Below, one piece after another: positions 1 to 55,901 of a DNA stretch of 55,901 nt. This DNA is from a virus. How positions within the stretch are numbered: the stretch's first letter is position 1; each line of letters starts with the position of its first letter. The notes beneath the pieces are model-generated. The model saw only the letters and a program-made list of their open reading frames with translations, made no database searches and had not been told where the DNA came from. Position numbers and translations under genes: made by a program. Location of the stretch: IMG/VR virus record IMGVR_UViG_3300045988_171564. The stretch is one strand, 5' to 3'.

Positions 1-27
1 GTCGATCAGATCAAAAACGCGATTGAA
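1..27. repeat. Assembly overlap: bases 1-27 are identical to 55875-55901, so the contig is a closed circle of 55,874 bp
   Basis: First and last 27 nt are both gtcgatcagatcaaaaacgcgattgaa. The tape-measure reading frame is preserved across the join. Confidence 0.95.
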
Positions 28-2352
28 GCGGGCGACTGGTACGGCGCAGGCTCGATACTGGCCGATAAGGTCAACGAAATGATAGATCAGGTTGACTGGG
101 ACGGCTGGGGGCACAAGCTGGGCGCAGGCCTTGAGCACGGCATAGAGCTTGCGGATGGCTTTTTGGCCACGCTAAAGCTTGACAAGCTGGGGGCGGGGCT
201 GGCTACGTCGCTTAACGGCGTAATGGATGAGGTTGACTTTACCGCCGCCGGGCGCGTGTTCATGGCTAAGTGGAAGCTACTGTTCGATATGGCTTACGGC
301 TTTATCAATACGTTCGACTGGGCGCAATTCGGCGTGTCGGTGGGTAACTTCATTAACGGCTCGTTTGAGGGATTCAACATAGAGCGCGGCGCGTACTTAG
401 TGATAGGCGGTCTGAACGGGTTGTTTACATCGTTGATAAACGCCGCAAAGACTATCAAGTGGACGGAGATAGGGCAAAGCGTAGGCAAGGCCATTAACAA
501 CGCGCCGTGGCGCGACATGTTTGTGAACGCGGGAACAGCGCTTTCCGACGGGCTAAAGGGCATGTTTACGACGCTTATAAACGCCGTCCAGACAATAAAC
601 TGGAAAGAGCTGGGTACGTCGGCGGCAGACGGCATGAACGCCGTTGACTGGGTAGGCGTTGCCCAAAAGGCGGGTCAATTCGTCGGTGAAGGGCTAAAAA
701 GCCTTGCTAGCTTTGTAGGTAGCTTCATGAGCAATGCCGATTGGTTCAGGATAGGTGCAGGCATTGCCGCATTGCTTGAAGGCATCGACTGGCAAGGTCT
801 TTCTGACAACCTTTTGTCATGCGCTAAGGGATTAGCAAGCGGCTTAGTTAGCGCTATAAAGGGCTTTTTTCTTGAAGATTCCAACTTTAACGGTGTCCCG
901 GGATGGATGGAAGCAGCGGGGGCGATTGCCAATTTCCTGCTGCAACTGCTTGATGCTGGCGTAAAAGAGTTGGTTAAAATGCCGCTTAAGATCGGGTATG
1001 AGGTCGCCGACTGGATTGCAGAGGCGCTAAAGGACATGATCGACGCAGTATTCCCCGGAATGGGGCTGGGCGACCGGCTTTATAACGGCATAATGGAATC
1101 CGTGCGAATGTCTGACCCATACTATGTGGAAGAACTGGCACGCCAAATGGCTGAAGGTACTGGCGAAGGTGTAGAAAAGGGCATCGACATGGCCAGCAAT
1201 TCTGCTGACTTTGCAAGTGCCGCTCAGGACGCGGGCTATAAGATCGGTGAGAATCTGGGCAAAGGTGCAGGGCGTTTTACCAGCTATGCAACGTGGATAA
1301 ACCCCACCATAAAAAAGAGCATGGTATCCGTCGGCGAAAACGCCGTGGTGGGGTTCCAAAAGGGCATAGAGAACAAGGAAGACAGCTTAAAAAGCACCAT
1401 GTCCGACGCGGCGGGTGATGGGCTTCTGAACCACCTTAAAACCATATTGGGCATACACTCCCCGTCAACCGAAATGGAAAGCATCGGTGAAAACACGCTT
1501 CAAGGCCTTATAAACGGCCTTATCGCAAAGGAAGCGCTGCTGACCGTAACCACGGCGGCATGTACGCTCATTATGACTACGGCGTTTACGGTAGCATGGA
1601 CGGCTATCAAGCTGGGCACTACGCTGGCGTGGTCAACGTCGGCGGACGGCATCATAGGCCGCATGAACGCGGGCATATCGGCGGGCGATACGGCGCTTAA
1701 AAATGGCTCAACCCTATGGGTAAACACCGTCGGCGGCGCGTGGACGCAGATTAAAGACGCGATACCTGCGGGCTGGGCGCAGATAAGCGCGAGCATAAAG
1801 GCACAGTCTGAGCAGGCCGCAAACGGCATGAAAACTGCGTTTGAAAGCGCCAAAGGGTCGATACTGGCGGTATGGGACGGCATAAAGAGCGGCGTGCAGT
1901 CGGCGATAAGCGACATAATAAGCGCAGTTAACCGCATGTCATCGTCGGTGTCGTCGGCCATAAGCTCGATGAACAACTCCATTAACCGCTTTACAAACGG
2001 CGCGAACCAGAAGATCACGCAGACGCAGACCAAGATAAACGAAATCAAAGTGCCCAAATTCGCGAGCGGCGGTTATCCGAACACGGGCGAACTGTTCCTT
2101 GCGCGCGAGGCCGGCCCCGAATTGGTAGGCTCGATACGCGGCAGATCGGCGGTGGCCAACAACGACCAGATTGTCGAGGGCATACGCCAGGGCGTGTACG
2201 AGGCCGTATCGGCGGCGCAGAATGGCAATCAGGGCGGCACGATAGAAGTCAAGCTGTACATAGACGGCAGACAGGTAGCCGCATCGGTAGAAAAAGCACA
2301 GCGCGAACGCGGCGCGACGATATATCCGGGAGGTGTGCTGAGTGGCGCTTAA
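1..2352 (+). CDS. Tail tape measure protein, C-terminal part (continues from 54417..55901 across the circle junction)
   Basis: Frame 1 is open from nt 1 with no upstream stop. The combined ORF is about 1269 aa and lies directly after the G/GT chaperone pair. Sequence is repetitive and Ala/Gly-rich. Confidence 0.85.
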   Translation, partial: VDQIKNAIEAGDWYGAGSILADKVNEMIDQVDWDGWGHKLGAGLEHGIELADGFLATLKLDKLGAGLATSLNGVMDEVDFTAAGRVFMAKWKLLFDMAYGFINTFDWAQFGVSVGNFINGSFEGFNIERGAYLVIGGLNGLFTSLINAAKTIKWTEIGQSVGKAINNAPWRDMFVNAGTALSDGLKGMFTTLINAVQTINWKELGTSAADGMNAVDWVGVAQKAGQFVGEGLKSLASFVGSFMSNADWFRIGAGIAALLEGIDWQGLSDNLLSCAKGLASGLVSAIKGFFLEDSNFNGVPGWMEAAGAIANFLLQLLDAGVKELVKMPLKIGYEVADWIAEALKDMIDAVFPGMGLGDRLYNGIMESVRMSDPYYVEELARQMAEGTGEGVEKGIDMASNSADFASAAQDAGYKIGENLGKGAGRFTSYATWINPTIKKSMVSVGENAVVGFQKGIENKEDSLKSTMSDAAGDGLLNHLKTILGIHSPSTEMESIGENTLQGLINGLIAKEALLTVTTAACTLIMTTAFTVAWTAIKLGTTLAWSTSADGIIGRMNAGISAGDTALKNGSTLWVNTVGGAWTQIKDAIPAGWAQISASIKAQSEQAANGMKTAFESAKGSILAVWDGIKSGVQSAISDIISAVNRMSSSVSSAISSMNNSINRFTNGANQKITQTQTKINEIKVPKFASGGYPNTGELFLAREAGPELVGSIRGRSAVANNDQIVEGIRQGVYEAVSAAQNGNQGGTIEVKLYIDGRQVAASVEKAQRERGATIYPGGVLSGA

Positions 2353-2728
2353 AGCATTGGTAAGGGTAGGCAATGTTGACCTGCCCGAACCGTCCACCTA
2401 TTCGGGCAATACCGCGACGCTGGTTGATTCGGAGCGCAACCTTCAGGGCAAAGTCATAGGAAGCGTTGTGCGCGACGACGTGGCAAAGGTTGAATTGGGC
2501 TGGCGGTATCTGACCGCCGCCCAGTGGTCAATGGTAGGCAAGCTATTCAAAATAAGCGCGGGCGGGCAGTTTTATAACAACGTCACGTTCTTTGATCAGA
2601 CAGAAGGCGACTGGGTAACGCGCCTTATGTACGTAAGCGACCGCAACGCGGGAATGTGGCGGCGCGACCCCGAAACCGGTGACGTGATGGGCTGGACGGA
2701 CTGCAAGCTATCGCTAATCGAGGTGTAA
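2342..2728 (+). CDS. Small tail protein at the distal-tail (Dit) position, function unassigned
   Basis: GTG start follows GGGAGGTG and overlaps the TMP stop. 128 aa. Synteny only. Confidence 0.55.
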   Translation: MALKALVRVGNVDLPEPSTYSGNTATLVDSERNLQGKVIGSVVRDDVAKVELGWRYLTAAQWSMVGKLFKISAGGQFYNNVTFFDQTEGDWVTRLMYVSDRNAGMWRRDPETGDVMGWTDCKLSLIEV

Positions 2729-2732
2729 GGCC

Positions 2733-4529
2733 ATGTATGCAGTAAGTCAGGCATGGAAGGATATGCAGGCCTCACAACTGGTGGGCGAGGGCTTTGTCGA
2801 GGTATCGTTTGCGGTAGGCGACCCGGACGCGCAGAACGCGGCCACGGCTAGCGACAACGGCCATATGTACATAAGCGACATATCGGTTATTACCGACGAA
2901 AACCAAAGGCAGTTCACGCGGTACTGCACGCTGGAACAGGACTTATGGCAAGCAGACGGATCGCTGATACTTGCGCCAAACAGCGCGCCGGTAAGCGGAG
3001 CGGGGTTTGTGGGCAATGTGCTTTCGGGAGCGGACGGCAGCTTTGCCGTAAAACCGACGATAACGATAACGCTGGATCAGGTGTATAGCAAGCTCTTACC
3101 CGGCATATCGATAACGTGGAGCAAGACGTTTGACGAATGGGCAACCAGCTTTTCCGTCTCGGTAAACAAAAACGGCGCGACCGTATTTGCGTTTGCCAGA
3201 GGCAATAACACCGCGCCTTTAAGCGTGATTACCCACGACATACCGGAGTATGACCAAGTGGTAATCAAGATACACAAGTGGTCAAAACCCCTCCATTATG
3301 CGCGGGTTGAGAACATATTGCTGGGCATAAAGGCCACATACGACAAGGGGCAGCTAATGGCGTTCGAGCACGAGCGCAATTTCGACCCGATATGCGCGAG
3401 CGCGCCGGTTGCGTCCATCACATTTTCGCTGGACAACACGGGCGACGAATACGACCCCAACAACGATACTGGCATGAGCAAGTACCTTATGGAGCGTCAG
3501 CGCATACGGGCGAGGTACGGATTCAAATTGCCCAACGGCCAGACCGAATGGATTCCGGCAGGGCTATTCTATCTATCCGAATGGAACGCGCCCCAGAACG
3601 GCCTTACCGCCTCATTCAAGGCGCGCGACATCATGACGCTGATGCAGGGCACGTACTCAAAGGGCGTATACAGTCCGGGCGGCGTGACGCTAAAGGCATT
3701 GGCCGAAGCGGTATTGAATGACGCGAACCTGCCGCCCGGAACGTCAGGGGGCACGGTATGGCAGCTTGACGAGGCACTGAGCGGTATGACGACTACCGCG
3801 CCGCTCCCATTAAAGACGCACGCGGAATGCCTCCAATATATTGCACAGGCGGCGGGCATGGCCATGTGGCACGACAGAAGCGGCGTAATGCACATAGGCA
3901 CGCCGGGGACGGGCGTTGACACGAGCTATAAACTGAACGACTTCAACCTGTTTTCGCGGCCTGAAATCGAGCTGCAAACGCCGGTAAGCACGGTGAGAGT
4001 GCATGTGTACAACTACACCGTACAGGCAGATGATACGGAGCTGTACAAGGGCACCCTTACGATAAACGGCACTAAGGAAATAACCGTCAGCTATTCACAG
4101 ACGGCGGCGAGCGCCACGGCCACGGTAACGGGCGGTACGCTGGTGTCCGCACAGTACTTTGCATCGGCATGTACGCTAAAAATAACCGCGTCGGGCGACG
4201 TGAACATTGCCGTTACCGGCAAGCCGCTTGCATCGCAGACCGCGAACCACGACATATACCTTGCCGACGACGGCAGCGTGCAGGAAGTGGACAACCCACT
4301 TATAACCGACGACACGCGCGCGGAGGCGGTAGCACAATGGGCGGGCGCGTACCTAAAGGCGCGCAGGCAAATAAAAATCAGCTCGTGGCGCGCAGACCCG
4401 CGACTAGACGCGCTGGACATAGTGCCGGTGGCAAACAAGCACAGCGAGGAAAACGTGCGCATAAGCCGTGTGAAGTACTCGTTCAAGGGCGCGTTCCGTG
4501 GAGACGCGGACGGGCGCGTGACAACCTAA
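2733..4529 (+). CDS. Tail tip / baseplate hub-position minor structural protein
   Basis: 598-aa ORF after the Dit-position gene, matching TMP-Dit-Tal synteny of siphoviruses. No catalytic motif recognised by eye. Confidence 0.55.
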   Translation: MYAVSQAWKDMQASQLVGEGFVEVSFAVGDPDAQNAATASDNGHMYISDISVITDENQRQFTRYCTLEQDLWQADGSLILAPNSAPVSGAGFVGNVLSGADGSFAVKPTITITLDQVYSKLLPGISITWSKTFDEWATSFSVSVNKNGATVFAFARGNNTAPLSVITHDIPEYDQVVIKIHKWSKPLHYARVENILLGIKATYDKGQLMAFEHERNFDPICASAPVASITFSLDNTGDEYDPNNDTGMSKYLMERQRIRARYGFKLPNGQTEWIPAGLFYLSEWNAPQNGLTASFKARDIMTLMQGTYSKGVYSPGGVTLKALAEAVLNDANLPPGTSGGTVWQLDEALSGMTTTAPLPLKTHAECLQYIAQAAGMAMWHDRSGVMHIGTPGTGVDTSYKLNDFNLFSRPEIELQTPVSTVRVHVYNYTVQADDTELYKGTLTINGTKEITVSYSQTAASATATVTGGTLVSAQYFASACTLKITASGDVNIAVTGKPLASQTANHDIYLADDGSVQEVDNPLITDDTRAEAVAQWAGAYLKARRQIKISSWRADPRLDALDIVPVANKHSEENVRISRVKYSFKGAFRGDADGRVTT

Positions 4530-4579
4530 AGCAAAACATCAATCGACCGTCGCAAACGGGCGGCGGGAAACGGCCAAAC

Positions 4580-4626
4580 GGGGTCAGGAAGCACCGAAAA
4601 AGTGTGCTTTTCTGGCCCCTTTTTTA
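4580..4626 (+). terminator. Rho-independent terminator
   Basis: GGGGTCAGGAAGCAC..GTGCTTTTCTGGCCCC stem followed by TTTTTT. Confidence 0.7.
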
Positions 4627-4651
4627 ATACGCAAACGGCGGTGAAGAAACT

Positions 4652-5065
4652 ATGGCTGAGACGTGGACGACCCCAAAAACCGATTGGAAACCCACAGATT
4701 TTTTCAACCAATCAGATTACGAACGCATAACCGGCAACATACGGTATCTGCACGAGATGGCCAACACGCTTTACGCCGCGCCTTTTTTCGAGCTTGACCC
4801 GATGAGCAGCGCGGGAATCGGCATAATCGCGACCGCCGCATTGCTTAATTCGGTCGAGGACAACGTGCAAGCGCTGGGCGAAAACACGTTCCTGATGCCC
4901 GACTGGCAGGAAGGAAAGAACTTTAAGCCGGGCGACACGGCGTGGAACTACGAAGATTTGAACCGCATTGAGCAGGACATTGTGATTTTGAAAATCATGC
5001 TGGAAGGGCAAAAGGCCGGGCTAAAGACGCTGGCGTTTGAACTGGGTGGTGGTGAATTTGGCTAA
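4652..5065 (+). CDS. Tail-fibre-module protein
   Basis: N-terminus TPKTDWKPTDFFNQSDYERITGNIRYL resembles the conserved N-terminal motif of Firmicute prophage fibre/baseplate proteins. Confidence 0.5.
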   Translation: MAETWTTPKTDWKPTDFFNQSDYERITGNIRYLHEMANTLYAAPFFELDPMSSAGIGIIATAALLNSVEDNVQALGENTFLMPDWQEGKNFKPGDTAWNYEDLNRIEQDIVILKIMLEGQKAGLKTLAFELGGGEFG

Positions 5066-5495
5066 GGAATACAAGGACGAAATAGTAGGCGGCGACGGCA
5101 AACGCAGATACGACCTTGTGCGGGGTGACGGCAGTAAAGCGCTGGAAAACGTGCAGATTGTAAAGGCGTATACGCCCGAGCAAGAAGGGACGCTGTTTGG
5201 CGCGAGCGACGTACTCAACCTGCAATCGCGCACAGTAACGGTTACGGCGACGGCGGCAGGCTGGACGGGAAACGTAAAGCCCTACACGCAGGTATTAACG
5301 GTCAACGGCATGACGGCGACGTGCAACGCGATAGTGGGGCTAGCGGACAGTGCAACGGAAGAGCAGCGCACTGCGGCGCGCCGGGCGGGCATAGTGCCGG
5401 TAGCGCAGGCGACGGGCAAGGTAACGCTAAAGGCCGATTACGCCGTGCCGAGCGTAGATTTACCCGTTGCGGTTACGATACTGGAGGTTAAGTAG
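5052..5495 (+). CDS. Tail-fibre-module protein (start uncertain: GTG 5046/5049/5052 or TTG 5058)
   Basis: ORF NLAKEYKDEIVGGDGKRRYDLV... overlaps the previous stop. Assigned by position in the fibre module. Confidence 0.5.
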   Translation: MNLAKEYKDEIVGGDGKRRYDLVRGDGSKALENVQIVKAYTPEQEGTLFGASDVLNLQSRTVTVTATAAGWTGNVKPYTQVLTVNGMTATCNAIVGLADSATEEQRTAARRAGIVPVAQATGKVTLKADYAVPSVDLPVAVTILEVK

Positions 5496-5496
5496 G

Positions 5497-6303
5497 ATGG
5501 GAGTTATTAATGCGTTTCCGAGCGGCGCGCCGGTGCAGGAATACAAGAATAAGGTCGAGATAACCACATCGCAGGAATGGACGGTGCCTGAGAGGGTTTC
5601 GGAAATTAGGGTTACTTGCATTGGCGGGGGTGCGGCGGGGCAAAACAGAAACGGCGGCGGCGGTGGGTACTTTGCGCAAAAAGTCCTGCAAGTAACGCCG
5701 GGCACGAAGTACGCGATAACCATAGGCGCAGGAGGAGTATATTCCAGTTCTACGGTAGCGGGCGCGACTTCTTTTGGCGATTTAGTATCAGCTAACGGTG
5801 GTAACGGGATGAATGGCGGTACGGGTGGCGGCGGCAGTTTCGAAGGGCAAAGTTCGAATTATGGCGCAATGCCGGGTGGCGCAGGACAGGAAGGTTATGG
5901 CGCAAGCGGTGGAACTGCCATGTTGCAAATGGGAAGAGACGGCGGCAGTACGCTTACGGCGAAAGGCGGTAAAGGACTTCAGAGAGAAGGGTATTATGGC
6001 GGCTCCGATTCTTATCACTACTATGGTTCCGGCGGCGGTGGTGGTGCAGGAATCAATGGCGGCAACGGCGGCGACGCGGCTGTCAATAGTTTCGGAGCAT
6101 CTTGGAATGGCTCTGGCGGCGGGGGCGGTGGATATGGAACACTAAAGTTGGCAACTGACGGTGATCATAAGAACAGCGTCGATTATATGCAAGTTGGCGA
6201 TGGCGGCAAGGGTGGTCTGGGTTATGGTGCTGGCGGTGGCGGCGCGGGTGTGAACGCTAACGGCGGCAACGGCGCGCCCGGTATCTGCATAGTCGAGTAC
6301 TGA
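5497..6303 (+). CDS. Glycine-rich fibre-associated protein, paralog 1
   Basis: SD GGAGG precedes ATG 5497. N-term INAFPSGA..EITTSQEWTVPERVSEIRVTCIGGGAAG, Gly-rich body, C-term APGICIVEY. Both ends match the ORF at 6394..7380. Confidence 0.7.
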   Translation: MGVINAFPSGAPVQEYKNKVEITTSQEWTVPERVSEIRVTCIGGGAAGQNRNGGGGGYFAQKVLQVTPGTKYAITIGAGGVYSSSTVAGATSFGDLVSANGGNGMNGGTGGGGSFEGQSSNYGAMPGGAGQEGYGASGGTAMLQMGRDGGSTLTAKGGKGLQREGYYGGSDSYHYYGSGGGGGAGINGGNGGDAAVNSFGASWNGSGGGGGGYGTLKLATDGDHKNSVDYMQVGDGGKGGLGYGAGGGGAGVNANGGNGAPGICIVEY

Positions 6304-6340
6304 CGGAGGATAAAATATGTATAATCGCATAATTGTTTCC

Positions 6341-6349
6341 GGGGGGGGG
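6341..6349. repeat. G9 homopolymer in the gap between the two glycine-rich paralogs
   Basis: gggggggggt at 6341-6350, about 45 nt upstream of ATG 6394. Confidence 0.9.
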
Positions 6350-6393
6350 TACTCCCTCAGTGTAAATAGTACCCGCCGCGAGGAGGTGCGCGT

Positions 6394-7380
6394 ATGTTGA
6401 TAAACGCATTTCCTTCGGGGGCTAAAGAGGGCTACGACCATCACATTGAAATCACTACCAGCCAGACTTGGACTGTGCCGGATGGAGTTACTGAGATTGC
6501 GGTGCGGCTGTTTGGCGGAGGCGGCCAAGGTGGCCGCAGCCATACTTATGCGCTCTCTCAACTTGGCGCTGGCGGGGGCGGCGGGGGGCATATGGCTTAT
6601 AAAGTTCTAACCGTCGCTCCCGGCACCAAATACGCGATAATCATAGGGGCAGGCGGATATGTAGATGGTTACACGCAGATAGGAGCTCCCGGCGGCACGA
6701 CCTCGTTTGGCGATCTGTTGTTTGCGCTCGGCGGTCAAGGCGGAGAAGGTAGGGAGCAAGACAATGAATATGTTGTAGGTAGGGGAATCGGCGGTAGCGG
6801 CGGTACGGGTGGCGGCGGTGGAATATATAATCGCACACTTCCTACTGAAACTTCAACTTGGGGAGCAGCAATGTATGGTCGCGGCGGTGATGCGTCGTAT
6901 GGCGGTGGCGGTGGGGGTATTCTAACAGTCAAGTCAAATGGCGGCTTATATGGTGGCTGTGGCGGCAATTACTTTAGCGCAGATAATGGTGTCGAAAGCT
7001 TAGTAGCAAAAACGATTATCGATTCTTATATATCATCGTGGTCAGGCGGTGTTGCTGCTTATGGTGGCGGTGGCGGTTACAAAGCCAATGGCGGTGCCGG
7101 GCAAATATATTACGACCGGGGCAGCGGTAATAGAGATGATCCAACTTACATCATTGGCTGTGGCGGCGGCGGCGGATATAAAGGCGGCGACGGTGGCAAC
7201 GGTTCCAATGATTACGGCTCGTGGTTTGGCGGTGGCGGCGGTGGATATGGCACTCAAAAAATAGCGGGTGACGGGCTTGCCAAAGGCGGCTTAGGCTACG
7301 GCGCGGGCGGCGGCGGCAGCGATTTTAGCTCTTCAAGGCCAAATGCGGGCGCTCCCGGAATCTGCATCATAGAATACTAA
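6394..7380 (+). CDS. Glycine-rich fibre-associated protein, paralog 2
   Basis: N-term INAFPSGAKEGYDHHIEITTSQTWTVPDGVTEIAVRLFGGGGQGG, C-term APGICIIEY. Tandem paralog of 5497..6303. Confidence 0.7.
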   Translation: MLINAFPSGAKEGYDHHIEITTSQTWTVPDGVTEIAVRLFGGGGQGGRSHTYALSQLGAGGGGGGHMAYKVLTVAPGTKYAIIIGAGGYVDGYTQIGAPGGTTSFGDLLFALGGQGGEGREQDNEYVVGRGIGGSGGTGGGGGIYNRTLPTETSTWGAAMYGRGGDASYGGGGGGILTVKSNGGLYGGCGGNYFSADNGVESLVAKTIIDSYISSWSGGVAAYGGGGGYKANGGAGQIYYDRGSGNRDDPTYIIGCGGGGGYKGGDGGNGSNDYGSWFGGGGGGYGTQKIAGDGLAKGGLGYGAGGGGSDFSSSRPNAGAPGICIIEY

Positions 7381-7392
7381 GGCGGTGAGCAA

Positions 7393-7749
7393 ATGGACAT
7401 AGCGGTAATCAAAGACGGCGTGTGCGTAAACGTATGCGTTTTTCAAGACCTAAATACCGCGCAAAGCTTTCTCAAGGCGAACGTCTGGCCGGGCGCGAGC
7501 GAAGTGCTTGAAGCGCCGGACGGGTACGGCATCGGGGACAGTTACGCAGACGGCGCGTGGACTAAAGCGCCCAGTGAACAGCCCGAACCCGTGGAGCCGG
7601 TAGAACCAACGCCGACGCTTAGTGAGCGGTTGACGGCGGCAGAAAAGCAAAACAAGTTACTCAGCGCCCAAATAAAGGCGCAGAGCGAGCGAACCGAGTT
7701 TCTGGAAGACTGCATCGCCGAAATGGCGACGCTTGTCTACAATGCTTAA
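7393..7749 (+). CDS. Hypothetical fibre-module protein
   Basis: 118 aa with a PEPVEPVEPTP linker and a C-terminal heptad-like segment. Position only. Confidence 0.5.
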   Translation: MDIAVIKDGVCVNVCVFQDLNTAQSFLKANVWPGASEVLEAPDGYGIGDSYADGAWTKAPSEQPEPVEPVEPTPTLSERLTAAEKQNKLLSAQIKAQSERTEFLEDCIAEMATLVYNA

Positions 7750-7783
7750 AAAAATTTTACGACGAATACGAGGGGGTATTTTG

Positions 7784-7936
7784 ATGATGGCTATGTTTTT
7801 TGCACAAAGGGTCATATTGGGCAAGACCGCGTTTGAAGATGTACCTAAGGCGCTCAAGGCTAAGACGGCGGAGATACTGATCGAATCGGGACTGCCGGAG
7901 ATGGTGCCGGTGGAGTATGGCGGGACGAAAGAATAA
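7784..7936 (+). CDS. Small fibre-module protein
   Basis: ATG 7784 lies 7 nt after GAGGGGG. Sequence MMAMFFAQRVILGKTAFEDVPKALKAKTAEILIESG resembles small conserved proteins found next to Clostridial phage fibre genes. Confidence 0.45.
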   Translation: MMAMFFAQRVILGKTAFEDVPKALKAKTAEILIESGLPEMVPVEYGGTKE

Positions 7937-7989
7937 GCGTGCGGCGAATTGCGCCAGCAAGCAAATTCAAGAGAGGGGTGGAATGACAT

Positions 7990-10833
7990 ATGTATCGCGT
8001 CGAAAGCCTGCCAATTAGCATCCCTATTGGGCGACAGGGCGAAAACCATGCGATGAAAATAGAGATAGACTGCTCCAGCTTTTTAGCGGAGTGGCCGCAA
8101 GCCACAATAACCGCCATGCTCAGACGCAGTGTTGCTGAAAACCCGTATATCCTTGTAACCAGCATAGACAGCAGCGGCATATTGACGTGGGAACCCACGG
8201 CGCACGATACCGGCATCGAAGGCGACGGCCAAATTGAAATACGCGCGGTAGAAAACGACGTGCTGGCAAAGTCCGTAACGGCTATCGTGTGCGTTGAACG
8301 CAGTCTTACTCCGCCTGAACCCGACACGCCTATTGATTGGGTTGAGAATATTAAAAGCGATATTGCGCAGTCCGTAACCAGCGCGGCAAACAGCGCAAGC
8401 GATGCGGCCAAAAGCGCCACGTCTGCGCAGGAAAGCGCCACGGCGGCGGCGGGCAGTGCGAGCGCGGCGCAGTCGTCCGCAAACGCGGCGGCGGGGAGCG
8501 CAAGTGCGGCGAGCAAGTCGGCCGCGAGCGCGGCAGCGTCGGCGGACGCGGCGAGCGGGTCGGCAAGCGCGGCGGCACAGTCGGCGGCGGAGGCAGATAC
8601 ATCGGCCAAAGCGTCAGCGGCGAGCGCGGCGGAGGCGGCGGGCACGCTGGATAGTGTCAAGGCGTCGGCGGACGCGGCGGCGGTTTCGGCGCGGGCGGCG
8701 GCTGAATCGGCAAGCGATGCGGCGGGGAGCGCGAGCGCCGCGAGCACATCGGCCACGGGCGCGGCAAAGAGTGCGACGGCGGCCAACACATCCGCACAGG
8801 CGGCGGCGGGATCGGCAGCGGCGGCGCAGTCGAGCGCAACAGCGGCGGCGGCGAGCAAAACGGGCGCGGAAAGTGCCGCGAATACCGCAAAGTCGGAGGC
8901 CGATAAAGCGACGGCGAGCGCGACGGCGGCGGACACGTCCGCACAGGCGGCGGCAGGGTCGGCAGAAGCGGCGGCTCAAAGCGCACAGGGCGCGGCGGAA
9001 GCGGCAAAGGCCGAGGCGGCAAAAATCATACAAGATGGCGCAATCGCGCGCACGTCCACGTGGAGCAGTCAAAAGATAGTAGACCAGCTACATCCGGAGG
9101 TAACGGCGAGCGGGAACCCAGCAGTCATCGAAAATGCGCTTGAGGGCTATCCGATGAGCATAAAAGCGAGCTGGGAGCCTAAGCAGGAAGGTAGTGGCAC
9201 ACCGTCGCCGGATAATGTGAGGCCGATAAAGGGGCGAGATAATGTAAAAATAACAGCCAACGGCACAGAGCACACCCTTGTCTTGCCAGATACTATCTAC
9301 GGCGGCGAGGTGGATGCGGTGACGGGGGCAGGGAATGCAGACATAAAAATAGCAACGGTGGACGGAAATAAAATTAAATTTACGATGAACGGACAATTTT
9401 GGCAACTGCCGCAAAACAGTGCCCCCAACATAGCAGCGATGAAGATGGTAAGCCATTTTCCGGTCAAACTATTTGCGATCAATACAAGATATGATTTTAT
9501 ATTTGTCTCTGCCGAAAAGATTAAAACATACTTTGCAACGATCGAAGAATTTAACGCATATTTATCGGCCCAATATGCCGCGGGAACGCCAATGCAGATA
9601 GCCTACAAGCTTGCCGCTCCGGAGAGCTTCGCGGCGACGGGCGGCGGCAGGATATACGCACTGGCGGGCACCAATAGCATCGTGACCGACGCGGACACTT
9701 TGAAGGTAAAGGCACGCGCGGCGCAGTCGGCCGCAGCGGCGGAGATTATCGACGATACAGTTATCGCGGAGGGTAAGGCGTGGTCGAGTAAGAATACGGT
9801 GGATAAGCTTTTGCCGATGCAGACTGTTACGGGCAATCCAGCAGTCATAGAGACGCTGGAGGGGTATCCCTTGGAGCTGAATGTAAGCTGGGGGCCTAAA
9901 CAAGAGGGCAGCGGCACACCGTCGCCGGATAATGTGAGGCCGATAAAAAGCGCTTTGAGCATATCAATACAAAGAAGCGGTATGAATATGCTTGACCCTG
10001 AAAAAATTCAAGCTAATACATATACCCCATATGGATTAAACGTAAAATACATCGGCAATTCGACGGTGGAAATAAAAGGAGTACTTAATACTGATCCTGG
10101 TGCTTTCGTAATAATGCGGCTAAAGGATAATGTTTTGTCAGGGCGGGGGCTTAAGTTTGCGGCGACAACCATAAGCACGCAAAAGTTAAAGTACAAGTTA
10201 TATGGACTTAGGACTAAAGACGAAGCCGAAATTGCTTTAGTAGGCGATGAAAATCAGTGGATACTAGGAACAAAAATTGATATGAAAATACAAATAGCTA
10301 TATATGCTCCTAAAGCATTTGTAGAAGCATATATACCGTATAGCGGCCAAAGCGTGGCGCTTACCCTACCACGCGCCGTATGCGGCGGTACAATCGCCCC
10401 AAGCACTGGTGCAGGCCAAGAGACATGGGGCTATATCGCCAGCTACGCAGGCGAGACCCTGCCGGGTAAGTGGATCAGCGACAGGGATGAGTATGCGGCA
10501 GGGGCTACTCCTACGATTGGCGCGCAGGTGGCGTACAAGCTGGCTACGCCCGTGCCTTTTACGGCCACGGGCGGGCAGACGGCGCTTGCGCTGGCTGGCA
10601 CAAACGTAGTCATAACCGACGCGGATACTGTGACCATAACCGCCCCCACGCCGCCCCAGACCACGGCGAGCGCGGCAGAAGCTCAGGCGGCAAAGCTGGA
10701 TTACGTCGCCATGATGGCAGACGTGGACGTGGACGACCTGACGGCGGTAGATGATGCAGGCGTGGATACTGGCATGATGGACATGCCGGCGGGCATAGAA
10801 GGGAGCGAGACGGATGGCAAGCAAAAGGTATGA
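7990..10833 (+). CDS. Tail fibre / receptor-binding protein with an Ala/Ser-rich repeat shaft and two tandem distal modules
   Basis: 947 aa. Long SAxSAxxA-type repeats span about 8380-9010. The block GNPAVIE..EGYP..SW.PKQEGSGTPSPDNVRPIK and the block AYKLA.P..F.ATGG...ALAGTN..ITDADT each occur twice. Confidence 0.8.
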   Translation: MYRVESLPISIPIGRQGENHAMKIEIDCSSFLAEWPQATITAMLRRSVAENPYILVTSIDSSGILTWEPTAHDTGIEGDGQIEIRAVENDVLAKSVTAIVCVERSLTPPEPDTPIDWVENIKSDIAQSVTSAANSASDAAKSATSAQESATAAAGSASAAQSSANAAAGSASAASKSAASAAASADAASGSASAAAQSAAEADTSAKASAASAAEAAGTLDSVKASADAAAVSARAAAESASDAAGSASAASTSATGAAKSATAANTSAQAAAGSAAAAQSSATAAAASKTGAESAANTAKSEADKATASATAADTSAQAAAGSAEAAAQSAQGAAEAAKAEAAKIIQDGAIARTSTWSSQKIVDQLHPEVTASGNPAVIENALEGYPMSIKASWEPKQEGSGTPSPDNVRPIKGRDNVKITANGTEHTLVLPDTIYGGEVDAVTGAGNADIKIATVDGNKIKFTMNGQFWQLPQNSAPNIAAMKMVSHFPVKLFAINTRYDFIFVSAEKIKTYFATIEEFNAYLSAQYAAGTPMQIAYKLAAPESFAATGGGRIYALAGTNSIVTDADTLKVKARAAQSAAAAEIIDDTVIAEGKAWSSKNTVDKLLPMQTVTGNPAVIETLEGYPLELNVSWGPKQEGSGTPSPDNVRPIKSALSISIQRSGMNMLDPEKIQANTYTPYGLNVKYIGNSTVEIKGVLNTDPGAFVIMRLKDNVLSGRGLKFAATTISTQKLKYKLYGLRTKDEAEIALVGDENQWILGTKIDMKIQIAIYAPKAFVEAYIPYSGQSVALTLPRAVCGGTIAPSTGAGQETWGYIASYAGETLPGKWISDRDEYAAGATPTIGAQVAYKLATPVPFTATGGQTALALAGTNVVITDADTVTITAPTPPQTTASAAEAQAAKLDYVAMMADVDVDDLTAVDDAGVDTGMMDMPAGIEGSETDGKQKV

Positions 10834-11191
10834 GCTGGTCAAGGAGTACTTTGAGAAGCGGCTTTGGACAAAAAAGATGCTCAAAAATGCCGTGGTCAAG
10901 GGATGGATCACGCAGGATGAGTATGACGAGATAGTAGGCGTGACGGGCGCGCCCGCTGAAGCGGACGGCAGCGGCGAGGCCGCGCCCGACTACGAGCAGA
11001 TGGCCGCCGATGTGCGTGCAAAGCGGGACGCGCTGCTGGCGGCAAGCGACTACACGCAGGCGACCGACTATCCATCCACATATGCCGCGCGTACCGCGTG
11101 GGCGGAGTATCGTCAGCAGCTTAGGGACGTGACCAAGCAATCGGGGTTTCCGGCGGATGTGGTGTGGCCGGTGCCGCCGAAGGAAAAGTAG
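10814..11191 (+). CDS. XkdX-like / tail-fibre-assembly-like protein
   Basis: N-term YELVKEYFEKRLWTKKMLKNAVVKGWITQDEYDEIVG is XkdX-like. C-term RDALLAASDYTQATDYP..WAEYRQQLRDV resembles tail-fibre assembly chaperone motifs. Confidence 0.55.
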   Translation: MASKRYELVKEYFEKRLWTKKMLKNAVVKGWITQDEYDEIVGVTGAPAEADGSGEAAPDYEQMAADVRAKRDALLAASDYTQATDYPSTYAARTAWAEYRQQLRDVTKQSGFPADVVWPVPPKEK

Positions 11192-11268
11192 GTGCACCAT
11201 GCGCGGCACGAGCAATCCGATACGCGCGCCGACCGACGATCGGCGCACAAAAGACATAAAAGGAGTGC

Positions 11269-12057
11269 ATGGATATGACTAAGATTGCGGCGAGCAACTT
11301 TGTGAAATGGCTGCAAAAGCAGCACGACGACAAGTGCGGGTACATCATGGGCACGAGCGGGCAAGCGCCCAAAGACCTGGGCAAAAATAGCTGGTACTTT
11401 ACTCAGTACCACGACCGCGGAGAATATACCGCGGCGCAAGAGGCTAAGGCGCTGTACTGGTATAACAATGCGCCGCGCGTCTTTGACTGCGCGGGCATGG
11501 CGGAGGGCGCGGTGGTCGAGATGCTGGGTCTGCCGCTCAAGGACGTCAATACTAAGGCGCGCTATATATATAGCGACTGGTGCGCAGGCGCGAACAGTAC
11601 CGACATGAGCAGGCTCCCGCGCGAGCCGGGCGTGGCGGTATTTAAGACCCGCTCCAAGCCGGGCGCAATCCACCATATCGGCTACCTCGAGCGCCCGGTG
11701 GTGGAGGGCGACACGGCGGGCGACTGGTACGTGATCGAGGCCAAGGGCGTTATGTACGGCGTGGTACGCACCCGCCTCAACAATGACAAAAACTGGAATT
11801 GCTGGGGCTATATGAAAAAATACTTTGACTACAAAAGCGCGCCGCCCCAGCCCGCGCCGGTCAAACCCGGCCAGATACGCATAACCGGTGGCAGCGTCAA
11901 CCTGCGCACGGGGCCGGGCACGGAGTACGACGTGGGCACCGTGGCACACTACGGCGATACCTACGACCGCGCAAAGACGGACGGCTGGACGCCGGTCAAG
12001 GTGGGCGATGAGGTGCTGTGGGTAAGCGATAAGTATACGGAGGTGGTCAAGATATGA
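11269..12057 (+). CDS. Endolysin: NlpC/P60-like cysteine peptidase with a C-terminal SH3b-like domain
   Basis: Candidate catalytic Cys in FDCAGM and His in HHIGYL. C-term IRITGGSVNLRTGPGTEYDVGTV..DGWTPVKVGDEVLWV is SH3b-like. Lies upstream of the holin gene. Confidence 0.75.
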   Translation: MDMTKIAASNFVKWLQKQHDDKCGYIMGTSGQAPKDLGKNSWYFTQYHDRGEYTAAQEAKALYWYNNAPRVFDCAGMAEGAVVEMLGLPLKDVNTKARYIYSDWCAGANSTDMSRLPREPGVAVFKTRSKPGAIHHIGYLERPVVEGDTAGDWYVIEAKGVMYGVVRTRLNNDKNWNCWGYMKKYFDYKSAPPQPAPVKPGQIRITGGSVNLRTGPGTEYDVGTVAHYGDTYDRAKTDGWTPVKVGDEVLWVSDKYTEVVKI

Positions 12058-12314
12058 CCGATACTATCATCGTAGCGCTTATAACCGGCGGCATAAGCCT
12101 GCTGGGCGTGATAGTGAGCAACGTCGCTACTCACCGCAAAACCATGGCACTAATCGAATATAAACTGCAGGAATTGCGAGGCGACGTGACTACACTAAGC
12201 CGCCGCGTTGATGAGCACAATCATTTGGTAGAGCGCATGGCTGCGGTCGAATCCAGCACTAAATCCGCACACCACAGGCTCGATACCCTTGAGCAAAATA
12301 TAAGGCACGACTAA
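12054..12314 (+). CDS. Lysis-cassette membrane protein (N-terminal TM segment plus coiled coil)
   Basis: TM segment IIVALITGGISLLGVIVSNV is followed by a heptad-like region. Sits between endolysin and holin. Confidence 0.5.
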   Translation: MTDTIIVALITGGISLLGVIVSNVATHRKTMALIEYKLQELRGDVTTLSRRVDEHNHLVERMAAVESSTKSAHHRLDTLEQNIRHD

Positions 12315-12333
12315 CCAAAAGGAGGATTTTGTA

Positions 12334-12681
12334 ATGCAATTCGATTTTACGGCGATTTTTCAGGCGATTCTGGCGCTGCTGGGCGCGATTATCACGTACT
12401 GGCTGGTGCCTTACGTCAAGTCCAAGGCGACCGCGCAGCAGCAGGCCAATGTAGCGATACTTGTGCGCACGGCGGTACAGGCGGCGGAGCAGCTCTACGG
12501 CGCGGGCATGGGCAAGGCCAAGCTGGACTATGCGCAGGCGTGGCTGAACGAGCGCGGCGTAAAGTACAGCCGCGCGGAAATTGAAGCAGCGGTTAGAGAC
12601 CTGAGCAATGATATTATAAGCGTGCTGGGCGCGGGGGACGAGGCGAGTAAGAGCGGCGGCGATAAGTCGGGAGGCGATTAA
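12334..12681 (+). CDS. Holin (LL-H / superfamily-6-like)
   Basis: N-terminal TM FTAIFQAILALLGAIITYWLVPYV, then AILVRTAVQAAEQLYG..GKAKLDYA, typical of LL-H type holins. Confidence 0.65.
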   Translation: MQFDFTAIFQAILALLGAIITYWLVPYVKSKATAQQQANVAILVRTAVQAAEQLYGAGMGKAKLDYAQAWLNERGVKYSRAEIEAAVRDLSNDIISVLGAGDEASKSGGDKSGGD

Positions 12682-12683
12682 CC

Positions 12684-12896
12684 ATGCCCGACGACCCGTT
12701 CAGCGGCATCAGCACAGAAGAAATGTACGAACGCATAAACGCCGCGAGACTGGGGCGGGTGAATACCCAGATTGCAAAAATGCGGCTTATAGACCGCGAA
12801 AAGTACGCGGACATAGGCGCGGCAGTCGGGTATGACCGAACGACTGTTGCGCGGCGAATGAACGGAATCATAAGGCAGCTATCATCGGGCGGTTAA
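12684..12896 (+). CDS. Small sigma-70 region-4-like HTH protein
   Basis: REKYADIGAAVGYDRTTVARRMNGIIRQL HTH. Last gene before a strong terminator. Confidence 0.5.
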   Translation: MPDDPFSGISTEEMYERINAARLGRVNTQIAKMRLIDREKYADIGAAVGYDRTTVARRMNGIIRQLSSGG

Positions 12897-12913
12897 GCCG
12901 CCCATATTTTCAA

Positions 12914-12952
12914 GGCCAACTTGTAAGAAATCCTTACAGGCTGGCCTTTTTT
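12914..12952 (+). terminator. Rho-independent terminator ending the structural/lysis operon
   Basis: GGCCAACTTGTAAG..CTTACAGGCTGGCC stem followed by a T run. Confidence 0.75.
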
Positions 12953-13052
12953 AATGCGCAAATTTTGCCCGCGAATGCAGCATGAACGCCCGCAAACGCC
13001 CCCGCCAAAATGCCGAATAAGCGATAATTACAGCAAGGGAGGGGAAAACGAT

Positions 13053-13496
13053 ATGGCATACGGATACGCTTACGGCAACCAGACGGTCACGCCCAACAGC
13101 TACTTCAACGCGAACTACACGCCGCCGCCACTGCCTATGAGCACGGCACAGCAGCAGCAAATCCAACCTCAGACCAACGTCAACTGGATATACGTAAACG
13201 GCATACAGGGCGCGCGGGATCATATCGTTCAGCCCGGCCAGACCGCGTGGATGATGGACAATAACGACCCCGTGATCTACGTAAAAGCCGTTGACATGAT
13301 GGGTTCTACCACATTCAAGGCGATGCTGCTTACCGACTATAACATTTCAAATTCCTCGCAAAATGTACAGCAAAGCGCCGTGGACACAAGCCAATTTGTC
13401 AAAACCGATGATTTTGACAAGTTAAGCGTGCGGATGGGCGAGCTTGAAAACCGCCTGAGTACGCTTGTAAATGAGATTGGAGGGCTGAATACATGA
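13053..13496 (+). CDS. Hypothetical protein (Q/P/Y-rich N-terminus plus globular C-domain)
   Basis: ATG 13053 follows GGGAGGGG. MAYGYAYGNQ..QQQQIQPQ then WIYVNGIQGARDHIVQPGQTAWMMDNNDPVIYVK. Confidence 0.6.
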   Translation: MAYGYAYGNQTVTPNSYFNANYTPPPLPMSTAQQQQIQPQTNVNWIYVNGIQGARDHIVQPGQTAWMMDNNDPVIYVKAVDMMGSTTFKAMLLTDYNISNSSQNVQQSAVDTSQFVKTDDFDKLSVRMGELENRLSTLVNEIGGLNT

Positions 13497-13711
13497 ACCC
13501 GCTCATAAGTATGATGGCAAAGCAGGCCAATGGCAACATGCCGCAAGCTCAGATGATGCGCCAGTTTGCGGAGTTTAAGAAACAATGGACACCTGAAAAA
13601 GCTCAGGCAAAGATTAACGAGATGCTTGAAAGCGGGCAGATAAACGCCCAGCAGCTTGAACAGGCCAAGCAAATGGCCCAGCAAATGCAGGGTCTTTTGG
13701 GCGGCAAATAA
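13493..13711 (+). CDS. Hypothetical small Gln/Met-rich protein
   Basis: SD GGAGGG. ATGA overlap with the upstream gene. 72 aa. Confidence 0.55.
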   Translation: MNPLISMMAKQANGNMPQAQMMRQFAEFKKQWTPEKAQAKINEMLESGQINAQQLEQAKQMAQQMQGLLGGK

Positions 13712-13780
13712 CATATCGCTACAACCGCCGGGTGCGCAACGGTGATTGTAAAATAAGCCTAAAAAACAGGAGGAAAAAGC

Positions 13781-14239
13781 ATGGATAACATGACCCCCGC
13801 CGACGTAATGGCTATGACGCGAAACGACGGAAACGACAGTTTCTTCGGCGCGAACGGCTTCTTCGGCATAATCGTACTGTTCTTCATATTCGCCATGTTT
13901 GGTGGCGGCAGTATTGGCGGCTGGGGCGGGAACAACGCGGCTGCACAGGGCGCGCTTACCCGCGCGGAGCTGGCTGACGGCTTCAACACCGCCGAAATCC
14001 AGCGCAACCAGAGTGACATTATACGCGACCAGTTTGGCCTTCAGCAGGAAATCATGAACAACCGCTTTGCGCTGGCCGACACGGCGAACGGCACTCAGCG
14101 TGAGATCATGCAGAACCGTTTCGAGAACCAGCAGATAGGCTGTAACACGCAGAAGGAAATCATGCAGAACCGCTACGATAACGCGCTGGCGATGCAGAAC
14201 CTTCAGGCGCAGATGGCCCAGTGCTTGAGAAGAATCGTT
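13781..14239 (+). CDS. Exon 1 of an intron-split membrane protein gene (3' boundary is a model)
   Basis: SD AGGAGG. TM FFGIIVLFFIFAMFGG, then repeated (Q/R)EIMQNR(F/Y) units. The ORF reads on into intron sequence and stops at 14296. Confidence 0.6.
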
Positions 14240-15534
14240 AATGCCATTCGACGGTTCTTTGCACACAAAGATGCAGTAGGCACTTGTGCGGCGTAAGTCG
14301 CACTGGCAACCGGGTGAATTGCTGGAAAGCTAAGTTCGCAGTTGACATTTTCTCACATTCGGCGTATATTACAGATTGCATTTCACGTCGAAGGAGAAAA
14401 GGTGATGTTTTACGTATATGAATGGTACGTCGTCAAAACCAATGAAGTGATATATGTTGGCAAAGGATGTGGCAACCGATATAAGGTGCGTAAGCATAAC
14501 ACCAAATTTGACGCTTTTATAAGCGCGGTTGAATGCAACAGTCGAATCGTAAAAACGTTCGACAATGAAGCAGATGTTTTTGAGTATGAAAAACTACGTA
14601 TAGAAGAGTTACATTCCTTAGGCCAATGTATATGCAACATTTTAGATGGTGGCTTTGGCGGTAGCATTAGCTGGTGGACGGATGAAATGAGAGAACGTTA
14701 TTCGGCTCATAACGTCATGAAAACGTCAATTCAGCGTAATCGCATGAAGACTAATAACCCAATGAGCAATGCGAGCGTTTCCGCAAAGGTTGGCGCTACA
14801 AAGCGAAAACCCTTGATGGTTGACACCGAACAATTTGATTGCCTTTCCGATGCGATCAAAGTTTACGGCAGCAAGGTTGGTTACTGGGTAAAAGTCGGAC
14901 ATACAGCCGATTTCAAGCCATGCTACTATCTGGCCAATGGCAAAAAGCATATTGCTGCAAAACATAGGAATTTAGGCGGCGCAAAGCGTGTCGTTTATAA
15001 CGGCAAAGTCTATGAATGTCAAAGGGATATTTGCCGTAAGTTTGGGTTCTCAGCTTCAACACTCAGCAAATATATCCATCGCGGCTATACTGACGATGGC
15101 ATTGAGTGCAGATTTGAATCCGCTCAACCTGTGCTGCAATACATGCCATATACCGGGGCACGCCCTGTCTTAATAGACGACATACTCTACCCAAGCATAA
15201 AGAATGCGTCCGAGCAGACGAATCTTTATGCGCAAGGAATCCAATACGCGTTGAAACATAGCGGCTTATATAAAGGCCACAAATGCGAATATGCCAATCA
15301 GCAGCCAAGCCTTGTGAAGTCTGATAAAAGTAGCAAGTAAGGTTCAACGACTAACGAGTGAGGACAGACACCAATAATCTCGACACGAGTTCCCGGCTCC
15401 CGTCAAGGGATGAAGATATAGTCTGAACTGTTGAGAAATTAACAGAAGCACAGGATAAAGAGCCTGCGCGATAACACAATGGCTGCGAAACTAAGACGGC
15501 CATACATGCCGAAGGCGAGGCCACGCGCTCGCTG
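14240..15534 (+). mobile_element. Group I intron with an internal GIY-YIG homing endonuclease ORF (boundaries approximate)
   Basis: Core elements: P-like AATTGCTGGAAAGC (14317-14330), Q-like AATCAGCAGCC (15296-15306), R-like GTTCAACGACTA (15342-15353), S-like AAGATATAGTC (15413-15423). Candidate P1 pairs exon AATCGTT (14233-14239) with GACGGTT (14250-14256). G at 15534 is the candidate omega-G. Confidence 0.8.
14405..15340 (+). CDS. GIY-YIG homing endonuclease (intron-encoded)
   Basis: ATG 14405 follows AAGGAGAAAAGG. N-term FYVYEWY..VIYVGKGCGNRYKVRKH..YEKLRIEEL fits the GIY-YIG motifs. C-terminal NUMOD/IENR-like repeats (VVYNGKVYECQRDICRKFGFSASTLSKYI; VLIDDILYPSIKNASEQT). Confidence 0.8.
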   Translation: MFYVYEWYVVKTNEVIYVGKGCGNRYKVRKHNTKFDAFISAVECNSRIVKTFDNEADVFEYEKLRIEELHSLGQCICNILDGGFGGSISWWTDEMRERYSAHNVMKTSIQRNRMKTNNPMSNASVSAKVGATKRKPLMVDTEQFDCLSDAIKVYGSKVGYWVKVGHTADFKPCYYLANGKKHIAAKHRNLGGAKRVVYNGKVYECQRDICRKFGFSASTLSKYIHRGYTDDGIECRFESAQPVLQYMPYTGARPVLIDDILYPSIKNASEQTNLYAQGIQYALKHSGLYKGHKCEYANQQPSLVKSDKSSK

Positions 15535-15726
15535 ATGCAGTCCAACACCATACAGGAACTGCGAGATCAGCTTCAGGCGGCACAGCTCCAGCTAGGCACT
15601 CTGTCTCAGACCAACACCATAATTGGCACGCTGCGCCCCACGCCCATACCGGCTTACATAACGTGTTCGCCCTATCAGAGCGAGCAGTATAACTGCGGCG
15701 CGTATGGCGGCTGCTGCGGCCGATAA
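15535..15726 (+). CDS. Exon 2 of the intron-split gene (5' boundary is a model; alternatives begin at 15532 or 15515)
   Basis: Open frame after stop 15502-15504. QSNTIQELRDQLQAAQLQLG continues the Gln-rich character of exon 1. Ends in LRPTPIPAYITCSPY..CGAYGGCCGR. Confidence 0.55.
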   Translation: MQSNTIQELRDQLQAAQLQLGTLSQTNTIIGTLRPTPIPAYITCSPYQSEQYNCGAYGGCCGR

Positions 15727-15764
15727 GCTCCCAAACACAATTGACATTCGCTATTAACAGCGCG

Positions 15765-15806
15765 ACGCCCGGCAGACATCAAGCGCTGTCGGGCGCTATC
15801 TTTTTT
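15765..15806 (+). terminator. Rho-independent terminator
   Basis: CGCCCGGCAG..CTGTCGGGCG stem followed by CTATCTTTTTT. Confidence 0.65.
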
Positions 15807-15826
15807 CAGAGAAAGGATTTTGCAGC

Positions 15827-16264
15827 ATGAGTAATAATAATTGCCGAAACAGGTATTATAAGTCGGCGCAGACCGCCTATAACAACACCGCCCAGGCTTA
15901 TGCGGCGGCGGCCACTCAGATCAATATCGAGGGCAATCTGGCAACCAACACGGGCTGCTCGATAGACACCCAGACCGGCGGCTTTAACATCAACGATACC
16001 GGCCTTTATCGGATAAGCTATGACGTAACGCATACGCCCAGCGCGGCGGGCGTGGCCATTGTGCAGCTATATGACGGCGCGGGCGCGCTTCCCTGCGCCA
16101 TATCGCAGGAAACCGTGGCGGCAGACAGCGTATATACCACGCATGTTGAAACCGTTTTGTACCTTGCGGCGTGCTGCGCGATGCGGCCTTCCATAAGCGC
16201 GCAGATAAGCGGCGTAGCGGGCACGATTAACCATGTGTGCGCAAGCGCGGTGAGGCTGGCATGA
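15827..16264 (+). CDS. Hypothetical protein, possibly a C1q/TNF-like (BclA C-terminal-like) jelly-roll
   Basis: 145 aa. GGFNINDTGLYRISYDVTHTPSAAGVAIVQLYDG pattern resembles C1q/BclA-CTD beta strands. The fold assignment is only an impression. Confidence 0.45.
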   Translation: MSNNNCRNRYYKSAQTAYNNTAQAYAAAATQINIEGNLATNTGCSIDTQTGGFNINDTGLYRISYDVTHTPSAAGVAIVQLYDGAGALPCAISQETVAADSVYTTHVETVLYLAACCAMRPSISAQISGVAGTINHVCASAVRLA

Positions 16265-16563
16265 ATACGCTAAAATGGCTGTCCGAAAGGCTGATGGGCA
16301 ACATAAGCGAGGCCAAAGAGTACATCGACAAGGCCTACATGTGCAAGGAATCCGATAAGCCCGTTGCCGATTGGTGCATGGCTATGGCCAACGGACATTT
16401 ACAGTTCAACGTGGCCGGACTGGCGCTGATGGACAAGGCGCTCAACGAATTTTCGGACGAATTGCTTGCACCGGGAGTTAAGGCGGTATACGCGCTTCAG
16501 CGCGCGGAGATCGTCAAGCAGACCTCACATGCGAGGGCGCTTATCGACATGTACGGGAAGTAA
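16261..16563 (+). CDS. Hypothetical helical protein
   Basis: ATGA overlap with the upstream stop suggests translational coupling. 100 aa. Confidence 0.5.
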   Translation: MNTLKWLSERLMGNISEAKEYIDKAYMCKESDKPVADWCMAMANGHLQFNVAGLALMDKALNEFSDELLAPGVKAVYALQRAEIVKQTSHARALIDMYGK

Positions 16564-16574
16564 AAATAAGGCAG

Positions 16575-16606
16575 GAGCGGACGCGACATGCGCCCGCTTT
16601 TTTTAT
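16575..16606 (+). terminator. Rho-independent terminator
   Basis: GAGCGGACGCG..GCGCCCGCT stem followed by TTTTTTT. Confidence 0.6.
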
Positions 16607-16745
16607 TATGCCTGTTATGCTTATTATGTCGATTAAATAACAGACATAGCGTATTGACATTATACCCATTATCGGTGTATCATAATGAGCATAAATTATG
16701 CCCATTATATATATGGCATAACAGACATAACGCACATAATCGGAG
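16606..16745. repeat. CATAAC-type 9-bp repeat arrays flanking the parA promoter (candidate centromere/operator)
   Basis: Left arm is inverted: ttatgcctgttatgc / ttattatgtcg / ataacagacata. Right arm is CATAACAGA-CATAACGCA-CATAATCGG plus cataatgagcataa. Confidence 0.65.
16654..16683 (+). promoter_or_regulatory. Candidate parA promoter
   Basis: TTGACA (16654-16659), 18-nt spacer, TATCAT (16678-16683), embedded in the repeat arrays. Confidence 0.5.
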
Positions 16746-16755
16746 CGTGAGAGAC

Positions 16756-17514
16756 ATGAGAACCATCGTAATAGCAAATCAGAAGGGCGGCGTGGGCAAA
16801 ACCACGACCGCACACGCGATGATCGCAGGGCTTGCCAAGCGCGGCTTCAGCGTGCTGGGCATTGACCTTGACCCACAAGGCAATTTATCGTCCGCGTGCG
16901 GCGCGGATCAGTACGACGGGCCCACGACGTATGAAGTGTTGACCGGCAAGGCAAGTGTATCCAGCGCGATTCAAGAATTGGGCAAACCGCGCTATAAGCT
17001 CTTAGCGGCCAATATAATGCTTGCAAGTGCCGAACAGGAACTAACACAGGTGGGCAAGGAATATCGCCTTAGAGAGGCGCTGACGGGCTTACAGGGCATT
17101 GATTACGTGATAGTTGATACGCCGCCGTCGCTGGGCATACTGACCGTCAACGCCTTTACCGCCGCGAACTGCGTAATCATACCCACTACGGCGGGCGTGT
17201 TCGCCGCAACCGGCATAGACCAGCTCAACATTACCATTGGCAACGTGCGCAAGTATTGCAACCCCGGACTGTATATCGCGGGCATACTGTTTACCCGATA
17301 CAACGCGCGCACGAACGTTGGTCGTCAGATAAGGACGCTGACAGAGCAGCTAGGCGAGCGCATATCCGCGCCGACTTACCACACCTGCATCCGTTCGGCG
17401 GTAGCGGTGGAAGAAGCGCAAATCAGCCGGGAGGATATATTTACCTATGCGGCAAGTTCGACCGTCGCCGCCGACTATAACGACTTTCTGAAGGAGTTCT
17501 TGGAAAATGGCTAA
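16756..17514 (+). CDS. parA: ParA/Soj-family partition ATPase
   Basis: Deviant Walker A in IANQKGGVGKTTTAHA, and DYVIVDTPPSLG. The upstream part of the 16588 ORF is repeat DNA, so ATG 16756 is taken as the start. Confidence 0.85.
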   Translation: MRTIVIANQKGGVGKTTTAHAMIAGLAKRGFSVLGIDLDPQGNLSSACGADQYDGPTTYEVLTGKASVSSAIQELGKPRYKLLAANIMLASAEQELTQVGKEYRLREALTGLQGIDYVIVDTPPSLGILTVNAFTAANCVIIPTTAGVFAATGIDQLNITIGNVRKYCNPGLYIAGILFTRYNARTNVGRQIRTLTEQLGERISAPTYHTCIRSAVAVEEAQISREDIFTYAASSTVAADYNDFLKEFLENG

Positions 17515-17788
17515 AAAGGCATTTGATACGGACAGGCTGTATGGCAATTTTATGAGCGTCAAGGAACGGGATGAGCAGGAAGAGCCCGCACGCAAGAGCA
17601 GTGCAAAAAGGCGCGTATGCTTTGCCGTGCCCGCCGACGTGTACGCCGACGCGCAGAAGATAGCGCAGGTAAGGCTCACCAGTGTAAGTGAGATCGTGTC
17701 GAGACTGCTGACCGAATACGTTGCCCGGAATCGGGAAGCGCTTGCAGAGTACGACACCTTAAAGGCCAAAAGTCAAGAAAAGAGCTAA
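17507..17788 (+). CDS. ParG-like ribbon-helix-helix partition/centromere-binding protein
   Basis: Overlaps the parA stop. RRVCFAVPADVYADAQKIAQVRLTSVSEIVSRLL fits an RHH (beta-alpha-alpha) pattern, preceded by a basic flexible N-terminus. Confidence 0.6.
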   Translation: MAKKAFDTDRLYGNFMSVKERDEQEEPARKSSAKRRVCFAVPADVYADAQKIAQVRLTSVSEIVSRLLTEYVARNREALAEYDTLKAKSQEKS

Positions 17789-17872
17789 GACAAAAGTGAA
17801 GAACGTAAGAAAAAAGCTAAGACCATTTTGTTGACCCCACCAAAACGGCAGACCATTTTTCCGAGGCCGGAA

Positions 17873-17905
17873 AAAAGCCCCCAGAATCGCTTCTGAGGGC
17901 TTTTG
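17873..17905. terminator. Hairpin terminator after the par operon
   Basis: AAAAGCCC-CCAGA..TCTGA-GGGCTTTT. A- and T-runs on both sides make it potentially bidirectional. Confidence 0.6.
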
Positions 17906-18497
17906 CTTTGCAGACTAGCAAATATGCGTCTGCCCCGCAAAAACGCCTTAGAAGTCAAATGCGGGGCTTACAGAGGCATCGTAGCATATGCGAACTTGTT
18001 GACATCCAAAAACATGCTTAAAAGGGCACAAAAAAGAGCTTACGGCCATTGCTCGAAGCAAGGCGGTAAACTCTTTTTTTGTGCCTGGGATAATGCTATT
18101 TCAATCCACGCTGGCCTTGCGGCCAGTGACATTGGCGTTGCCGCCTTTGACAATCGGACAGCTTATTCTGAGTCACCCCTGCTAATGCGGGGAAAATGCA
18201 CACCAGACACAGCGGTATCACTGTTCGACTGCTTATACATGATAGCACGCCATGATGCTTTTGTCAAACACAAAAACAGCCCGGAGAGGTTGACGGAAAC
18301 CCCTCCGGACTGCCCTCATGCGAAAGATAGGCAACCATGTCGCGTAATGATTATACCACATTCGCAGGAAGGTGTCAATACGGGAATGCCCCTCAGAGGC
18401 TCTAAAATCGATTCTAAGCGGTTTTTGTGGGGTGGAGTAGTAAATACACCACTTTGGGCGGAAAACGCCTTAGAATCAATTCTCGGGCGTTATAGCG
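17906..18497. other. About 600 nt of hairpin-rich, apparently non-coding DNA between the par and rep genes
   Basis: Several long inverted repeats, e.g. GGCACAAAAAAGAG..CTCTTTTTTTGTGCC (18025-18086), CTGGCCTTGCGGCCAG and GCCCCGC..GCGGGGC. Direct repeat AAAACGCCTTAGAA at both ends. The only long ORF (17903..18535) lacks an SD and a plausible composition. Confidence 0.5.
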
Positions 18498-19274
18498 CTA
18501 TCCGAGTTTATTCACTCGTTTGTAGTGCGCCATAGTCGCCTGCAATCGGGAGGGCGCGTTGATTACGAACTCCACACTCTCTATGCTTCTGCCGCCATTT
18601 CTGCGTGGCTCATAGTCTATGTGTATGTCATCGCATCGTTCGTTTATTTCCGAGATTGCGTCTCGTAATACCCTTCTGTCAAAGTCTGCCCAGCGTGGGT
18701 AATTTGCCACACATAGAACGTTTCTAAGCTCGTCGAGAGAGTATTTCACGATTTGAGTTTGATGGGTTTCAAGCTGCTTTTGGGTAACATGAGAACGCAA
18801 TATCTCGTAAAGCCTTATTGCGTATCTGTTTCCAAACACGAGCACGTTTTGCAATTTGTACTGCGTGTAGTTTTGCCTTAGGCCAAAAAGAAACGGCTCC
18901 ATATGCGGGTTGAATCTAATCTCAACTTTGGAACTGTTGTAATTTATCTTACAGTCGCCGATCCATGACATTGTTTGCTCCGTGCCATCTGGCATAGTGC
19001 ACCATTCGCGCCTTGTCAGTGCGTTGAGATTGTCTTTTAACGAGCGATAATAATATCCGCCATCTTCGTAAGCGAATCCACAAGCCCTGCAAAACTCATC
19101 AAGGTTGATTGTGTATACGGTGTTGGAAGTATCGTCGGGTTTTATCTTGGATATGGCAAACAAAACGATTTTCTGCTGCTGGGTTGTGAGACTATATCGC
19201 GAACGTCTTATAAGCTCGTTGGCTTTTACAACATATTGTTCTCTGTCCATAACCGTTTTTTTGCTGCTTGCCAT
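18498..19274 (-). CDS. rep: Rep_3/RepB-type plasmid replication initiator
   Basis: N-term VVKANELIRRSRYSLTTQQQKIVLFAISKIKPDD is typical of iteron-binding Rep_3 initiators. Iterons lie upstream. Confidence 0.8.
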   Translation of the reverse strand: MASSKKTVMDREQYVVKANELIRRSRYSLTTQQQKIVLFAISKIKPDDTSNTVYTINLDEFCRACGFAYEDGGYYYRSLKDNLNALTRREWCTMPDGTEQTMSWIGDCKINYNSSKVEIRFNPHMEPFLFGLRQNYTQYKLQNVLVFGNRYAIRLYEILRSHVTQKQLETHQTQIVKYSLDELRNVLCVANYPRWADFDRRVLRDAISEINERCDDIHIDYEPRRNGGRSIESVEFVINAPSRLQATMAHYKRVNKLG

Positions 19275-19300
19275 TGTATTCCCCTCCCTTGCTTTCGGGT

Positions 19301-19330
19301 ATTATACCATGCTTTGCCTTAAGGTGTCAA
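19301..19330 (-). promoter_or_regulatory. Candidate rep promoter
   Basis: Minus strand reads TTGACA (19330-19325), 18-nt spacer, TATAAT (19306-19301), then SD AAGGGAGGGG. GTCACTTTT half-iterons lie just upstream at about 19349 and 19376. Confidence 0.65.
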
Positions 19331-19575
19331 CGGTGAGTTCGCATTGTCACTTTTACACCTTTGAACGATTTTTCGTCGTCACTTTTTTCGTCATCTTGAA
19401 ATCCGTTTTTCGCGCGCGCGCGTGCGTATTACTTCCCATATGTAGTTACTTCTAAAATACTTTAGGTAACCCTGATGTATAGTAGCTTAATATAGTATAA
19501 GACTGTATCTAGATACTATACTTCTTTACTTAGAGCAAAAAAAAGCCCGAAAAATGGGCACTTTAAGGCATTTGA

Positions 19576-19728
19576 GTGACAGTTTTCTCCCCCGGAAGTG
19601 ACACTTTTCTCCGTCTCAATGGTGACACTTTCCTCCGTGGTTCGGTGACACTTTTCTCCGTTAGAGTGACACTTTTCTCCGTCTCAATGGTGACACTTTC
19701 CTCCGTGGTTCGGTGACACTTTTCTCCG
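19576..19728. repeat. Seven direct iterons GTGACAC(T)TTTCTCCG at 21-24 bp spacing (plasmid origin)
   Basis: Copies start at 19576, 19598, 19622, 19645, 19666, 19690 and 19713. The 68-bp unit 19598-19665 is duplicated at 19666-19733. Confidence 0.9.
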
Positions 19729-19812
19729 TGCTTCATCGGCTTAACTATGTACTTTTTTTCCGGGGAATCGAACCCACTCGCGCGAATGAATAAACAGCGA
19801 TTTAAAATTAAA

Positions 19813-19873
19813 GTGAGAAAAGGTGCGCATTAAGGTGAGAAATGGTGCGCATTGGGTGAGAAATGGTGCGCAC
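19813..19873. repeat. Three inverted-orientation iteron-like repeats GTGAGAAA(A/T)GGTGCGCA
   Basis: Copies start at 19813, 19835 and 19856. GAGAAAAGGTG resembles the reverse complement of the iteron core (GGAGAAAAGTGTCAC). Confidence 0.75.
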
Positions 19874-19948
19874 TTTTTGCCCCCAAAACGCGCGGAAACA
19901 CCTTCAAACCGCAAAAACGCGAACATTTGTGTCAATTCCGTGCACAGC

Positions 19949-20000
19949 TTATCAACATAAAACGCAGAGTTATCAACCGCTTTTCAACAGATTATGCACA
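19949..20000. promoter_or_regulatory. Cluster of DnaA-box-like 9-mers next to the iterons
   Basis: TTATCAACA (19949), TTATCAACC (19970), TTTTCAACA (19981) and TTATGCACA (19992), compared with consensus TTATNCACA. Confidence 0.55.
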
Positions 20001-20126
20001 AGCAAAATTGCTATCAAAAGGCTAAAAAGCTGCGGCTCCAAAATAAATTTAGTAATCGCTGGAATACGTCGACACATAACAGCATATATAATATTACACG
20101 ATAATTAACGAAAGGAGGGCTTTGAA

Positions 20127-20315
20127 GTGAAGCATCACGGCAGTAAACCCAGATATGCGGGATGTTATTACGACACAATAAACGCGCCGGAATTTGACCA
20201 TCTGTGCGCAATAGTCGATATTACGAGGCGTGCCGTATATATCAACCGCGCGGCCAAACCCGGCGCGAATCTTATTCAGCTAATTGCAAGGCGTGCAGAC
20301 GGAGACGATGGTTAG
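20127..20315 (+). CDS. Possible small protein (62 aa)
   Basis: GTG start about 7 nt after AGGAGG. No recognisable motif. Converges on the minus-strand gene 20312..20569. Confidence 0.35.
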   Translation: MKHHGSKPRYAGCYYDTINAPEFDHLCAIVDITRRAVYINRAAKPGANLIQLIARRADGDDG

Positions 20316-20569
20316 TCATCGCCGCTAGCGCCCATAATGTCATCAAGCCAGCAGCGCAAGCGCCACTTGATGTAAATCATACTGGGGCAAGCCTTTAACC
20401 ACATGGGTATGTACTTGCTGTCGCGCCACGACTTTTTACCCTCGCTTTCGGCGGCAATGTCCTCAGCTATGGCCTTTTCGCGCTCGACGCGCATTTCGTC
20501 CCAGTAGTTCCAGCTTCTTGTTTCGGTCGTGACCTTATTTTCTCCAAGCGGTATGTCATTCAGCGACAT
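20312..20569 (-). CDS. Hypothetical protein (85 aa)
   Basis: ATG at 20569 follows GGGAGGTG. The longer 20632 start would include the terminator hairpin. Confidence 0.55.
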   Translation of the reverse strand: MSLNDIPLGENKVTTETRSWNYWDEMRVEREKAIAEDIAAESEGKKSWRDSKYIPMWLKACPSMIYIKWRLRCWLDDIMGASGDD

Positions 20570-20591
20570 GGTGGCACCTCCCAAATATACA

Positions 20592-20620
20592 GCAAAACGG
20601 GACGTTTTTACACGTCCCGT
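20592..20620 (-). terminator. Rho-independent terminator downstream of the repressor gene
   Basis: Perfect 9-bp stem ACGGGACGT/ACGTCCCGT followed by TTTTG on the minus strand. Confidence 0.65.
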
Positions 20621-20831
20621 CTTACCTATCACAGGGCCCCCTCAGTAATGGGGACGAATGTTGAAACGACGCTTGATCTTTCGCACCATGTACCCAGGTG
20701 CCATGTCAGACTTTGAAATACTTTGTTTGGTATGTGTTATAATATCTCTCGTATTGATTGCAATCGAACTCGGTTGCAAGATCGGCAACTCGAACAAGCG
20801 GCAAAAGCGAAGCTGTCATTTCACTCATTTA

Positions 20832-21311
20832 TTATGCACCCGAACGAGTGCCTTTGTCAAGAGATTTGTGCAACTTTTCCGACTGCGCAATTTGTTCGTC
20901 TACCTCGCCGTTGTCCAGGTGGTCGGGGAGCTGTCCGGCGGTCGAACATCTTTCGTATTCCAACTCAAGGACGGTATTAACAAGCTTCTTGCCGTGCTCA
21001 TCAAGCGTGCGAAGCTTAGTCAACGTGCTATATTCATCGGCTGATATGGACACGACCATGTTCATCTTCACTGATGCTTGTATCGCGTTTGCAGCGGCAA
21101 GCGCTTCCTCGTTGGTCTGCATAAAGAAGCAATCCAGTGACACGCCTAAGTAATCAGCAATACGTGCCAGCGTATCCATATCCATCTTGTCGCTGTCACG
21201 CTGAATCAAGCTGTACAGTGTCGTCTTATTTAGCCCTAAATCATTGGCTAATGTAGCAACTCTCACTCCTTTCATATCTAAGATAGTCTTCAACTTACTT
21301 CCAAGCCCCAT
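20832..21311 (-). CDS. CI-like XRE-family HTH repressor (alternative start 21317)
   Basis: GLGSKLKTILDMKGVRVATLANDLGLNKTTLYSLIQ HTH. SD GAAGGAGG. Divergent from the cro-like gene. No S24 peptidase motif in the C-terminal half. Confidence 0.75.
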   Translation of the reverse strand: MGLGSKLKTILDMKGVRVATLANDLGLNKTTLYSLIQRDSDKMDMDTLARIADYLGVSLDCFFMQTNEEALAAANAIQASVKMNMVVSISADEYSTLTKLRTLDEHGKKLVNTVLELEYERCSTAGQLPDHLDNGEVDEQIAQSEKLHKSLDKGTRSGA

Positions 21312-21343
21312 TGGCATTACCTCCTTCACGATATATTGTACCA

Positions 21344-21413
21344 CACTTTTGCGTACAAGTAAATAGAAAAGTATGCAAAAGTAGAAAAAACTATTGACAA
21401 GTACGCAAAAGTG
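21344..21413. promoter_or_regulatory. Three operator-like sites in the divergent immunity promoter region
   Basis: CACTTTTGCGTAC (21344-21356), GTATGCAAAAGT (21371-21382) and GTACGCAAAAGTG (21401-21413). The outer two are exact inverted copies. Confidence 0.7.
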
Positions 21414-21422
21414 TGATATAGT
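21394..21422 (+). promoter_or_regulatory. Early rightward promoter
   Basis: TTGACA (21394-21399), 17-nt spacer, TATAGT (21417-21422). The spacer contains operator 3. Confidence 0.7.
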
Positions 21423-21477
21423 GAACGCACGGACTAGAAAAATACGCGATTGCGTAAGAAAAGAGGCATTGCACTAC

Positions 21478-21714
21478 ATGGTCTACACGAATCTAAAGAT
21501 GCTCATGGCCGCAAAGTCGGTGAGCATTGATTCTATTGCGACGTTGCTTAATGTACATCGCAATACAGTTGCCAACAAGATCAACGGCGAAAGCGCATTT
21601 GATTTTGACCAAGCCATGACGATTGCGTCAACGTTTTTCCCAGAGTATCGACCAACTTACATTTTTAAGCGCTTTGCAGCGCAGCAGACCGAATCTGACG
21701 CAAACCCATCATAA
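21478..21714 (+). CDS. Cro-like XRE HTH regulator
   Basis: SVSIDSIATLLNVHRNTVANKINGES HTH. First gene of the rightward operon. Confidence 0.65.
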   Translation: MVYTNLKMLMAAKSVSIDSIATLLNVHRNTVANKINGESAFDFDQAMTIASTFFPEYRPTYIFKRFAAQQTESDANPS

Positions 21715-21730
21715 ATAATAGGAGGACACC

Positions 21731-22495
21731 ATGAACGAACTCAAGACTTTTCAGAACCCGAAATTCGGAACGATAAGAACCACGACCATCAACGGTGAAC
21801 CGTGGTTCGTGGCGGTTGACGTGTGCAAGGCGTTGGAGATACAGAATAATCGCGATGCTATTTCGCGGTTGGATGATGATGAGAAGAATACCGTAGTTTT
21901 AACCGACGGTAATCGAGGGAACCCGAACATGACCATCGTCAACGAACCCGGCCTTTACGCTTTGGTTCTTAGCAGCCGCAAGCCGGAGGCGAAAGCATTC
22001 AAACGCTGGATAACGCACGACGTAATCCCCACCATCCGCAAGCACGGCGCATACATGACGCCGGAGAAGGTAGAAGAAATCCTGCTGAACCCGGACACGA
22101 TAATCAAGCTGGCGACGGATCTGAAAGAAGAGCGCGAGCGCACGGCGGCACTGAACGCCAAGATAAAGGCGGATAAGCCCTACACGGAGTTTGGCGCGGC
22201 GATAGCGGCCAACAGCGACGCGATACTGGTAAGGGACTTTGCAAAGCTGCTTCACAACGACGGCATTAAGATGGGTGAGAAGCGGCTGTACAAGTGGCTG
22301 AGGGAGAATGGATTCCTGATGCAGACCGCGCCCACGAAGCCGTATCAAAAGTATGTGGATATGGGATGGTTCAGAGTTGATGAAAGGTCAATAAGCACGG
22401 TGCAGGGGCAGATGATAGTGAGCACGACCAAGATAACCGGCAAAGGGCAGATGGGACTGCTGAGTGCGCTTAGGGCTAGCCGGGGAGGGAATTAA
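21731..22495 (+). CDS. Antirepressor (Bro-N domain plus KilAC-like C-terminal domain)
   Basis: FGTIRTTTINGEPWFVAVDVCKALEI..RDAISRLDDDEK is Bro-N-like. The C-terminal half ILVRDFAKLLHNDGIKMGEKRLYKWLRENGFL is KilAC-like. Confidence 0.75.
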   Translation: MNELKTFQNPKFGTIRTTTINGEPWFVAVDVCKALEIQNNRDAISRLDDDEKNTVVLTDGNRGNPNMTIVNEPGLYALVLSSRKPEAKAFKRWITHDVIPTIRKHGAYMTPEKVEEILLNPDTIIKLATDLKEERERTAALNAKIKADKPYTEFGAAIAANSDAILVRDFAKLLHNDGIKMGEKRLYKWLRENGFLMQTAPTKPYQKYVDMGWFRVDERSISTVQGQMIVSTTKITGKGQMGLLSALRASRGGN

Positions 22496-22499
22496 AGAG

Positions 22500-23363
22500 A
22501 TGGACGAAGTGAGCGAAGGCGTAAGAGGTTATAAGGTTTTCAAGTCCGATTGGACTTGCCAAGGCAAGCAGTATACTTGTCCGGGCAAATTTGAAGAAAA
22601 CGTTAAGCTGTTGATCTGCTCACGTGGTATACACTTTTGCAAGAAAGCGGTGGATTGCTTTAATTATTACGATTTTGACCCCGATTTCCACGTTGCTGAG
22701 GTAGTTGCGTATGGGCGAGTGGTAGAGCGAGACGATAAATGCGTGACGGACAAATTAGAAATCGTGCGCGAAATTTCATGGCATGAGGTGCTTGACTTAA
22801 CGAACACCGGCAACAATTGCACGGGATTTAAGAATAGCGGCGATGAAAATAGTGGCAATTTGAATAGCGGCAATAGAAATAGTGGCCATGGAAATAGTGG
22901 TCATGGAAATAGCGGCAATTTGAATAGCGGCGATGTGAATAGTGGCGATAGAAATAGTGGCAATAGAAACAGTGGCGACTGGAATAAATGCAGCAACTCC
23001 AACGGCTGTTTCAATACAATTCCGCAGCAAACGATCTACATGTTTAACAAGCCGTCCAACTGGAGCTATGCCGATTGGCTTACCAGCCGTGCAGCTTTTA
23101 TTCTTTCTGCTGCACCGTGTAGCAGAACTAAATGGGTCGCGCTGTCCGCAATGACAGACGTTGAAAAGACGGAACATCCCGAAGCCGTGACTGTGGGGGG
23201 CTTCTTACGCAAAGTCGAAGTAAGTGCAGCTGAGGTCAACCGATGGTGGCAAAGCTTGCCGAGCAATAGCAAAGAAGAGGTTCTGTCACTCCCTAACTTT
23301 GACAAGGCGATATTCAAGGAAATAACCGGCATAAATGTAGACGTTGAACGGATTTACGATTAG
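22500..23363 (+). CDS. Pentapeptide-repeat protein, paralog 1 (Cys-rich N-domain, about 10 NSGxx units, conserved C-domain)
   Basis: ATG 22500 follows GGGGAGGGA. NSGDENSGNLNSGNRNSGHGNSGHG... The C-domain CFNT..FNKPSNW..PNFDK.IFK.ITGI.VD matches 26008..26715. Confidence 0.75.
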   Translation: MDEVSEGVRGYKVFKSDWTCQGKQYTCPGKFEENVKLLICSRGIHFCKKAVDCFNYYDFDPDFHVAEVVAYGRVVERDDKCVTDKLEIVREISWHEVLDLTNTGNNCTGFKNSGDENSGNLNSGNRNSGHGNSGHGNSGNLNSGDVNSGDRNSGNRNSGDWNKCSNSNGCFNTIPQQTIYMFNKPSNWSYADWLTSRAAFILSAAPCSRTKWVALSAMTDVEKTEHPEAVTVGGFLRKVEVSAAEVNRWWQSLPSNSKEEVLSLPNFDKAIFKEITGINVDVERIYD

Positions 23364-23377
23364 GAGGTAAGGCAACC

Positions 23378-23614
23378 ATGCGAAACATATACAAAAGATG
23401 CCCGAAATGCGGGAAGTACTTTTGGGCGGCGTCGGAGTTTTTTAACCTGTGCCGCGACTGCTATGAAAAGCGGGACAACGAGCGCACGCTGAGAGCGACG
23501 AAGGAAGAAGTGGAAGCGCGCCGCAAGGCCTATCAGGTCAAGCGCGCAATACGGCACGGCGGGGACAAGCCCAGCAAGGCGCACAAGGGTGGCTGGGCGC
23601 GGCATGGGTGCTGA
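23378..23614 (+). CDS. Small Zn-ribbon protein
   Basis: CPKCGKYF...CRDCY plus a basic tail. Confidence 0.55.
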   Translation: MRNIYKRCPKCGKYFWAASEFFNLCRDCYEKRDNERTLRATKEEVEARRKAYQVKRAIRHGGDKPSKAHKGGWARHGC

Positions 23615-23632
23615 TGAACGGAGGAACAGAAA

Positions 23633-23890
23633 ATGAAAATGACAGCCAGCAGAATTGTGAAAACGCTCGGCGTGCAATATACAGTCGTCGAAAATGCAAT
23701 AATCAGAACATTTAATGCGCCCCACGTCAGGTATGGGGAAATGTATGAAATAGCTGACTTAAAACCGGCGTTGATGGAAGTCATTGAAGCGCAAATAGAT
23801 CGAAATCGGGCGCGCGTGGAGAAGTGGGAAAATGTGAAAGAACAGCTTGAAGCTTACGCTGAATCGACCGGCAGCGCAGGGACGGCATGA
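23633..23890 (+). CDS. Hypothetical protein
   Basis: 85-aa ORF, tightly packed in the operon. Confidence 0.5.
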   Translation: MKMTASRIVKTLGVQYTVVENAIIRTFNAPHVRYGEMYEIADLKPALMEVIEAQIDRNRARVEKWENVKEQLEAYAESTGSAGTA

Positions 23891-24132
23891 ACGCATTAAC
23901 CGAACTGAATATCCAGTACGAGGGGCTAAAGAACAAATGGGGACAGATGTACAGGACGCTGCACAAGTGCGATCCGCGCAATTTGTCCCCCAGCGAAGCG
24001 AAAGCGCTTCAGCGCGACATGAAGAACCAGTTTAACGCCTACATCAGGATGCAGACGGCGTTTGACTGGGAGCTGGTCAGAATATACGAAACCAAATCCG
24101 AATTGCTTAAGGCAATTATCGACGGCGACTGA
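23887..24132 (+). CDS. Hypothetical protein
   Basis: ATGA overlap with the upstream gene. 81 aa. Confidence 0.5.
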   Translation: MNALTELNIQYEGLKNKWGQMYRTLHKCDPRNLSPSEAKALQRDMKNQFNAYIRMQTAFDWELVRIYETKSELLKAIIDGD

Positions 24133-24147
24133 CGGAGGTACACACAA

Positions 24148-24402
24148 ATGATGCAGGCAATAACGAATGACGAAAAGTATAAGCCCGGCGTGGACATGAT
24201 AGCCGATAACCGCAATTTGAAGCAGCGCATAGACGCGCTGGAGGGCGAGAACGAAGCGCTCAAAAAGGACGTTGACTTCTACCGGCGGCTTTTTTACCGC
24301 CTGCTCGACATGTACGACACGGTGGAAAAGAAGTACGTAAGCGAGGTCAAGGCCTATGTGCATCTGTCTGCCATGCTGTACGAGGCGCAGGAGGTAGACT
24401 GA
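24148..24402 (+). CDS. Hypothetical coiled-coil protein
   Basis: 84 aa with a heptad-like NLKQRIDALEGENEALKKDV. Confidence 0.5.
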   Translation: MMQAITNDEKYKPGVDMIADNRNLKQRIDALEGENEALKKDVDFYRRLFYRLLDMYDTVEKKYVSEVKAYVHLSAMLYEAQEVD

Positions 24403-24656
24403 TGGCTGACAGCGTGTGGCGCAACTGCCCCAACGGCAGGAAAACGCCGTGTCAGCATTGCCGGAGGCGCGAGCCGGGCTGTCACGGCAGATGCGCGGAC
24501 TATCAGACGTTCCGAGCGGAATGCGACCGTCATATTGCCCTGCATCACGAAGATATGGAAGCCAGAACAATGACGGTTACGCGCAGGATTGCCCTTAATA
24601 GGCATTTGTACAGGAGCAAGGACGATGCGCGCAACAAAGGGAGGTCGGAACAGTGA
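24402..24656 (+). CDS. Hypothetical Cys-rich protein
   Basis: CPNGRKTPCQHCRRREPGCHGRC. 84 aa. Confidence 0.5.
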   Translation: MADSVWRNCPNGRKTPCQHCRRREPGCHGRCADYQTFRAECDRHIALHHEDMEARTMTVTRRIALNRHLYRSKDDARNKGRSEQ

Positions 24657-24988
24657 GAGAGGTTTCCAACGACATTGAGACAAGGGCGGCGGTGCTTACC
24701 GACGCGGCAGACATTATCAACAGCGCGCTAAAGCTGTTCGAGGGGCTGGAGGATGCAGCGCTGGACGATCTGACAGGCATACTGGAGGAAGCGCGCAATG
24801 AAGCGGCGTTCCAGCTCAAGCTCATACGCAGCAGGTTTTCCGACGCGCCCGACGACGACGAGCTGCTTGAGATGAAGCACGAAAACGACAGGTACGGCTA
24901 TAAGATGGATTGTGAATATCCCAATATCCGAACGAACTATCTGTACACCGACGACGGCCGTAGTATTGCATCGGAGGTGGAGCTTTAA
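24653..24988 (+). CDS. Hypothetical acidic protein
   Basis: 111 aa. Overlapping start and stop with its neighbours. Confidence 0.5.
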   Translation: MREVSNDIETRAAVLTDAADIINSALKLFEGLEDAALDDLTGILEEARNEAAFQLKLIRSRFSDAPDDDELLEMKHENDRYGYKMDCEYPNIRTNYLYTDDGRSIASEVEL

Positions 24989-25932
24989 TGCAGCCCAGAG
25001 TATTCGCGAGCACGAAGGATATGCCGCGCGAAACGTGGCTTAAAATGCGCAAAAAAGGCATAGGCGGCAGCGACGCCGCCGCGATACTGGGCATGAGCCA
25101 CTACGCCACGCCTTACAGCGTGTACGCCGATAAGGTGGGCGCACTGCCCGAAAAGGACGATACGGAGGCTATGCGGCAGGGGCGCGACCTGGAAGAATAC
25201 GTCGCGCAGCGCTTTACCGCCCAGACCGGCATAAAGGTAAGGCGGCGCAATCAGATGCTTCAGAACCCGGAGCACCCGTTCATGCTGGCCGACATTGACC
25301 GCGAATGCGTGGGTCTTAATGGCATACGCGCCGGTCTGGAGATAAAGACCACCCGTGACATATACCTAAAGCGGTTCAAGGACGGCGAGTACCCAGATGA
25401 ATACTACTGCCAGTGTATGCACTACATGGCGGTGACAGGCTGGGAAAGATGGTATCTGGCGGTGCTGGTATACGGCACGGACTTTATGATATTCCAGATT
25501 GACCGCGACGAAGACGAGATTCAGGCGCTTATCAAGGCAGAGGAAGCCTTTTGGACAGACCTTGAAAAGGGCATAGCGCCGCCCGTGGACGGACGCGCGC
25601 CCACCGAAACGGCGGTCAGCGCAATGTACCCGGCGGTCAATGAGGGCGACGACGAAGTGCAATTGTCGTGCGGCGACGCGATAAGCAATTATATGGCGCT
25701 GGAGGCTCAAATAAAGCTGCTGGAGCGTGAGCGCGACCGCAACAAGGAAATCATACAGTGCGAGATGCAGGACGCGCCTAAGGCCGTTTGCGGGGCTTAC
25801 AGGGTATCCTGGAAGCCGTCGGTACGGTCTACACTGGATATAAAGCGGTACATCGCCGATCACGGCAAGATTGACGCAGACTATTATAAGACAACCGTTT
25901 CGAGGCGGTTTGCGATTAAGGAGATTAAGTGA
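24988..25932 (+). CDS. YqaJ-type (lambda Exo-like, PD-(D/E)XK) recombination exonuclease
   Basis: ETWLKMRKKGIGGSDAAAILGMSHYATPYSVY and GLEIKT motifs. A RecT gene lies nearby. Confidence 0.8.
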   Translation: MQPRVFASTKDMPRETWLKMRKKGIGGSDAAAILGMSHYATPYSVYADKVGALPEKDDTEAMRQGRDLEEYVAQRFTAQTGIKVRRRNQMLQNPEHPFMLADIDRECVGLNGIRAGLEIKTTRDIYLKRFKDGEYPDEYYCQCMHYMAVTGWERWYLAVLVYGTDFMIFQIDRDEDEIQALIKAEEAFWTDLEKGIAPPVDGRAPTETAVSAMYPAVNEGDDEVQLSCGDAISNYMALEAQIKLLERERDRNKEIIQCEMQDAPKAVCGAYRVSWKPSVRSTLDIKRYIADHGKIDADYYKTTVSRRFAIKEIK

Positions 25933-25934
25933 GT

Positions 25935-26003
25935 ATGGCAACGACACAGAATATTCAGATGGGACTGCTGAACGCGCTTAGGGCTAGTCGGGGAGGGAAT
26001 TAA
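25935..26003 (+). pseudogene. 22-codon remnant identical in type to the 3' end of the antirepressor gene
   Basis: Encodes ..QMGLLNALRASRGGN*, compared with ..QMGLLSALRASRGGN* at the end of 21731..22495. It is part of a 49-bp duplicated junction (22451-22499 vs 25959-26007). Confidence 0.7.
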
Positions 26004-26007
26004 GAGA

Positions 26008-26715
26008 ATGAACGAAAAGGAGAAAGACACCAAGGGGAACACCGGTGACTGCAACGCCGGTCACGGCAATACCGGCAATTTCAATACCGGCAACTACAAT
26101 ACCGGCAACTACAATACCGGTAATTACAACGCCGGCAAATGGAACACCGGTAAATGGAATACTGGTAAATGGAACACCGGTGACTGGAACATCGGGAATT
26201 ACAACACCGGGAATTGCAATGTCGGTCTTCGCAACACCGGCGGCTGCAACACCGGCAGCTGGAACACCGGCGACTACAACACTGGCCACTTCAACACCGG
26301 CAACTACAACACCGGTGACTGGAACACTGGCGACTGGAATACATGCCGCCGTTCTTCTGGATGTTTTAATACCGTCGAACAAACGCTCCCCTTTTTTAAC
26401 AAGCCGTCGAATTGGACTTATCGAGATTGGGTTTGGAGCGACGCGCACGCGATATTATGCACAATGCCACGCAAACTCGCATGGGTCGATTTTGCCGACA
26501 TGACGGCAGACGAAAAACTTGTGCATCCGGATGCGGAGACAGTGGGCGGTTGCCTTAAAGAATACAGCACTTTAGAGCAGATCGAGCGCGTCAACTGGTG
26601 GCGCGATTTGCCGAAGAATAATCAAGAAGCCGTGATGTCGATGCCCAATTTCGACAAAGAAATATTTAAGCAGATCACCGGCATAGATGTAGACGCAGAA
26701 TGGATTGACGATTAA
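26008..26715 (+). CDS. Pentapeptide-repeat protein, paralog 2 (about 20 N(T/A)Gxx units, conserved C-domain)
   Basis: NTGDCNAGHGNTGNFNTGNYNTGNY...NTGDWNTC, then a C-domain shared with 22500..23363. Inserted between the exonuclease and recT genes. Confidence 0.75.
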   Translation: MNEKEKDTKGNTGDCNAGHGNTGNFNTGNYNTGNYNTGNYNAGKWNTGKWNTGKWNTGDWNIGNYNTGNCNVGLRNTGGCNTGSWNTGDYNTGHFNTGNYNTGDWNTGDWNTCRRSSGCFNTVEQTLPFFNKPSNWTYRDWVWSDAHAILCTMPRKLAWVDFADMTADEKLVHPDAETVGGCLKEYSTLEQIERVNWWRDLPKNNQEAVMSMPNFDKEIFKQITGIDVDAEWIDD

Positions 26716-26730
26716 GGAGGCAAAGTAGCA

Positions 26731-27621
26731 ATGGCAAGGATACAGAATACCCAGATGGCGCGCGCGACGCAGGGACAGAATATGGCGGCGGCACAGCCGC
26801 AGGTCAAGCAGAGCACGACCGTTATGATGAACAGCCTGCTGGACAGCGAGGGCTACCGCAAGCGGTTCGAAGAACTGCTAGGCAAGCGCACGCCCCAGTT
26901 TGTAAGCGCGCTGATTACGCTGTGCAACTCCACGCCCCAGCTTCAAGAGGCGTTCGCGACTGCGCCTAACACGGTTATACAGGCGGCGCTGAAGGCCGCG
27001 AGCTTTGATTTGCCGATTGACCCCAACCTTGGATATGCCTACATCGTGCCGTTCCGCAATCAGGGACGCATGGAGGCTACTTTTCTGCTGGGTTATAAAG
27101 GACTTTTACAGCTTGCCATGCGCACGGGTGTATACCAGAAGATCAACGTTGTGGATGTGCGCGAGGGTGAATGGAAGAAGTTCAACCGGCTGACAGAAGA
27201 CATTGAGCTGGAGTTTATCGAGGATGAGGAACAGCGCGAGGCACTGCCGATTATCGGCTGGTGCGGCTATTTCCGCCTTATCAATGGCATGGAAAAGATA
27301 ATCTACATGGGCCGCCGCCAGATAGAAGCCCACGAGCGCAAGAACCGCAAGGGTCAGAACATGGGCAAGGGCTGGCGGGAGAACTTCGAGGCGATGGCCG
27401 CTAAAACCGTGCTGAGACAGCTAATCGGCAAGTGGGGATTGATGAGCATAGACTACCAAACTGCAACCCCGGCGGCAATAGCGGCAGCAGAAGCGATAGC
27501 GCGCGGCACGTTTGACGACGACAACATGGTCGAGACCGAATTTGCAATAACCGACGGTGAAGAAATGCAAAATGAGCAAAATGCCGACGCGCAGAACATG
27601 CCCGGCGAGGTGCACGAATAA
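26731..27621 (+). CDS. recT: RecT-family single-strand annealing protein
   Basis: YAYIVPFRNQGRMEATFLLGYKGLLQLAMRTG and AKTVLRQLI motifs. Paired with the YqaJ exonuclease. Confidence 0.8.
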   Translation: MARIQNTQMARATQGQNMAAAQPQVKQSTTVMMNSLLDSEGYRKRFEELLGKRTPQFVSALITLCNSTPQLQEAFATAPNTVIQAALKAASFDLPIDPNLGYAYIVPFRNQGRMEATFLLGYKGLLQLAMRTGVYQKINVVDVREGEWKKFNRLTEDIELEFIEDEEQREALPIIGWCGYFRLINGMEKIIYMGRRQIEAHERKNRKGQNMGKGWRENFEAMAAKTVLRQLIGKWGLMSIDYQTATPAAIAAAEAIARGTFDDDNMVETEFAITDGEEMQNEQNADAQNMPGEVHE

Positions 27622-28076
27622 TGCTGATGCTTGTGAACTACAACTATGGCGGCCAGAAGATAGCCGCCATAGTGACCGGGCAAATAAGAATAGCCCCCAG
27701 AAAGCGCGATTACGGCGGCGACAAGGTAAAGTACGTCATAAGCGTGCAGCACGGGTACAATACCCAGACCAAGAAGGGGTACTTCATCGACTGCGACTTC
27801 TGGTACCCCATGATTGACCTGGCTAAAAGCATACAGGTGGGCGACGTGGTACTTGTGACCGGGCTTTACACCAAGCGGGTAGTCGAGGGCAAGATTTACG
27901 AGACCATTACCGCTGACTATGTGGGCGTGGCGGGCGCGTCGGCATACATAGCATCCCCCGCAAACGCATTCTACGCCCCGTCAGTGGGCGAAAACAGCGT
28001 GGAAATGGTGGATGGCCAGCACGCGGCTGACCCAAGTACCTTTACGCCGGTCAACCCGGCTGACCTGCCGTTTTAG
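27621..28076 (+). CDS. ssb: Single-stranded DNA-binding protein (OB fold, acidic C-terminal tip)
   Basis: C-terminus ..PVNPADLPF resembles the SSB D-(I/L)-P-F tip. Lies after recT. Confidence 0.6.
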   Translation: MLMLVNYNYGGQKIAAIVTGQIRIAPRKRDYGGDKVKYVISVQHGYNTQTKKGYFIDCDFWYPMIDLAKSIQVGDVVLVTGLYTKRVVEGKIYETITADYVGVAGASAYIASPANAFYAPSVGENSVEMVDGQHAADPSTFTPVNPADLPF

Positions 28077-28090
28077 GGGGGGGGAGAACG

Positions 28091-28459
28091 ATGCCGTTAA
28101 GAGAACTCAAACGCGCCACTATCCGGGAAGAATTTGTGGCAATTGCCGGGAACTATGTGAAAGCCCTGATATTAGACCGACTGCTCTTCTATGATTATGA
28201 ATCGAGCGATTGGGAAACCTGCTCAGCGGAATACCTTATTAACCTTACGATGCTTGACACGCCTCAAGAACATATGGAGCAAGCTATTCGCGAACTCGCT
28301 GCTGCTGGGTTGGTAGAATGCTGGGAAGAAAAGAACTACTTTCAGGGAAAGAAACTTTATTGCCAGATAAATATATCAAACGTCGTGGATGCGTTGGACG
28401 AAAAGGGCTACGCGCTCGAAGGGTACAAACAGGTGGGAGAAAATGAATACGGCATTTAG
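28091..28459 (+). CDS. Short paralog of the N-terminal domain of the replication organiser
   Basis: LKRATIREEFVAIAGNYVKALILDRLLFY and NVVDALDEKGYALEGY parallel LKVAIIREEFVAITGDFAKAVILNQMLYW and EIVDALAEKGYTLNGY in 28496..29338. Confidence 0.6.
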   Translation: MPLRELKRATIREEFVAIAGNYVKALILDRLLFYDYESSDWETCSAEYLINLTMLDTPQEHMEQAIRELAAAGLVECWEEKNYFQGKKLYCQINISNVVDALDEKGYALEGYKQVGENEYGI

Positions 28460-28495
28460 ACAGCCTAATACCTGCTTTAGGATGGTACAGCAAAC

Positions 28496-29338
28496 ATGAA
28501 CAGCAACGTAATAAGATCACGGCGGCTAAAGGTTGCAATTATTCGAGAAGAATTTGTGGCGATAACTGGTGACTTTGCAAAAGCTGTGATACTTAACCAA
28601 ATGCTCTATTGGTCAGAGCGTGTCGATGATTTTGACAGCTTCATCGCCGCCGAGAACAAACGGGCTGAATCACATGGATTACCCACAAGCGATGCAACGG
28701 ACGGCTGGTTTTATAAAACCGCCGAGGAATTGTCAGATGAAACGCTGCTTGGGCAATCGGTAGCCAATATGCGCCGACACATTAAAGCGCTGGAGGACAT
28801 GGGGCTTATCAGCGAGCGCAACAATCCCAAATACCAATGGGACAGAACGAAGCAGTATCGCGTGAACTTGATCGAAATTGTGGACGCATTAGCTGAAAAG
28901 GGGTACACCCTGAACGGCTACAGGGTTCAAATCGATTTCCGGAATTTGAGAAATGGAAGTTACATTTTGAAAGTATATGCTAACAATTTGAAAGCTGACA
29001 AATTTCAAAATGTAAGTGCAATACCAGAGACTACTACAGAGACTACTAACAGAGAGGAGTACGTGCCCGAACTTTCAGTTTCGGGCAAATCCCCCCGCCA
29101 TGAGTACGGACAGTACAAGAACGTTATGCTGACCGACAAGGACATGGACAAGCTCAAGGCAGAGTACCCGGATGACTGGCAAGAACGCATTGAGCGACTA
29201 AGCGAATACATGGCCAGCAAGGGCACGAAGTACAAGAATCATCTCGCCACCATACGCGCATGGGCGCGCAAGGACGCTTCAAAGCCTACTGAGAAGCCCA
29301 AGGACGACCCATACGAGAACTACACGATACGCTGGTAA
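28496..29338 (+). CDS. Replication organiser / initiator-like winged-helix protein (DnaD-like position)
   Basis: Immediately upstream of dnaB. wHTH-like NMRRHIKALEDMGLISER. C-terminal YKNVMLTDKDMDKLKAEYPDDW..LATIRAWARKD. Confidence 0.55.
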   Translation: MNSNVIRSRRLKVAIIREEFVAITGDFAKAVILNQMLYWSERVDDFDSFIAAENKRAESHGLPTSDATDGWFYKTAEELSDETLLGQSVANMRRHIKALEDMGLISERNNPKYQWDRTKQYRVNLIEIVDALAEKGYTLNGYRVQIDFRNLRNGSYILKVYANNLKADKFQNVSAIPETTTETTNREEYVPELSVSGKSPRHEYGQYKNVMLTDKDMDKLKAEYPDDWQERIERLSEYMASKGTKYKNHLATIRAWARKDASKPTEKPKDDPYENYTIRW

Positions 29339-29491
29339 TTGCCCTTGACCAAAAACATGCCAAAAAACGCAGGAAAACAGAAACCCAGATTTGCGGGTGG
29401 AGGATTTCACCACAAGCAAGGCAGGGCACGAAAAACCATTCCGAAAACGCGGAAAAATCAGCACAGAATGCAAACAGCGAGGTGAAGCGCG

Positions 29492-30847
29492 GTGAACGGC
29501 GAAGCAAACAGCCCATATTTTGACCATGCGGCAGAAAAACGGGTGGTAGGCATACTGCTTGTCGAACCCCAGCCGCGCGTGCAGGACGTGCTGGACGAAC
29601 TGGAACCCGACATGTTTCACGACATGCCTGCCGCGTCGGTAATCAAGGCCATGAAACAATTGCGGGCGGCGCGGCGCGGCGTTGATCTGGTTACGGTCAA
29701 TGACCAGCTTTCAAAAAACGGCGACGCGGGCGCGCTTGATTACGCGGTTGACGCGGCGGGAGACTGGACGCCGCCAACACAGATTGGCGAGTACGTAAAC
29801 ATTATCCGGCAGTGCCACATGCGTAGGCAGCTTAGAATCCTGAGCGGAAACATTACTTATGCGAGCGCGGACGCGACGCAAGACCCGAACGCGATTCTGA
29901 CGGACGCGCGAACCAGACTTGCAAACATCGCAGAAAACTCCAAACCCGCGCAGGAACAGCGGGACGGCAGCGTTTTAGCGGTAGCAGTCAGAGCGATGAG
30001 CGCCTTGCAGGAACAGGCGGCGGGCAGGCTAAAGCCGCTGAAGACGGGCTTTAATGAGCTGGACAAGCTGACGGGCGGGTTTTTCGGCGGCGAGATACTT
30101 GTAATCGGCGCGCGTCCGGGCACGGGCAAAACGGCGATTGCGCTTGAATTGACGCGCAGGTTCTTGGAGGCGGGCAAGGCCGGATTGTTCGCCAGCCTGG
30201 AAATGAGCGACACACAGCTTGCCAACCGCATGATTGCAGCCTACGGCGGCATAAACGGTATGCGGCTGAGGCAGGCCGAAACGCTGACGGAAAACGAATG
30301 GGACGCAATCGCGGACGCGGTAGGGTACATCGGCAATCAGCGGCTATGGATAAGCGAGCGCGTGCGCACGGTAGATCAGCTAAGGAACGACCTGCTCAAG
30401 GCGCGCGAAAAATGGGGCGGGCTGGACTTTGCGATTGTAGACTATATACAGCTAATGGGCGGCAACGGCACGTCCGGCAGGATGGAGAACCGCAATCAGG
30501 AAGTAGGCAAGATAAGTCGGGAACTCAAGATACTGGCTGTGGAGCAGAACATTGTGCTTATAGTATTAAGCCAGCTCAACCGCGAGGGCACGGAAAGACC
30601 GACCATTAACCAGCTCCGCGAATCCGGCCAGATTGAGCAGGACGCGGACATGATAATGCTGCTGTACAGCCCCCAAAAGGCCGACGATGTAAGGCCGCAG
30701 GAAATGGTCGAGCAATGGCGGCGCATGACGGCGCACGGTTCGCGGCTGGTTGAGTGCATACTTGCCAAGGCGCGAAACGGCATGAACGGCGTTACGCTGC
30801 TGGAGTTTGTGCCTGGACTGATGCGATATTTACCTATCGGAGGATGA
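29492..30847 (+). CDS. dnaB: Replicative DNA helicase DnaB
   Basis: N-term AEKRVVGILLVEP. Walker A GARPGTGKTA. LASLEMS, IVDYIQLM and SQLNRE motifs. Confidence 0.85.
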   Translation: MNGEANSPYFDHAAEKRVVGILLVEPQPRVQDVLDELEPDMFHDMPAASVIKAMKQLRAARRGVDLVTVNDQLSKNGDAGALDYAVDAAGDWTPPTQIGEYVNIIRQCHMRRQLRILSGNITYASADATQDPNAILTDARTRLANIAENSKPAQEQRDGSVLAVAVRAMSALQEQAAGRLKPLKTGFNELDKLTGGFFGGEILVIGARPGTGKTAIALELTRRFLEAGKAGLFASLEMSDTQLANRMIAAYGGINGMRLRQAETLTENEWDAIADAVGYIGNQRLWISERVRTVDQLRNDLLKAREKWGGLDFAIVDYIQLMGGNGTSGRMENRNQEVGKISRELKILAVEQNIVLIVLSQLNREGTERPTINQLRESGQIEQDADMIMLLYSPQKADDVRPQEMVEQWRRMTAHGSRLVECILAKARNGMNGVTLLEFVPGLMRYLPIGG

Positions 30848-31317
30848 AGGTTTTGAACAGAAAGCGGGAATTTACGATACCGGGCAAGCCACAGGGCAAG
30901 GGGAGACCGCGCGCGACAGTGCGGCGAGGCTTTGCACAGATGTATACGCCGGACAATACGCGCAAGTACGAGCGGAATGTGCAATTGGCCTACATGGCGG
31001 CATATCCGCATGATGAACGCATGGAAGGTGCGCTAAAGGCCACGATAAAGGCGACGTTTGCGGTGCCCGCGTCTACAAGCAAGAAAAGGCGCGCGGAGAT
31101 GCTGCACGACATTTGGTTTACGAAAAAGTGCGATGCGGACAACATCGCCAAAATAGTGCTTGACCCGCTGAACAGGCTAGCATACACGGATGACAGTCAG
31201 GTTGCCCAGCTAATCGTAACGAAAGAATACGGCGAGAAGGAACAGGTGCACGTCACACTGGAGGAAATCGGATATGAGCAGAATCGCAGCGTCGCCACTG
31301 AGGGCGATAAGGGCTAA
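30844..31317 (+). CDS. rusA: RusA-family Holliday junction resolvase
   Basis: ATG 30844 follows GGAGG. FTIPGKPQGKGRPR...YTPDNTRKYE...KCDADNIAKIVLDPLNRLAYTDDSQV. Confidence 0.75.
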   Translation: MKVLNRKREFTIPGKPQGKGRPRATVRRGFAQMYTPDNTRKYERNVQLAYMAAYPHDERMEGALKATIKATFAVPASTSKKRRAEMLHDIWFTKKCDADNIAKIVLDPLNRLAYTDDSQVAQLIVTKEYGEKEQVHVTLEEIGYEQNRSVATEGDKG

Positions 31318-31483
31318 ATGCTTTGACTGCTGCTGCGGTCAGGCAAAGGAAATACGGCTTTGCACGGCGACGAAATGCCCGCTGTACGACTTTAGAACCG
31401 GGCACAGGCCTAAAGACAGTACGAAAGAAGAATGCAAGAATGAGTCAGAAGTACACGCAGGAAGACTTCCTAAAGATGTATGA
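31274..31483 (+). CDS. Small Cys-rich (Zn-binding) protein
   Basis: RAIRAKCFDCCCGQAKEIRLCTATKCPLYDFRTG, a motif recurrent in phage and ICE early regions. The start overlaps rusA and is uncertain. Confidence 0.5.
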   Translation: MSRIAASPLRAIRAKCFDCCCGQAKEIRLCTATKCPLYDFRTGHRPKDSTKEECKNESEVHAGRLPKDV

Positions 31484-31805
31484 GCACCTTAAACAGGGCG
31501 CAAGTACAGAAACAGTAGCGGCAGAGTATGGCGTATCTCTAAACTACCTAATGGCTCGTCTACTGAAAATGGGATTGAGCGTAAAGGCGCTAAGGATGGA
31601 GCAGCATCGGAGAAAAGTCATGGAGATGTACGAGCGGTACAGGCAGGGCGCGACGTATGAGCAGATTGCGCAGGAATATTACTATGCGGGCGGCAACGTC
31701 ATTTCGCGTTTATTCTTTAAGGACAATGACCTGCCGCGACTGGGGCGGCCGGAGAAGAGGAAGGCGGCTTATGAAAGGGAAATGCGTGGAGATGGTGAGA
31801 CTTAA
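31440..31805 (+). CDS. Double-HTH small DNA-binding protein
   Basis: Two HTH-like units: STETVAAEYGVSLNYLMARLLKMG and ATYEQIAQEYYYAGGNVISRLF. Confidence 0.5.
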   Translation: MSQKYTQEDFLKMYEHLKQGASTETVAAEYGVSLNYLMARLLKMGLSVKALRMEQHRRKVMEMYERYRQGATYEQIAQEYYYAGGNVISRLFFKDNDLPRLGRPEKRKAAYEREMRGDGET

Positions 31806-31806
31806 C

Positions 31807-32100
31807 ATGGCCGACAGAGCACTGATTGACAAGCAAAGGCTGATAGACGAATGGGAGTACATATTGGACGAGCAGGAAGTTGATATATGCGATGCGAGCT
31901 TTATTGCCTCGGTGCTGGTGGACGATCTGATACAGAACGCGCCAGTGGTGGAGCGCAGGAAACACGGGAAGTGGGAAGAATTTGGACATGCCGGATGGCG
32001 CGTGTGCAGTGTATGCCACAACTGCTATGTTGAACCGGAATGGATCATCAAGGACAAGTGGAAATACTGCCCGCAATGCGGGGCGAGGCTGGAAATATGA
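31807..32100 (+). CDS. Hypothetical Zn-ribbon protein (alternative start 31771)
   Basis: CSVCHNCY...CPQCGARL at the C-terminus. Confidence 0.5.
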   Translation: MADRALIDKQRLIDEWEYILDEQEVDICDASFIASVLVDDLIQNAPVVERRKHGKWEEFGHAGWRVCSVCHNCYVEPEWIIKDKWKYCPQCGARLEI

Positions 32101-32333
32101 GACGAAAGAGCAGATTAAACGCGTGCCCGTTTTGCGGACACGCGCCAATCATCAAGTCGGTATGGCGGGAAGGGAAAGCCATACCGAAGCAGGGGTACGC
32201 TGTCATATGCACTCATCACAACTGCGTGATTTACCGCCAATACGGGCAGGTATACGGGACGCTCAAGCGAGCGATTAAGCACTGGAATAAGCGGATGGGA
32301 GAAAAGAAGGGCTTTTGGAAATGGACGAATTAA
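32097..32333 (+). CDS. Lar-family restriction-alleviation-like protein
   Basis: ATGA overlap. LNACPFCGHAP..YAVICTHHNC...AIKHWNKR follows the CPFCG...C..C...A...WN.R pattern of the Lar family. Confidence 0.5.
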   Translation: MRRKSRLNACPFCGHAPIIKSVWREGKAIPKQGYAVICTHHNCVIYRQYGQVYGTLKRAIKHWNKRMGEKKGFWKWTN

Positions 32334-32563
32334 AGATATACGAGGTCAAGGAAAAGGATTGGGACAACGTTAATGCGCGGAGGTGCGCCAATTGTGGTCA
32401 TCGGGCTAAAGATGACGGCAGTTTTAGTTTTTATTGCGACATTGACAAGCATTGCATACCGTATATAGATTATGACATGTACTGGTGCAGAAGGTGGAAG
32501 CGGGACAGAAAATGGGATGGAGCGAAACCGTCACAAGGTGCATTAGAGGAGGGGAAAGAATGA
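32315..32563 (+). CDS. Hypothetical Cys-rich protein
   Basis: CANCGH...YCDIDKHC. 82 aa. Confidence 0.45.
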   Translation: MEMDELKIYEVKEKDWDNVNARRCANCGHRAKDDGSFSFYCDIDKHCIPYIDYDMYWCRRWKRDRKWDGAKPSQGALEEGKE

Positions 32564-32952
32564 ATACCGGCTTCAAACGGATTGGAATAATAGCTTTTTT
32601 GGTGGCCACAATGCTGCTGCTTGCAGCGTGCTCAGAGGCGGACAAGGTCAACAGCAATATCAGCAAGCAAGCTGACTATTTCGAGTGCGAGCGCCGCATA
32701 ACAGTTTATAACGCCCGCACAGACAAAGTTATACTGGAAGCTGAGGGGTATATGAGCATATCGAACAATTCCGACGACGAGCTGGTCGTAACGGTCAAGA
32801 CCGGGCCTGCAACATACAAAAAGAACTACATATACCTCAACAACTATACGCTGTACGTGGTGGAAGACATCACCGGTACGCATACAGACCCTTATCACTA
32901 TAAGCTGTATTTCCACACTAACGTACTGCCGGATGTGGAAGTAGTGCCGTAA
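32560..32952 (+). CDS. Lipoprotein (possible superinfection-exclusion or surface protein)
   Basis: ATG 32560 follows AGAGGAGGGG. Signal peptide with lipobox: IIAFLVATMLLLAAC-SE. Confidence 0.65.
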   Translation: MNTGFKRIGIIAFLVATMLLLAACSEADKVNSNISKQADYFECERRITVYNARTDKVILEAEGYMSISNNSDDELVVTVKTGPATYKKNYIYLNNYTLYVVEDITGTHTDPYHYKLYFHTNVLPDVEVVP

Positions 32953-32974
32953 ACTGTAAGGAGGCTGAGCACCA

Positions 32975-33139
32975 ATGAAGAACGATAAAAAGCGCATTTG
33001 CATAGAGTGCGGTAACGTGGCGTACATACCAAGCGGCACAATTAAGTGCTACAACTGTCTGCAAAAGACCGTGAACGCTGCATTTGAGAAAGACCCGGAG
33101 CTTAAAAAGATGCTTAAAAAGGCGACGAAGAAAGCATGA
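32975..33139 (+). CDS. Small Zn-ribbon protein (54 aa, below the ORF-track cutoff)
   Basis: AAGGAGG lies 11 nt upstream. CIECG...CYNC. Confidence 0.5.
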   Translation: MKNDKKRICIECGNVAYIPSGTIKCYNCLQKTVNAAFEKDPELKKMLKKATKKA

Positions 33140-33157
33140 AATTGGGGTGTAAAGTGT

Positions 33158-33500
33158 ATGTCTGAAACAATCTACGAAATGAATAAGCGGCTGTGCAACA
33201 GCACCTACTGCGAGAACTGTCCACTTAAAAAAGCAACAAACGAAGCTTGCTTAATAGACCTTATGGAATACTACGAAATTGAGAAGGTGGCCAAGCAATT
33301 GGAAGTGCTGTACGAATGGGTAAAAGAACATCCGGCAGAAGACGTATAAGGATGTTTCCCTCGAAAAACTTCCAAATGCAATGGTGGAGCACAAGAACGG
33401 TTTACCTAACGTGTGCCGTAAGAAAATGTTTGGTGGTTTTGAAGGCTTTGCTGATTGTGCTGATTACGTAAAGTGCTGGAGTGAACCGTACAAGGAGTAA
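33158..33500 (+). pseudogene. Frame-disrupted paralog of 33508..33873 (two pieces: 33158..33349 and 33345..33500 in the +1 frame)
   Basis: Piece 1 (ETIYEMNKRLC..CENCPL..QLEVLYEWVKEHP) and piece 2 (YKDVSLEKLPNA..CRKKMFGG..KCWSEPYKE) are colinear with the intact neighbour (ETIYEIGERLC..CSGCPL..QLELMRKWAEEHPVKTYKDVFLEKFPKA..CEKCWNEPYKKE). Confidence 0.65.
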
Positions 33501-33507
33501 GAAGACG

Positions 33508-33873
33508 ATGACTGAAACGATTTATGAAATAGGCGAGCGTTTATGCCGTACTTATAATCGCCAACATCAAAGCGGCGATTGCAGCGGATGCCCATTGGCC
33601 GAAGAACACGAAAATATGGAATGCCTTGCCGCAACAATTGGTTGCTTAAACATCAAGAATGTTGAAAAGCAATTGGAGTTGATGCGTAAGTGGGCGGAAG
33701 AGCACCCGGTTAAAACGTATAAGGACGTTTTTCTCGAAAAGTTTCCGAAAGCTACAATACTAGACGGGAATACGACGCTGATTTGCAAGAATAATGTTTT
33801 TGGAGCATCGTATGATTGTCTACGCATGAGCAGTTGTGAAAAGTGCTGGAACGAGCCGTACAAGAAGGAATGA
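33508..33873 (+). CDS. Hypothetical Cys-rich protein (intact paralog)
   Basis: ATG 33508 follows AAGGAG. See 33158..33500. Confidence 0.55.
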   Translation: MTETIYEIGERLCRTYNRQHQSGDCSGCPLAEEHENMECLAATIGCLNIKNVEKQLELMRKWAEEHPVKTYKDVFLEKFPKATILDGNTTLICKNNVFGASYDCLRMSSCEKCWNEPYKKE

Positions 33874-33876
33874 AAC

Positions 33877-34287
33877 ATGTGGATAGAAGTGAACGAGAGG
33901 CTAATCAATCTGGACGGCGTGATTGAAGCCCACTATGAAGATGGCGAATTGATAATGTACTTCGTGGACGGCGACGAGGCAAGCTATGTAGTGAGCCGCG
34001 ACAAATGGGAGGAAATACGGAAAACCATTGCGGCGTTGATGCACAAGAACGATGAGATGGTTTATTATATCTCGCCGTGTGGCAGCGGTGGAAAAGGTGG
34101 AATCTCGTGCGGGTCATCGTTTCAGCCCGACGAGAATGCACCGGATGGAAGCTCGTATATAGATTATGACGGGCGCGAAGTCGTAAAAAGAAATGGTCAA
34201 TGGGAAAAATGGTATGCTTATGGCGGCGGAGATTGGAGGAATGACAATGAGCGCAGAAGTGAAGGTCACAGTAAAAATGATCCTTGA
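33877..34287 (+). CDS. Hypothetical protein
   Basis: 136-aa ORF. Confidence 0.5.
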   Translation: MWIEVNERLINLDGVIEAHYEDGELIMYFVDGDEASYVVSRDKWEEIRKTIAALMHKNDEMVYYISPCGSGGKGGISCGSSFQPDENAPDGSSYIDYDGREVVKRNGQWEKWYAYGGGDWRNDNERRSEGHSKNDP

Positions 34288-34489
34288 ACGACTTGGTGTT
34301 GACCAGCCGGTCAAGCTGTTAATTGTCGATGTTGTCAATGAAAGTAATTTGCTAGAACCACCTATTGTGTCTGCACCTGAACCGTTACTGAAGTCGTTGC
34401 GTCGGGAAGTCCTTGATTCTGCCGTTATGAAGATTGCAAGTATTTCCGTTGACGGCAAGTCGGCAACTGAGATATATTACGAGGAGTGA
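34247..34489 (+). CDS. Hypothetical protein
   Basis: ATG 34247 lies 7 nt after GGAGGA. 80 aa. Confidence 0.45.
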   Translation: MSAEVKVTVKMILERLGVDQPVKLLIVDVVNESNLLEPPIVSAPEPLLKSLRREVLDSAVMKIASISVDGKSATEIYYEE

Positions 34490-34495
34490 TGAAGC

Positions 34496-34708
34496 ATGAC
34501 TATAAATGATTTGCTAAAGGTGATCGAAGAACACACGCTGCTGACGCTGACACAGGAAGACGACCCTTTTATGGAGGCAGACATAATAGCTTGCGCCGCT
34601 CGAAGCATGGTGCGAGATGAGATATTTGATAAAGAGGTTACGCGGGTTACGGCAAGCAGCGGTCAATTAAAGGTATATTTTGCGAGCGATAAGGAGGTTC
34701 AGCCATAA
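34496..34708 (+). CDS. Hypothetical protein
   Basis: 70-aa ORF. Confidence 0.45.
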   Translation: MTINDLLKVIEEHTLLTLTQEDDPFMEADIIACAARSMVRDEIFDKEVTRVTASSGQLKVYFASDKEVQP

Positions 34709-35004
34709 TGCAGCAGACGTTTACTATCTCATTAGACGTTGACACTGAGGGCATTGCCCGCCGTATTACCGACAACGCCGAACAAACTATAATTGACAGG
34801 ATATATGCAGACATCGAAAGGCAGTATCTTGGAGCTGACTGGAACCGCAAGTATTATTATAGCAAGTTGGTCGGAAAAGCGGCTGAAAAGTTTCTGGATG
34901 AACATAAAGACGAAATCATAAGCCGTGTCGTGTCGCAATATTTGAATTGGGCAAAACACAGTCCAAATGTACGAAAGGCAGTTAAGGAAGTGACGGCAGA
35001 TTGA
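34708..35004 (+). CDS. Hypothetical protein
   Basis: ATAATG overlap with the upstream stop. 98 aa. Confidence 0.5.
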   Translation: MQQTFTISLDVDTEGIARRITDNAEQTIIDRIYADIERQYLGADWNRKYYYSKLVGKAAEKFLDEHKDEIISRVVSQYLNWAKHSPNVRKAVKEVTAD

Positions 35005-35009
35005 AGTTT

Positions 35010-35087
35010 ATGCAGATAGCCGGACTGATACTGCTTTGCTCGGTAATGATACTGATATTGCTGGCCTGCCAGGGAGGTAATGACTGA
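35010..35087 (+). CDS. Possible 25-aa hydrophobic peptide
   Basis: MQIAGLILLCSVMILILLACQGGND. Weak SD. Confidence 0.3.
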   Translation: MQIAGLILLCSVMILILLACQGGND

Positions 35088-35203
35088 TGGATTTTTCTGA
35101 AATCGTTGATAAGATCATGTATGTATTGCTTGCCCTCACGCTTTTGGGAGTGACGGTGATTGTGGTAGTTTTAGCAGCATGTTTTATAAAGATGATATTT
35201 TAG
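35087..35203 (+). CDS. Possible 38-aa single-TM peptide
   Basis: GGGAGG SD. TGATG overlap. MDFSEIVDKIMYVLLALTLLGVTVIVVVLAACFIKMIF. Confidence 0.4.
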   Translation: MDFSEIVDKIMYVLLALTLLGVTVIVVVLAACFIKMIF

Positions 35204-35214
35204 GTGGTGTACAG

Positions 35215-35874
35215 ATGCGTCCGGAGATAGAAAGAGAAACCCGCGAAATGTATGAACTGCATCGCGCCGGGATGACAATAGCCGAACTGGAGGCTAAATA
35301 CTATGTATCGGGACGGGCTATAAGCGAGCGCTTTCGAGTGCTCGCCCTGCCCAGGGTTAAATGGGCAAGGCCGTATAAGATCAGCGAGGCACAGGCGCGG
35401 GAAATGCACGAATTGCGCCTGAAAGGGGTATCTTATGCACACATAGCGCGCAAGTATGGCGTGGCCAAAGCGACGGTGTTCAATGCGCTTGCGCGGCATG
35501 GGTTTAGCAACACCAATCAAAACGAAAGTTATGAGGAAATAAGCAACGTGAATAACGGAATGACGCTTAACGAATATCAGATGGCGGCACAGCGTACCAG
35601 CGCGGGCAAGAACAAGCTTGATAACGGCTGTCTCGGTTTGGCGGGCGAAAGCGGTGAATGCTGCGACATACTCAAGAAGCACAGATTTCAGGGGCATGAG
35701 CTGGACATAAATCACCTGATCGAAGAACTGGGTGACGTAATGTGGTATGTGGCCGAAGCGGCAGCGGGTATTGGAGTGACGCTGGAAGATGTGGCGAAGC
35801 GCAATGTCGAAAAGCTGGAACGCCGCTATCCGTCGGGCTTTGACGCACAGCGCAGTATGCACAGGGGGGCGTAA
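35215..35874 (+). CDS. Fusion of tandem HTH motifs with a MazG-like NTP pyrophosphohydrolase domain
   Basis: C-terminal half LNEYQ..GLAGESGECCDILKKH..LIEELGDVMWYVAEAA..NVEKLERRY carries the MazG-type E-x2-E / E-x2-D metal motifs. The N-terminal half has two resolvase-type HTH units. Confidence 0.7.
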   Translation: MRPEIERETREMYELHRAGMTIAELEAKYYVSGRAISERFRVLALPRVKWARPYKISEAQAREMHELRLKGVSYAHIARKYGVAKATVFNALARHGFSNTNQNESYEEISNVNNGMTLNEYQMAAQRTSAGKNKLDNGCLGLAGESGECCDILKKHRFQGHELDINHLIEELGDVMWYVAEAAAGIGVTLEDVAKRNVEKLERRYPSGFDAQRSMHRGA

Positions 35875-35878
35875 AGAT

Positions 35879-36454
35879 ATGCCGTCAAAAGTCGGGGAAA
35901 AGTCGCGGCAAATCTTAGCCCAGCGCGGGCGCGACCGCAAGCAGGCCCAGCGCACGCAAGCGTTGGAAGACAGCCCAAATCGCATACTTATCAGCGCTGC
36001 AATGGCCGTATACTCAATGCCTCCGCTCAATCTCAATGACCCAATGGCGGTAGCGGAGCGCGTGCAATGGTACTTTGACCAATGCTCCAACAACGGCATA
36101 CCGCCGGGCGTGGCTGGGCTGGCTAACGCGCTGGGCGTAACGCGCGCGACTATCTTTGCGTGGGCAAACGGCGAGACGCGCAGTGACGATAAGCGGTACA
36201 TGTATACGGCGCGGCGCGCGCTAAGTCTGCTTGAAGCGGTTTGGGAATCCAACATGCAAACCGGCATGATTGATTCGGGCGTGGGCAAGCTCATCGGGCA
36301 AAATAACTTTGGTTATGTGACGGGCAACGTCGAAGCGCCGTCCCATCGCGTGGCCTCCGCGCCAGAGCTGCAAAGCGTGGAAGTAATCGAAGCAAAGTAT
36401 CTGCCCGAATCGACCGGCGAAAAAGCAAGCGACGAAAAGAGCGAGGGCAATTAA
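35879..36454 (+). CDS. terS: Terminase small subunit
   Basis: ERVQWYFDQCSNNGIPPGVAGLANALGVTRATIFAWANG is the typical TerS HTH region. It is separated from terL by 9 kb. Confidence 0.65.
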   Translation: MPSKVGEKSRQILAQRGRDRKQAQRTQALEDSPNRILISAAMAVYSMPPLNLNDPMAVAERVQWYFDQCSNNGIPPGVAGLANALGVTRATIFAWANGETRSDDKRYMYTARRALSLLEAVWESNMQTGMIDSGVGKLIGQNNFGYVTGNVEAPSHRVASAPELQSVEVIEAKYLPESTGEKASDEKSEGN

Positions 36455-36470
36455 CCCTCGCTCTTCTTTG
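36439..36470. terminator. Bidirectional hairpin between convergent terS and the minus-strand operon
   Basis: GAGCGAGGG-caattaa-CCCTCGCTC. The loop contains the terS stop codon. Confidence 0.6.
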
Positions 36471-36471
36471 C

Positions 36472-37536
36472 TCATTTAACAGGCCGTATAGTAGGCACTA
36501 TTTCGCCCTTATCGCCATTTATCAGCATGGGCGGCAGCCACTTGACTACTATCTTGCGGTCAACGGATTCTTTCGCGCCCGTCCAAAACGAATGATAGTG
36601 CCCGCGCCGTATATGCGCGATGGGCGAGGCGTGCTTCCTATGTTCAGGCTGCTGCTCCGCTTCGTCGTTAATCTCTTTCACCTTTTGGCGGTCAAGGCGT
36701 ATAGCCGCCCCTATGCGCGTGCCGACGTTAGTGATATTCGTCCGGCGCGGCGGGCGCTCGGGCGTATAGGTGGTGTACGTGGGCTTTGCCTTTACACTGC
36801 GTGGCCGATTGTCATAGTCGGGTTCGTCGGTGCAGAGGTAGAGCAGCAGGTTGATAATCTTGCGGAAAATGTTTTCAGATTCGCCATAGCCGACTACACC
36901 GTTAAGGACCTTGCTCAATAACTCGGGGTTGCGCCCAAACGCATTGTGCGTGTCAGTCAAATATTGCAAAGCCGAGGCGCATCTTAATCCCTTGACTGCT
37001 TCTTCAATTGTGCCCTCAAGTGGACACACATCCGCATCGATACGGTTGCCGTCGGCGTCGAGGGCGATTACCGTCAGCTCTTTTTGCCGATTGTGGGAGT
37101 TCCACTTGATCCACGCAAAAAACCCATCGGCAGGAATTGGCGCATCAAAGATTATGCTGCGCGCGTGAAGCTGGACATATACGCACGGGACGGGGAAGCG
37201 TAAAAGCACGTCGCCGGGTATCTCGCCGGGGAAGTCCTGCTCAATAAGCTCTTTTTCAAGGATTTCGTCAAAAGCAAAAATCTGCTTTGACTTACGCCAC
37301 AAATATGCGGCCTCAACATTCAGAATATCGGCTGCATATTCGAGCATATTTATAGTGGTAAGACCGTACTGCTTGCAGACGGCGGCGTACCCCGCGCCGG
37401 TAGGCAGCGCCGCCCAGTCAGGCCAAGCGCCTTCTGCCTTTGCTTCCTCGCGTATAGCGGGCAGCGAATCCAGCTTATCAAATGCGCGCATCATTTCGCG
37501 CTCGATTTTCTTTGTAAAGATTTCAGGCGCCAGCAT
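36472..37536 (-). CDS. Hypothetical 354-aa protein (last gene of the minus-strand module)
   Basis: Long clean ORF. C-terminal AHIRRGHYHSFWTG..KWLPPMLIN motif. No family recognised by eye. Confidence 0.6.
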   Translation of the reverse strand: MLAPEIFTKKIEREMMRAFDKLDSLPAIREEAKAEGAWPDWAALPTGAGYAAVCKQYGLTTINMLEYAADILNVEAAYLWRKSKQIFAFDEILEKELIEQDFPGEIPGDVLLRFPVPCVYVQLHARSIIFDAPIPADGFFAWIKWNSHNRQKELTVIALDADGNRIDADVCPLEGTIEEAVKGLRCASALQYLTDTHNAFGRNPELLSKVLNGVVGYGESENIFRKIINLLLYLCTDEPDYDNRPRSVKAKPTYTTYTPERPPRRTNITNVGTRIGAAIRLDRQKVKEINDEAEQQPEHRKHASPIAHIRRGHYHSFWTGAKESVDRKIVVKWLPPMLINGDKGEIVPTIRPVK

Positions 37537-37537
37537 C

Positions 37538-37795
37538 TCACCGCCCCCTAAAGATTACTTTCCAAAATCCAACGAAGTTCCGAAACTCCAGCCACACAAC
37601 GGATCGGATAAGCCGCCCGTGCATAACGTGCGGATTCTCTGCGCTTAAAGCGTCGCGGATTATCATCTCAAATTCTGGCGATACGTTTTCACTAGCAGCC
37701 AATATCCGGGCTTTAGCTGCTTCAATCGCGGCGTCGTTTTCTTCTGGGGTCGCCTGCTTTGCCTCTTTGTATCTTTTATATAGCTTTAACATCAT
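37538..37795 (-). CDS. Hypothetical 85-aa protein
   Basis: ATG 37795 follows AAAGGGG. Preceded by the internal promoter. Confidence 0.5.
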   Translation of the reverse strand: MMLKLYKRYKEAKQATPEENDAAIEAAKARILAASENVSPEFEMIIRDALSAENPHVMHGRLIRSVVWLEFRNFVGFWKVIFRGR

Positions 37796-37880
37796 GTTAC
37801 CCCTTTCTAAAAAAATGTGGAAAAAGGAATACTTTTGAAGTCTTGACTTTGCTGGCAAGGAAATGTACTAGAACAATGCC

Positions 37881-37909
37881 ATTATATCAAAAAGCGTTCC
37901 TTTTTGCAA
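37881..37909 (-). promoter_or_regulatory. Internal promoter of the minus-strand module
   Basis: Minus strand reads TTGCAA (37909-37904), 17-nt spacer, TATAAT (37886-37881). Confidence 0.6.
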
Positions 37910-37947
37910 AGAAAATGCCGCTCATACGAGCGACACTAAACTATTGC

Positions 37948-37999
37948 GGGGTTATGGCGAAACGAAACGATTGGGGGTTATGGCGAAACGGAACGACTG
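37948..37999. repeat. 26-bp tandem duplication spanning the 3' end of gene 37952..38353
   Basis: GGGGTTATGGCGAAACGAAACGATTG followed by GGGGTTATGGCGAAACGGAACGACTG, with 2 mismatches. Confidence 0.9.
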
Positions 38000-38353
38000 A
38001 GGCTTATAATCATTGGCATCGCGATCGTAGTGCCACAGCGTCAGATCAACGCCGTAACATGCGCAAGCGTACATGACGGCCGTCGTGCATGGCGTTAGCC
38101 CCGTCACAACAACGTTCAGCGGTTCGCCGACAACTATTGTAGTGTCATCCCAGCCGTTAATGGCGCTGCCGATCGCATTGCGCGGACTACAATGCTCGTA
38201 CACATATTTGTCCGCGATGTGGAGCAGCCTCGCGAAATCGAGAACGTTCTCGATTTCACCATAAATGTATTCATCCACCGGTAGTGGATGCCGTCCGGCG
38301 CACAAACCAACCACGCGCTTCCCGGACGCTATAACATCATTCAAAGTTTGCAT
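37952..38353 (-). CDS. Hypothetical 133-aa protein
   Basis: Alternating beta/alpha pattern (VVGLCAGRH ... LNVVVTGLTPCTTAVMYACACYG). No family recognised. Confidence 0.55.
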   Translation of the reverse strand: MQTLNDVIASGKRVVGLCAGRHPLPVDEYIYGEIENVLDFARLLHIADKYVYEHCSPRNAIGSAINGWDDTTIVVGEPLNVVVTGLTPCTTAVMYACACYGVDLTLWHYDRDANDYKPQSFRFAITPNRFVSP

Positions 38354-38398
38354 ATCGTCTTTCCTCCATGCCCGGCGCTTTTTTGCGCCCGCGGCTAT

Positions 38399-39238
38399 TT
38401 ATCTCTTGGCCAACATTCTTTTCAGCACTCTCAACCATTGCGGCTTATCCAAGTCGCGTAAATCCTCGCCGCGCCGGAGCGTGCCGCCAACGCGCACATA
38501 TTCGCGTTCCGGTCGGGAACGGCTTGACCTGCCCGCAATCAGCCATTCGACCGCCGCTTGAATTTCTTCCGGCGGTATGCGCGGAACCGTATACCGCGTG
38601 ATGCCGTCCGGATTACGATAGATGCAGCTACCGTAACGCGGCAGGTTTTCCGCGCCCGCAACGCCGATTATGTTGCGGCTGTCCTGCGCGGTCGGGCACC
38701 TGAGCGCAACGCGCGCGTCAATGTTGACAGCGATTTGCCCGTTGATTAAATCGCGCGTCGGGCGCTGGGTTGCGGCGATTACGTGTACGTTCGCCGCGCG
38801 CCCAAGCTGGGTAAGCCGCGCAAGCAGCGGTGTTACCTCCTTTTTGCTGGTAGTCATGAGGTCGGCCAGCTCATCGATAATGACGTATACAGCCGGTTCC
38901 CCGTAAAACTTACGTTCAGCGGGGTTCGAGCGCTCCATCATTATCCTGTAGCGATTATCCATCAGCCTGACCACGCTTTCCAACGTGCGGATAATGTCGT
39001 CCGGCTCCGTTGCGTGCATTGCCGTCTGAGGCAAGCACGCATAGTCAATCAACTCGACCCGCTTGGGGTCGATGAGGTATAGGTTGGGCGCCTTGTGCTC
39101 ATGAAGCGCGCCGAGCAGGTGGTAAATCAGGTTATGCAGCAACACCGATTTGCCCGAGCCGGTTGCGCCTGCTATAAGAAGATGAGGTTGATTAACCATG
39201 TCCATGAAAGGCTTATACCTTGTAAATGACCGCTCCAT
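38399..39238 (-). CDS. FtsK/SpoIIIE-family ATPase (motor domain only, no TM segment)
   Basis: Walker A LLIAGATGSGKSVLL. Walker B VYVIIDELADLM. VHVIAATQRP and ARVALRC motifs. Confidence 0.8.
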   Translation of the reverse strand: MERSFTRYKPFMDMVNQPHLLIAGATGSGKSVLLHNLIYHLLGALHEHKAPNLYLIDPKRVELIDYACLPQTAMHATEPDDIIRTLESVVRLMDNRYRIMMERSNPAERKFYGEPAVYVIIDELADLMTTSKKEVTPLLARLTQLGRAANVHVIAATQRPTRDLINGQIAVNIDARVALRCPTAQDSRNIIGVAGAENLPRYGSCIYRNPDGITRYTVPRIPPEEIQAAVEWLIAGRSSRSRPEREYVRVGGTLRRGEDLRDLDKPQWLRVLKRMLAKR

Positions 39239-39286
39239 ATGTTACGCGCGCGTATAGGCGCGATTCACCTCCTTGGATGCCCTAAT

Positions 39287-39976
39287 TTATTCGTAAATTT
39301 CGTCAAAATCGCAAACTTCGTCATCGCCGCCGACGTCGGCATTGCCATAGACTTTAGCACCATTGTAGACCTCGGCGCAACCGTTCACCTCGGCACTGCC
39401 GTAAACTTCGGCACAACCATGTATCGAGGCATTATCATAAATCTCCGCGTCATCGTAAATCTCAGCATCGTCGGAGACTTCTGCTTCTCCGTGCACTTGA
39501 GCGTTGCCATAAACATTGGCGCCGCCGTAGACCTCGGCACTGTCGTACACGCGGGCGTTGTCGTATACCTTAGGCCAATCATATATTCTGGCGTGGCCGT
39601 AAACTTTCGCGGCGCCGTATACATCACCGCCGTGTACATTGGCATCGCCGTATACCTCGGCATTGCCGTAAACGTGGGTGGTTTCGACGTAGGCATTGCC
39701 GTACACGCGGGCATTGTCATAAATGTGGCCGTCCATAATGCAAGCGTTTCCGCCGACTTTGGCATCGTCACATACTATGGTGCCGCCGTAAATTTTAGCA
39801 TCATCGTATACCCAAGCGCTGCCGTCGTCGCTTATATCACCGTCGTACTCGACCCAGCCGCCCACGTCGCCCGCGTGAACGTCACCGAAATCGCGCAGCG
39901 CCTTAACGCGGTATACCGTATATATCTCGTCTACTATCATGGACTCTTCTTTGACCAGCTCATACTTCTTTCCCAT
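39287..39976 (-). CDS. Beta-helix-type hexad-repeat protein, paralog A
   Basis: N-term YELV..YRVKALRDFGDVHAGDVGGWVE, then about 25 six-residue units (xVYGxA: AEVYGD ANVHGG...). The start is set at MGKKYELV by analogy with paralog B. Confidence 0.7.
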   Translation of the reverse strand: MGKKYELVKEESMIVDEIYTVYRVKALRDFGDVHAGDVGGWVEYDGDISDDGSAWVYDDAKIYGGTIVCDDAKVGGNACIMDGHIYDNARVYGNAYVETTHVYGNAEVYGDANVHGGDVYGAAKVYGHARIYDWPKVYDNARVYDSAEVYGGANVYGNAQVHGEAEVSDDAEIYDDAEIYDNASIHGCAEVYGSAEVNGCAEVYNGAKVYGNADVGGDDEVCDFDEIYE

Positions 39977-40046
39977 TTTGTCCTCCATGCGTATATATTA
40001 GCCGGGCTTGTGACCGGCTCGCCGCATTATCGGCCCGTTTGGGCCG

Positions 40047-41015
40047 TCACTCTGCGTAAAGCCTATCCAGCTTTTCACAAAGCGCCTCATGCTGCTGCCA
40101 AGTAATCTTACCGGCCAGCAGCGCGTTACCGATTTTGCCGCCCATATAGCGGCGCTTACGCTCGCTGACGCTGTACCCGCTCCAGCGCGCGGCCCACTTG
40201 ACAGCCGCGCGGCTGCCATCTACCACGTCCCAAAGATTGAGACGCGTTGCGGCCGTGAAAGCGCGTGCGACGGCCATATTGCAGCGCCACATCTCTGCGG
40301 TGTCGCCGTCGCCGTCAACCTCGTCTAAGGCGACGTCGAACGTGCGGCCAGTCGCCGCGATTGTAACCGTGACGCTCCAGCGCGCGCCAAAGTCGCCGCA
40401 GTTCATGTCATCACAGCCGACAATCAAATCGCCGACTGTGGACGTCGCCCACACTGCGCCGCCTGCGGGATTAAAGTACCCGCCGCCGTTATGCGCGTAA
40501 TCAGGGTTAGCAAAATCATTAGTCTCTTCGCCCCAGCAGTTTATTAGCAGGGGCTTCAGTCCGTGCTTTACAGGCTTGTTGATGCTCTTAATTTTCATGT
40601 TATTCTCCTCCACTTTTCTGTTCATTTCGCCGCTTGCTGTTATGCGACGACGGCGCCCCGTCGCACGCGCAAAAAACGTGCGGGTCTCCAAATCGCAAAT
40701 CACATTTTCAGCGTCGTTCAAAAACGTGATGTGCGGGTATATTACGCGGCGGTATCCCATCGCCACAATCAGACCGCGCGGGCCTAACCACTGTACGTCA
40801 TCGTACAGTTTGGTTTGCACGGCCTCTTCACGCTCCATAACGTCGCGAGCCTTGCGGCATTCTGCCGCGCACGCAAACGCATACTTGCGCTTGCGTGTGC
40901 GCTGATACATGTTGTAATACGCCTGCGCGGTTACTACCGCGCGGCGGATTACGAGTACGTCGCGTTCGTACATGGCGCGTACTTCCTGAGCAACCTTTTT
41001 AATGTTCTTATCCAT
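40047..41015 (-). CDS. Hypothetical protein (322 aa; an internal SD plus ATG at 40597 could give a shorter product)
   Basis: ATG 41015 follows GGAGGG. GGAGGAG precedes the internal MKIKSINK. No motif recognised. Confidence 0.5.
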   Translation of the reverse strand: MDKNIKKVAQEVRAMYERDVLVIRRAVVTAQAYYNMYQRTRKRKYAFACAAECRKARDVMEREEAVQTKLYDDVQWLGPRGLIVAMGYRRVIYPHITFLNDAENVICDLETRTFFARATGRRRRITASGEMNRKVEENNMKIKSINKPVKHGLKPLLINCWGEETNDFANPDYAHNGGGYFNPAGGAVWATSTVGDLIVGCDDMNCGDFGARWSVTVTIAATGRTFDVALDEVDGDGDTAEMWRCNMAVARAFTAATRLNLWDVVDGSRAAVKWAARWSGYSVSERKRRYMGGKIGNALLAGKITWQQHEALCEKLDRLYAE

Positions 41016-41049
41016 TTTTCCCTCCAATTACTCCAATGTTCGGCATTTA

Positions 41050-41280
41050 TTACTCTTGTTCAAAAGCCTTTGACGCCCAAACACCTTTATGGGCGTCCGC
41101 ACGCCGAGGGTTACTCGGCTCGCCGTCTGCGTCTACCGCGTACAAGCGTACGCAGTAGTACTTGTCGCGCCCAGCCTCAAAGCCTGCGCGCGCCGCGTCC
41201 ATGCCCAGCTCGTCAACGTCGCGCTCCACGTCGTCGCGTGCCAAATCCTTTATGCTGTCCATGGCCGCCCGCCATGCCAT
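41050..41280 (-). CDS. Hypothetical 76-aa protein
   Basis: ORF only. Confidence 0.45.
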   Translation of the reverse strand: MAWRAAMDSIKDLARDDVERDVDELGMDAARAGFEAGRDKYYCVRLYAVDADGEPSNPRRADAHKGVWASKAFEQE

Positions 41281-41313
41281 ACCCGCCTCGACATTCGATT
41301 ACCACTTTGTAGT

Positions 41314-41958
41314 TCACGGCTGTTCTCCTTGCGCGTGCTCAGCGATGTTCGCGCTGCCGTATACTTCAGCGAACTCATGCACCTCGGCGTTGCCGTATAC
41401 GCGGGCGTTGCCGTATACGGCCGCGCACCCGTGTATAGTGGCGTTGCCGTAAACCTCAGCACCGTCGTATACGCAGGCGCTGCCGTATACGCGGGCACCG
41501 TCGTATACGCAGGCGTTGCCTTCCACCTCGGTGTATTCATGCACCTCGGCGTTGCCGTAAACCTCAGCATTGCCGTATACGCAGGCGCTGCCGTATACGC
41601 GGGCACCGTCGTATACGCAGGCGTTGCCGTATACTTCAGCGAACTCATGCACCTCGGCGTTGCCGTAAACCTCAGCATCGCCGTATACGCAGGCGTTGCC
41701 GTATACGCGGGCGCTGCCGTATACGCAAGCACCGTCGTATACGCGGGCGTTGCCGTATACGCAAGCACCGTCGTATACGCGGGCGTTGCCGTATACCCAG
41801 GCGCTGCCGTCCTGGCTAAGGCAGGTATCATCTTCAATCCACCCGCCCACGTCGCCCGCGTGAACGTCGCCAAAATCACGCAAGGCCTTGACTCTGTAAA
41901 AAGTATGGCCGATGGTATGCGCGTTGTTCGCATCGACCAACTCATATTTTCTTGGCAT
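41314..41958 (-). CDS. Beta-helix-type hexad-repeat protein, paralog B
   Basis: MPRKYELV..FYRVKALRDFGDVHAGDVGGWIE, then about 27 hexads (ARVYDG ACVYGN ...). The DNA shows an 18-bp periodicity. Confidence 0.7.
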   Translation of the reverse strand: MPRKYELVDANNAHTIGHTFYRVKALRDFGDVHAGDVGGWIEDDTCLSQDGSAWVYGNARVYDGACVYGNARVYDGACVYGSARVYGNACVYGDAEVYGNAEVHEFAEVYGNACVYDGARVYGSACVYGNAEVYGNAEVHEYTEVEGNACVYDGARVYGSACVYDGAEVYGNATIHGCAAVYGNARVYGNAEVHEFAEVYGSANIAEHAQGEQP

Positions 41959-41983
41959 AAATGATATACCTCCATGCGGTAAT

Positions 41984-42060
41984 TCGGTTTCCCGTGACGC
42001 GGCGGCGTATTGCCGCCGCGTTTCGGCCTGTTACCGGCAGGCCATCATCAGACGGGCCAA
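41984..42060 (-). ncRNA. Hammerhead ribozyme (type I topology), copy 1
   Basis: Minus strand reads UUGGCCCGU-CUGAUGA-U-GGCCUG(CCGGUAA)CAGGCC-GAA-ACGCGGCGGC(AAUAC)GCCGCCGCGU-C|ACGGG-AAA-CCGA. The full conserved core and three stems are present. Confidence 0.8.
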
Positions 42061-42704
42061 GGGCGCAGACCCAGCGCATAAGCCGCGCCGGCTCCGCAGG
42101 CGGCAACGTCCAGCCTGCCGCAATCGCAGACCTCGGCACTGCTGTCCGCATCTTGCTGCTCCCACTCTAGCAGCTCGTCGCGGTTCAGGTCTACAAGCTC
42201 CCAGTCCTGCCACGCGTCCGCGTCCGCGTGGAGTTCCAGCAGCGCGTTTAGGAGCTGGCCCTCGGGCGATTGCTCCCAGCCCGCGACTACTGCGACTGGC
42301 GTGCCAGCACAGTCGCAGATGTACAGGCGGACAAACCCGCCGTTGTCCTCGTATACCCTATATCGGGTATCGGATGTAAGCATACCGGCGTCCTCAGCCA
42401 GCAGGGCAACCCTACCGGCGGCGGCGTCCATAAGCTCGTCAACGTAGTCGTAGTCGTCGGGGTCAAGTCCTGCCGCCTCGGCGATTTTGTCGTAGGCATC
42501 CGGCTCCAGGCAATCCCACGCGGGCGCGGCGTCTGCGACCCTGTAGAGGTCGTAGGCGCTGAGGCGTTCAAGCCCCTCAAAAGTTCCGTCGCGGTCATGC
42601 GTGTCGCGCGCTGTCTGATCCAGCGCGTCGCCGTCCTTTATGTGACGCCAGGTATCGGCGTCGATGGTAGCTAGCTTGGTAGAGTCGATGTAGTAGCTTG
42701 CCAT
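42048..42704 (-). CDS. Strongly acidic 218-aa protein (DNA-mimic / antirestriction candidate)
   Basis: Asp/Glu-rich throughout (DPDDYDYVDELMD, ELLEWEQQDADSS). Its stop codon UGA lies inside the hammerhead CUGAUGA core. Confidence 0.55.
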   Translation of the reverse strand: MASYYIDSTKLATIDADTWRHIKDGDALDQTARDTHDRDGTFEGLERLSAYDLYRVADAAPAWDCLEPDAYDKIAEAAGLDPDDYDYVDELMDAAAGRVALLAEDAGMLTSDTRYRVYEDNGGFVRLYICDCAGTPVAVVAGWEQSPEGQLLNALLELHADADAWQDWELVDLNRDELLEWEQQDADSSAEVCDCGRLDVAACGAGAAYALGLRPWPV

Positions 42705-42764
42705 TTTTTTGTACCTCCTTTTTTTCCCCTCTTAATTCATCCGCGCGCCGTATGGCGCGCTATG

Positions 42765-43274
42765 TTATACCGTGGCCATCGCGCCGCTGTGGGCGCTGTA
42801 CATCTGGCTACCATACTTAGCGCGTATGGTAGCCATGTCAACCTGACGACGGCTATATGCGCCGCCGTCGTCAGCCGCGTGCCAGTACCACGCCTTTTTA
42901 GTGCCGCTCCAGCGGCACCCCAGCGCTTTTAGTGCGGCGCGGTGCTGGTATGTGTCGCCGGTTATCCATAGCCAGCGGCCACACAATTCAATTTCCAGCC
43001 CCGCCAGTTTGAGCAGGGCCAGAAGCGTGTCTCGCCAGGCGGTCGCCTCATATGCGCTTGCGGCGGCGTCATACTCGCGCGCGCCCGAACTCGCCGCGCG
43101 GTGCTCTGTGCGCGCTATACGCGCGACGGCTTCATCGTAGGCGTTGTTGAGCGCCTTCATGGCGGCCTCACTGCCGCCGGGGCAGTCAGGATGACACTTG
43201 ACTGCCAAGCGGCGATATGCCTTTTTGAGGTCGTCCATCGTCTTGATGGGCGCGAATATTGCGTTAAAGTTCAT
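42765..43274 (-). CDS. J-domain (DnaJ-like) protein with an uncharacterised C-terminal domain
   Basis: LKKAYRRLAVKCHPDCPGGSEAAMKALNNAYDEA carries the HPD motif. C-term CGRWLWITGDTYQHRAALKALGCRWSGTKKAWYWH. Confidence 0.75.
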   Translation of the reverse strand: MNFNAIFAPIKTMDDLKKAYRRLAVKCHPDCPGGSEAAMKALNNAYDEAVARIARTEHRAASSGAREYDAAASAYEATAWRDTLLALLKLAGLEIELCGRWLWITGDTYQHRAALKALGCRWSGTKKAWYWHAADDGGAYSRRQVDMATIRAKYGSQMYSAHSGAMATV

Positions 43275-43293
43275 GCTCTTTATATACCCCTGT

Positions 43294-43378
43294 GATAATA
43301 TTCGGTTTCCCGTGACGCTCCGTGCTGGAGCGTTTCGGCGCGTGACCAGCGCGCCATCGTCAGACGGGCGATATAATC
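43294..43378 (-). ncRNA. Hammerhead ribozyme (type I topology), copy 2
   Basis: Minus strand reads ..UCGCCCGU-CUGACGA-U-GGCGCG(CUGGUCA)CGCGCC-GAA-ACGCUCC(AGCAC)GGAGCGU-C|ACGGG-AAA-CCGAAUAUUAUC. Stems II and III differ from copy 1 but remain paired. Confidence 0.8.
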
Positions 43379-43409
43379 AGCGCGTAAAAGCCATTTCGAC
43401 CGCCCCGCT

Positions 43410-43745
43410 CTAAGCAATTTTAATGCCGTGCAAGGCGCATGTGAGCATGATTTGCTCTTGCATTGCAAACCCGCAATGCAGATTCGGGCAGATGGACTCT
43501 ATTAAGTCCAACACGCCCGGCTCTTTTGACGGGTAGGCGCTCATGCGCAAACCGTCGGCGGCAAGTAACACTTGCTCAATCCCGGCCGCGTATGCCTTGA
43601 TTTTGGCCTCGTTGGCCTGCATCAATTCGTGCAGGCCGTTCGAACCGCAAACATTGTTGCTTGCAAAAGCTTCATCCACGACTGCCGCCTTTGCAATATA
43701 CTTCGACAGCCCTTTTATGGTTTTGAATTTTACTTTTGCTTTCAT
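43410..43745 (-). CDS. Hypothetical 111-aa protein (first gene of the minus-strand module)
   Basis: SD AGGAGGGAAAAG precedes ATG 43745. Confidence 0.55.
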   Translation of the reverse strand: MKAKVKFKTIKGLSKYIAKAAVVDEAFASNNVCGSNGLHELMQANEAKIKAYAAGIEQVLLAADGLRMSAYPSKEPGVLDLIESICPNLHCGFAMQEQIMLTCALHGIKIA

Positions 43746-43909
43746 CTTTTCCCTCCTCTTATATATATAGTAATTATTACTGAGGTATTCCTATAGTATT
43801 GTGGTGTGTATGGGAGAGCGGATTTTTATTGAGCGGGACAAAATTGACCCGGTTCTTTATCCGCCCGCGCCGCATGTCATATTTGCGGCGTTCCCCTGAC
43901 CACATGCTT

Positions 43910-43938
43910 ATTATACCACATTTGCATGATTATGTCAA
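43910..43938 (-). promoter_or_regulatory. Consensus sigma-70-type promoter of the minus-strand module
   Basis: Minus strand reads TTGACA (43938-43933), 17-nt spacer, TATAAT (43915-43910). The leader to ATG 43745 is about 155 nt. Confidence 0.7.
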
Positions 43939-43978
43939 GCGTTTCGGACGGTCTTTTTTCGCTTTTTGGCTACTTTTT

Positions 43979-44004
43979 TTGCACAAATGCGGGCTTTTGT
44001 GCAA
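43979..44004. promoter_or_regulatory. 9-bp inverted repeat, candidate operator between the divergent promoters
   Basis: TTGCACAAA-tgcgggct-TTTGTGCAA. Confidence 0.4.
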
Positions 44005-44063
44005 TGATACAACATGTTCAATTTGCTCATACATTTCATGATCAAGTTTATCACGCCCACGCG

Positions 44064-44321
44064 CCCCCCCCTCACCCGGTGCACTGTATGGCCTCTTGCG
44101 CCCTTGCACGTCCCTTGTACGTCCTTGTACGCCTTTACGCGCCTCTTAGCTGGCCGCGTCTTAGCCGCTTGCACCCGGCGAGGCGTGCGCCCCTTAGCTG
44201 GCCGCGTCGCTTGCCCTCAGTCGCTTTTATGCACGCGCCCCCCGGCGGCTATGCGTCTGACTGCCTGACTGCCCCCCGTGGGGATATGGCCAATTAGCTG
44301 TCCCCCCCCGGTTAGCCCCCC
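44064..44321. repeat. C-rich region with poly-C tracts and 16-bp direct repeats (candidate res / pac / structured DNA)
   Basis: C8 at 44064-44071 and 44302-44309. C6 runs at 44238, 44272 and 44316. CTTAGCTGGCCGCGTC at 44145-44160 and 44193-44208. CCTTGTACG occurs twice. Confidence 0.6.
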
Positions 44322-44340
44322 GACCACATTCAAAAAAATA

Positions 44341-44369
44341 TTGACATTACCACACACACATGATATAAT
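44341..44369 (+). promoter_or_regulatory. Consensus promoter for the HTH and recombinase genes
   Basis: TTGACA (44341-44346), 17-nt spacer, TATAAT (44364-44369). Confidence 0.7.
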
Positions 44370-44386
44370 GTATATGAGGTGAGACG

Positions 44387-44728
44387 ATGGCTACGAAATC
44401 TAAAAACGAGATGCAGACTTTAAGCTCGAAAGATGCTATAAGGGCATTGTGTTCTTTGCGAAAATGGACGCAAGCTGATCTTGCTTATGAAATGGGATAT
44501 GCGAGCCAAGCAGGCGTTGGACAGATGCTTAGTGATAGACAGAACTCCAAAAAAGGTATGTCGCTATCGACGTATGAAAAGGCTCTTGAAGCCCTAGGCG
44601 CTGAATTGATAGTCCGTGACAAGATGGGCAGCGGGAAGGAGTGGAAGATAGATGATTTACTTTTACGCGAGAGTGTCGACGGTGGAGCAAAATCTAGCAA
44701 GGCAGATAGAAGCAGCGAAGAAGTATAA
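44387..44728 (+). CDS. XRE-like HTH regulator
   Basis: LRKWTQADLAYEMGYASQAGVGQMLS HTH. Overlaps the recombinase start by 77 nt. Confidence 0.6.
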   Translation: MATKSKNEMQTLSSKDAIRALCSLRKWTQADLAYEMGYASQAGVGQMLSDRQNSKKGMSLSTYEKALEALGAELIVRDKMGSGKEWKIDDLLLRESVDGGAKSSKADRSSEEV

Positions 44729-45254
44729 AGGCGTTGACGAAATCTTTTCCGACAAGATGAGCGGAAAGAACTTTAACAGAGTAGAGTATCAGCGCATGAA
44801 GTCGATGCTTCAGAAGGGCGACGAAGTAGTTGTGAAATCGCTTGACCGTCTGGGCAGAGATAAGAACCTTGTGAAAGATGAAATCCAGTGGTTCAAAGAG
44901 CATGGTGTGAAACTGAGGATACTGGACATACCGACGACGCTCATTGAGATGGACGGTCAGGAATGGGTAGGCGATATGGTAACGAACATACTGATCGAGG
45001 TCATGGCGAGCGTTGCGGAGCAGGAGCGCATGATGATAAGAGAGCGTCAGCGCGAGGGGATAGAAGCCAAGCGTAAATCGGGGACATGGGACGAATACGG
45101 GCGGCCAAAGAAGAATACGGACGGGATAGAAGATTACTGGCTGGCGTATAAGTCAGGCGAAATGACGCGGGAGGATTGCTGTAAGGCGTTGGGCATATCT
45201 TCAAGGACACTGTATAATCGCGCAAAGGAACTTAACTTGATGATGGCGAACTAA
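44652..45254 (+). CDS. Small serine recombinase (resolvase/invertase family)
   Basis: MIYFYARVSTVEQNLARQ (catalytic Ser motif), VVKSLDRLGRD, and a C-terminal HTH EDCCKALGISSRTLYNRAKE. 200 aa. Confidence 0.85.
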   Translation: MIYFYARVSTVEQNLARQIEAAKKYKGVDEIFSDKMSGKNFNRVEYQRMKSMLQKGDEVVVKSLDRLGRDKNLVKDEIQWFKEHGVKLRILDIPTTLIEMDGQEWVGDMVTNILIEVMASVAEQERMMIRERQREGIEAKRKSGTWDEYGRPKKNTDGIEDYWLAYKSGEMTREDCCKALGISSRTLYNRAKELNLMMAN

Positions 45255-45269
45255 GACGATTTGGAGGGA

Positions 45270-45419
45270 ATGGATATGTTTTACGTGCTGTTCAAGATAC
45301 TGTTTTGGCCGTTCTGGTTTCCGATTGCGGTCATCCGCTGGCTGTTTGAGTTCATGTTCATGCCGCCGGGGCATAGAAGAAACCGTGTTGACATGTACCA
45401 TCATTTTCGCAGGTGGTAA
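45270..45419 (+). CDS. Possible 49-aa membrane peptide
   Basis: GGAGGG SD. MDMFYVLFKILFWPFWFPIAVIRWLFEFMFMPPGH. Confidence 0.4.
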   Translation: MDMFYVLFKILFWPFWFPIAVIRWLFEFMFMPPGHRRNRVDMYHHFRRW

Positions 45420-45455
45420 ACTGAATAGTTAACGTCTGCATAAACGGGTGCAGAT

Positions 45456-45511
45456 AAGAGCCGATTGGGGCTTTGCTTTTATAAGCATTGCTTTGATCGG
45501 CTCTTTTTTTG
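45456..45511 (+). terminator. Rho-independent terminator
   Basis: AAGAGCCGAT...ATCGGCTCTT followed by TTTTTT. A second hairpin TCTGCA..TGCAGA lies just upstream. Confidence 0.65.
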
Positions 45512-45533
45512 TTAAAAAAAGGGAGGGAGAAAA

Positions 45534-47192
45534 ATGGACTATGAGCGACTTGTGAGCCGCATATTTGACGTAATCCAGGAAAAGCCGCTGGATGCGGGCG
45601 CATATGAGGACGTGCTGAATGTCTGCAAGGATATGAAAAAAAACGGCCTTTTAGGAAGGGCGCACGAGATTAATACCCAGATGCGCAATATCATTGTGCG
45701 CAACACAATCGGCGCAAAAAATGAGCTGTTTAAGCCGTATAAATCGAGCCTGCTGTTTGATGCTGACGTATCGCTGGACGCATACATGCTGTACCTTGAG
45801 ATAGAGCGCCCGCCTGCCGAAAGGTTTTATCAGCCGCGCCGCCGCGTACTGCTGGACGCGGTGCAGATGATGCAGGATTTGGCCGACGGCAAGTTGAACG
45901 AGGCGTTTATAAGCTGTCCGCCGCGAGTTGGCAAGACTACGCTGCTTATGTTCTTGACCACATGGTTGTTGGGGCGCAACAGTGAACAGGCTAATTTGTA
46001 TTCGGCCTACTCGGACGTTATCACGAATGCGTTTTATCAAGGCGTGCTGGAGATAATCACTGACCCGCATACATACCTTTGGAGCGACGTATTCCCGAAC
46101 AGTAAGATTGTGCAGACCAACGCCTCAAGCGAGACGATAAACCTTGACCGTAAAAAGCGTTACCCGTCGCTGACCTGCCGGTCACTGTACGGCACGCTGA
46201 ACGGCGCGTGCGATTGCAGCGGCTTTCTGATTTCGGACGACCTTATAGGCGGCATCGAGGAGGCCTTGAGCCACGACCGCATGATGAGTGCGTGGCTCAA
46301 GGTGGACAATAACCTGATAACCCGCGCAAAGAGCGATGCGCGCATACTCTGGTGCGGTACAAGATGGTCGATGATTGACCCAGCAGGGCTAAGGATGGAG
46401 CTGCTGACCAACGATAAGCGTTTCAAAAAGCGCAAGTACAAAATAATCAACATGCCCGCGCTTGATGACAAGGGCAACAGCAACTTCAATTACGACTACA
46501 ACGTCGGGTTCAGCACGGAGTACTACATGCAAAGGCGCGCGTCGTTCGAGCGAAACGGCGATATAGCGTCGTGGAACGCCCAGTACATGGGACAGCCGGT
46601 AGAACGCGACGGCACGCTGTTCGAGCCTGAAAACATGCGCTTTTTCAACGGCTCTTTGCCTGGCGGCGACCCTGACCGCGCATTTATGGCCGTTGACCCG
46701 GCATACGGCGGTTCCGACTTTGTAGCAAGCCCGGTATGCTACCAGTACGGCGAAGACGTATACGTTGTTGACGTGGTTTATAGTTCCAGCGATAAGCGGA
46801 CTACACAGCCACTGCTTGCAGCCGTAGCCCAGAAATACGGCATACAGCGAATGCAAATCGAAGCCAATAAGACCACGGAGGCGTTCAAGGACGGCGTTGA
46901 GGAAGAACTCAAAAAGCGCGGCTATCACGTTACGCTGACCACCAAACCCGCGCCGCCCATCACATCGAAGGAAAACCGCATACGAGATCGCGCGCCGGAT
47001 ATACGCATTCACTTTCTGTTTCTGGAAGATGGACAGCGTTCAAAGGCATATAGTTTGTTTATGCAAAACGTGTATTCGTTTAAGCTTATAGGCAAGAACA
47101 AACACGACGACGCGCCCGATTCGCTGGCAATGGCCGCAGACATGGCGTTTGGCATACAGCGGCGCGTCGCAATATTCCGGCGCATGTTCTGA
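45534..47192 (+). CDS. terL: Terminase large subunit
   Basis: Walker A-like ISCPPRVGKTTLLMF. ATPase plus nuclease-sized 552-aa ORF directly upstream of the portal gene. Confidence 0.8.
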   Translation: MDYERLVSRIFDVIQEKPLDAGAYEDVLNVCKDMKKNGLLGRAHEINTQMRNIIVRNTIGAKNELFKPYKSSLLFDADVSLDAYMLYLEIERPPAERFYQPRRRVLLDAVQMMQDLADGKLNEAFISCPPRVGKTTLLMFLTTWLLGRNSEQANLYSAYSDVITNAFYQGVLEIITDPHTYLWSDVFPNSKIVQTNASSETINLDRKKRYPSLTCRSLYGTLNGACDCSGFLISDDLIGGIEEALSHDRMMSAWLKVDNNLITRAKSDARILWCGTRWSMIDPAGLRMELLTNDKRFKKRKYKIINMPALDDKGNSNFNYDYNVGFSTEYYMQRRASFERNGDIASWNAQYMGQPVERDGTLFEPENMRFFNGSLPGGDPDRAFMAVDPAYGGSDFVASPVCYQYGEDVYVVDVVYSSSDKRTTQPLLAAVAQKYGIQRMQIEANKTTEAFKDGVEEELKKRGYHVTLTTKPAPPITSKENRIRDRAPDIRIHFLFLEDGQRSKAYSLFMQNVYSFKLIGKNKHDDAPDSLAMAADMAFGIQRRVAIFRRMF

Positions 47193-47279
47193 ATGCGTAC
47201 ATTTGTTCGTTGCAATCGACCGTTCGTTGTGAGAACATAATAATGGCATATAATAAATGGCGATTGGAGATGAAGCGCG

Positions 47280-48734
47280 ATGCAGTTTGACGGCGAACCG
47301 GCCATGTTTGGCCGCAGAGCGATATACACCGACGAACGGGTTATCAGCCGTCAGAACGTGCTGGACGTGCTGAATCAGGCGATGATAGTTCATTCGCAGA
47401 ACCGCGCGGAGATCGCGTTTCTGTACGACTACTATCGTGGGAATCAGCCGGTGCTTCATCGCAAGAAGGAAATACGCGCCGAGATTAACAACCGGATTGT
47501 CGAGAACCACGCGAACGAGATCGTGAGCTTCAAAGTTGGCTATCTCATGGGCGAGCCCGTACAGTACGTAAGCCGCGACGCTGATGACAGCGCCGATGCT
47601 GAAGCGCTCAATAAGCTGAATCGGTACATGTACGCCAACAATAAGGCGGCGCTTGATAAAGAGCTGGCCGACTGGTTTTCGATATGCGGTGTCGCCTATC
47701 GCATGGTGCTGCCGTCAAACGACAGCGAAATTGACGACGCGCCATTTACGCTGTACACGCTGAACCCCATGCGGACGTTCGTCGTTTTCTGGTCTGGACT
47801 GGGCAATGAACCCGTTATGGGCGTGTACGTGGTTAGCCGCCAGAACGGCAGCGAACTGTATTGCGTGTACACCAAAGACCGATACTTTGAGATCGAGAAC
47901 GGCTCCATTGTGTCCGAAACGCCGCATTCGCTGGGCGCGGTGCCCATAGTTGAATACGAGGCCAACATGGCGCGACAGGGCGCATTTGAAATCGTGCTTC
48001 CCATGCTGGACGCAATCAACACCATTGCTTCAAACCGCGCGGACGGTCTGGAACAGTTCGTCCAAGCGCTGCTAGTTTTGAAAAATGTGGACGTTGACAG
48101 CGACCAGTACAAGGAACTGCTCAGACAAGGCGGCCTTCTCGTGCCGTCGGACGGCGATGCAAAGTATCTGACGCAGGAACTCAACCAGACGCAGACGCAG
48201 ACGCTTGTAGATTACATGTACCAAACGGTGCTGACGATATGCGGTATGCCGTCCACGAGCGGCGGCAATACGTCGGATTCGTCCAACAACGGCGCTGTAA
48301 TCCTGAAAAACGGCTGGCAGTCGGCAGAAGCCCGTGCCAAAGACACGGAGTTGCTTTTCAAAAAGAGCGAAAGACGCTTTTTGAAAATCGCGATGAGCAT
48401 AGCCAACATAGTTGCGGACGATGACTTCAACGCGTCTTCTATCGAGATTCGCTTCACGCGCCGCAATTATGAGAACCTTCAGGAAAAAGCGCAGGTGCTT
48501 TTGCAAATGCTGTCCAGTGATAAGATTCATCCCCGGCTCGCATTTGCACATTGCGGCATGTTCGCCGACCCTGAGGTTGCATATACCGCGAGCATGGAGT
48601 ACGAGAAGCAGCGGCAGGCCGAAGCGGAGGCCGAACTGGAGGAATACCGCAAGCAGGTAGGCCAGAGTTCGGAACGGAACACGTCGGTTGAGGAAATAGT
48701 CACTAAACGCGACGATGGCGGCGGCGGTGACTGA
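47280..48734 (+). CDS. Portal protein (SPP1 gp6-like)
   Basis: 484 aa. NRIVENHANEIVSFKVGYLMGEPVQY region. Acidic C-terminus. Lies between terL and the Mu F-like gene. Confidence 0.8.
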   Translation: MQFDGEPAMFGRRAIYTDERVISRQNVLDVLNQAMIVHSQNRAEIAFLYDYYRGNQPVLHRKKEIRAEINNRIVENHANEIVSFKVGYLMGEPVQYVSRDADDSADAEALNKLNRYMYANNKAALDKELADWFSICGVAYRMVLPSNDSEIDDAPFTLYTLNPMRTFVVFWSGLGNEPVMGVYVVSRQNGSELYCVYTKDRYFEIENGSIVSETPHSLGAVPIVEYEANMARQGAFEIVLPMLDAINTIASNRADGLEQFVQALLVLKNVDVDSDQYKELLRQGGLLVPSDGDAKYLTQELNQTQTQTLVDYMYQTVLTICGMPSTSGGNTSDSSNNGAVILKNGWQSAEARAKDTELLFKKSERRFLKIAMSIANIVADDDFNASSIEIRFTRRNYENLQEKAQVLLQMLSSDKIHPRLAFAHCGMFADPEVAYTASMEYEKQRQAEAEAELEEYRKQVGQSSERNTSVEEIVTKRDDGGGGD

Positions 48735-49399
48735 TGCAAAACGAATTTGAGTATACCGACAAGGTAATCAAGATACTTAACCGCAAGCTCATCCGCGCTT
48801 TTGACGGTTTCAAAACCGGGCTTAAATTCGATGAGCTGAACGTACTTAAAGGCGTAAACGAGCAATATGAGCGGATGGCAAGCGAAATGCAGCGCCAATA
48901 CCGCCATGTTGCCCGACGCAAATATTCCGATACGTGGGAATACTTGATTGCGTTGGGGCTGGCAAAGGGCAAAATGCCCGGCGAAAAGGCCATAAATGCC
49001 ACCGCTGACGCGGTGGTAAAGCAGATGCTAGGCGGGTATAACCCCGTCACAGAGTACGTATTCTCCCACGAAATCGAGCGCAAGAGCGCGCGAACGGCGG
49101 AGGCTATCATCGCCGCGCAGACCGTCGGCGACAGGAACAAGGCGATTGACAAGTCGCTGAAGCTGCTGTCTAACCAGATGGCCGAATACGCGGATTATGT
49201 GACGCTGGAAAGCGCCAAAGCCGCATACGGCGACGCGGGCGTGAAGCGCGTTATATGGCGCACGCGCCACGACGAAAAGCGCTGTCAGGTGTGCAAAGGT
49301 CTGGACGGCAACGTATACAATCTGGATTCCGCGCCGGACAAGCCGCATTATAACTGCCGCTGCTGGCTGGAACCATATACAGGGGGGGCTAAGGATTGA
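48734..49399 (+). CDS. Head morphogenesis protein (Mu F / SPP1 gp7-like)
   Basis: WRTRHDEKRCQVCKGLDGNVYNLDSAPDKPHYNCRCWLEP is the hallmark C-terminal motif. Confidence 0.75.
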   Translation: MQNEFEYTDKVIKILNRKLIRAFDGFKTGLKFDELNVLKGVNEQYERMASEMQRQYRHVARRKYSDTWEYLIALGLAKGKMPGEKAINATADAVVKQMLGGYNPVTEYVFSHEIERKSARTAEAIIAAQTVGDRNKAIDKSLKLLSNQMAEYADYVTLESAKAAYGDAGVKRVIWRTRHDEKRCQVCKGLDGNVYNLDSAPDKPHYNCRCWLEPYTGGAKD

Positions 49400-49533
49400 C
49401 GGACGTCGTTATAACCGATGAGATGCTTAAAGTCATTTCCGAGGTGCTTAAACGCGGCGACACTGTGGAGCTGAAGCGCGAGCACAATAAACTCGTAATC
49501 GTGGAAGTACGGCGCAAAGCGCGCATAAAGTGA
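49396..49533 (+). CDS. Possible 45-aa protein (TTG start)
   Basis: AAGGA precedes TTG, which overlaps the upstream stop. Followed by a terminator. Confidence 0.3.
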   Translation: MTDVVITDEMLKVISEVLKRGDTVELKREHNKLVIVEVRRKARIK

Positions 49534-49582
49534 AGATAGAATAAAGCATCGCTCGCGATTGGGCGAGTGAATACGACCGACT

Positions 49583-49618
49583 GGGGTCATGAGTTTTTTC
49601 TCATGACCCCGGTTTTTG
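49583..49618 (+). terminator. Rho-independent terminator
   Basis: GGGGTCATGAG-TTTTTT-CTCATGACCCC followed by GGTTTTTG. Confidence 0.75.
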
Positions 49619-49772
49619 TTTTGGGATATACGCGCCTTGAGCGCTTTTATCGGCGGCAGAGAAGCCGCCTTAACAACCCGCAAGCCGCAAGAGAATGCGG
49701 AATACAAGTATCGCACACGCACCAATTGACAGCGGAGAGAACCGCTTTACCAAACGCAAGGAGGACGATTGC

Positions 49773-50369
49773 ATGAACATCGACTGGACTAAGATCGACG
49801 GCTACCGCGAGGACATGACGGCTGATGAAAAGCTTGAGCTTTTAAACAGCTACGAAGCCGACAATGAACCCGCCTCTACCCCCGGCCCTGCTCCGGCGCA
49901 CACCGACGATAAGCCCGCGCAGGATAAACCGAATCCGGCCAAAAGCAGCACGGTGAGCAAGGCGCTGTACGACAAGACGGCGAGCGAGCTGGCCGCGCTG
50001 AAAAAGCAGATACGAAGCCGCATGACGGAGGATGAGCAGAAGGAAGCCGACCGCACGGCCAATGAGGAAGCCATGCGCGCGGAGCTGGCCGAACTGAGGC
50101 ACGAAAAGACCATAAGCACCTATAAGGCGGCTTATCTGAGTCTGGGCTATGACGATAAGCTAGCGTCCGACGCGGCAAGCGCAATGACCGACGGCGATAT
50201 GGACACGGTGTTCGCAATCATGAAACAGCACTCCGTCACGAGCGAAAAGGCGTTAAAGGCAAAGCTACTCAAGGAAATGCCTACGCCGCCCGCCGGTGGA
50301 GACCCGGAAGCGGAAAAGCAGAAAAAGCAGATGGCAGACCTTAGGAAAATCATGGGACTGCCGGTTTGA
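49773..50369 (+). CDS. Scaffolding protein
   Basis: ATG 49773 follows AAGGAGG. Charged, helical 198-aa protein directly upstream of the major capsid gene. Confidence 0.65.
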   Translation: MNIDWTKIDGYREDMTADEKLELLNSYEADNEPASTPGPAPAHTDDKPAQDKPNPAKSSTVSKALYDKTASELAALKKQIRSRMTEDEQKEADRTANEEAMRAELAELRHEKTISTYKAAYLSLGYDDKLASDAASAMTDGDMDTVFAIMKQHSVTSEKALKAKLLKEMPTPPAGGDPEAEKQKKQMADLRKIMGLPV

Positions 50370-50386
50370 TTTAGGAGGCAAAACAT

Positions 50387-51295
50387 ATGGCGAACAGTTT
50401 TCAGCTTGCGCAGACCTTTCTACCCCTGCTGGATGAGGTGTACAAGGCCAATTCGCGCACTGCGATACTCGATTCTACCAAAGTCGAGATCGTAAACGGC
50501 AACACGATAAAGGTTTTTAAGACCGACATGGACGGTCTGGGTAACTACAACCGCAATACCGGCTTTGTAGACGGCAGCGTAACGGGTACGTGGGAAACGC
50601 TTACTCTGGGCAAAGACCGCGGCCGCTCGTTTACCGTTGATCGCATGGACAACGAGGAAACTATCGGCATGGCGTTCGGCACGCTGGCGAGCGAGTTTAT
50701 CCGCACTAAGGTTACGCCCGAAATCGATGCGTACACCTTTGCAAAGATTGCGGGCACGACCGGCATAGATACCGCGACCGCCGCCGACGTGACCATCGGC
50801 ACGACCGACGTTCCCGGCCTGATCGACGAAGCGGAGCGTTCCATGAACGAAAACGAAGTCCCGGTCGATGGACGTATGCTCTTCATCTCCGAAAGCGCCT
50901 ACGCGGGACTGCGCAGCAAAGTGACCCGCACCGTAATGAACGGCGAGGGCGGCATCAATAAGGAGATCGAGAGCTACGACGGTATGCGCATAATCCGCGT
51001 GCCGCAGAGCCGCTTCTATACCGCAATCACGCTAAAGGACGGCTCCACTTCCGGCCAGACGGCGGGCGGCTATACCGGCACTGCGACCACGGGCTACAAG
51101 ATCAACTTTATGATAATCCACCCCAGCGCGATTACTAAGGTTGTCAAGCACGTACTGCCGCGTATCTTCTCGCCTGATGAGTACCAGAAGGCCGATGCGT
51201 GGAAATTCGATTACCGCGTGTACCACGACACCTTTGTATATGACAACAAGGTAAAAGGCATCTACCTGCACAAGGGCGCTACCGCACTGAGCTGA
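50387..51295 (+). CDS. Major capsid protein
   Basis: 302 aa. Position after the scaffold gene. AGGAGG SD. N-term ANSFQLAQTFLPLLDEVYK typical of this capsid family. Confidence 0.75.
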   Translation: MANSFQLAQTFLPLLDEVYKANSRTAILDSTKVEIVNGNTIKVFKTDMDGLGNYNRNTGFVDGSVTGTWETLTLGKDRGRSFTVDRMDNEETIGMAFGTLASEFIRTKVTPEIDAYTFAKIAGTTGIDTATAADVTIGTTDVPGLIDEAERSMNENEVPVDGRMLFISESAYAGLRSKVTRTVMNGEGGINKEIESYDGMRIIRVPQSRFYTAITLKDGSTSGQTAGGYTGTATTGYKINFMIIHPSAITKVVKHVLPRIFSPDEYQKADAWKFDYRVYHDTFVYDNKVKGIYLHKGATALS

Positions 51296-51296
51296 T

Positions 51297-51446
51297 ATGA
51301 CGGAAAAACTGACCCCCGAAGGGCTGGTTGTGGGGCTGATACCTGCGCAGGCACAAATACCTGCCGAACCGGTTAAAGCCCCGGAAACCCCGCCTAAAAG
51401 CGGCAAAATAAGCGCTAAAAAGCCGATGCGCGGCAAGCAGCAGTAG
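51297..51446 (+). CDS. Possible 49-aa Pro/Lys-rich protein
   Basis: ATG overlaps the capsid stop (TGATATG). Below the ORF-track cutoff. Confidence 0.35.
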   Translation: MTEKLTPEGLVVGLIPAQAQIPAEPVKAPETPPKSGKISAKKPMRGKQQ

Positions 51447-51470
51447 ACGGCACGAAAGGAGACGGCGCTT

Positions 51471-51794
51471 ATGACAATGACCGAAAAGATCAACATGCTG
51501 AACATTCTCGCCGGTGAGAACCTGAGTGAGAGCATGGCGAGCGCCTATCTCACTTTGGCCGGTCAGAAGATACTTCAAAAGGCGTTCCCATTCGACCACA
51601 CGCAAACCAGAGTGCCGGAGCGGTACGAGCTGCTTCAGCTTGAAATTGCGGCGCACATGTACTTGAAGCGCGGCGCTGAGGGCGAAACGAGCCACAGCGA
51701 GAACGGCGTAAGCCGCCATTATGAGGCGGCAAGCGTGCCCGATTCCATGCTCAAACAGGTAATCCCGCACGCAAAGGTGGTGAGCGGCGATTGA
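51471..51794 (+). CDS. Head-tail connector (gp6-like) protein
   Basis: 107 aa. Position and size. N-terminal helical region. Confidence 0.5.
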   Translation: MTMTEKINMLNILAGENLSESMASAYLTLAGQKILQKAFPFDHTQTRVPERYELLQLEIAAHMYLKRGAEGETSHSENGVSRHYEAASVPDSMLKQVIPHAKVVSGD

Positions 51795-52162
51795 AATGCC
51801 TTGAAAGAAACAAGATCGACTTTTACTACGCGCTGTACAACGGGCGCAAGCGCGCATTGGACGACGACGGCAAGCCCACGGGCGAATGGTACACGGATTA
51901 TAAGACCCCGCGCCCGATAAGGGCGTCTGTATCGGCGGCGCGCGGCGACACCTCAATTGAGCAATTTGGCGCGGCGGTGGATTACGACCGCGTGATCGTG
52001 ACCGACGACATGAATTGCCCGATAGATGAACACAGCGTGATATGCCTCGACGTGCCGGTTTCGTATTCGGGCGAGCAGCTCATATACGACTACATAGTCC
52101 GGCGCGTGGCCAAGTCCTTAAACAGCATAGCCATTGCTATAAGCCGGGTGAACGTGTCGTGA
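51791..52162 (+). CDS. Head-tail joining / head closure protein
   Basis: Overlapping start. 123 aa. Synteny. Confidence 0.45.
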   Translation: MKCLERNKIDFYYALYNGRKRALDDDGKPTGEWYTDYKTPRPIRASVSAARGDTSIEQFGAAVDYDRVIVTDDMNCPIDEHSVICLDVPVSYSGEQLIYDYIVRRVAKSLNSIAIAISRVNVS

Positions 52163-52686
52163 AAACAATAACCGTTGACATCGGCGAGATAAGCAAGGCC
52201 ATTGCCGAGATAGAGCGGTACAAGCGCGAAATGGACGGCAAGGTGCGCACACTGCTTGAACGCATTGCGGCAGAGGGCATAGACGTATCGTCGGCCATAT
52301 ACAAAACCGCCGCGTATGACGGCGTTAACGACGTGGCCGTGAACGGCCCGGAGTGGATAGACGCGCACACACTGGCGATAAGCGCGACCGGACATGCGGT
52401 TACGTTTATCGAGTTTGGCGCTGGCAAGCTGAGGTATGGCAGTCATCCGTGGCGCGATGATCTGGGCTTTAAGGCGGGCGGCTATGGCAAGGGACAGGGC
52501 GCAATGAGCAAGCACCAGTTCTGGGCTTACAAAGGCAGCGCTGGCGACGCGCGCGCGGGCGGTATCGAAATACGCCCCGGCATCATAAAGACGCAGGGCA
52601 ACGCCCCGTCCAGAGCCATGTATGAGGGCGAAAAGGCCATGCGGCGGCGCATAAAGGCCATTGCGAAGGAGGTATTCGCGACATGA
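52159..52686 (+). CDS. Tail-completion / HK97 gp10-like protein
   Basis: GTG 52159 overlaps the upstream stop (GTGA). 175 aa. Synteny. Confidence 0.45.
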   Translation: MKTITVDIGEISKAIAEIERYKREMDGKVRTLLERIAAEGIDVSSAIYKTAAYDGVNDVAVNGPEWIDAHTLAISATGHAVTFIEFGAGKLRYGSHPWRDDLGFKAGGYGKGQGAMSKHQFWAYKGSAGDARAGGIEIRPGIIKTQGNAPSRAMYEGEKAMRRRIKAIAKEVFAT

Positions 52687-53087
52687 TCGACATTGAAAGC
52701 GACGTCATCCGCGCAGTGGAACAGGCCGTGGCGCAGAAGCGCCCGGACGTGGCCGTGTACGACATGGAGATACGCGGCGAAGCCGTGTTTCCGTGCATTG
52801 TACTGTACGAGGCCGACAACTACTCGCTCATGAGTTCGCGCGACACGGGCAGCACGGACAATCACGCGCAGGTCATGTACGAACTCAACGTTTACTCGAA
52901 TCTGACGGCAGGGCGCAAACGCGACTGCCGCGCAATATACGCGCTTGCGGACGAGACGCTTTGCCGAATGGGGTTTACCCGCATGGGCACGTCGCCGGTT
53001 GACATGCAGGACGCGACGATTTACCGGCTTACCGGCAGATATTCAGCCGTCGTAGGCCGCGACAAAATGATTTACAGGAGGGCATAA
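52683..53087 (+). CDS. Tail terminator / tail-completion protein
   Basis: ATGA overlap. 134 aa. Immediately upstream of the major tail protein. Confidence 0.45.
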   Translation: MIDIESDVIRAVEQAVAQKRPDVAVYDMEIRGEAVFPCIVLYEADNYSLMSSRDTGSTDNHAQVMYELNVYSNLTAGRKRDCRAIYALADETLCRMGFTRMGTSPVDMQDATIYRLTGRYSAVVGRDKMIYRRA

Positions 53088-53091
53088 AGAT

Positions 53092-53538
53092 ATGGCGGCA
53101 GCTACTTCGGCTACTTCTACTTATAAATCGTTCCTAATGATGAAGCAGGCCTCCGGCAGCACTTACGAAAAGCTGGTGGACATTAAGAGCTATCCCGACC
53201 TGGGCGGTACGCCCAACATGCTTGACGCTACCACGCTGAGCGATCCCATGACCCGTCAGATATTGGGCATACAGCAGGTTGATTCGTTGGAGTTCATTGC
53301 CAACTACACGCTGGCCGACTACAAGAAGCTCAAGGCGCTTGAAGGTTCGGAGCACGATTTCGCTGTATGGTTTGGCGGTACTGAAACGGCGGGCGTGCCC
53401 ACGTCTACCGGCGAAGACGGCAAAGCGACGTTTAAAGGCAGCCTGAGCGTATACATCAACGGCGGCGGCGTCGATGAGGTGCGCGAAATGACTATCACCT
53501 TGGCCGCGTCCACGGTAATTGCGCTGGACGAAACTTGA
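53092..53538 (+). CDS. Major tail protein
   Basis: 148 aa. STYKSFLMMKQASGSTYEKLVDIKSYPDLGGTPNMLDATTLSD resembles TP901-1/phi13-type major tail proteins. No sheath gene is present. Confidence 0.7.
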   Translation: MAAATSATSTYKSFLMMKQASGSTYEKLVDIKSYPDLGGTPNMLDATTLSDPMTRQILGIQQVDSLEFIANYTLADYKKLKALEGSEHDFAVWFGGTETAGVPTSTGEDGKATFKGSLSVYINGGGVDEVREMTITLAASTVIALDET

Positions 53539-53544
53539 GCAGAA

Positions 53545-53640
53545 TAACCGGCATAATGCTCATAATCGGCATATAAGGCATACCTTATGTGCAGCACATA
53601 ACAAGTATAACAAACATAACCAGCATAACAGGCATACAGC
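53545..53640. repeat. Second CATAAC-type 9-bp repeat array (related to the par-promoter arrays), inside the tail operon
   Basis: ggcataatgctcataatcggcatataaggcata ... ACATAACAA-GTATAACAA-ACATAACCA-GCATAACAG-GCATACAGC. GCATAACAGGCATA (53623-53636) is the exact reverse complement of 16607-16620. Confidence 0.75.
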
Positions 53641-53654
53641 AGGAGGGAATCAAC

Positions 53655-53990
53655 ATGGCAAAGACCATTTGCTTTAATTACGACGGCAAGGACTACACCC
53701 TTGAATATACCCGCGCGAGTGTGCGCACGATGGAGAATCGCGGCTTTAAGCCGGGTGATCTTGTAGAAAAGCCCATGAACACCCTGCCGGAGCTGTTCGC
53801 GGGTGCGTTCATAGCGAACCATCGCTTTACCAAGCGCGAGGTGATAGACGCGATATACGCCGCGATGGGCAACAAGGAAGAACTGGTGAACAAGCTGGCC
53901 GAGATGTACAACGAACCCATCAGTGCGCTTATGGCCGAGCCGGACAACGACGGCGGCGAAAAAAACGTGAAGTGGGACGCGAACTGGTAA
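53655..53990 (+). CDS. Tail assembly chaperone (gpG-like)
   Basis: AGGAGGG SD. 111 aa. Lies between the major tail protein and the TMP. Confidence 0.7.
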   Translation: MAKTICFNYDGKDYTLEYTRASVRTMENRGFKPGDLVEKPMNTLPELFAGAFIANHRFTKREVIDAIYAAMGNKEELVNKLAEMYNEPISALMAEPDNDGGEKNVKWDANW

Positions 53991-54412
53991 CAGGCGCGTC
54001 CCCTGGAAGCGGCGAAACGCCGGGAGAAGTGTTTGAAAGAATGCTTCCTACATATATGGCGTTTGGCATGACCCCGGACGAATATTGGAACGGCGACTGT
54101 ATGCTGGCAAAGGCGTACAGAGAAGCGGATGAGATAAGACAGCGGCGACGCAATCAGGAGCTTTGGTTACAGGGCATGTACGTATACGAAGCAATCTTGG
54201 ATTGCGCGCCGCTTTTGAATGCCTTTTCAAAGCGCCCAAAGCCTCAGCCGTATTCGTCCGAGCCGTACCCCATTACCCCGCAGGAGGTACGCGAGAAGAA
54301 GGAGCGGGAGCGCAAAACCCAGTACGAGCGCATGAAGTCGTTTGTAAACGGCTGGGCGGCGCGGGTGAATCAGCAAATGGCGATGCGTGAAGCGAAAGAG
54401 GAGGTGACGTAG
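53655..54412 (+). CDS. Tail assembly chaperone GT-like fusion made by a -1 frameshift at 53960-53966
   Basis: The -1 frame is open from the slippery site to 54412 and ends 4 nt before the TMP start. Confidence 0.6.
53960..53966 (+). promoter_or_regulatory. Slippery heptamer A-AAA-AAC for programmed -1 frameshifting
   Basis: In the zero frame the sequence reads ga[a aaa aac], 8 codons before the G stop. Confidence 0.6.
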
Positions 54413-54416
54413 ACGT

Positions 54417-55901
54417 ATGCCTGAGTATAGCGTTGACAGTCTGAAACTCAAGATAACCAGCGATACGTCGAAAGCCACTCAGGGAATAGACAAGCTGCGC
54501 AAGTCGCTGATTAATCTGGAAGCGGCAGTACGCAATATAGGCAAGCTCAACTCCGGGCTTAACGACAAGTTCAGCGGGTTCGCCAAAAGCCTTGAACCGC
54601 TTCAAAACCTCAACTTTAAGAGCCTGAACAAGGGCATAAAGCAGCTAGAGCACCTGCGCAGCATAAATCTTTCGCCGCTTGCGGAGGGTATAAAGGGCTT
54701 TAACGGTGTTGACTTCGATGCCGACAAGTTTCAGAAGCTCGCCAACACGTTTAACGGCTCAAATGTCGGCATGTTTGCGCGTGGCGCTGATGCGCTGGCC
54801 AAGCTGGGGCAGGTTGATCTAACCCCGCTAAACATGAGCCTTATGGACTTGCCGGATGACGCGGTAGGGAAACTGCAAAGTCTGGCCGAGGCGATGGGTG
54901 GCCTCAGCATTGCACAAGACCTGATGCAAAAGACCATCCGTAACGCCAAAGCAAAGGCAAAGGCCGATTTTGAGGGTGCGCCCACGTTTGGCAGCGCCGA
55001 TACACTGCCCGAAATTAACGGTGGAACCACAGAAGTGATGCTGGACAACGCGGCCAAAAGCGCGAAAGAAACGTCTGACGCGATAGAAGAAGTCGGAGAC
55101 GTTTCCGAGGAATCCTCAAAAAAGGTAGAGACGCTGCGCGAGAGCCTGGCAAAGTTTTCTCAAAGCGGCCTAGGTAAGGCATTGCGCGGTCTGGGCAACA
55201 TCGCAAAACGCGGTCTAAGCCTTTTGGGCACTCTGGGCAAGAATCTGGCTGGCGGCTTTGGAAAGATGCTTATTCAGCCCATAAAATCCGCGGGCAAGCA
55301 CCTGGGCGAACTCGTTAAGAAGTTCCAGACTGCCGGGAAAAAGATAGCGGGCACGGTCGGTTACTGGGCGTTGTTCCAGGCAATAACCGCCGTGAGCAAC
55401 GCATTTAAGCAGGGACTTGCCAACCTAAACGAATATGCACAAGCCGCAGGCGGCACGCTGCAAACGTCGCTGAACAGCATAGCGACCAACATGCAGTACC
55501 TTAAAAACTCCATAGGCGCGCTGGCCGCGCCGCTTATCAACGCAATCGCCCCGGCGCTTGACTACATCGTCGATAAAGTTGTTTCGGCGTTCAACATCAT
55601 AAGTCAGATAATAGCCAGACTGACGGGAGCGTCCACATGGACGCGCGCTACCAAAGCGGCGGCGACGTTCGGCAAAACAGCGGGCAGCGCGGGCAAAGCC
55701 GCAAAGAACGCTGGCAAGGCCGCTAAGACAATGGCGATGGCGTTTGACGAACTGAACGTGCTTAAAGATTCGGGCGGTTCGGGCGGCGGCGGCGGCGGTG
55801 GAGGCGGCGGCGGCGGTTCCGATGCGGGCGCGATGTTTGAGGAAGTGCCCATCGACAGCGCGATTAGCGGCTGGGTCGATCAGATCAAAAACGCGATTGA
55901 A
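54417..55901 (+). CDS. Tail tape measure protein, N-terminal part (open to the end of the window; continues at base 28)
   Basis: ATG 54417. 495 codons with no stop up to the window end. In frame with 1..2352 through the 27-nt overlap. Absent from the ORF track, probably because it has no stop within the window. Confidence 0.85.
   Translation, partial: MPEYSVDSLKLKITSDTSKATQGIDKLRKSLINLEAAVRNIGKLNSGLNDKFSGFAKSLEPLQNLNFKSLNKGIKQLEHLRSINLSPLAEGIKGFNGVDFDADKFQKLANTFNGSNVGMFARGADALAKLGQVDLTPLNMSLMDLPDDAVGKLQSLAEAMGGLSIAQDLMQKTIRNAKAKAKADFEGAPTFGSADTLPEINGGTTEVMLDNAAKSAKETSDAIEEVGDVSEESSKKVETLRESLAKFSQSGLGKALRGLGNIAKRGLSLLGTLGKNLAGGFGKMLIQPIKSAGKHLGELVKKFQTAGKKIAGTVGYWALFQAITAVSNAFKQGLANLNEYAQAAGGTLQTSLNSIATNMQYLKNSIGALAAPLINAIAPALDYIVDKVVSAFNIISQIIARLTGASTWTRATKAAATFGKTAGSAGKAAKNAGKAAKTMAMAFDELNVLKDSGGSGGGGGGGGGGGGSDAGAMFEEVPIDSAISGWVDQIKNAIE

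Follow-up and report, generated by a model that had tools for sequence, protein, structure and literature searches.

A probable mobile class IA group I intron encoding a GIY-YIG endonuclease interrupts a conserved membrane-protein gene of a phage-plasmid

Positions 14226..15481 of the window, the whole 55,901-nt stretch of viral DNA analyzed here (IMG/VR record IMGVR_UViG_3300045988_171564), very probably constitute a mobile class IA group I intron of 1256 nt, which carries a GIY-YIG homing endonuclease gene and splits a membrane-protein gene of a phage-plasmid; all features described below are on the plus strand. The assignment draws on an intron-less allele, a match to the Rfam group I intron model RF00028, covariation in the RNA and base composition, the G+C content being ~44% inside the intron and ~57% in its flanks. 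It agrees with the original prediction, which had proposed, from the letters of this DNA, a group I intron that interrupts the gene of a small, functionally uncharacterised membrane protein. The original prediction had also suggested that the exon junction be fixed by alignment with intron-less homologs, and such an allele was found. It encodes a 229-aa protein (P0001) and lies on contigs of 52-54 kb that belong to the same phage-plasmid and share its gene order. Exons 1 and 2 joined at 14225|15482 correspond to this allele, the junction reading ...QAQMAQC-C-CETKTAIHAEGEATRSL..., and more distant intron-less homologs read straight across the same insertion site.

In blastn alignments, the intron-less locus L004 is colinear with window positions 12040-14227 and 15482-17742; the empty insertion site falls within L004 4400-4500. 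Exon 1 spans 13781..14225, its colinearity with L004 ending at 14225-14227, and its final base is a T, the first base of the second Cys codon. Exon 2 (GC TGC GAA ...) spans 15482..15726 and ends with a stop codon at 15724-15726. The last intron nucleotide, omega-G, is G15481 (...AACACAAUG|GCUGCG), as placed by the intron-less allele and by the motif AAUG|G(C/U)UG, which is conserved in relatives. A megablast search of phage genomes with this region returned no match.

The interrupted gene is uncharacterised; its product spans the membrane once and combines a long helix with Cys clusters. Exon 1 accounts for an N-terminal transmembrane (TM) helix and for the beginning of the long helix, which carries (Q/R)EIMQNR(F/Y) repeats. 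The open reading frame starting at 13781 (13781..14296) indeed contains, as first described, one TM segment followed by such repeats (QQEIMNNRF, QREIMQNRF and QKEIMQNRY). The exon 2 product includes CETKTAIHAEGEATRSLMQSNTIQELRDQL..., a PAYITCSPY motif and a Cys/Gly-rich tail; joined, the two exons yield a 229-aa product 97% identical over its full length to P0001. In the AlphaFold2 (AF2) model, which is of low confidence (pLDDT 61.6), only the TM helix and one 128-residue helix are seen. Profile and phmmer searches of the host protein and the endonuclease against PDB sequences yielded nothing useful, NCBIfam had no match for any local protein, and a scan of genome contigs with P0001 produced one distant match, in a MAG labelled Bacteroidales, which was uninformative about the host. 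The gene had been regarded as an oddity of an accessory cluster, a view that does not hold: with 2544 database matches at E<=1e-5, it belongs to a large conserved family. The intron is inserted in the TGC-TGC-TGC run of Cys codons, the most conserved DNA motif of the gene, and homing endonucleases usually target conserved DNA motifs. The gene adjoins the lysis cassette and has a C1q/BclA_C-like protein encoded beside it.

The P, Q, R and S elements of the ribozyme core (AATTGCTGGAAAGC at 14317, AATCAGCAGCC at 15296, GTTCAACGACTA at 15342 and AAGATATAGTC at 15413, respectively) occur in the correct order and exactly where the original prediction had them, with P4 (14320-14325/15298-15303) and P7 (15349-15353/15419-15423) pairing as proposed. 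Helix P1 (14220..14284) is formed by AGUGCU of the exon (14220-14225) and the internal guide sequence GGCACU (14279-14284), with the U14225.G14279 wobble lying at the 5' splice site. P1 is 100% paired in 23 sequences, and compensatory changes reach its exon side (ACUGCU/GGCAGU in L051 and AGUGUU/AGACACU in L040). The 53-nt P1 loop holds an additional hairpin, GAAUCG (14232-14237)/CGGUUC (14252-14257), which has no counterpart in the relatives L016, L040, L042 and L076. The P10 guide strand GCAGU (14273..14277) pairs with GCUGC at the start of exon 2 (15482-15486); this helix is 99% paired, with double changes in 2 of its 5 pairs (GC to AU in 9 sequences). Next comes the P2 hairpin, GUGCGG/UCGCAC (14286..14303), all 6 pairs of which covary and whose loop holds the in-frame TAA (14294-14296) that ends the exon-1 frame.

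The 5' strands of P3 (14310-14314), P4 (14320-14325), P5 (14329-14330) and P5a (14335-14340) follow within 14310..14340. P3' (15392-15396) and P4' (15298-15303, the P-Q pairing) are 100% paired with their partners and show compensatory changes. By inspection, P5' (15293-15294) and P5a' (15284-15289) also covary with their partners; their scores of 62-72% stem from MAFFT alignment A2, which sets P5/P5a one base out of register in about half of the sequences and also gaps P1 in four short-loop sequences. The 3' half of the core (15284..15469) is aligned to the Rfam model at high posterior probability, and every helix in it covaries: P6 (15305-06/15341-42), P6a (15310-14/15334-38), P7 (GACTA/TAGTC, 15349-53/15419-23), P8 (15398-401/15407-10), P9 with a GAAA loop (15428-34/15439-45) and P9.1 (15448-54/15463-69). 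Pairing in P3, P4, P6, P6a, P7 and P8 is 98-100%, with compensatory changes. P7.1 (CGAG/CUCG, 15355-58/15379-82) is 100% paired and covaries at 4/4 pairs; no second helix (P7.2) is definable inside it, and the intron is hence assigned to class IA without an IA1, IA2 or IA3 subgroup.

Covariation was assessed in 23 distinct ORF-deleted relatives from gut viromes, using the 71 pairs of the P1-P10 model and controls with slid partners. The model was 95.1% paired, as opposed to 32-42% for the slid partners, and 48 of the 71 pairs had changed on both sides, including pairs that involve exon bases of P1 and P10. The covariation score reached 0.445, a value attained by none of 500 shuffles, versus <=0.108 for the controls. 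The Rfam comparison recommended in the original prediction bore it out in part: RF00028 (Intron_gpI) matches the window at 49.7 bits (E 3e-11 in a local scan and 1e-9 for the whole window), and its alignment of Q, P6, R, S and P9 has a high posterior probability, but the score lies just below the gathering score of 50. The default gathering scan of the window gave no intron match, one appearing only with relaxed filters. The 5' half is mis-aligned by the model because an ORF of 950 nt lies between P4 and P4'. Three relatives, L074, L060 and L069, pass the gathering score with 61.1, 61.1 and 60.2 bits. Because the core elements both match RF00028 and covary strongly by helix in relatives, they are more than a chance pattern.

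The endonuclease ORF (311 aa, 14405..15340) occupies the P5a loop between P and Q, and its 3' end overlaps Q/P6, exactly as originally delimited. Its last ~57 nt double as P5a', P5', P4', P6 and P6a; in relatives the overlap extends to P7. The protein matches the phrog_314 profile 'homing endonuclease' (E 1e-11) and PF20987 (E 1e-4), and the protein encoded in the window has no match to the Pfam GIY-YIG domain (PF01541) at E<=1. Among 32 homologs, PF01541 was matched by 12 (best E 1.6e-5), NUMOD1 by 25 and I-TevI_DNA-bd by 22; together, the NUMOD1, I-TevI_DNA-bd and I-HmuI_NUMOD-like repeats, all DNA-binding modules, were each matched by 18-25 of the 32. Residues Y3-V4-Y5, Y17-x-G19 (Y17-V18-G19 in the window), R25, E62 and N78 are invariant across these homologs. 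In the AF2 model, residues 1-71 adopt a beta-beta-alpha-beta-alpha fold and the C-terminal part consists of three repeated beta-beta-alpha-alpha units. The top Foldseek matches were PD-T4-3, the I-TevI catalytic domain (1ln0; TM 0.61-0.63, rmsd 3.2 A, probability 0.99) and the GIY-YIG domain of UvrC; for the whole multidomain model, the Foldseek E-values were weak (0.03-0.4). Upstream of the gene, also in the P5a loop, lie a putative sigma-70-like promoter (14342..14370; TTGACA-17 nt-TATATT, 11/12 matches) and a ribosome-binding site, AAGGAG (14391-14396). L009, L014, L016 and L017 have a corresponding -35/-10 pair at this place, in many cases with an extended TG, and this promoter probably serves the endonuclease gene.

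The window copy has two weakened pairs compared with its relatives. In P9.1, an A.C mismatch stands in place of the A-U of L008; in P6a, a C-G pair has become C.U through a premature TAA, which leaves the endonuclease 7 codons shorter (311 aa versus 318 aa in P0121 and L008). Together with an Rfam score marginally under the gathering score, these changes could be taken to mark a decaying, splicing-defective relic, the host gene being a pseudogene or yielding only a 171-aa exon-1 product. We consider this very unlikely: the catalytic-core helices P3, P4, P6, P7 and P8 are intact, as are omega-G, P10 and the U.G pair of the 5' splice site; the two exons have kept open frames and share 97% identity with the intron-less allele; and the endonuclease retains every invariant residue. 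Moreover, active introns commonly tolerate single mismatches in peripheral helices.

The original prediction had placed the ends of the same intron elsewhere, with the 5' splice site after U14239, a P1 formed by AAUCGUU and GACGGUU, and omega-G at 15534. The two heptamers do pair and the resulting join is in frame, but the pairing is that of the hairpin inside the P1 loop rather than P1 itself, and this hairpin is absent from four relatives with unchanged splice sites. The 14239|15535 product, ...MAQCLRRIVMQSNT..., occurs in no homolog, and CCETKTAIHAEGEATRSL, found in P0001 and every intron-less homolog, is missing from it. P1 and P10 at 14225/15482 covary. The intron-less allele reads 14225|15482, with the splice site after U14225 and omega-G at G15481, and the 14239|15535 junction is therefore refuted. 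Gene callers and GenBank annotators list the pieces as separate hypothetical proteins, as would befit a free-standing endonuclease gene set between two small genes (13781..14296 and 15535..15726), but such an intron-free arrangement is scarcely credible given that intron-less alleles join both halves seamlessly and that ~340 nt of non-ORF sequence form a covarying group I core matching RF00028.

For the intron at 14226..15481, the structure suggests the following course of events. The transcribed intron would fold into P1-P10, and exogenous guanosine would attack after U14225, held as a U.G wobble by the guide GGCACU. With exon 2 aligned by P10, the freed 3'-OH of exon 1 would then attack after omega-G15481. 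The ligated mRNA, CAG UGC U|GC UGC GAA (junction CAGUGCU|GCUGCGAA), would encode the 229-aa protein, of the same design as that of the intron-less alleles. Since the P5a loop carries its own sigma-70-like promoter and ribosome-binding site, the endonuclease could be made from a separate short transcript lacking the 5' half of the ribozyme. When an intron-less allele is met in a co-infection or in a lysogen, the enzyme presumably cleaves it close to the conserved sequence coding for Q-C-C-C-(D/E), and repair of the cut allele would copy the intron into it (homing).

Mechanistically, this arrangement is textbook and leaves existing concepts unchanged; the only feature that might change them is an in-frame read-through from exon 1 into the intron. 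In all 26 distinct copies, the exon-1 frame meets no stop codon in the P1 loop, the guide sequence or the 5' strand of P2 and ends only at the conserved stop in the P2 loop; the lengths of the inserts in this region differ only by multiples of three. Unspliced RNA might on this basis yield a second, truncated isoform, the intron acting as a switch between two products of the host gene, although we regard this as rather unlikely. Such an isoform may end in a basic amphipathic tail of 9-33 aa encoded by the intron, preceded by the TM helix and half of the long one. In a weaker version, correct folding may require a ribosome to stop precisely in the P2 loop.

Among known systems, the phage T4 td intron with I-TevI (class IA2) resembles the window intron in its class IA core with an extra pairing between P7 and P3', in the fusion of a GIY-YIG catalytic domain to I-TevI-type or NUMOD DNA-binding modules, and in signals inside the intron that drive endonuclease expression (the window promoter and ribosome-binding site being predicted). 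In both introns the ORF runs at its 3' end into helices of the core, a phenomenon termed 'core creep' (PMC3073962). However, the window ORF lies in the P5a loop and that of td in P6a; the overlap with the core amounts to ~57 nt in the window and ~80 nt in relatives, where it reaches P7, compared with 20 nt in td; and the host gene encodes an uncharacterised membrane protein instead of thymidylate synthase. Ribosomes arriving from exon 1 would meet an in-frame stop 23 codons into the window intron, in the P2 loop, whereas in td the stop directly follows the splice site. A phmmer comparison detected no sequence similarity between the window endonuclease and I-TevI. Group IA introns with GIY-YIG endonucleases have also been described in nrdE/nrdF and in prophages of the Bacillus cereus group (PMC2248736, PMC2504315). 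Like the window intron, they occur in a Firmicute/phage setting, have a ribozyme of class IA and encode a GIY-YIG enzyme, a likeness drawn at the level of class, and they differ from it in interrupting ribonucleotide reductase genes.

In nearly all of ~60 independent virome contigs, this intron and its endonuclease (with protein identity falling to 35-40%) sit at the same codon run, so that phages with many unrelated backbones carry an insertion at the one target site. Judged from these sequences, the pair is common in gut phages and nearly always sits at the Cys-Cys-Cys codon run of one gene family, which marks this motif as the most conserved DNA target of the host-protein gene. IGS-like second matches downstream in L033, L036, L043, L049 and L074 lie inside coding sequence and were discarded as chance matches, not second introns. 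We found no description in the literature of the intron or of the host gene family; the introns form a large, previously unannotated mobile family in phages and phage-plasmids of gut Firmicutes. In the output of gene callers and in GenBank entries, that of phage CPQ4 included, the host gene appears as two 'hypothetical proteins' and an unnamed ORF; once the intron is recognised, this conserved phage gene family, which has thousands of members, can be annotated correctly. The analysis also provides a covarying RNA alignment for an intron that the Rfam model barely detects.

The cultured Clostridium perfringens phage CPQ4 (MZ401006) carries, unannotated, the same intron type (~1.03 kb) at the same gene site, with 75% identity over the 3' core, a homologous 243-aa endonuclease and insertion at the S-C-C-C-E site of a homologous gene; PMQ04 has an intron-less version of the host gene. 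Although CPQ4 clearly carries the intron, Rfam gave no match at E<=1e-3 for the CPQ4 and phiCP13O loci. The phages phiCP13O and phiCP34O have, between two 'tape measure' CDSs, a core with 70% similarity and a different 267-aa ORF, so that host gene and endonuclease both differ from those of the window; judged by this core similarity, these phages probably carry related introns. Similarity to the group I introns of Streptococcus thermophilus phages (63 records) is confined to a short conserved segment, with 80-82% identity over P7'-P9-P9.1 (query 120-192).

At ~56 kb, the window represents a near-complete phage-plasmid, with genes for a terminase, an SPP1-type portal, tail proteins, XkdX, an SH3 endolysin, a holin, ParA, a Rep3 initiator and DnaB. 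An ORF located 3' of the lysis genes starts at 13781, encodes a transmembrane (TM) helix followed by QQEIMNNRF / QREIMQNRF / QKEIMQNRY repeats and closes at a TAA at 14294-14296; the G+C content falls from ~57% in the flanks to 40-46% within 14250-15450. Intron-less homologs in phage records read directly across this gap in tblastn searches. The protein of one intron-less allele (P0001 from a large protein database, 229 aa) is 97% identical to the spliced product over 100% coverage, and its gene lies on 52-54 kb contigs whose gene order matches that of the window. Fusing exon 1 (13781..14225) directly to exon 2 (15482..) reproduces its sequence ...LQAQMAQCCCETKTAIHAEGEATRSLMQSNTIQELRDQL... exactly, and blastn aligned an intron-less locus of the same phage-plasmid (L004) colinearly with window positions 12040-14227 and 15482-17742. 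CAG TGC T|GC TGC GAA is the only junction matching the intron-less allele in both sequence and length and, therefore, the intron spans 14226..15481 (1256 nt), with U14225 directly 5' of the 5' splice site and G15481 as omega-G. We consider a splicing-competent class IA intron with these boundaries very likely.

Comparison of the fused exons with intron-less homologs, suggested in the original prediction, thus fixed the junction at 14225|15482 and supported its interpretation, namely, a group I intron with a GIY-YIG endonuclease splitting a membrane-protein gene. The P, Q, R and S core elements (14317, 15296, 15342 and 15413) and the 311-aa ORF (14405..15340) were placed exactly, whereas both splice sites were not: the proposed junction 14239|15535 would yield a product reading ...CLRRIVMQSNT..., which is found in no homolog. 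The pairing assigned to P1 (GAAUCG, 14232-37, with CGGUUC, 14252-57) is a hairpin within the P1 loop, and four relatives lack this insert altogether, reading CAGUGCU|UAAAAACAGUAGGCACUU. In the loop of this hairpin (P1a, 14238..14251), an AAAGCCA-like motif is conserved (UGCCA in the window copy) and complements the invariant UGGC found in J2/3 (14304..14309); a tertiary contact between the two is possible judging from complementarity, both sides being too conserved for covariation.

The default Rfam scan of the window reported no group I intron, the sole report being a twister ribozyme elsewhere. It was only with relaxed filters that the proposed Rfam search matched RF00028 to 15161..15445, scoring 49.7 bits (gathering score, 50; E 3e-11 local, 1e-9 window-wide). 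Posterior probability was high over Q, P6, R, S and P9, and the 5' half was mis-aligned because an ORF of ~950 nt stands between P4 and P4'. Relatives of the window intron exceed the gathering score, at 60-61 bits.

Next, 23 distinct intron copies were aligned with MAFFT after removal of the ORF, the halves being joined by an artificial GAAA, and a helix model was drawn from the window sequence (P1, P10, P2, P3, P4, P5, P5a, P6, P6a, P7, P7.1, P8, P9 and P9.1). Standard pairs occupied 95.1% of 1613 cells, compared with 32-42% when the 3' partners were slid by 1-3 columns; both sides changed in 48 of the 71 pairs, and the covariation score was 0.445 versus at most 0.108 in the slid controls. 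None of 500 shuffles matched the observed pairing and covariation values. Covariation extends to the exon side of both P1 (ACUGCU/GGCAGU and AGUGUU/AGACACU in relatives at L051 and L040, respectively) and P10 (GUUGU/ACAAU in L040). The lower pairing of P5 and P5a (62-72%) results only from a misregistration of both helices by MAFFT; inspected by eye, their strands do pair, with covariation (UUCGCA/UGCGAA, UUUGCA/UGCAAA and GUGCGCA/UGCGCAU). The intron falls in class IA on the basis of P7.1, a helix located between P7 and P3', and because no P7.2 helix could be defined, the assignment stops at class IA, without a subgroup.

The endonuclease start was set at ATG 14405 because M1 is invariant in the homologs; AAGGAG lies 5' of it, at 14391. 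Among 32 endonuclease homologs, Pfam matches included GIY-YIG (12), NUMOD1 (25) and I-TevI_DNA-bd (22), and residues Y3-V4-Y5, Y17-x-G19, R25, E62 and N78 are invariant. In the AF2 model (pLDDT 76.7), an N-terminal beta-beta-alpha-beta-alpha domain precedes three repeated small DNA-binding units. The top Foldseek matches were GIY-YIG enzymes, namely, PD-T4-3, the I-TevI catalytic domain (TM 0.61-0.63, probability 0.99) and UvrC; I-HmuI and I-TevI matched through their DNA-binding domains as well, with weak E-values for the model as a whole. A promoter-like TTGACA-17-TATATT (14342-14370) matches at 11 of 12 positions and comparable -35/-10 pairs occupy the same position in divergent relatives, suggesting that the endonuclease can have its own short transcript, from which, we infer, it would be made; this is likewise the solution of T4 I-TevI. 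As predicted, the 3' end of the ORF overlaps Q/P6: the final codons double as P5a', P5', P4', P6 and P6a. Such 'core creep', the overlap of an ORF end with the intron core, has been reviewed (PMC3073962, PMC3984707), and the overlap here exceeds that of I-TevI (20 nt). NQQPS of the endonuclease is encoded by AAU CAG CAG CCA AGC, and the ORF of relatives extends through EGSTTN (GAA GGU UCA ACG ACU AAC), that is, J6/7 and P7. The window endonuclease ends seven codons early at a TAA, and the same change weakens one P6a pair.

In most bacterial group I introns, an in-frame stop directly follows the 5' splice site (PMC3073962), whereas in the window intron the stop is delayed to the P2 loop. Beyond the splice site, the exon-1 frame remains open for another 9-33 codons, crossing the P1 loop, guide sequence and P2 5' strand (14226..14296 in the window), before it stops in the P2 loop, where the stop is often double; this applies to each of the 26 distinct copies (the window and the corresponding region of relatives L008-L076). 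The other two frames stop earlier in 26/26 and 21/26 copies. The distance from the splice-site codon to the P2 end varies among eight lengths (37-112 nt) that differ from one another only by multiples of 3. All 15 representative inserts are open, with shuffle probabilities of 0.08-0.42 each; the product, ~3e-11, overstates the significance owing to the relatedness of the sequences. The resulting tails, which are basic and amphipathic (e.g., LRRIVNAIRRFFAHKDAVGTCAA), are weakly constrained in sequence, with 4 non-synonymous to 1 synonymous changes between the window and its L008 relative. Unspliced RNA may yield a truncated isoform, or the position at which the ribosome stops may matter for folding.

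The 229-aa spliced host product starts with a short N-terminus and a single TM helix. It carries a conserved QGALTRxExADGFNT, 22-residue repeats with QQCCCxTQKEI(L/M)xNRY, CCC(D/E)xKTAIHAEGEATRAL followed by a long helix, and PxPAYxTCSPY with a Cys/Gly-rich tail. The family is large (2544 matches at E<=1e-5 in a large protein database); no relative was found in Pfam, NCBIfam or PDB, the only matches being to PHROGs without assigned function. AF2 yielded one 128-residue helix at low confidence. From this anatomy alone, we suspect a membrane-anchored, disulfide-linked coiled-coil oligomer. The gene belongs to a conserved cassette flanked by lysis genes on one side and lysogeny or plasmid modules on the other, and is always followed by the gene for a C1q/BclA_C-like protein. 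The cassette (12684..16563 in the window; also loci L004, L009, L014, L016 and L017) encodes, in order, a small sigma-70-region-4-like protein, a ~147-180 aa phrog_21718 protein, a 72-aa phrog_22984 protein, the Cys-rich membrane protein and the C1q/BclA_C-like protein, after which other phages encode a DUF7841 protein.

The insertion site, a TGC-TGC-TGC run, is the most conserved DNA of the gene, which fits the general targeting of conserved coding sequence by homing endonucleases (PMC3984707). In an intron/endonuclease subfamily from IMG/VR (L060, L065, L067, L068, L069, L071, L074 and L081), exon 2 starts with GUGAAAC... and the guide sequence differs accordingly, with no match to CAGUAGGCAC. 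Given that exon 1 of L074, the only 5' side of the subfamily read by eye, ends in ...UGCUGCU, the insertion point appears to lie one Cys codon further along in the TGC repeat (UGCUGCU|GUGAA).

Endonuclease homologs number in the hundreds, and every genomic context pulled showed a 120-170-aa exon-1 ORF, the endonuclease, a short exon-2 ORF and a BclA_C/C1q-like gene, across quite different phage backbones and down to ~35-40% endonuclease identity. It is textbook knowledge that phage genes harbor group I introns with GIY-YIG enzymes (PMC3984707, PMC3073962, PMC2248736), and recent surveys still add introns in structural and other genes (PMC11878797); we found no description of this intron or host gene in the literature. 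The intron is well supported, widespread and useful for annotation; conceptually, it is ordinary. CPQ4, a C. perfringens phage in culture (L084, MZ401006, locus 840..2590), carries it unannotated in the homologous gene, its GenBank record listing three 'hypothetical proteins' with exon 2 uncalled; the junction AGCUGUU|GUUGCGAA gives the product ...LSSCCCETNRNID..., and the gene is intact in PMQ04, a relative of CPQ4. A 3' core with 70% similarity is present in phiCP13O (L085, NC_019506, locus 254..3420) and phiCP34O, enclosed by two 'tape measure protein' CDSs that flank a 267-aa ORF; it probably represents a related intron in a different gene.

Rfam also matched the window at two other places. 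A type-P5 twister ribozyme (RF02684; 40002..40056, minus strand; 60.4 bits, gathering score 37.6, E 4e-10) is placed in the gap between minus-strand ORFs 40047..41027 (no Pfam match) and 39287..39988 (YdcK-like beta-solenoid), the latter followed by an FtsK/SpoIIIE-like ATPase (38399..39238). A near-threshold match to 'gut-2 RNA' (RF02990; 45431..45478, plus strand; 36.1 bits, gathering score 39.8, E 5e-4) lies just 5' of the terminase large-subunit gene (45534..47192).

Follow-up and report, generated by a model that had tools for sequence, protein, structure and literature searches.

A ParA partition operon and a Rep_3-type iteron replicon in a tailed-phage genome of gut Clostridia point to lysogeny as a free circular plasmid

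A partition operon, a replication initiator gene and a set of origin repeats lie together in the window analysed here, a 55,901-nt stretch of viral DNA that is the complete genome of a tailed phage from gut Clostridia. The host is probably a member of the Oscillospirales, an assignment whose sole basis is where Rep and ParA homologues occur. The 55.9-kb circle is closed: its first 27 nt are identical to its last 27 nt, and a 1269-aa tape-measure ORF runs uninterrupted across the junction (54417 to 2352), with tape-measure genes of 1264-1269 aa at the same position in relatives. A virion genome that is circularly permuted or has cohesive ends would also assemble as a circle. Large terminase, small terminase (35789-36454), portal, major capsid, tape measure and tail fibres were identified, so both the closed circle and the phage structural set of the original prediction stand. 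There is also a holin (12334-12681) and a predicted endolysin (ORF 11269-12057), the latter assigned by position only; a minus-strand island (36472-43745) encodes several large proteins without family assignment.

Virion production is not readable from sequence, and phage-like plasmids of Clostridia are difficult to distinguish from phage-plasmids (PMC6127314); the element might thus be a plasmid with a defective prophage, which replicates and partitions but no longer makes infectious particles. This is extremely unlikely, since none of the scanned genes for head, tail, packaging and lysis is missing and the tape-measure ORF is intact. Across many samples, about 226 contigs (longest 59,246 nt) encode a capsid protein with 95% or higher identity, which suggests active transmission, and the element is included in public viral catalogues (an IMG/VR viral genome record; 'Siphoviridae sp. 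ctzyE57').

The partition operon lies on the plus strand. The longest ORF for parA spans 16588-17514, but the true start is the ATG at 16756, with a resulting 252 aa that agrees with the length called in relatives, placing the gene at 16756-17514. It encodes a small Walker-type partition ATPase that lacks an N-terminal DNA-binding domain and carries the motif NQKGGVGKTT, including the KGGVGKTT from which a ParA had been predicted. The assignment is upheld by matches to Pfam AAA_31 (1e-45) and CbiA (4e-21) and to the PHROG 'ParA-like partition protein' (1e-52); in NCBIfam the top match is ParA_partition, yet under its cutoff. In tblastn the best matches are ParA proteins of plasmids, from Butyricicoccus (48%) and from Lawsonia and Enterococcus (45%), a result that supports a plasmid origin for this protein as judged from similarity.

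The second gene of the operon (17507-17788, plus strand) starts 8 nt before the end of parA and encodes a 93-aa protein with a basic, disordered N-terminus and a conserved C-terminal stretch of 55 residues; its 31 homologues are all on contigs of this phage family. The gene overlap expected of a ribbon-helix-helix (RHH), ParG-like partner is confirmed, and the RHH assignment holds in part. The protein itself matches Pfam RHH_5 at E=0.1, a homologue (P0151) that is near-identical over the matched stretch exceeds the RHH_5 threshold (30.5 bits vs 26), and nothing in support of an RHH fold came from an AlphaFold monomer model or from Foldseek and PDB profile searches. It is probably a ParG-like centromere-binding protein. 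Upstream, nine TTATG/CATAA boxes at 16603-16745 flank the parA promoter found by promoter scan (16654-16683, TTGACA-18-TATCAT). They comprise a triplet in 9-bp phase (16606/16615/16624), a second, inverted triplet (16717/16726/16735) and further boxes in the centre (16681/16690/16696). Nine boxes per 160 nt is the densest such cluster in the window (composition-matched shuffles: mean 0.65, maximum 5), and the region is kept in five family members; these boxes look like a centromere or operator. A bidirectional intrinsic terminator (17873-17904), with a 14-bp stem between an A-run and a T-run, ends the operon.

Between the par operon and rep is a conserved non-coding spacer of 709 nt (17789-18497, minus strand). 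It contains promoters that match consensus at 12/12 and 11/12 positions and has RNA fold z-scores of -7.4 and -9.0 (single hairpins, -5.8 and -6.9); an Rfam search of the spacer gave no match. The promoter-plus-terminator units on the minus strand look like small-RNA genes. A 210-aa ORF within the spacer was rejected as a gene, as a 125-nt indel disrupts it in relatives. In most relatives the par-rep module includes a gene for a multi-HTH protein of about 300 aa, which is absent here, so this genome could be a reduced variant.

The rep gene (18498-19274, minus strand) encodes a 258-aa initiator of the Rep_3 family with WH1 and WH2 domains (Rep3_N, 5.6e-34; Rep3_C, 2.7e-15); NCBIfam matches to RepM and RepE are both under cutoff. 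Most of its 285 homologues are on contigs of 3-10 kb, and in databases the family occurs in more than 5000 PLSDB plasmids vs 19 phage records. Homologues with 34-53% identity are found on circular Clostridia contigs of 4.6-15 kb, and all three of those checked have 22-bp-phased iterons of their own sequence directly upstream of rep. Because the Rep family is overwhelmingly found on plasmids, mainly small circular ones of gut Clostridia, the replicon is, by its sequence, of plasmid type.

Upstream of rep the origin follows. The rep promoter (19330 to 19301, minus strand, within the region 19301-19386) has a 12/12 consensus, TTGACA-18-TATAAT, with an extended TG; two partial iterons (GTCACTTTT, at 19346 and 19378), recognised from the repeat family and by reading the sequence, are immediately upstream of it and form with it a candidate autoregulatory operator. 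A (CG)n run (19409-19426) precedes an AT-rich stretch (19440-19540), a candidate DNA-unwinding element, in which GC content falls to 27.5% (19440-19519) vs 45-60% in 2-kb windows genome-wide; the same layout is present in relatives with unrelated Rep alleles. Seven direct 16-nt iterons, GTGACA(C/G)TTT(T/C)CTCC(G/C), follow on the plus strand at 19576-19728 with a spacing of 21-24 nt; the 7 matches compare with 0.43 expected by chance, and there are none elsewhere in the window. Three 17-nt repeats, (A/G)GTGAGAAA(A/T)GGTGCGC, at 19812-19871 (plus strand) are inverted relative to the main iterons and share with the reverse-complemented iteron the core GAGAAA(A/T)GGT. Two copies are kept at the same place in relative L002, whose own iterons, GGTGAGAAAAAGTTCCG, have the same orientation. 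Last is a plus-strand cluster of DnaA-box-like 9-mers at 19949-20000 (TTATCAACA at 19949, TTATCAACC at 19970, TTTTCAACA at 19981, and TTATGCACA at 19992). Each has one or two mismatches, and the boxes by themselves are statistically weak (19 one-mismatch matches in the window vs 9 expected); the cluster is kept in L002 and L023, while L028 has instead a non-homologous cluster that contains a perfect TTATCCACA. The Rep_3-type initiator, the seven direct iterons, the three inverted iteron-like repeats and the DnaA-box-like 9-mers that had been named from the letters alone are all borne out, the 9-mers (at 19949, 19970 and 19992) through the conservation of their cluster.

The same phage backbone, 86-96% identical, is present in hundreds of metagenome contigs and carries at least five Rep alleles. 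In all four origins read the iterons co-vary with Rep, each Rep having its own. Four family members, with Rep proteins only 34-75% identical and distinct iteron sequences, show the same order of rep promoter, (CG)n run, AT-rich stretch, iterons and DnaA boxes. The exchanged cassette has these limits: similarity to L023 and L046 stops at 18509 and returns at 19875, and the limits relative to L028 are 18496 and 20039. Among relatives, the CI-like repressor cassette and the rep cassette vary independently. As the par-rep module is at the same place in all relatives read, from dozens of independent assemblies, it is not a chimera; its intactness in all of them, together with Rep-iteron co-variation, indicates selection on function.

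Adjoining the origin is a lysis-lysogeny switch. A CI-like repressor (20832-21344, minus strand; Pfam HTH_26, 9.7e-10; Phage_CI_repr, weak) is followed on the plus strand by a Cro-like HTH protein of about 78 aa (21478-21714; HTH_26, 1.5e-4) and an antirepressor (21731-22495) with Bro-N and KilAC/ANT domains (Pfam, 9.7e-27 and 6.8e-23). The Cro-like ORF is listed from 21394, a start discounted because it overlaps the gene's own promoter (21394-21422); the gene called at this position in relatives is 78 aa long. With this switch the phage can be considered temperate. A phage-type replication and recombination module follows (24988-31317, plus strand), with YqaJ exonuclease, RecT, DnaB helicase and RusA matched in Pfam, and a replisome organiser or DnaD-like loader (28496-29338, plus strand) matched to DnaD-like, O-like and replisome-organizer PHROGs. 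The lytic-type replication set had been predicted to include an SSB; that member found no support, as domain and profile searches of the ORF at 27621-28076, PHROGs included, gave no match.

This second module bears on whether the Rep_3-iteron origin might instead serve as a phage origin during infection, with ParA acting to position phage DNA or to interfere with the host, and no stable plasmid prophage formed. Par-like genes do occur in some phages without a known plasmid state, such as the SPO1-like 'BigBertha' group (PMC7969092), and another phage lineage (L060, 34.6 kb) has a Rep_3 gene adjoining a DnaB helicase gene. Such a role is nonetheless quite improbable here, as a complete additional replication module supplies an organiser and a helicase of its own, and the switch marks a temperate phage that yet lacks a means of integration. 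Furthermore, rep, iterons and par are in the lysogeny-side arm adjoining cI, outside the early lytic operon, and replicon cassettes are exchanged between near-identical genomes, as plasmid incompatibility predicts.

The only site-specific recombinase is, as originally described, a small serine recombinase of the resolvase/invertase type (44652-45254, plus strand; 200 aa; Resolvase domain, 3.4e-31). It has RVST near the N-terminus, a weak C-terminal HTH_7 match and a PHROG match to DNA invertase (1.7e-49). Seventeen contigs encode the protein with 100% identity, and in each of the eight places shown its gene directly precedes the large terminase gene. A search for inverted repeats flanking the gene found none, and no res site was convincing; the protein is a candidate multimer resolvase.

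The predicted lack of an integrase and of tRNA sequence also held: no integrase domain was found, either among the scanned ORFs or in Pfam tables precomputed for relatives, and a tRNA search found none. In L066, a distant phage with the same early-gene layout, a tyrosine integrase gene is left of the repressor and antirepressor genes, near the position of par-rep in this genome. Among the several hundred family contigs of reported length, none exceeds about 59 kb; look-ups with par, rep and the resolvase gave longest contigs of 47-57 kb with permuted start points, and capsid relatives down to 74% identity gave a longest contig of 63.6 kb. All contig ends inspected, those within 10 kb of the query gene, are phage DNA, with no host junction. 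In mixed populations, assemblies that break at prophage borders could account for part of the shortness of contigs.

An ordinary integrating prophage, using a host Xer-type recombinase or an unrecognised integrase and carrying par-rep as plasmid-derived cargo or a relic, would find room among the large proteins without family in the minus-strand island, and prophage borders often break metagenome assemblies. It is very unlikely given the missing integrase domain and tRNA, the size, permuted starts and phage-only ends of the family contigs, the functional selection implied by an intact module and Rep-iteron co-variation, and the location of par-rep near the integrase position of a distant relative. 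Since the plasmid module occupies that location, life as a free circular plasmid is the most likely form of lysogeny. The genome is thus, most probably, that of a complete circular temperate tailed phage of gut Clostridia whose lysogeny takes the form of a free circular plasmid instead of integration. The original phage-plasmid reading is in this way supported by the plasmid-type replicon, the conserved module, Rep-iteron co-variation, contigs without host junctions and the integrase-like position; at the sequence level, everything that a phage-plasmid requires is present.

The phage-plasmid lifestyle itself is already known, and Clostridia are documented to harbour plasmid prophages that have ParA together with a RepB/Rep_3 initiator. 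The archetype, P1, has no sequence relationship to this genome but a similar organization: iteron-binding RepA and DnaA boxes at oriR for plasmid replication, a separate lytic replicon, ParA/ParB/parS partition, and Cre/lox site-specific recombination that resolves dimers. P1 differs in being a 94-kb enterobacterial myovirus with a large type Ia ParA, an HTH ParB and a tyrosine recombinase as resolvase. Rep_3 plasmids (pPS10, pSC101, F RepE, and Acinetobacter RepM plasmids) share the WH1 and WH2 Rep domains, direct iterons phased at about 22 bp, an AT-rich stretch, DnaA boxes and iteron-like sites at the rep promoter; here, however, the replicon is inside a phage genome, RepM and RepE matches are below cutoff, and the closest Rep relatives belong to small plasmids, as yet uncharacterised, from Clostridia of gut and rumen. 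Type Ib par systems (TP228 ParF-ParG-parH; pB171 par2) likewise have a small ParA without a DNA-binding domain, followed by a protein of about 90 aa whose N-terminus is flexible and whose C-terminus is probably RHH, and short phased repeats upstream that overlap the promoter. The partner here has no detectable sequence similarity to ParG, its RHH fold is putative, and the repeat unit is TTATG in 9-bp phase, whereas the TP228 site is a different, shorter box.

The temperate C. difficile phages phiCD38-2 and phiSemix9P1 have parA and are maintained extrachromosomally as circles (PMC6127314). phiSemix9P1 is also circular (56.6 kb), with a RepB/Rep_3-family protein and a small ORF downstream of ParA; its RepB homologue is only 26% identical to Rep, and its rep and parA are about 6 kb apart, compared with one compact module here, lying between lysis genes and cI. 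The capsid protein has no close match among C. difficile plasmid prophages, and the host family here is probably another (Oscillospirales). In cluster A mycobacteriophages, as cited in PMC7969092, parABS in place of the integration cassette leads to extrachromosomal lysogeny; the partition module similarly takes the integrase position of other family members. These phages are not known to have a plasmid-type Rep-iteron replicon besides parABS, and their hosts are actinobacteria.

From these parts we infer a plasmid state, its biochemical steps and the phase served by each replication module. Rep would bind the seven iterons and, with host DnaA at the adjoining boxes, melt the AT-rich stretch, leading to theta replication; it would repress its own gene through the partial iterons at the rep promoter, with copy-number control perhaps added by the three inverted repeats. 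The 93-aa protein would coat the 9-bp-phased TTATG/CATAA boxes, both repressing the par operon and forming the partition complex, and ParA would separate sister copies at cell division; dimers would be converted to monomers, probably by the serine resolvase. The CI/Cro/antirepressor switch adjoining the origin would choose between the plasmid state and lytic growth, in which the organiser-DnaB-RecT-YqaJ-RusA module probably takes over.

Phage-plasmids are an established class (PMC7969092), and the operational definition of Pfeifer et al. (2021; PMC7969092) is applied here. Every feature that this definition calls for in sequence is found in the window, namely a phage gene set, a Rep_3 initiator, and a partition system. 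Judged from these, the original prediction of a probable phage-plasmid (based on 16588-20126) is upheld and, with good confidence, the element would be a temperate phage that is kept in lysogens as a low-copy circular plasmid.

The genome is a closed circle, as had been claimed: the first and last 27 nt of the window are identical, and once the duplicate is removed the tape measure is encoded by an unbroken ORF of 1269 aa that starts at 54417, crosses the junction, and ends at 2352; the tape-measure genes of relatives lie at the same place and encode 1264-1269 aa. The full structural set is likewise recovered, with matches for the large terminase, small terminase (35789-36454), portal, capsid, tape measure, tail fibres, and holin (12334-12681); the putative endolysin ORF (11269-12057) is assigned by position, at the place of the lysin-position gene of relatives. 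A CI-like repressor, a Cro-like protein, and an antirepressor are encoded directly to the right of the origin. An element with these genes might be explained as a defective prophage carried on a plasmid, but there is specific evidence against that explanation. The best capsid match among deposited phages is 48% identical; on this measure the phage is without a close relative among them.

A second replication module encodes YqaJ, RecT, DnaB, RusA, and a replisome organiser/DnaD-like loader. The lytic-type replication set is therefore retained from the original prediction apart from SSB, since the ORF given that name has no match. A purely lytic use of Rep, in which the initiator would serve phage growth alone, is a further rival to plasmid maintenance, and it too has specific evidence against it. 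Two early-region paralogues (22464-23363 and 26008-26715) have pentapeptide repeats (N-x-G-x-x runs) and similar C-terminal ends; the product of 22464-23363 also has a DUF7666 domain. ORF 35200-36294 (minus strand), which is antisense to MazG/TerS, and ORF 11113-11949 (minus strand), which is antisense to the putative endolysin ORF, are rejected as genes.

Rep is a 258-aa Rep_3 initiator encoded on the minus strand (18498-19274), with two winged-helix domains (Rep3_N, 5.6e-34; Rep3_C, 2.7e-15) that bear out its earlier assignment. The order 5' of rep is promoter, (CG)n run, AT-rich stretch, iterons, 17-nt repeats, and DnaA-box-like 9-mers. The minus-strand promoter (19330 to 19301) is a perfect sigma-70-type promoter adjoined by two partial iterons, and the AT-rich stretch (19440-19519) has 27.5% GC. 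Seven direct 16-nt iterons (19576-19728) are spaced at 21-24 nt; these seven matches compare with 0.43 expected, and there are zero elsewhere in the window. Three 17-nt repeats (19812-19871) resemble an inverted iteron, and a cluster of DnaA-box-like 9-mers (19949-20000) has 1-2 mismatches in each, so that all of the repeats originally described are present at their places. The DnaA-like cluster is kept in relatives, one of which has a perfect box; as putative origin parts, the AT-rich stretch is better supported than the DnaA boxes. Iterons phased at 22 bp are also found in plasmid relatives, and phased direct repeats lie next to rep in phage relatives too.

The homologues of Rep are mainly plasmid-borne and the best matches of ParA are plasmid proteins, and for this reason the replicon and partition ATPase are considered to be of plasmid type. 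At least 285 Rep homologues are found, most of them 50-60% identical and on contigs of 3-10 kb; among species-representative genomes their sole carriers are small contigs from Oscillospiraceae, Acutalibacteraceae, Lachnospiraceae, and other Clostridia. Several of the Rep-bearing contigs are circular, for example the 5.4-kb contig L006 and a 12.5-kb scaffold of the Acutalibacter sp. 1XD8-36 assembly, and each of three small Rep contigs examined has its own 22-bp-phased iterons directly 5' of rep. A Rep homologue is present in more than 5000 PLSDB plasmids versus 19 phage records. This distribution argues that Rep and ParA are not phage origin proteins with a chance likeness to plasmid ones. Blastn of 16400-20400 gives one weak phage match and zero plasmid matches, and by this comparison the par-rep module is without a close sequenced relative in the collections searched. 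Single-protein Rep scans of viral and genome collections return nothing, as does an alignment-based Rep scan of the viral collection; a family member in IMG/VR, which carries another Rep allele, is reached through YqaJ only. A smaller phage lineage, represented by the 34.6-kb IMG/VR contig L060, shares YqaJ (41%) and has its own Rep_3 initiator (3815-4651; Rep3_N, 1.4e-21), flanked by genes for an amidase lysin and a DnaB helicase; because this lineage carries its own Rep_3, phages of the group appear to have acquired such initiators more than once.

The partition operon begins with parA on the plus strand, whose ORF opens at 16588 but whose true ATG start, preceded by GGAG, is at 16756; the resulting 252-aa product has the length called in all relatives. 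ParA is small and lacks an N-terminal HTH, with a deviant Walker A motif (KGGVGKTT) at residues 9-16, and it matches AAA_31 (1e-45), CbiA, and the PHROG 'ParA-like partition protein' (1e-52); its best matches are plasmid ParA proteins of Butyricicoccus (48%) and of Lawsonia and Enterococcus (both 45%). The partner gene (17507-17788, plus strand, 93 aa) overlaps the parA stop by 8 nt. ParA and the overlap agree with the earlier description, which had also made the partner an RHH ParG-like protein; the Pfam RHH_5 threshold is passed by the homologue P0151 (62% identical, with the C-terminal 55 residues almost the same), whereas the partner itself reaches E=0.1. The AlphaFold monomer of the partner is one long helix, and a PDB sequence search, a PDB profile search, and a Foldseek search for its fold are all without a match.

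Type Ib (small-ParA) partition systems have a small DNA-binding dimer that coats short, regularly phased repeats, and the box layout in the window matches theirs. Nine TTATG/CATAA boxes lie in the 160 nt 5' of parA, including a 9-bp-phased triplet (16606/16615/16624) and an inverted triplet (16717/16726/16735) that bracket the parA promoter (TTGACA-18-TATCAT). This cluster is the densest in the whole window, and composition-matched shuffles average 0.65; the boxes look like a candidate centromere or operator. An exact-pattern metagenome scan with the conserved par-promoter 22-mer gives zero matches. Taken as sequence patterns, the parts of the window fit a Rep_3 iteron replicon and, less firmly, a type Ib partition system.

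Evidence on the use of the replicon comes from phages that share its backbone. Within this backbone, which is otherwise 86-96% identical, there are at least five Rep alleles, and in the four origins read each Rep is found with its own iteron: GTGACACTTTTCTCCG in seven copies with the reference Rep of the window, GGTGAGAAAAAGTTCCG in nine copies with the 75% identical Rep of contig L002, CGTGACATTTAGTACGG in four copies with the 40% identical Rep of L028, and GGGCAACGTTTAGTACG in five copies with the 34% identical Rep of L023. The Rep of a further contig, L046, is 35% identical to that of the window and 65% to that of L023. The core GAGAAAAGT is common to the iterons of L002 and the window, with the L002 array in the opposite orientation; the same layout is kept in all four origins, and that of L028 has a perfect TTATCCACA box. 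Because Rep co-varies with the repeats, there is good evidence that Rep binds to the iterons and that this replicon is actually used.

Similarity between the window and L023 or L046 ends at 18509 and is back from 19875, and its limits relative to L028 are 18496 and 20039; since similarity stops and resumes in this way, a cassette of ~1.4 kb appears to have been exchanged between conserved flanks. In the L028 origin region (8723-9600), the CGTGACATTTAGTACGG iterons are joined further along by single relic copies of the window and L002 types, which look like the footprint of a past cassette replacement. The cI cassette varies independently: L046 has the CI of the window with another Rep, and L023 and L028 differ in both. 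A tentative reading, to which we give rather less than even credence, is that these phages form a mix-and-match family in which the ~1.4-kb cassette (rep, promoter, AT-rich stretch, and iterons) is recombined independently of cI, near-identical phage-plasmids fall into different incompatibility and immunity groups, and the spacer between the par operon and rep may encode small RNAs. We know of no description of such cassette exchange in phages of gut Clostridia.

The spacer (17789-18497) is 709 nt long, non-coding, and conserved, and its minus strand contains what look like small-RNA genes. One candidate RNA, of ~78 nt, would start from a consensus promoter (18378 to 18350) and end in a perfect 24-bp hairpin with a U-run; after a second promoter (18267 to 18239) comes a structured RNA ending at a long hairpin (18025-18085). 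In some relatives a 125-nt insertion in the spacer carries a third promoter-plus-terminator unit. ORF 17903-18535 (210 aa) is rejected as a gene, being broken by a 125-nt indel in relatives. Rfam gives no match in the par-rep region at E up to 1, and a search for antisense targets of the putative RNAs finds chance-level matches only (at most 12 nt). The spacer is absent from small Rep plasmids, so it is considered part of the phage backbone and not of the replicon. The c4 RNA of P1 couples plasmid maintenance to the lysis-lysogeny decision, and by analogy the spacer may encode small RNAs that link the two. In most relatives a 299-316-aa protein with several HTH_3 domains is encoded between the partner gene and the spacer; the window is without this gene, and the junction, by comparison with L002 (11626-12607), is at 17742-17767. 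A 17-nt direct repeat, with one copy (AAGAAAAGAGCTAAGAC) at 17775 and a near-copy at 17807, lies directly to its right.

Hidden integration, in which the prophage would reside in the host chromosome after all, is another alternative, and specific evidence stands against it. None of the ORFs scanned has a tyrosine or large serine integrase domain, the precomputed Pfam tables for relatives, which span ~10-30 kb and 34-56 kb of the genome, list none either, and no tRNA is found in the window, in line with the original prediction. The closest Rep proteins (74-79% identical) are on contigs of 48-53 kb that are 92-96% identical to the window over the tail, lysis, par, immunity, and early genes and that agree with it in gene order. 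With the partner, resolvase, and capsid as queries, the same backbone is found in many independent ENA, Logan, JGI, and NCBI assemblies, which excludes misassembly; the records include an IMG/VR viral genome of 54.7 kb and 'Siphoviridae sp. ctzyE57'. A protein at least 95% identical to the capsid of the window (50387-51295) is encoded in about 226 contigs (contig column summed), the longest of 59,246 nt and most of the long ones of 52-57 kb; for the partner and resolvase, the 50-200 kb length bin is filled and the bins above 200 kb are empty. In a third collection, capsid relatives down to 74% identity are on contigs of up to 63.6 kb. The position of the module varies between contigs, as a circle cut at arbitrary points would give; for example, it is at 20-33 kb in a contig of 52.8 kb, at 8-20 kb in one of 55.8 kb, and in the final 12 kb of one of 54.6 kb. 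The contig ends inspected, which belong to family contigs other than the 59,246-nt one, are all in phage sequence with no host flank seen; several fall at the iterons, a place where an assembly would be interrupted by repeats and by differences between alleles. Integration would send some assemblies into host DNA and none goes there, which is indirect but consistent evidence against it. A variant of the capsid is listed in UniRef at 100% identity under 'Siphoviridae sp. ctzyE57', so public catalogues already include this genome or a near-twin, with no annotation of its lifestyle; another variant is named 'MAG TPA: Major capsid protein [Caudoviricetes sp.]'.

The only site-specific recombinase found in the ORFs scanned is, as originally predicted, a 200-aa serine resolvase/invertase (44652-45254), with a catalytic domain at residues 2-146 (RVST at 7-10) and a weak HTH_7 match at 150-188. 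It is 100% identical in 17 contigs, and its gene is directly 5' of the large terminase gene in eight of the eight places shown. A role as an invertase is unsupported because no inverted repeats are found flanking the minus-strand island or the tail-fibre genes. The divergent intergenic region 5' of the HTH-resolvase operon (44050-44330) is GC-rich and repeat-laden, with three GCC(T/C)CTTAGCTGGCC-like 15-mers (44141, 44189, and 44289) that have no clear dyad subsites, three CCTTGTACG(T/C) decamers, and several C-runs; these repeats could be a res site or packaging sites.

The minus-strand island itself (36472-43745, 7.3 kb) is located between the small and large terminase genes and encodes an FtsK/SpoIIIE-type ATPase (38399-39238), a beta-solenoid protein, a DnaJ-domain protein, and several family-less proteins. 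Its content differs among near-identical relatives, and it therefore looks like variable cargo or counter-defence; a 354-aa gene at the same place in relatives is AcrVA2-like in precomputed tables, a label absent from our own Pfam scan. Island ORF 41250-41975 contains many copies of an 18-nt unit (GCCGTATACGCGGGCGYT-like, 41394-41800), which implies a six-residue protein repeat. A type-P5 twister ribozyme is predicted on the minus strand at 40002-40056 (Rfam RF02684; 60.4 bits versus a gathering score of 37.6, E=3.9e-10); as it lies between two genes of the same direction (40047-41027 and 39287-39988), it would cleave the transcript common to both. Elsewhere, a 1.26-kb insertion (14224-15481) is missing from relatives such as L001, L023, L028, and L046, and its ORF 14342-15340 is homing-endonuclease-like (PHROG homing endonuclease, 3.9e-12; weak match to the I-TevI DNA-binding domain); L032 has a 311-aa gene at this place.

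As a plasmid prophage, the element would replicate in theta mode from the Rep-iteron-DnaA origin, would be partitioned through ParA, the 93-aa protein, and the promoter-proximal boxes, and would have its dimers resolved by the serine resolvase; for lytic growth it would switch to the organiser/DnaB/RecT module. The par-rep module has the lysis genes on one side and cI on the other. In the more distant phage L066, which has the same gene order (YqaJ 41%, antirepressor 37%), a tyrosine integrase is encoded to the left of the repressor and antirepressor genes. Relative to this integrase, the position of the module parallels the situation in cluster A mycobacteriophages, in which parABS is found in place of the integration cassette (PMC7969092). 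Two phages of Clostridia, phiCD38-2 and phiSemix9P1, have parA and persist as extrachromosomal elements (PMC6127314); the latter, a 56.6-kb circle, also encodes ParA and has a RepB homologue that is 26% identical to the Rep of the window. A Rep_3 homologue is also present in Burkholderia phage KS14, described as a plasmid prophage, which is one of a small number of such phage records.

Phage-plasmids spread genes in two ways, as a virus and as a plasmid, and most work on them concerns enterobacteria, Bacillus, and C. difficile; our literature search finds no paper on phage-plasmids of Oscillospiraceae. The lineage described here seems to be common in human and animal gut metagenomes, with hundreds of contigs whose only listed names are 'Siphoviridae sp. 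ctzyE57' or 'Caudoviricetes sp.', and its host is probably a hard-to-culture member of the Oscillospirales. In virome surveys, integrase-less phages should not be scored as virulent by default, and a compact, sequence-defined replicon and partition module may be a tool for bacteria that lack genetic tools. Replicon-cassette swaps in a single phage backbone would provide a natural experiment on how such swaps occur; if the mix-and-match reading is true, near-identical phage-plasmids could share one host or displace each other.

Follow-up and report, generated by a model that had tools for sequence, protein, structure and literature searches.

Architecture of the antisense block

The window, the whole 55,901-nt stretch of viral DNA analyzed here (IMG/VR record IMGVR_UViG_3300045988_171564), carries a minus-strand block of eleven ORFs between terS and terL, followed by a repeat region and an HTH/serine-recombinase pair. 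A first-pass annotation had proposed this arrangement, together with a consensus promoter, an internal promoter and a terminal bidirectional hairpin for the block, and all of these elements were recovered:

35879-36454: terS (PF16677 GP3_package, 34.6 bits against a cut-off of 29.4)
36433-36466, no strand assigned: bidirectional terminator hairpin, common to the convergent g11 and terS (folding)
36472-43938, minus strand: the block, eleven ORFs (g1-g11) between terS and terL
36472-37536, minus: g11, AcrVA2/FinQ-family protein, 354 aa (PF26125 homologues, PDB match)
37538-37795, minus: g10, ORF of 85 aa, likely true start at 37795
37881-37909, minus: P2, internal promoter serving g10-g11 (TTGCAA-17-TATAAT, TG extended)
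37914-37937, minus: terminator-like hairpin, closing the P1 transcription unit and preceding P2
37952-38353, minus: g9, ORF of 133 aa
38399-39238, minus: g8, FtsK/SpoIIIE-like ATPase, 279 aa, beta (RecA) domain only (PF01580, 7.5e-33)
39287-39988, minus: g7, acidic YdcK-type beta-solenoid, paralogue of g4 (PF18836, 2.9e-11; pI 4.14)
40047-41015, minus: g6, 322 aa, likely true start at 41015
41050-41280, minus: g5, ORF of 76 aa
41314-41958, minus: g4, acidic YdcK-type beta-solenoid, 214 aa (PF18836, 2.5e-19; pI 4.52)
42048-42704, minus: g3, ORF of an acidic protein, 218 aa (pI 4.05, net charge -33)
42765-43274, minus: g2, J-domain protein with HPD motif, 169 aa (PF00226, 28.8 bits against a cut-off of 27.8)
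43410-43745, minus: g1, ORF of 111 aa, first after P1
43910-43938, minus: P1, sigma-70-type consensus promoter serving g1-g9 (TTGACA-17-TGgTATAAT)
43939-44340, no strand assigned: G+C-rich repeat-bearing spacer, about 400 nt (repeat family D11, short repeats by eye)
44341-44369, plus: second promoter
44387-44728, plus: HTH gene, overlapping the recombinase gene
44652-45254, plus: small serine recombinase (PF00239, 3.4e-31)
45534-47192: terL (phrog_38, 2.7e-59), with the portal gene next after it

P1 matches the consensus at 12/12 positions and carries the TG extension, P2 matches at 10/12, and both are kept in the close relative L002. The hairpin preceding P2 (37937-37914) has a folding free energy of -18.7 kcal/mol (z = -5.2), and the terminal one (36425-36480) is stable whichever strand is folded (minus, -27.2 kcal/mol; plus, -24.4 kcal/mol; z about -6). 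Transcription of the block is divided into two or more units, with g1-g9 read from P1 and g10-g11 from P2, and the block's proposed separateness from the morphogenesis genes is supported at the level of transcription. The spacer, a candidate control or recombination site, lies between two divergent promoters that both match at 12/12 positions, an architecture also seen in distant relatives, and the HTH/recombinase unit (44387-45254) matches phrog_1373 and phrog_125. The window genome is plasmid-like: it encodes a Rep_3 initiator as well as ParA, and an integrase was not detected in it; the phage is a plasmid-type prophage, or phage-plasmid.

Proteins encoded in the block

Profile matches bore out the earlier identification of g8 as a motor-only FtsK/SpoIIIE ATPase, of g2 as a J-domain protein with an HPD motif and a Trp-rich C-terminus (PF00226, above the cut-off), and of g4 and g7 as beta-helix repeat paralogues, which are YdcK beta-solenoids; g3 is as acidic as had been described. 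g8 aligns with residues 162-422 of E. coli FtsK (2IUS). g2 also matches phrog_15863 at 8.9e-44 and J domains in the PDB, and its C-terminal domain resembles DUF5710, with a weak match to PF18974. g4 matches phrog_7964 and phrog_5070. The true start of g7 likely lies at 39976, an ATG that would make the protein 229 aa long, and the Shine-Dalgarno sequence of the gene, GGAGG, overlaps the first ATG.

g3 consists of two domains, each of which is elsewhere a separate protein of about 100 aa; neither g3 nor its relatives had a Pfam match, and the single-sequence AF2 model of g3 (pLDDT 40.6) was too low for use. Homologues of g6 come in two kinds, some made of the C-terminal domain (about 180 aa) and others of the N-terminal domain (221 aa), and g6 is probably a two-domain fusion. 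Both g3 and g6 thus resemble joined versions of domains which, elsewhere, occur apart in small proteins. For g1, we obtained no match in Pfam, PHROG, NCBIfam or PADLOC, and family searches with g5, g9 (AF2 model pLDDT 38) and g10 found no match to known families.

The 354-aa product of g11 had been listed as a protein with no recognizable motif, which does not hold: it belongs to the AcrVA2/FinQ family. PF26125 was found in 78/78 g11 homologues, one of which is named as an AcrVA2-family anti-CRISPR, g11 itself matches AcrVA2 in the PDB (7ci1, E = 2.8e-12), and the functional residues aligned to W79, D89, H286, R288 and H291 are conserved. The family occurs mostly in hosts without Cas12a. The stop codon of g10 overlaps the start region of g11, and the two genes are kept together in L001-L004. 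Among the eleven block proteins, g11 is the only one whose family has a demonstrated counter-defence activity. The earlier suggestion of plasmid or anti-defence cargo stands in part: g11, the hammerhead-linked genes described below and ParA/Rep_3 speak for it, whereas the PADLOC search of the block for defence systems matched nothing except generic FtsK-domain ones.

Ribozymes at the cistron junctions

Three ribozymes were detected in the 55.9-kb genome, all inside the block:

43301-43371, minus: HH1, type I hammerhead (core CUGAcGA / GAAA / GUC; model R1, 84.8 bits)
41983-42059, minus: HH2, type I hammerhead (model R1, 78.8 bits)
40002-40056, minus: twister ribozyme, type P5 (RF02684, 60.4 bits against a gathering score of 37.6)

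HH1 and HH2 are 79% identical (repeat families D6/D7). Cleavage of HH1 is predicted after C43314, which puts the cut 39 nt ahead of the g2 ATG; for HH2 it is predicted after C41996, at a distance of 37 nt from the g4 ATG downstream. The Rfam hammerhead models matched neither of them, even at E<=10; compensatory covariation among 20 homologues, from which the covariance model R1 was made, nevertheless establishes both as the genuine hammerheads that had been proposed. In these homologues, 99.5% of the cells are paired and 45 cells are compensatory, in stem parts unconstrained by the retrieval pattern, a level reached in 0/500 shuffles. The twister-P5, overlooked in the earlier reading of the window, is predicted to cleave between U40029 and A40028 and is followed by a conserved leader, CUAAUAUAUACGCAUGGAGG, which the twister and hammerhead copies have in common. 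All three ribozymes lie at cistron junctions, and two overlap the stop codon of the upstream gene: that of g3 is inside the HH2 core, and that of g6 is within the 5' part of the twister.

Cassette exchange in close relatives

The slot is kept in the close relatives L001-L003, whereas g1-g7 are swapped, reordered or replaced. In L002, other genes replace g5 and g6; L003 lacks g1, g4, g5 and g7; and L001 lacks g1-g6 and g9, with a GNAT acetyltransferase gene in their stead. Where present, the genes are similar: g1 has a counterpart of 83% identity in L002 but none in L003 or L001, g6 has one of 94% identity in L003 but none in L002 or L001, and for g9 the identity is 87-90% across L002-L004. The J-domain, acidic, YdcK-solenoid and 322-aa genes count as cargo, variable from one close relative to the next. 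The recombinase keeps an identity of 99-100% in these relatives, despite its varying neighbors.

The homology blocks between relatives begin and end exactly at ribozymes. Window positions 45600-43359 align to L002 2232-4462, HH1 with g2 to 5160-5787, and g3 with HH2 to 4501-5229, so that the order HH-g2-g3-HH in the window corresponds to g3-HH-g2 in L002. The twister-P5 and its leader stand ahead of three unrelated ORFs in L001-L003, and these 79 nt are the only DNA in common between the unrelated flanking genes. In otherwise unrelated contigs, a hammerhead is the sole homology, and a block common to L029 and L031 has a hammerhead at both ends. In other viral contigs, the same hammerhead subtype lies directly upstream of a recurring group of ArdC-N-like (weak Pfam matches, below the cut-off), J-domain, FtsK-like and DUF2201 metallopeptidase genes.

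An ancestral FtsK-like unit between terS and terL

We examined synteny in 79 related viral contigs or loci, with denominators that vary by feature. terS is convergent with an antisense FtsK-like gene in 64/65 loci (median gap 359 nt; the gap to the FtsK-like unit is 51-500 nt in most loci), and terL lies upstream of the FtsK-like gene in 42/45. A serine recombinase adjoins the unit in 36 of 57 loci, an HTH gene alone in 19, and neither gene in four. The FtsK-like proteins are 48-60% identical across the clade, with invariant Walker A, Walker B and TQRP motifs, and their identity correlates with that of terL (Spearman 0.52, p = 5e-5). Even where terL identity falls to 31-33%, in a Ruminiclostridium contig and a Lachnospiraceae prophage, the same terS-FtsK-terL arrangement is present. 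The FtsK-like gene is the sole block gene kept across the phage clade; distant relatives have it with one to three unrelated small genes and lack the rest of the block. Hence, contrary to the earlier view of a terS-terL pair split by an insertion, a large phage clade has inherited the antisense FtsK unit from its ancestor, and the unit is no recent arrival.

Ribozymes also accompany this unit in other lineages, with a twister-P1 just upstream of the FtsK-like gene (E 1e-9 to 1e-11) and a pistol ribozyme between small genes. At the Rfam gathering score, one of eight sampled loci of the clade had a ribozyme, and no R1-type hammerhead was found in the 79 related loci. As most clade loci carry no detectable ribozyme, the slot can work without them.

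Interpretation of the island

From the observed anatomy, family assignments, synteny, covarying ribozyme structures and breakpoints, we judge it fairly probable that the block is a separately transcribed, hypervariable accessory island in an ancestral antisense terS-terL slot of a gut Clostridia siphophage clade. The core of the slot would be the small, RecA-domain-only FtsK-like ATPase, divergent from the serine recombinase/HTH unit across the repeat-bearing region. In the window lineage, the slot, about 1-2.5 kb in size before, would have expanded to 7.5 kb through the uptake of cassettes: the J-domain gene, the acidic two-domain gene, the two acidic YdcK beta-solenoid genes, the 322-aa fusion, and the promoter-equipped g10 and g11. 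The cargo would most likely serve in counter-defence or in conflict with other mobile elements, and its expression, driven by the strong sigma-70-type promoters under HTH/recombinase control, would probably fall early in infection or in the carrier state. The ribozymes would most likely cut the polycistronic RNA, leaving each downstream gene with a standard short 5'-OH leader and a strong ribosome-binding site, and would thereby insulate its expression from whatever precedes it. As conserved sequences of 55-80 nt, they would also provide the homology for cassette exchange between elements.

That the FtsK-like gene is so strictly conserved suggests that its function is a core one for the phage, something that an accessory island does not account for. 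A possible, though rather unlikely, alternative is that the ATPase, the recombinase and a repeat site form a module for genome-end processing or maintenance, on which the cargo hitch-hikes; as regards the cargo, this is compatible with the accessory island. Being near pac/terS, such a module would fall inside the terminal redundancy if packaging is headful; the recombinase would circularize incoming DNA or resolve multimers of the plasmid-prophage, and the ATPase would translocate or align DNA, or aid genome entry or segregation. The strict placement of the gene between terS and terL, its co-divergence with terL, the invariant ATPase motifs, the frequent recombinase divergent from a common promoter region and the near-identity of that recombinase among close relatives all fit, and in a plasmid-like genome with no detected integrase a resolvase would have a job. 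Precedents are Cre-lox near pac in phage P1, which serves circularization and multimer resolution, and res/tnpR of Tn3. However, the loci with only the HTH gene or with neither gene imply that the ATPase has no need of the recombinase, and L010 also has a tyrosine integrase of its own. Moreover, g8 lacks the alpha and gamma domains of FtsK and any membrane anchor, serine recombinases are not known to rely on FtsK, and no recombination site was identified, the repeats of the spacer being ones seen by eye.

The first-pass annotation had put the self-contained block forward as its best candidate for a previously undescribed system. In the strong version of that view, the eleven genes form one defence, transfer or establishment system in which the J-domain, acidic, solenoid, FtsK and AcrVA2-like proteins act jointly. 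They do share a strand and tight spacing behind one strong promoter, and J-domain/DUF5710-like, FtsK-like and ArdC-N-like families recur beside the hammerhead subtype elsewhere. Nevertheless, comparison with related phages found no conserved linkage of the block as a whole: it is broken in L001, L002 and L003, and the 79 distant loci keep the FtsK-like gene only. AcrVA2-like homologues stand alone beside lysogeny genes in other phages, and the two transcription units and the PADLOC result also argue against a single system. This improbable reading is already largely refuted by the comparative data.

It is, if anything, less probable still that the unit acts mainly through transcription, as an excludon-like lock whose proteins matter less. 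Such a lock would silence the packaging genes in the carrier state, through strong transcription running convergently towards terS and through competition, in the divergent direction, with the operon of terL. Its antisense orientation, the short gaps to terS, the two perfect promoters back to back, and a position and orientation conserved when most of the content is not would suit it, but in the window the unit is closed off from terS by a strong bidirectional terminator, and the invariant catalytic motifs at 48-60% identity indicate selection on the FtsK-like protein itself. Finally, an independent mobile element (satellite, IME or transposon) inserted with its own recombinase is highly improbable: a recombinase and an FtsK-like gene do stand together here, as they do in some integrative mobilizable elements, and the block is on the opposite strand with an uneven G+C content (0.49-0.62), but a repeat search of the window found none flanking the block, family profile searches found no relaxase, replication or capsid-redirecting gene in it, and synteny and co-divergence with terL and portal extend across about 80 phage lineages.

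In Firmicutes, a 5'-OH end can lay RNA open to RNase J1, as for glmS, so that cutting by the ribozymes could reduce expression instead of protecting it. Prophages with ardA and variable genes flanked by ribozymes are on record (PMC3088659), and the island offers a concrete setting for the question of why self-cleaving ribozymes cluster in phages.

A conserved place for an antisense unit between terS and terL

The first-pass annotation had placed eleven minus-strand ORFs between terS and terL (g1-g11, in transcription order), and our ORF calls bear them out; the consensus promoter, the internal promoter and the terminal bidirectional hairpin that it listed are likewise all present. Its treatment of the block as a single unit does not hold, as a hairpin followed by the promoter P2 divides the block into two transcription units, g1-g9 (promoter P1) and g10-g11.

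Features flanking and dividing the block, and plasmid-type genes of the window
16588-17514: ParA-type ATPase, by family match
17507-17788: interval noted with the ParA and Rep_3 genes
18498-19274, minus strand: Rep_3 iteron-type replication initiator (Rep3_N and Rep3_C)
35879-36454: terS, PF16677 above threshold
about 36433-36466: strong bidirectional hairpin between g11 and the convergent terS
37937-37914: hairpin, -18.7 kcal/mol
37909-37881: promoter P2, directly after the 37937-37914 hairpin
43938-43910, minus strand: promoter P1, perfect extended consensus
44341-44369, plus strand: second perfect promoter, in the opposite direction to P1
45534-47192: terL, phrog_38

The plus-strand promoter drives an HTH gene, a small serine recombinase gene (PF00239), a 52-aa hydrophobic ORF and then terL, and is separated from P1 by a G+C-rich stretch of about 400 nt that contains repeats. 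The divergent promoters have 17-nt spacers, 43916-43932 (minus strand) and 44347-44363 (plus strand), which both show TCATG-N5-TGTGG in the minus-strand reading, within TCATGCAAATGTGG and TCATGTGTGTGTGG as compared by eye, and this is possibly a shared operator; in distant relatives both promoters carry TTACGATAA/TTATCGTAA repeats instead, also compared by eye. The 52-aa ORF (45261-45419, plus strand), which is Trp/Phe-rich and lies between the recombinase gene and terL, is 92-96% identical in two close relative loci, L002 and L003. Between it and terL, a motif resembling gut-2 RNA (RF02990; 45431-45478, plus strand) scores 36.1 bits, just below the gathering score of 39.8. A terminator-like hairpin (inverted repeat 45456-45505) overlaps the motif, which may be an attenuator ahead of the late packaging genes.

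The 55.9-kb window is a complete genome, assembled as a circle, whose first 27 bases recur at its end (27-nt terminal overlap). It codes for terminase, portal and further phage proteins, as well as for CI/Cro-type regulators and an antirepressor, and no integrase was seen among the subset of its ORFs that was examined. With ParA, Rep_3 and phage genes on a circular assembly and no integrase seen, the genome therefore looks like a phage-plasmid. FtsK-like loci related to that of the window come from Oscillospiraceae, Lachnospiraceae and Ruminiclostridium assemblies, and the window, judged by its gene content and circular assembly, seems to represent a phage-plasmid of gut Clostridia and not an integrating prophage. 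In the lysis/accessory region, a 332-aa ORF (14342-15340, plus strand) weakly matches the I-TevI DNA-binding domain (PF20987, 1.3e-4) and possibly encodes a homing-endonuclease-like protein.

The block had been held to split terS from terL, which are normally adjacent, and the contexts of g8, its FtsK-like gene, contradict this. Homologues of about 55% identity have one common arrangement, with portal, terL, cargo (for example ParE or Mrr-type nuclease genes) and an adjoining serine recombinase gene in one direction, and one to three small genes followed by the FtsK-like gene on the opposite strand, with terS converging on the latter. A scan of viral contigs with the family alignment yielded 79 further loci, from 80 of 352 IMG/VR matches. 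Among these, terS converges immediately downstream of the FtsK-like gene at 64 of the 65 loci with enough flank (median gap 359 nt), and terL lies upstream at 42 of 45. The interval between terL and the FtsK unit, examined at 57 loci, holds a serine recombinase gene at 36, an HTH gene alone at 19 and neither at 4. The identity of the FtsK-like protein follows that of TerL (Spearman 0.52, p = 5e-5), and the arrangement persists even at TerL identities of 31-33%, one such case being a prophage in a 279-kb Lachnospiraceae contig. This synteny and correlation indicate that the ancestor of a large phage clade already had the antisense FtsK unit, which the window lineage has enlarged with cargo on both sides.

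The divergent promoters, the G+C-rich spacer and the operator-like repeats recur in distant members of the clade, in which the small genes upstream of the FtsK-like gene match nothing in Pfam or PHROG. A scan of GTDB genomes with the FtsK alignment returned mostly cellular FtsK motors and only about four relevant loci. Among cultured phages the closest is Clostridium phage Maintenon, with a TerL identity of 44%; its gap between terS and terL holds small ORFs and tRNAs and no FtsK-like gene. The clade-wide antisense unit in the terminase gap seems to be previously undescribed. Its FtsK-like ATPase, abundant and unstudied, has a fixed place between terS and terL in phages of gut Clostridia.

Two side observations concern the surroundings of the slot. 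Many clade members (L012, L014, L034, L116 and other loci) have a second small cargo position beside terL, between the recombinase or HTH gene and terL, with genes for Mrr_cat-type nucleases or ParE toxins. In L010, a drum RNA (RF02958, 66.2 bits; 10081-10194, plus strand) adjoins terS, and this phage also has a tyrosine integrase and a ParE toxin.

Changing cargo in close relatives

The block had also been read as one self-contained system of eleven genes. This is contradicted by the three close relatives L001, L002 and L003, which keep the slot and its neighbours (MazG-terS on one side; HTH-recombinase-52-aa ORF-terL-portal on the other; terL about 97% identical where present) and differ in its contents, and by the distant relatives, which keep only the FtsK-like gene of the block.

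Contents of the slot in close relatives
L002, first half: g1, g3, hammerhead, g2, 147-aa gene, twister, 124-aa gene, 321-aa YdcK protein
L002, second half: 64-aa gene, FtsK-like gene, 86-aa gene, g9, P2, g10, g11
L003: no g1 and no solenoid; g6, twister, 64-aa gene, then the FtsK-like gene
L001: GNAT acetyltransferase and other genes in place of the upstream cargo

Two short G+C hairpins of the window, GCGCGCC-AUAC-GGCGCGC (42743-42760, after g2) and CGCGCC-UAUAC-GCGCG (39247-39265, before g8), are alike and are kept in L002. The second of them is what is left of the 3' end of the 64-aa ORF, which in L002 shows translational coupling to the FtsK-like gene. A 26-nt tandem duplication (37948-37999, perfect register, 92% identical) at the 3' end of g9 makes the C-terminus of the protein longer than in L002.

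Proteins of the block

The J-domain protein, the acidic protein, the two beta-helix proteins and the motor-only FtsK-like ATPase reported from the sequence were confirmed by family matches, isoelectric points and alignment.

Block proteins with a recognisable family or domain structure
g2: J-domain protein (HPD motif); its Trp-rich C-terminal domain weakly resembles DUF5710
g3: no family; pI 4.05, net charge -33; apparent fusion
g4 and g7: acidic YdcK-type beta-solenoids, pI 4.5 and 4.1
g6: no family; apparent fusion
g8: FtsK/SpoIIIE-like ATPase, RecA-type beta domain only

The J domain of g2 scores 28.8 bits against a PF00226 threshold of 27.8, contains KCHPDC and is matched by J domains in the PDB. 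Both solenoids score above threshold for PF18836, and reach 97-101 bits with NF040481 against a cut-off of 350; on these scores they share the repeat and the N-terminal region with YdcK and are not YdcK equivalogs.

In an alignment with the E. coli FtsK motor structure 2IUS, the ATPase domain of g8 (PF01580, 7.5e-33) covers residues 162-422. Like FtsK/SpoIIIE translocases and phage FtsK/SpoIIIE-like proteins (phrog_1358), g8 shows the RecA-type motor fold, and its Walker A, Walker B and TQRP motifs are invariant among its relatives in the family alignment. Unlike them, it has neither the alpha nor the gamma (KOPS/SRS-reading) domain nor the N-terminal membrane anchor, as judged by alignment to 2IUS and by Pfam, its relatives are only 242-279 aa long, and its gene has a fixed place between terS and terL. 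The protein begins about 11 residues ahead of the aligned Walker A region, and its last 40 or so residues form a basic tail with no match. DNA pumping as by FtsK cannot be assumed. In a PADLOC search for defence systems, g8 was the only match, and only to generic FtsK-domain models (SspH, mad8, HerA).

The remaining products, g1, g3, g5, g6, g9 and g10, match nothing in Pfam, PHROG, NCBIfam or PADLOC. An exhaustive HMMER search with g3 found only 25 relatives, none with Pfam domains, and g6 has only 10 homologues; each of the two appears, from these relatives, to be a fusion of two domains found elsewhere as separate small proteins. Searches against phages gave no match, either by tblastn with g3 and g6 or by megablast of the region against GenBank phages. 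AlphaFold2 models built without alignments were unusable (pLDDT 40.6 for g3 and 38.1 for g9).

An AcrVA2/FinQ-family protein at the end of the block

The 354-aa product of g11 had been counted among the proteins with no recognisable motif. This proved not to be so: g11 matches the sequence of the AcrVA2 crystal structure (PDB 7ci1) with E = 2.8e-12 in two collinear segments, and precomputed PF26125 assignments are found on 78 of 78 homologues, one of which is named an AcrVA2-family anti-CRISPR. P0002, a relative 79% identical to g11, is listed as AcrVA2-like. Our local Pfam-A scan of g11 returned no family despite PF26125 on near-identical relatives, and the model is possibly absent from that copy. 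Mutating W79, D89, H286, R288 or H291 impairs AcrVA2 (bioRxiv 10.1101/2022.11.29.518452), and g11 keeps the residues aligned to all five: lWRK..FDE and HIRRGHYH stand opposite AWRN..LDE and HIRRGHWH in 7ci1. The HIRRGH motif that the first-pass annotation had picked out is exactly this functional-residue site. On these sequence matches, g11 is a member of the AcrVA2/FinQ family, a new one carried by a phage-plasmid.

AcrVA2 recognises the nascent Cas12a protein and then triggers destruction of the Cas12a mRNA; its relatives, including the plasmid fertility inhibitor FinQ, which down-regulates F transfer genes, are mostly found in hosts without Cas12a (bioRxiv 10.1101/2022.11.29.518452), so that targets other than Cas12a are expected. 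Like most family members, g11 sits on a mobile element. Unlike AcrVA2, with which its identity is low, it has a divergent N-terminal (target-recognition) part, and unlike AcrVA2 and FinQ it forms a two-gene unit with an 85-aa partner (g10) under a promoter of its own. More distant AcrVA2-like genes stand alone beside integrase or repressor genes in unrelated phages.

Three ribozymes confined to the block

Two hammerheads had been reported in the block. Both stand, on the covariation and covariance-model evidence below, and the inventory was incomplete: a twister of type P5 had been missed. All three ribozymes of the 55.9-kb genome are confined to the 7.5-kb block, with cleavage sites predicted from the known chemistry of the ribozyme families.

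Ribozymes of the block
43301-43371: hammerhead HH1; predicted cleavage after C43314, 39 nt ahead of the g2 start
41983-42059: hammerhead HH2; predicted cleavage after C41996, 37 nt ahead of the g4 start
40002-40056, minus strand: type-P5 twister; predicted cleavage between U40029 and A40028

The twister (RF02684) is the only ribozyme found by an Rfam scan of the whole window. It scores 60.4 bits against a gathering score of 37.6 and covers model positions 1-58 of 58; its counterparts in L001-L003 score 61.9-67.1 bits. The Rfam hammerhead families gave no match at E<=5 over 10 kb and none at E<=10 over a 1.5-kb slice. Both hammerheads nevertheless read CCCGU-CUGAnGA-U-stem II-GAAAC-stem III-GUC-ACGGG, and the core (C3 U4 G5 A6 N7 G8 A9, G12 A13 A14, A15.1-U16.1, H17) is complete in both copies and in 20 of 20 aligned homologues. 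The sole deviation lies between A9 and the first pair of stem II, where one U (C in L003) is added.

To retrieve homologues, we searched viral contigs for a pattern in which nothing was fixed except the core, the two outer pairs of stem II and the 3' strand of stem I; this returned 17 loci. In the resulting 20-sequence alignment, 99.5% of cells are paired. Both partners have changed in seven of the pairs, which yields 45 compensatory cells, and these all fall in the regions that the pattern had left free, inner stem II and stem III. None of 500 shuffles scored as high, and sliding the partners by 1-3 columns cut the pairing to 26-42%; stem I is open and invariant in the alignment and hence uninformative for covariation. 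The covariance model built from the 20 homologues scores 84.8 bits at 43301-43371 and 78.8 bits at 41983-42059, and a search with it found no further copies in the genome. On the core, the covariation and these scores, HH1 and HH2 are genuine type I hammerheads, for which self-cleavage is predicted.

Rfam is probably blind to this subtype because of the extra pyrimidine between A9 and stem II. A search of the accessible papers for a precedent of an extra nucleotide after A9 found none; work on A10 of CChMVd is said to show that this viroid hammerhead tolerates an extra base there. In addition, the loop II sequence GGU could pair with ACC of the 3' tail, possibly as a pseudoknot of the kind described for many hammerheads (PMC3088659); neither sequence varies, so that covariation is uninformative here. 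The ribozymes also meet the coding sequence, as the g3 stop codon is U4-G5-A6 of the HH2 core and that of g6 falls in the 5' part of the twister.

Homology breakpoints coincide with the ribozymes

When the block was aligned with those of its close relatives, the homology blocks were found to start or stop at ribozymes. Homology that runs from terL through g1 ends at the 5' edge of HH1. HH1 with g2, and g3 with HH2, align to L002 as separate blocks, and the order HH-g2-g3-HH in the window is thus a permutation of g3-HH-g2 in L002. The 79-nt stretch of twister and leader is 92% identical to that of L002, with unrelated genes on both sides; homology to L003 extends over g6 and the twister as far as the start codon, and homology to L001 begins exactly where the twister does. 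Three unrelated ORFs are preceded by the leader CUAAUAUAUACGCAUGGAGG-N(4-7)-AUG that follows the twister, and CGCAUGGAGGUAUAUCAU is common to the leaders of HH2 and of the L002 twister.

Similar cases were found among other viral contigs. In the pairs L017/L024 and L021/L029, the hammerhead is the only DNA in common between otherwise unrelated contigs, and in L029/L031 two hammerheads bound a common block. Genes directly downstream of the subtype in other viral contigs encode ArdC-N-like (weak matches) and J-domain/DUF5710-like proteins, one FtsK-like protein, a DUF2201 metallopeptidase-VWA protein and unknowns. No ribozyme is detectable at most clade loci. Others have a different class: a twister-P1 without P3 lies just upstream of the FtsK-like start in L138 (4887-4938), L144 (2811-2861), L145 (1577-1627) and L184 (190-241), scoring 52-59 bits (E-values 1e-9 to 1e-11), under the Rfam gathering score of 67.2, and a pattern search found this motif at five more loci. 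A pistol ribozyme, above the Rfam threshold, lies between small genes of the antisense FtsK unit in L171 (6878-6944), L181 (7052-7118) and L152 (7396-7466).

In L001, a promoter-like TTGCGT-17-TATAAT (3090-3139) stands directly upstream of the twister, which, from this arrangement, would strip the 5'-triphosphate end of the primary transcript rather than cut between cistrons.

Interpretation of the locus

The data give good support to a conserved antisense slot with an FtsK-like anchor and variable cargo, including an AcrVA2/FinQ-family gene, and with ribozymes at the cassette junctions. The plasmid-like, counter-defence flavour noted in the first-pass annotation is retained in this account, with ParA/Rep_3 and g11 behind it; what falls away is a single novel system that interrupts terS and terL. 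As to function, we infer that the cargo serves counter-defence or competition with other mobile elements, and that the role of the ribozymes is to make expression independent of context and to supply portable homology. This reading fits the published hammerheads that flank variable genes including ardA (PMC3088659), the unexplained neighbourhoods common to ribozyme classes (PMC6765202; PMC8782182), the strong promoters beside an HTH gene and the plasmid nature of the genome. It does not explain why the FtsK-like gene is kept so faithfully between terS and terL.

The main rival starts from that gene: the FtsK-like ATPase and the divergent recombinase would form a genome-end or maintenance module beside pac, which is compatible with the accessory-island reading. 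Precedents are Cre-lox near pac in P1 and the resolvase/res of Tn3. The small serine recombinase of the window (44652-45254) has PF00239 at 3.4e-31. An obligatory partnership is, however, hard to reconcile with the absence of the recombinase from a third of loci. The spacer next to the recombinase gene carries repeats and is a candidate cognate site.

The accessory-cassette reading and this module could also be joined, although we regard the combination as rather unlikely: the ribozymes would be the junctions of a natural cassette system, and the FtsK-like ATPase with the serine recombinase would be an undescribed genome-end module. Hammerhead, twister and pistol DNA would then act as portable homology by which single-gene cassettes are swapped among phages, plasmids and ICEs, and, once transcribed, these sequences would furnish every cassette with a leader independent of context. 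The beta-domain-only ATPase and the divergent recombinase would lie as a module in the terminal redundancy beside pac and act in circularisation, internalisation or plasmid-prophage maintenance. If true, the cassette system would answer why unrelated ribozyme classes have gene neighbourhoods in common in bacteria.

Other explanations fare worse. The comparative data disfavour both a single coherent eleven-gene system and a purely transcriptional 'lock' on the packaging genes, an inserted mobile element is rejected on the synteny evidence, and an invertible segment, which a small invertase-type recombinase beside an inverted block might suggest, is rejected because no inverted repeats flank the block or its promoter.

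Comparison with known systems

The locus belongs to types already described: prophage operons punctuated by ribozymes, and islands of accessory or anti-defence genes. Perreault et al. (2011) described clustered hammerheads that flank single genes or short gene blocks, including ardA, in prophages, and suggested that long phage transcripts are processed to gene-length mRNAs (PMC3088659). As in those prophages, several ribozymes lie here within a few kb, on one strand, between cistrons that vary among relatives, and anti-restriction-type genes are nearby (ardA there; the weak ArdC-N-like matches downstream of the subtype here). The present case differs in its defined setting, an antisense slot conserved across a clade, in its mixed classes (type I hammerhead and twister-P5, with twister-P1 and pistol in sister lineages), in the coincidence of homology breakpoints with ribozymes, and in a subtype that has the extra pyrimidine after A9. 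This hammerhead subtype is invisible to current Rfam models.

Compared with acr-aca operons, anti-defence islands and plasmid leading-region cargo, the locus likewise has a very strong promoter beside an HTH regulator gene, along with small, fast-changing, mostly unknown genes, one Acr-family member and acidic, possibly DNA-mimicking proteins. It differs in that its HTH gene is divergent rather than downstream, its anchor is a conserved ATPase and its cassettes are delimited by ribozymes.

Two further systems are instructive. In the synthetic insulator RiboJ, a ribozyme removes variable upstream RNA and makes downstream expression independent of context; the present case is natural rather than engineered, and the likeness is a functional analogy only. 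In integrons, conserved junction sequences bound exchangeable single-gene cassettes; by analogy, exchange here would proceed by homologous recombination at ribozyme DNA in place of integrase action at attC; this likeness, too, is a functional analogy only.

Bacterial twister, hammerhead, pistol, hatchet and twister-sister ribozymes are known to have gene neighbourhoods in common (PMC6765202; PMC8782182), and the clustering of bacterial hammerhead, twister, pistol and related ribozymes near the same phage-like genes, known for more than ten years, is still described in reviews as having no determined reason (PMC6765202). The present locus resembles those neighbourhoods in that different classes occupy equivalent positions beside the same gene families in phage-like DNA, and the class seems interchangeable, the hammerhead and twister here having a common downstream leader. 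It differs in adding synteny and breakpoint evidence. With its roughly 80 relatives, it offers a defined, comparable setting, one antisense unit in a fixed place in one phage clade, in which some lineages have no ribozyme and others have hammerheads, twister-P5, twister-P1 or pistol at equivalent junctions. Breakpoints that fall on ribozymes turn the question 'why there?' into testable predictions on insulation, mRNA fate and recombination, and the locus family thereby makes the clustering of bacterial self-cleaving ribozymes near certain genes experimentally approachable.

Follow-up and report, generated by a model that had tools for sequence, protein, structure and literature searches.

Comparative evidence for a type I hammerhead ribozyme between cistrons of a phage operon and for a large related lineage in phages of gut Clostridia

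Results

Gene and ribozyme content of the operon

The stretch of DNA analysed here, 55,901 nucleotides long and referred to below as the window (IMG/VR virus record IMGVR_UViG_3300045988_171564), is a siphovirus-like phage genome that encodes tape measure, tail fibre, RecE/RecT and DnaD-like proteins along with DnaB, terminase, portal and major head genes. An operon on its minus strand, extending from about 43745 to 35200, contains, in this order, orf111, a hammerhead (copy 2), a DnaJ-like gene, orf218, a further hammerhead (copy 1, the subject of this study), YdcK paralogue 1, a 76-aa ORF, orf326, a Twister-P5 ribozyme, YdcK paralogue 2 and an FtsK-like gene. The features needed for the argument are the following.

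43910..43938, minus strand: predicted sigma-70-type promoter, TTGACA-17-TATAAT with TG (12/12 consensus match only)
43301..43368, minus strand: hammerhead copy 2, same family as copy 1; C17 is 43314; 75.6 bits with model R1
42048..42704, minus strand: upstream gene, 218 aa, no family match; stop UGA 42050-42048 is U4-G5-A6 of copy 1
41983..42056, minus strand: hammerhead copy 1, type I, as judged from sequence, model R1, the minimum free energy (MFE) structure and family covariation
42056-42052 with 41995-41991, minus strand: stem I of copy 1, CCCGU with ACGGG, 5 bp
42051-42045, minus strand: core C3-A9 of copy 1, CUGAUGA
42044, minus strand: extra U of copy 1, between A9 and G10.1
42043-42038 with 42030-42025, minus strand: stem II of copy 1, GGCCUG with CAGGCC, 6 bp
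42037-42031, minus strand: loop II of copy 1, CCGGUAA; C42036, G42035, G42034 and U42033 are the 5' side of the pseudoknot
42024-42022, minus strand: G12 A13 A14 of copy 1
42021-42012 with 42006-41997, minus strand: stem III of copy 1, 10 bp, first pair A15.1-U16.1, loop AAUAC
41996, minus strand: C17 of copy 1; predicted cut 41996/41995
41985..41988, minus strand: ACCG in the 3' tail directly after stem I; 3' side of the pseudoknot, partner of loop II
41314..41958, minus strand: downstream gene, YdcK-type beta-solenoid repeat protein, 214 aa (PF18836, 2.5e-19; phrog_7964, phrog_5070)
40002..40056, minus strand: Twister-P5 ribozyme (Rfam RF02684, 60.4 bits versus a gathering score of 37.6)

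The 218-aa gene upstream of copy 1, whose protein ends in W-P-V, is called at this length in public ENA and Logan metagenome assemblies, and a partial homologue of its product is encoded in another contig (L068) between two hammerhead copies on the same strand. As originally predicted, the gene terminates within the ribozyme, at the UGA of CUGAUGA. The downstream gene starts at ATG 41958, which lies 37 nt after the predicted cut and is preceded by the Shine-Dalgarno sequence GGAGG at 41973-41969. An alternative start at ATG 41975, which would open a 241-aa frame, was rejected because the Pfam and PHROG beta-solenoid matches and the GGAGG belong to the 41958 frame. The region 41089-41975 is open in three frames on the two strands (291, 241 and 214 aa), with family support only for the 214-aa frame; the 291- and 241-aa ORFs look like by-products of the GC-rich repeat. 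In a near-identical metagenome contig (L300; ENA ERZ27229724, 3747-4247), the gene that follows the hammerhead is called at 166 rather than 214 aa, which suggests variation in repeat number in the beta-solenoid gene between close relatives.

Copy 2 shares with copy 1 both ends and the extra U, and differs from it by compensatory changes in stems II and III. Its cut would fall 39 nt before ATG 43274 of the DnaJ-domain gene (42765..43274); the ORF upstream of it ends 49 nt before C3, so that the stop codon does not overlap the ribozyme. The Twister-P5 ribozyme, the sole match when the whole window was compared with Rfam at the gathering threshold, contains in its 5' part the stop codon (UGA 40049-40047) of ORF 40047..41027 and lies just upstream of the second YdcK paralogue (39287..39988). 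Both YdcK paralogues share the leader motif GCAUGGAGG, and with a hammerhead ahead of one and a twister ahead of the other, equivalent positions are filled by unrelated ribozyme classes. Two hammerheads and one Twister-P5 ribozyme within 3.4 kb of the minus strand form an intercistronic ribozyme cluster.

The promoter at 43938-43910 probably drives the leftward operon that carries both hammerheads and the twister. From 43910 to 39800, the minus strand showed no terminator-like site, and neither a promoter-like nor a terminator-like site was found between the genes that flank copy 1. Divergent from this promoter is a second extended -10 sigma-70 promoter with a 12/12 match (44341-44369, plus strand), which points to resolvase and terminase genes. 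The intervening region between the ribozyme operon and the terminase gene also encodes a 200-aa serine recombinase (44652-45254, plus strand; Pfam Resolvase, public gene call), possibly a phage integrase or invertase.

Sequence and predicted fold of copy 1

Read along the minus strand from 42060 to 41984, the element agrees base by base with the original prediction. The core positions C3 U4 G5 A6 N7 G8 A9, G12 A13 A14, the A15.1-U16.1 pair and H17 are all present, as that prediction had asserted for every invariant hammerhead position. Its assignment of a 6-bp stem II, a 10-bp stem III and an open stem I is likewise borne out: loops close stems II and III, and the 5' and 3' ends lie in stem I, which is the type I topology. 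The same holds for the coordinates of the proposed cut, 41996/41995, and of the resulting 37-nt leader. In ribozymes of type I topology, nearly the whole ribozyme is retained on the 5' product. The one departure from the strict hammerhead consensus, which has no added core nucleotides, is the U at 42044; because this position is a documented tolerated exception (PMC1636495), the extra U is compatible with hammerhead membership.

The MFE structure of the minimal 74-nt element is the hammerhead fold, and the same is true of copy 2. When 30-40 nt of flanking sequence are included, competing folds are predicted to be more stable than the hammerhead fold of copy 1, so that folding would need to be co-transcriptional.

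Detection by pattern and covariance models

A loose core pattern matched the window twice, compared to 0.07 matches expected from dinucleotide shuffles, and a generic type I hammerhead descriptor yielded 262 matches in the window and 1.58 Mb of related viral loci but 0 in the reversed sequences. A covariance model, R1, was built from 19 sequences of other viral contigs, with the window excluded. R1 scored copy 1 at 73.8 bits (E 1.6e-19) and copy 2 at 75.6 bits (E 4.8e-20), whereas the best non-hammerhead match in the window reached 11 bits.

The curated models performed differently. The hammerhead models of Rfam 15 did not match copy 1 either at the gathering score or at E<=10 (41800-42300), gave no match within 34500-45000 at E<=1, and returned no hammerhead from the whole window at the gathering threshold; nor did they match any of about 100 family copies at 34 loci. 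This failure had been foreseen in the original prediction, on the grounds that the models may penalise the extra U. The models do fail, but the explanation holds only in part: the best Rfam score of a family member with a canonical core was 19.1 bits on RF03152 (RAGATH-1-hammerhead), against a gathering score of 56.3. Because a canonical-core member also scores low, the miss is due to the architecture of these elements and not only to the extra U. The Rfam failure reflects model coverage rather than the RNA.

A family of related elements in phages and Clostridia

About 300 relatives of copy 1 were identified, in genomes of Clostridia as well as in viral contigs. In IMG/VR, three scans with patterns gave 178 loci, and R1 matched 164 and 145 elements in the viral loci, the latter number including both window copies. 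Family copies often occur in groups of 3-8 within a few kilobases, and related loci carry up to 7-8 of them. The genome-contig scan was noisy, with 42 of 120 loci passing a structural filter, and in the filtered set the family is almost entirely confined to Clostridia, namely Oscillospiraceae, Ruminococcaceae, Lachnospiraceae, Acutalibacter, Colidextribacter and Neglectibacter. A member is also present in a cultured phage, Flavonifractor phage Castelnaud (host F. plautii; ON453903.1, 1216-1282; R1 73.1 bits), which was the only match when the 74-nt element was compared by BLAST with phage records; a BLAST search with the 4.5-kb operon against 50,697 phage records did not find a close relative. 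Copy 1 thus belongs to a large lineage of elements in phages and prophages of gut Clostridia.

In the Castelnaud genome (L179; ON453903.1, 865-1330), GenBank annotates over the hammerhead only a minus-strand hypothetical ORF (901..1374). A plus-strand 119-aa ORF (865..1224) ends on U4-G5-A6, and what comes after the ribozyme is a terminator-like hairpin with a U-run, not a gene. The Castelnaud tail, GAGCCCGUCGGCA, is common to many IMG/VR members, and 3'-end trimming may be the role of the ribozyme in this sub-group.

Across the family alignments, stems I, II and III show base pairing in 96.6-99.8% of cases, and both-sided changes occur in 14-16 of the 17 stem pairs in each alignment. The covariation score was 0.51-0.53, compared to 0.14-0.15 for shuffled partners, with none of 500 shuffles reaching the observed value. 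These alignments were fitted to the model, which favours the structure; a control in which the registers were slid by 1-3 columns gave a covariation score of only 0.05-0.09, and this control and an independent descriptor parse agree with the structure. G-U pairs are found in the stems on the hammerhead strand only.

The near-identical ends (CCCGUCUGA...ACGGGAAACCGAAU) that recur 1.3 kb apart in the window could be taken to indicate a repeat that acts at the DNA level, for example in recombination or packaging, or a chance match instead of an RNA element. Several observations speak against this: the frequency expected by chance, about 0.07 per window, and the empty reversed-sequence controls; the compensatory stem changes between the two copies and the restriction of G-U pairs to one strand; and an orientation that follows the flanking genes. 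The covariation effectively refutes this reading, to which we assign a negligible probability.

The catalytic nucleotides C3, G5, A6, G8, A9, G12, A13 and A14 are unchanged in 220 distinct sequences. In the same set, U4 is replaced by C twice, the A15.1-U16.1 pair is swapped once, position 17 is C or, rarely, A, and N7 can be U, C or A. An active ribozyme predicts selection on every catalytic base along with a variable N7, and the observed pattern therefore fits activity.

Pseudoknot pairing of loop II with the 3' tail

Alignment of stems I and II by a tertiary contact is needed for fast cleavage of hammerheads at physiological Mg2+. In this family, such a contact was found in the form of a covarying pseudoknot that joins loop II to the 3' tail. 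In the window copy, GGU of loop II pairs with ACC of the tail, just 3' of stem I; elsewhere, the pairings are GGAU/AUCC, GGGC/GCCC, GGC/GCC, GAAU/AUUC, UGU/ACA and UAGC/GCUA. The central pair is AU in 29, UA in 29, GC in 13 and CG in 11 cases and is unpaired in 7, so that all four Watson-Crick types are represented.

The original prediction had assigned the same tail a different role, extending stem I by UUGG/CCGA across an AAA bulge. Although this extension can form in copy 1, it occurs in 1 of 254 members, the same as with shuffled partners, and is not conserved. The comparative data indicate that the AAACCG tail pairs with loop II, replacing the proposed stem I extension. With this correction, the identity claimed in the original prediction stands: the three stems covary, the catalytic nucleotides are invariant, N7 is free and the pseudoknot covaries, which together constitute strong comparative evidence that copy 1 is a type I hammerhead.

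A separate sub-class of type I hammerheads with a canonical core, located in the same contigs as the family (L067 622, minus; L088 8510, minus; L097 8083, plus; L275 2412, plus; and others), has loop II UGAAAAUU and an A-rich tail (UAAAAGAA). Members with the UGAAAAUU loop presumably use a different tertiary contact.

The extra U after A9

In the family, an extra U is the commonest state, being present in 105 of 123 and 69 of 97 distinct sequences in two family sets; among 70 hammerheads outside the search-pattern selection, 38 have the extra U and 27 have no extra base. Overall, the junction between A9 and stem II occurs in three states, namely an extra U, GAG (an extra A after G10.1) and no extra base. 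Relatives without the extra base include L141 and L162, and members with and without the extra U are found in the same contigs. An extra U at the same core position is also found in two satellite-RNA hammerheads, and De la Pena and Flores are said to have found in 2001 that a U at the insertion position raised, rather than lowered, the cleavage rate. The prevalence of this state agrees with the earlier suggestion that insertions after A9 are tolerated in natural hammerheads, as does a precedent in CChMVd, in which the (+) hammerhead tolerates an insertion between A9 and G10.1 (PMC1636495).

The inserted U adjoins the A9/G10.1 metal-binding site, and it is conceivable, if very unlikely, that it cripples the ribozyme, leaving a catalytically weak or dead hammerhead-shaped RNA that is kept as a 3' stabiliser or as a protein or RNase site. 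Consistent with such a reading, an extra A after A9 lowers the rate moderately in CChMVd (PMC1636495), slow cleavage is known for some of the natural core variants in phages (PMC3088659), and no Rfam model matches the element. Against it, a purely structural role would not hold all catalytic nucleotides invariant in 220 sequences that drift at N7 and in their stems and loops, and covariation is seen in the pseudoknot by which stems I and II are aligned for catalysis. Furthermore, within the same contigs, elements with a canonical core and elements with the U insertion are found at equivalent positions, and the reported gain in rate from a U at this position argues in the same direction.

Gene context across the family

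A long same-strand ORF ends within 250 nt upstream of the hammerhead in 237 of 272 distinct instances. A same-strand upstream ORF was found in 180 of 230 cases, compared to 90 for the mirrored strand, and hammerhead orientation therefore follows the flanking genes. From the cut, the next start codon is a median of 40 nt away (interquartile range 31-58). A constant downstream gene family was not found: 229 downstream proteins fall into 145 clusters with few Pfam matches, and the genes include those for ArdC-like, DUF3560 and HTH proteins. Other ribozymes in the same loci are Twister-P5, twister-sister, pistol, RAGATH-5 and Hammerhead_II; in L047 and L083, an Rfam search of the region immediately preceding the YdcK homologues found no ribozyme.

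In six contigs (L027, L054, L070, L122, L131 and L156), type I hammerheads form arrays of 6-8 that span about 4-5 kb, with roughly one hammerhead per small gene and with U-insertion, GAG-junction and canonical-core elements mixed. Two contigs with family hammerheads encode other structured RNAs, a ROOL RNA (L008 1-556, minus strand, 266 bits) and a RAGATH-5 RNA (L183 157-209, plus strand), as well as tRNAs and pistol and twister ribozymes.

In 168 of the 237 instances with an upstream ORF, the stop codon abuts or overlaps the ribozyme, from -20 to +1 relative to C3. The positions show sharp peaks at +1 (47 cases, in which the stop is U4-G5-A6) and at -8 to -12; in 121 of the 237, the stop is 6-20 nt ahead of C3, in most cases immediately next to stem I. 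The overlap cases, 47-48 of about 240 members, involve 43 unrelated upstream proteins.

This arrangement is compatible with cleavage being coupled to translation, instead of constitutive, such that a terminating ribosome would sit over stem I and the core and prevent folding, and the rate of cutting would depend on how the upstream gene is translated. The frequency with which stops fall at the ribozyme edge, the 48 overlaps with 43 unrelated proteins, and the twister of the same operon, which also contains the stop codon of its upstream gene, all fit such gating. However, tight packing is usual in phage genomes and would produce the same pattern without regulation; moreover, because the UGA is fixed in the core, any in-frame gene must end there. 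We accordingly regard translational gating as improbable. Should it be true, cleavage, and hence downstream expression, would report translation of the upstream cistron, amounting to a ribozyme-based translational coupling. The broader proposal, under which type I hammerheads with the U insertion and tail pseudoknot would form a distinct lineage that predominates among gut-Clostridia phages, is missed by curated models and has its 5' edge deliberately fused to the upstream stop, with ribosomes gating its folding, likewise appears improbable.

Discussion

The best explanation of the present findings, and one that we hold to be quite probable on comparative grounds, is that copy 1 is an active self-cleaving type I hammerhead that cuts a polycistronic RNA co-transcriptionally. 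We infer catalysis from the observed sequence, fold, covariation, conservation, pseudoknot and gene arrangement. Under this model, the element would be transcribed within the leftward polycistronic operon, probably from the 43938-43910 promoter. Stems II and III would form as the RNA emerges, followed by closure of the 5-bp stem I; CGGU of loop II and ACCG of the tail would then form a pseudoknot of 3-4 bp that holds stems I and II side by side, a role equivalent to that of the loop-loop contacts in other natural hammerheads. The extra U after A9 would be bulged out of the core, and the RNA would be cut 3' of C17, at 41996/41995.

Cleavage at this site would yield an upstream bicistronic RNA, encoding the DnaJ-like protein and the 218-aa ORF, with the whole ribozyme at its 3' end and a 2',3'-cyclic phosphate, and a downstream RNA, from the beta-solenoid gene onward, with a 5'-OH and a 37-nt leader that includes the ribosome-binding site. 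Together, the two hammerheads and the twister could divide the operon transcript into at least 4 pieces that may differ in stability and translation, so that cleavage would uncouple the fate of neighbouring cistrons. In Bacillus, RNase J1 degrades the 5'-OH RNA released by the glmS ribozyme; given this precedent, the downstream part may be destabilised in a Clostridia host.

None of these points overturns current understanding. Hammerheads that cluster and flank prophage genes have already been published, as have contacts through pseudoknots and insertions after A9, and the general phenomenon has been known since 2011. The biological role of bacterial and phage hammerheads is still considered open in reviews (PMC6765202, PMC6155905), and the present analysis bears on it in several ways. 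It exposes an annotation gap, namely a lineage with hundreds of members and zero Rfam matches, and shows that the 5' edge of the ribozyme is repeatedly fused to the stop codon of the upstream gene. The paralogous beta-solenoid genes of one operon, preceded by a hammerhead in one case and a twister in the other, represent a natural experiment: the use of different ribozyme classes before paralogues argues for the importance of the cut and not of the fold. Finally, the relative in the cultured Flavonifractor phage Castelnaud, which grows on F. plautii, makes cleavage directly testable.

Comparison with known systems

Perreault et al. (2011) described hundreds of bacterial hammerheads near prophage genes, often clustered and flanking single genes or short blocks; all three topologies are represented, each with examples of pseudoknots, and in about 40% a Watson-Crick pseudoknot replaces the loop-loop contacts (PMC3088659). 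At three prophage loci, polycistronic transcripts of about 2 kb were cleaved in vitro, with pseudoknots giving speed, and a role in the processing of long phage transcripts has already been proposed (PMC3088659). The window element resembles these prophage hammerheads in its consensus core, clustering, gene-flanking location and pseudoknot (PMC3088659). It differs in that the earlier study stresses type II elements with a pseudoknot between loop I and the 3' tail, as opposed to the type I, loop II-tail arrangement found here; in addition, that study documented rare core variants, and the extra U after A9 is absent from the eight new ones that it lists (PMC3088659). In the supplements of Perreault et al. 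other than Dataset S1, no match to the family motifs was found. Our search of the accessible literature found no phage hammerhead with an insertion after A9. Within the publications accessible to us, an incomplete set that did not include Dataset S1, we found no description of a large phage lineage in which most members have the extra U, and within the same incomplete set neither the type I loop II-tail pseudoknot as a family signature nor the recurrent stop-codon fusion was found described.

The extra A10 of the CChMVd (+) hammerhead lies at the same core position, between A9 and G10.1, and is compatible with self-cleavage (PMC1636495, citing De la Pena and Flores 2001). The CChMVd (+) and satellite cases are isolated type III hammerheads of plant circular RNAs with loop-loop contacts, whereas in the family described here the insertion is the majority state of a DNA-phage lineage with hundreds of members.

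Among the curated families, the Schistosoma-type Hammerhead_1 (RF00163) has the same type I topology, catalytic core and cleavage chemistry as the window element, for which cleavage is predicted. The contact is different: in RF00163, loop II meets an internal bulge in a long stem I, whereas the window element has a 5-bp stem I and a 3'-tail pseudoknot, and RF00163 did not match it at E<=10. RAGATH-1 (RF03152), also a type I hammerhead variant, comes from phage-like surroundings rich in ribozymes and combines a stem I of 5 bp with a long stem III, but possesses an extra 5' hairpin and a minimal, one-pair stem II. Assignment of copy 1 to RAGATH-1 was rejected in view of its 6-bp stem II, the coding sequence directly upstream and the lack of an RF03152 match. 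The pseudoknot hammerhead of crystal structure 8YDC (PMC11300833) was likewise set aside as a model, given that its fold is different, with the pseudoknot replacing helix II.

Twister and hammerhead ribozymes share gene associations and neighbourhoods (PMC6765202, PMC10085705). Twister, twister-sister and pistol ribozymes occupy the same genomic niche as the hammerheads described here and presumably do the same job, with folds and active sites that are unrelated.
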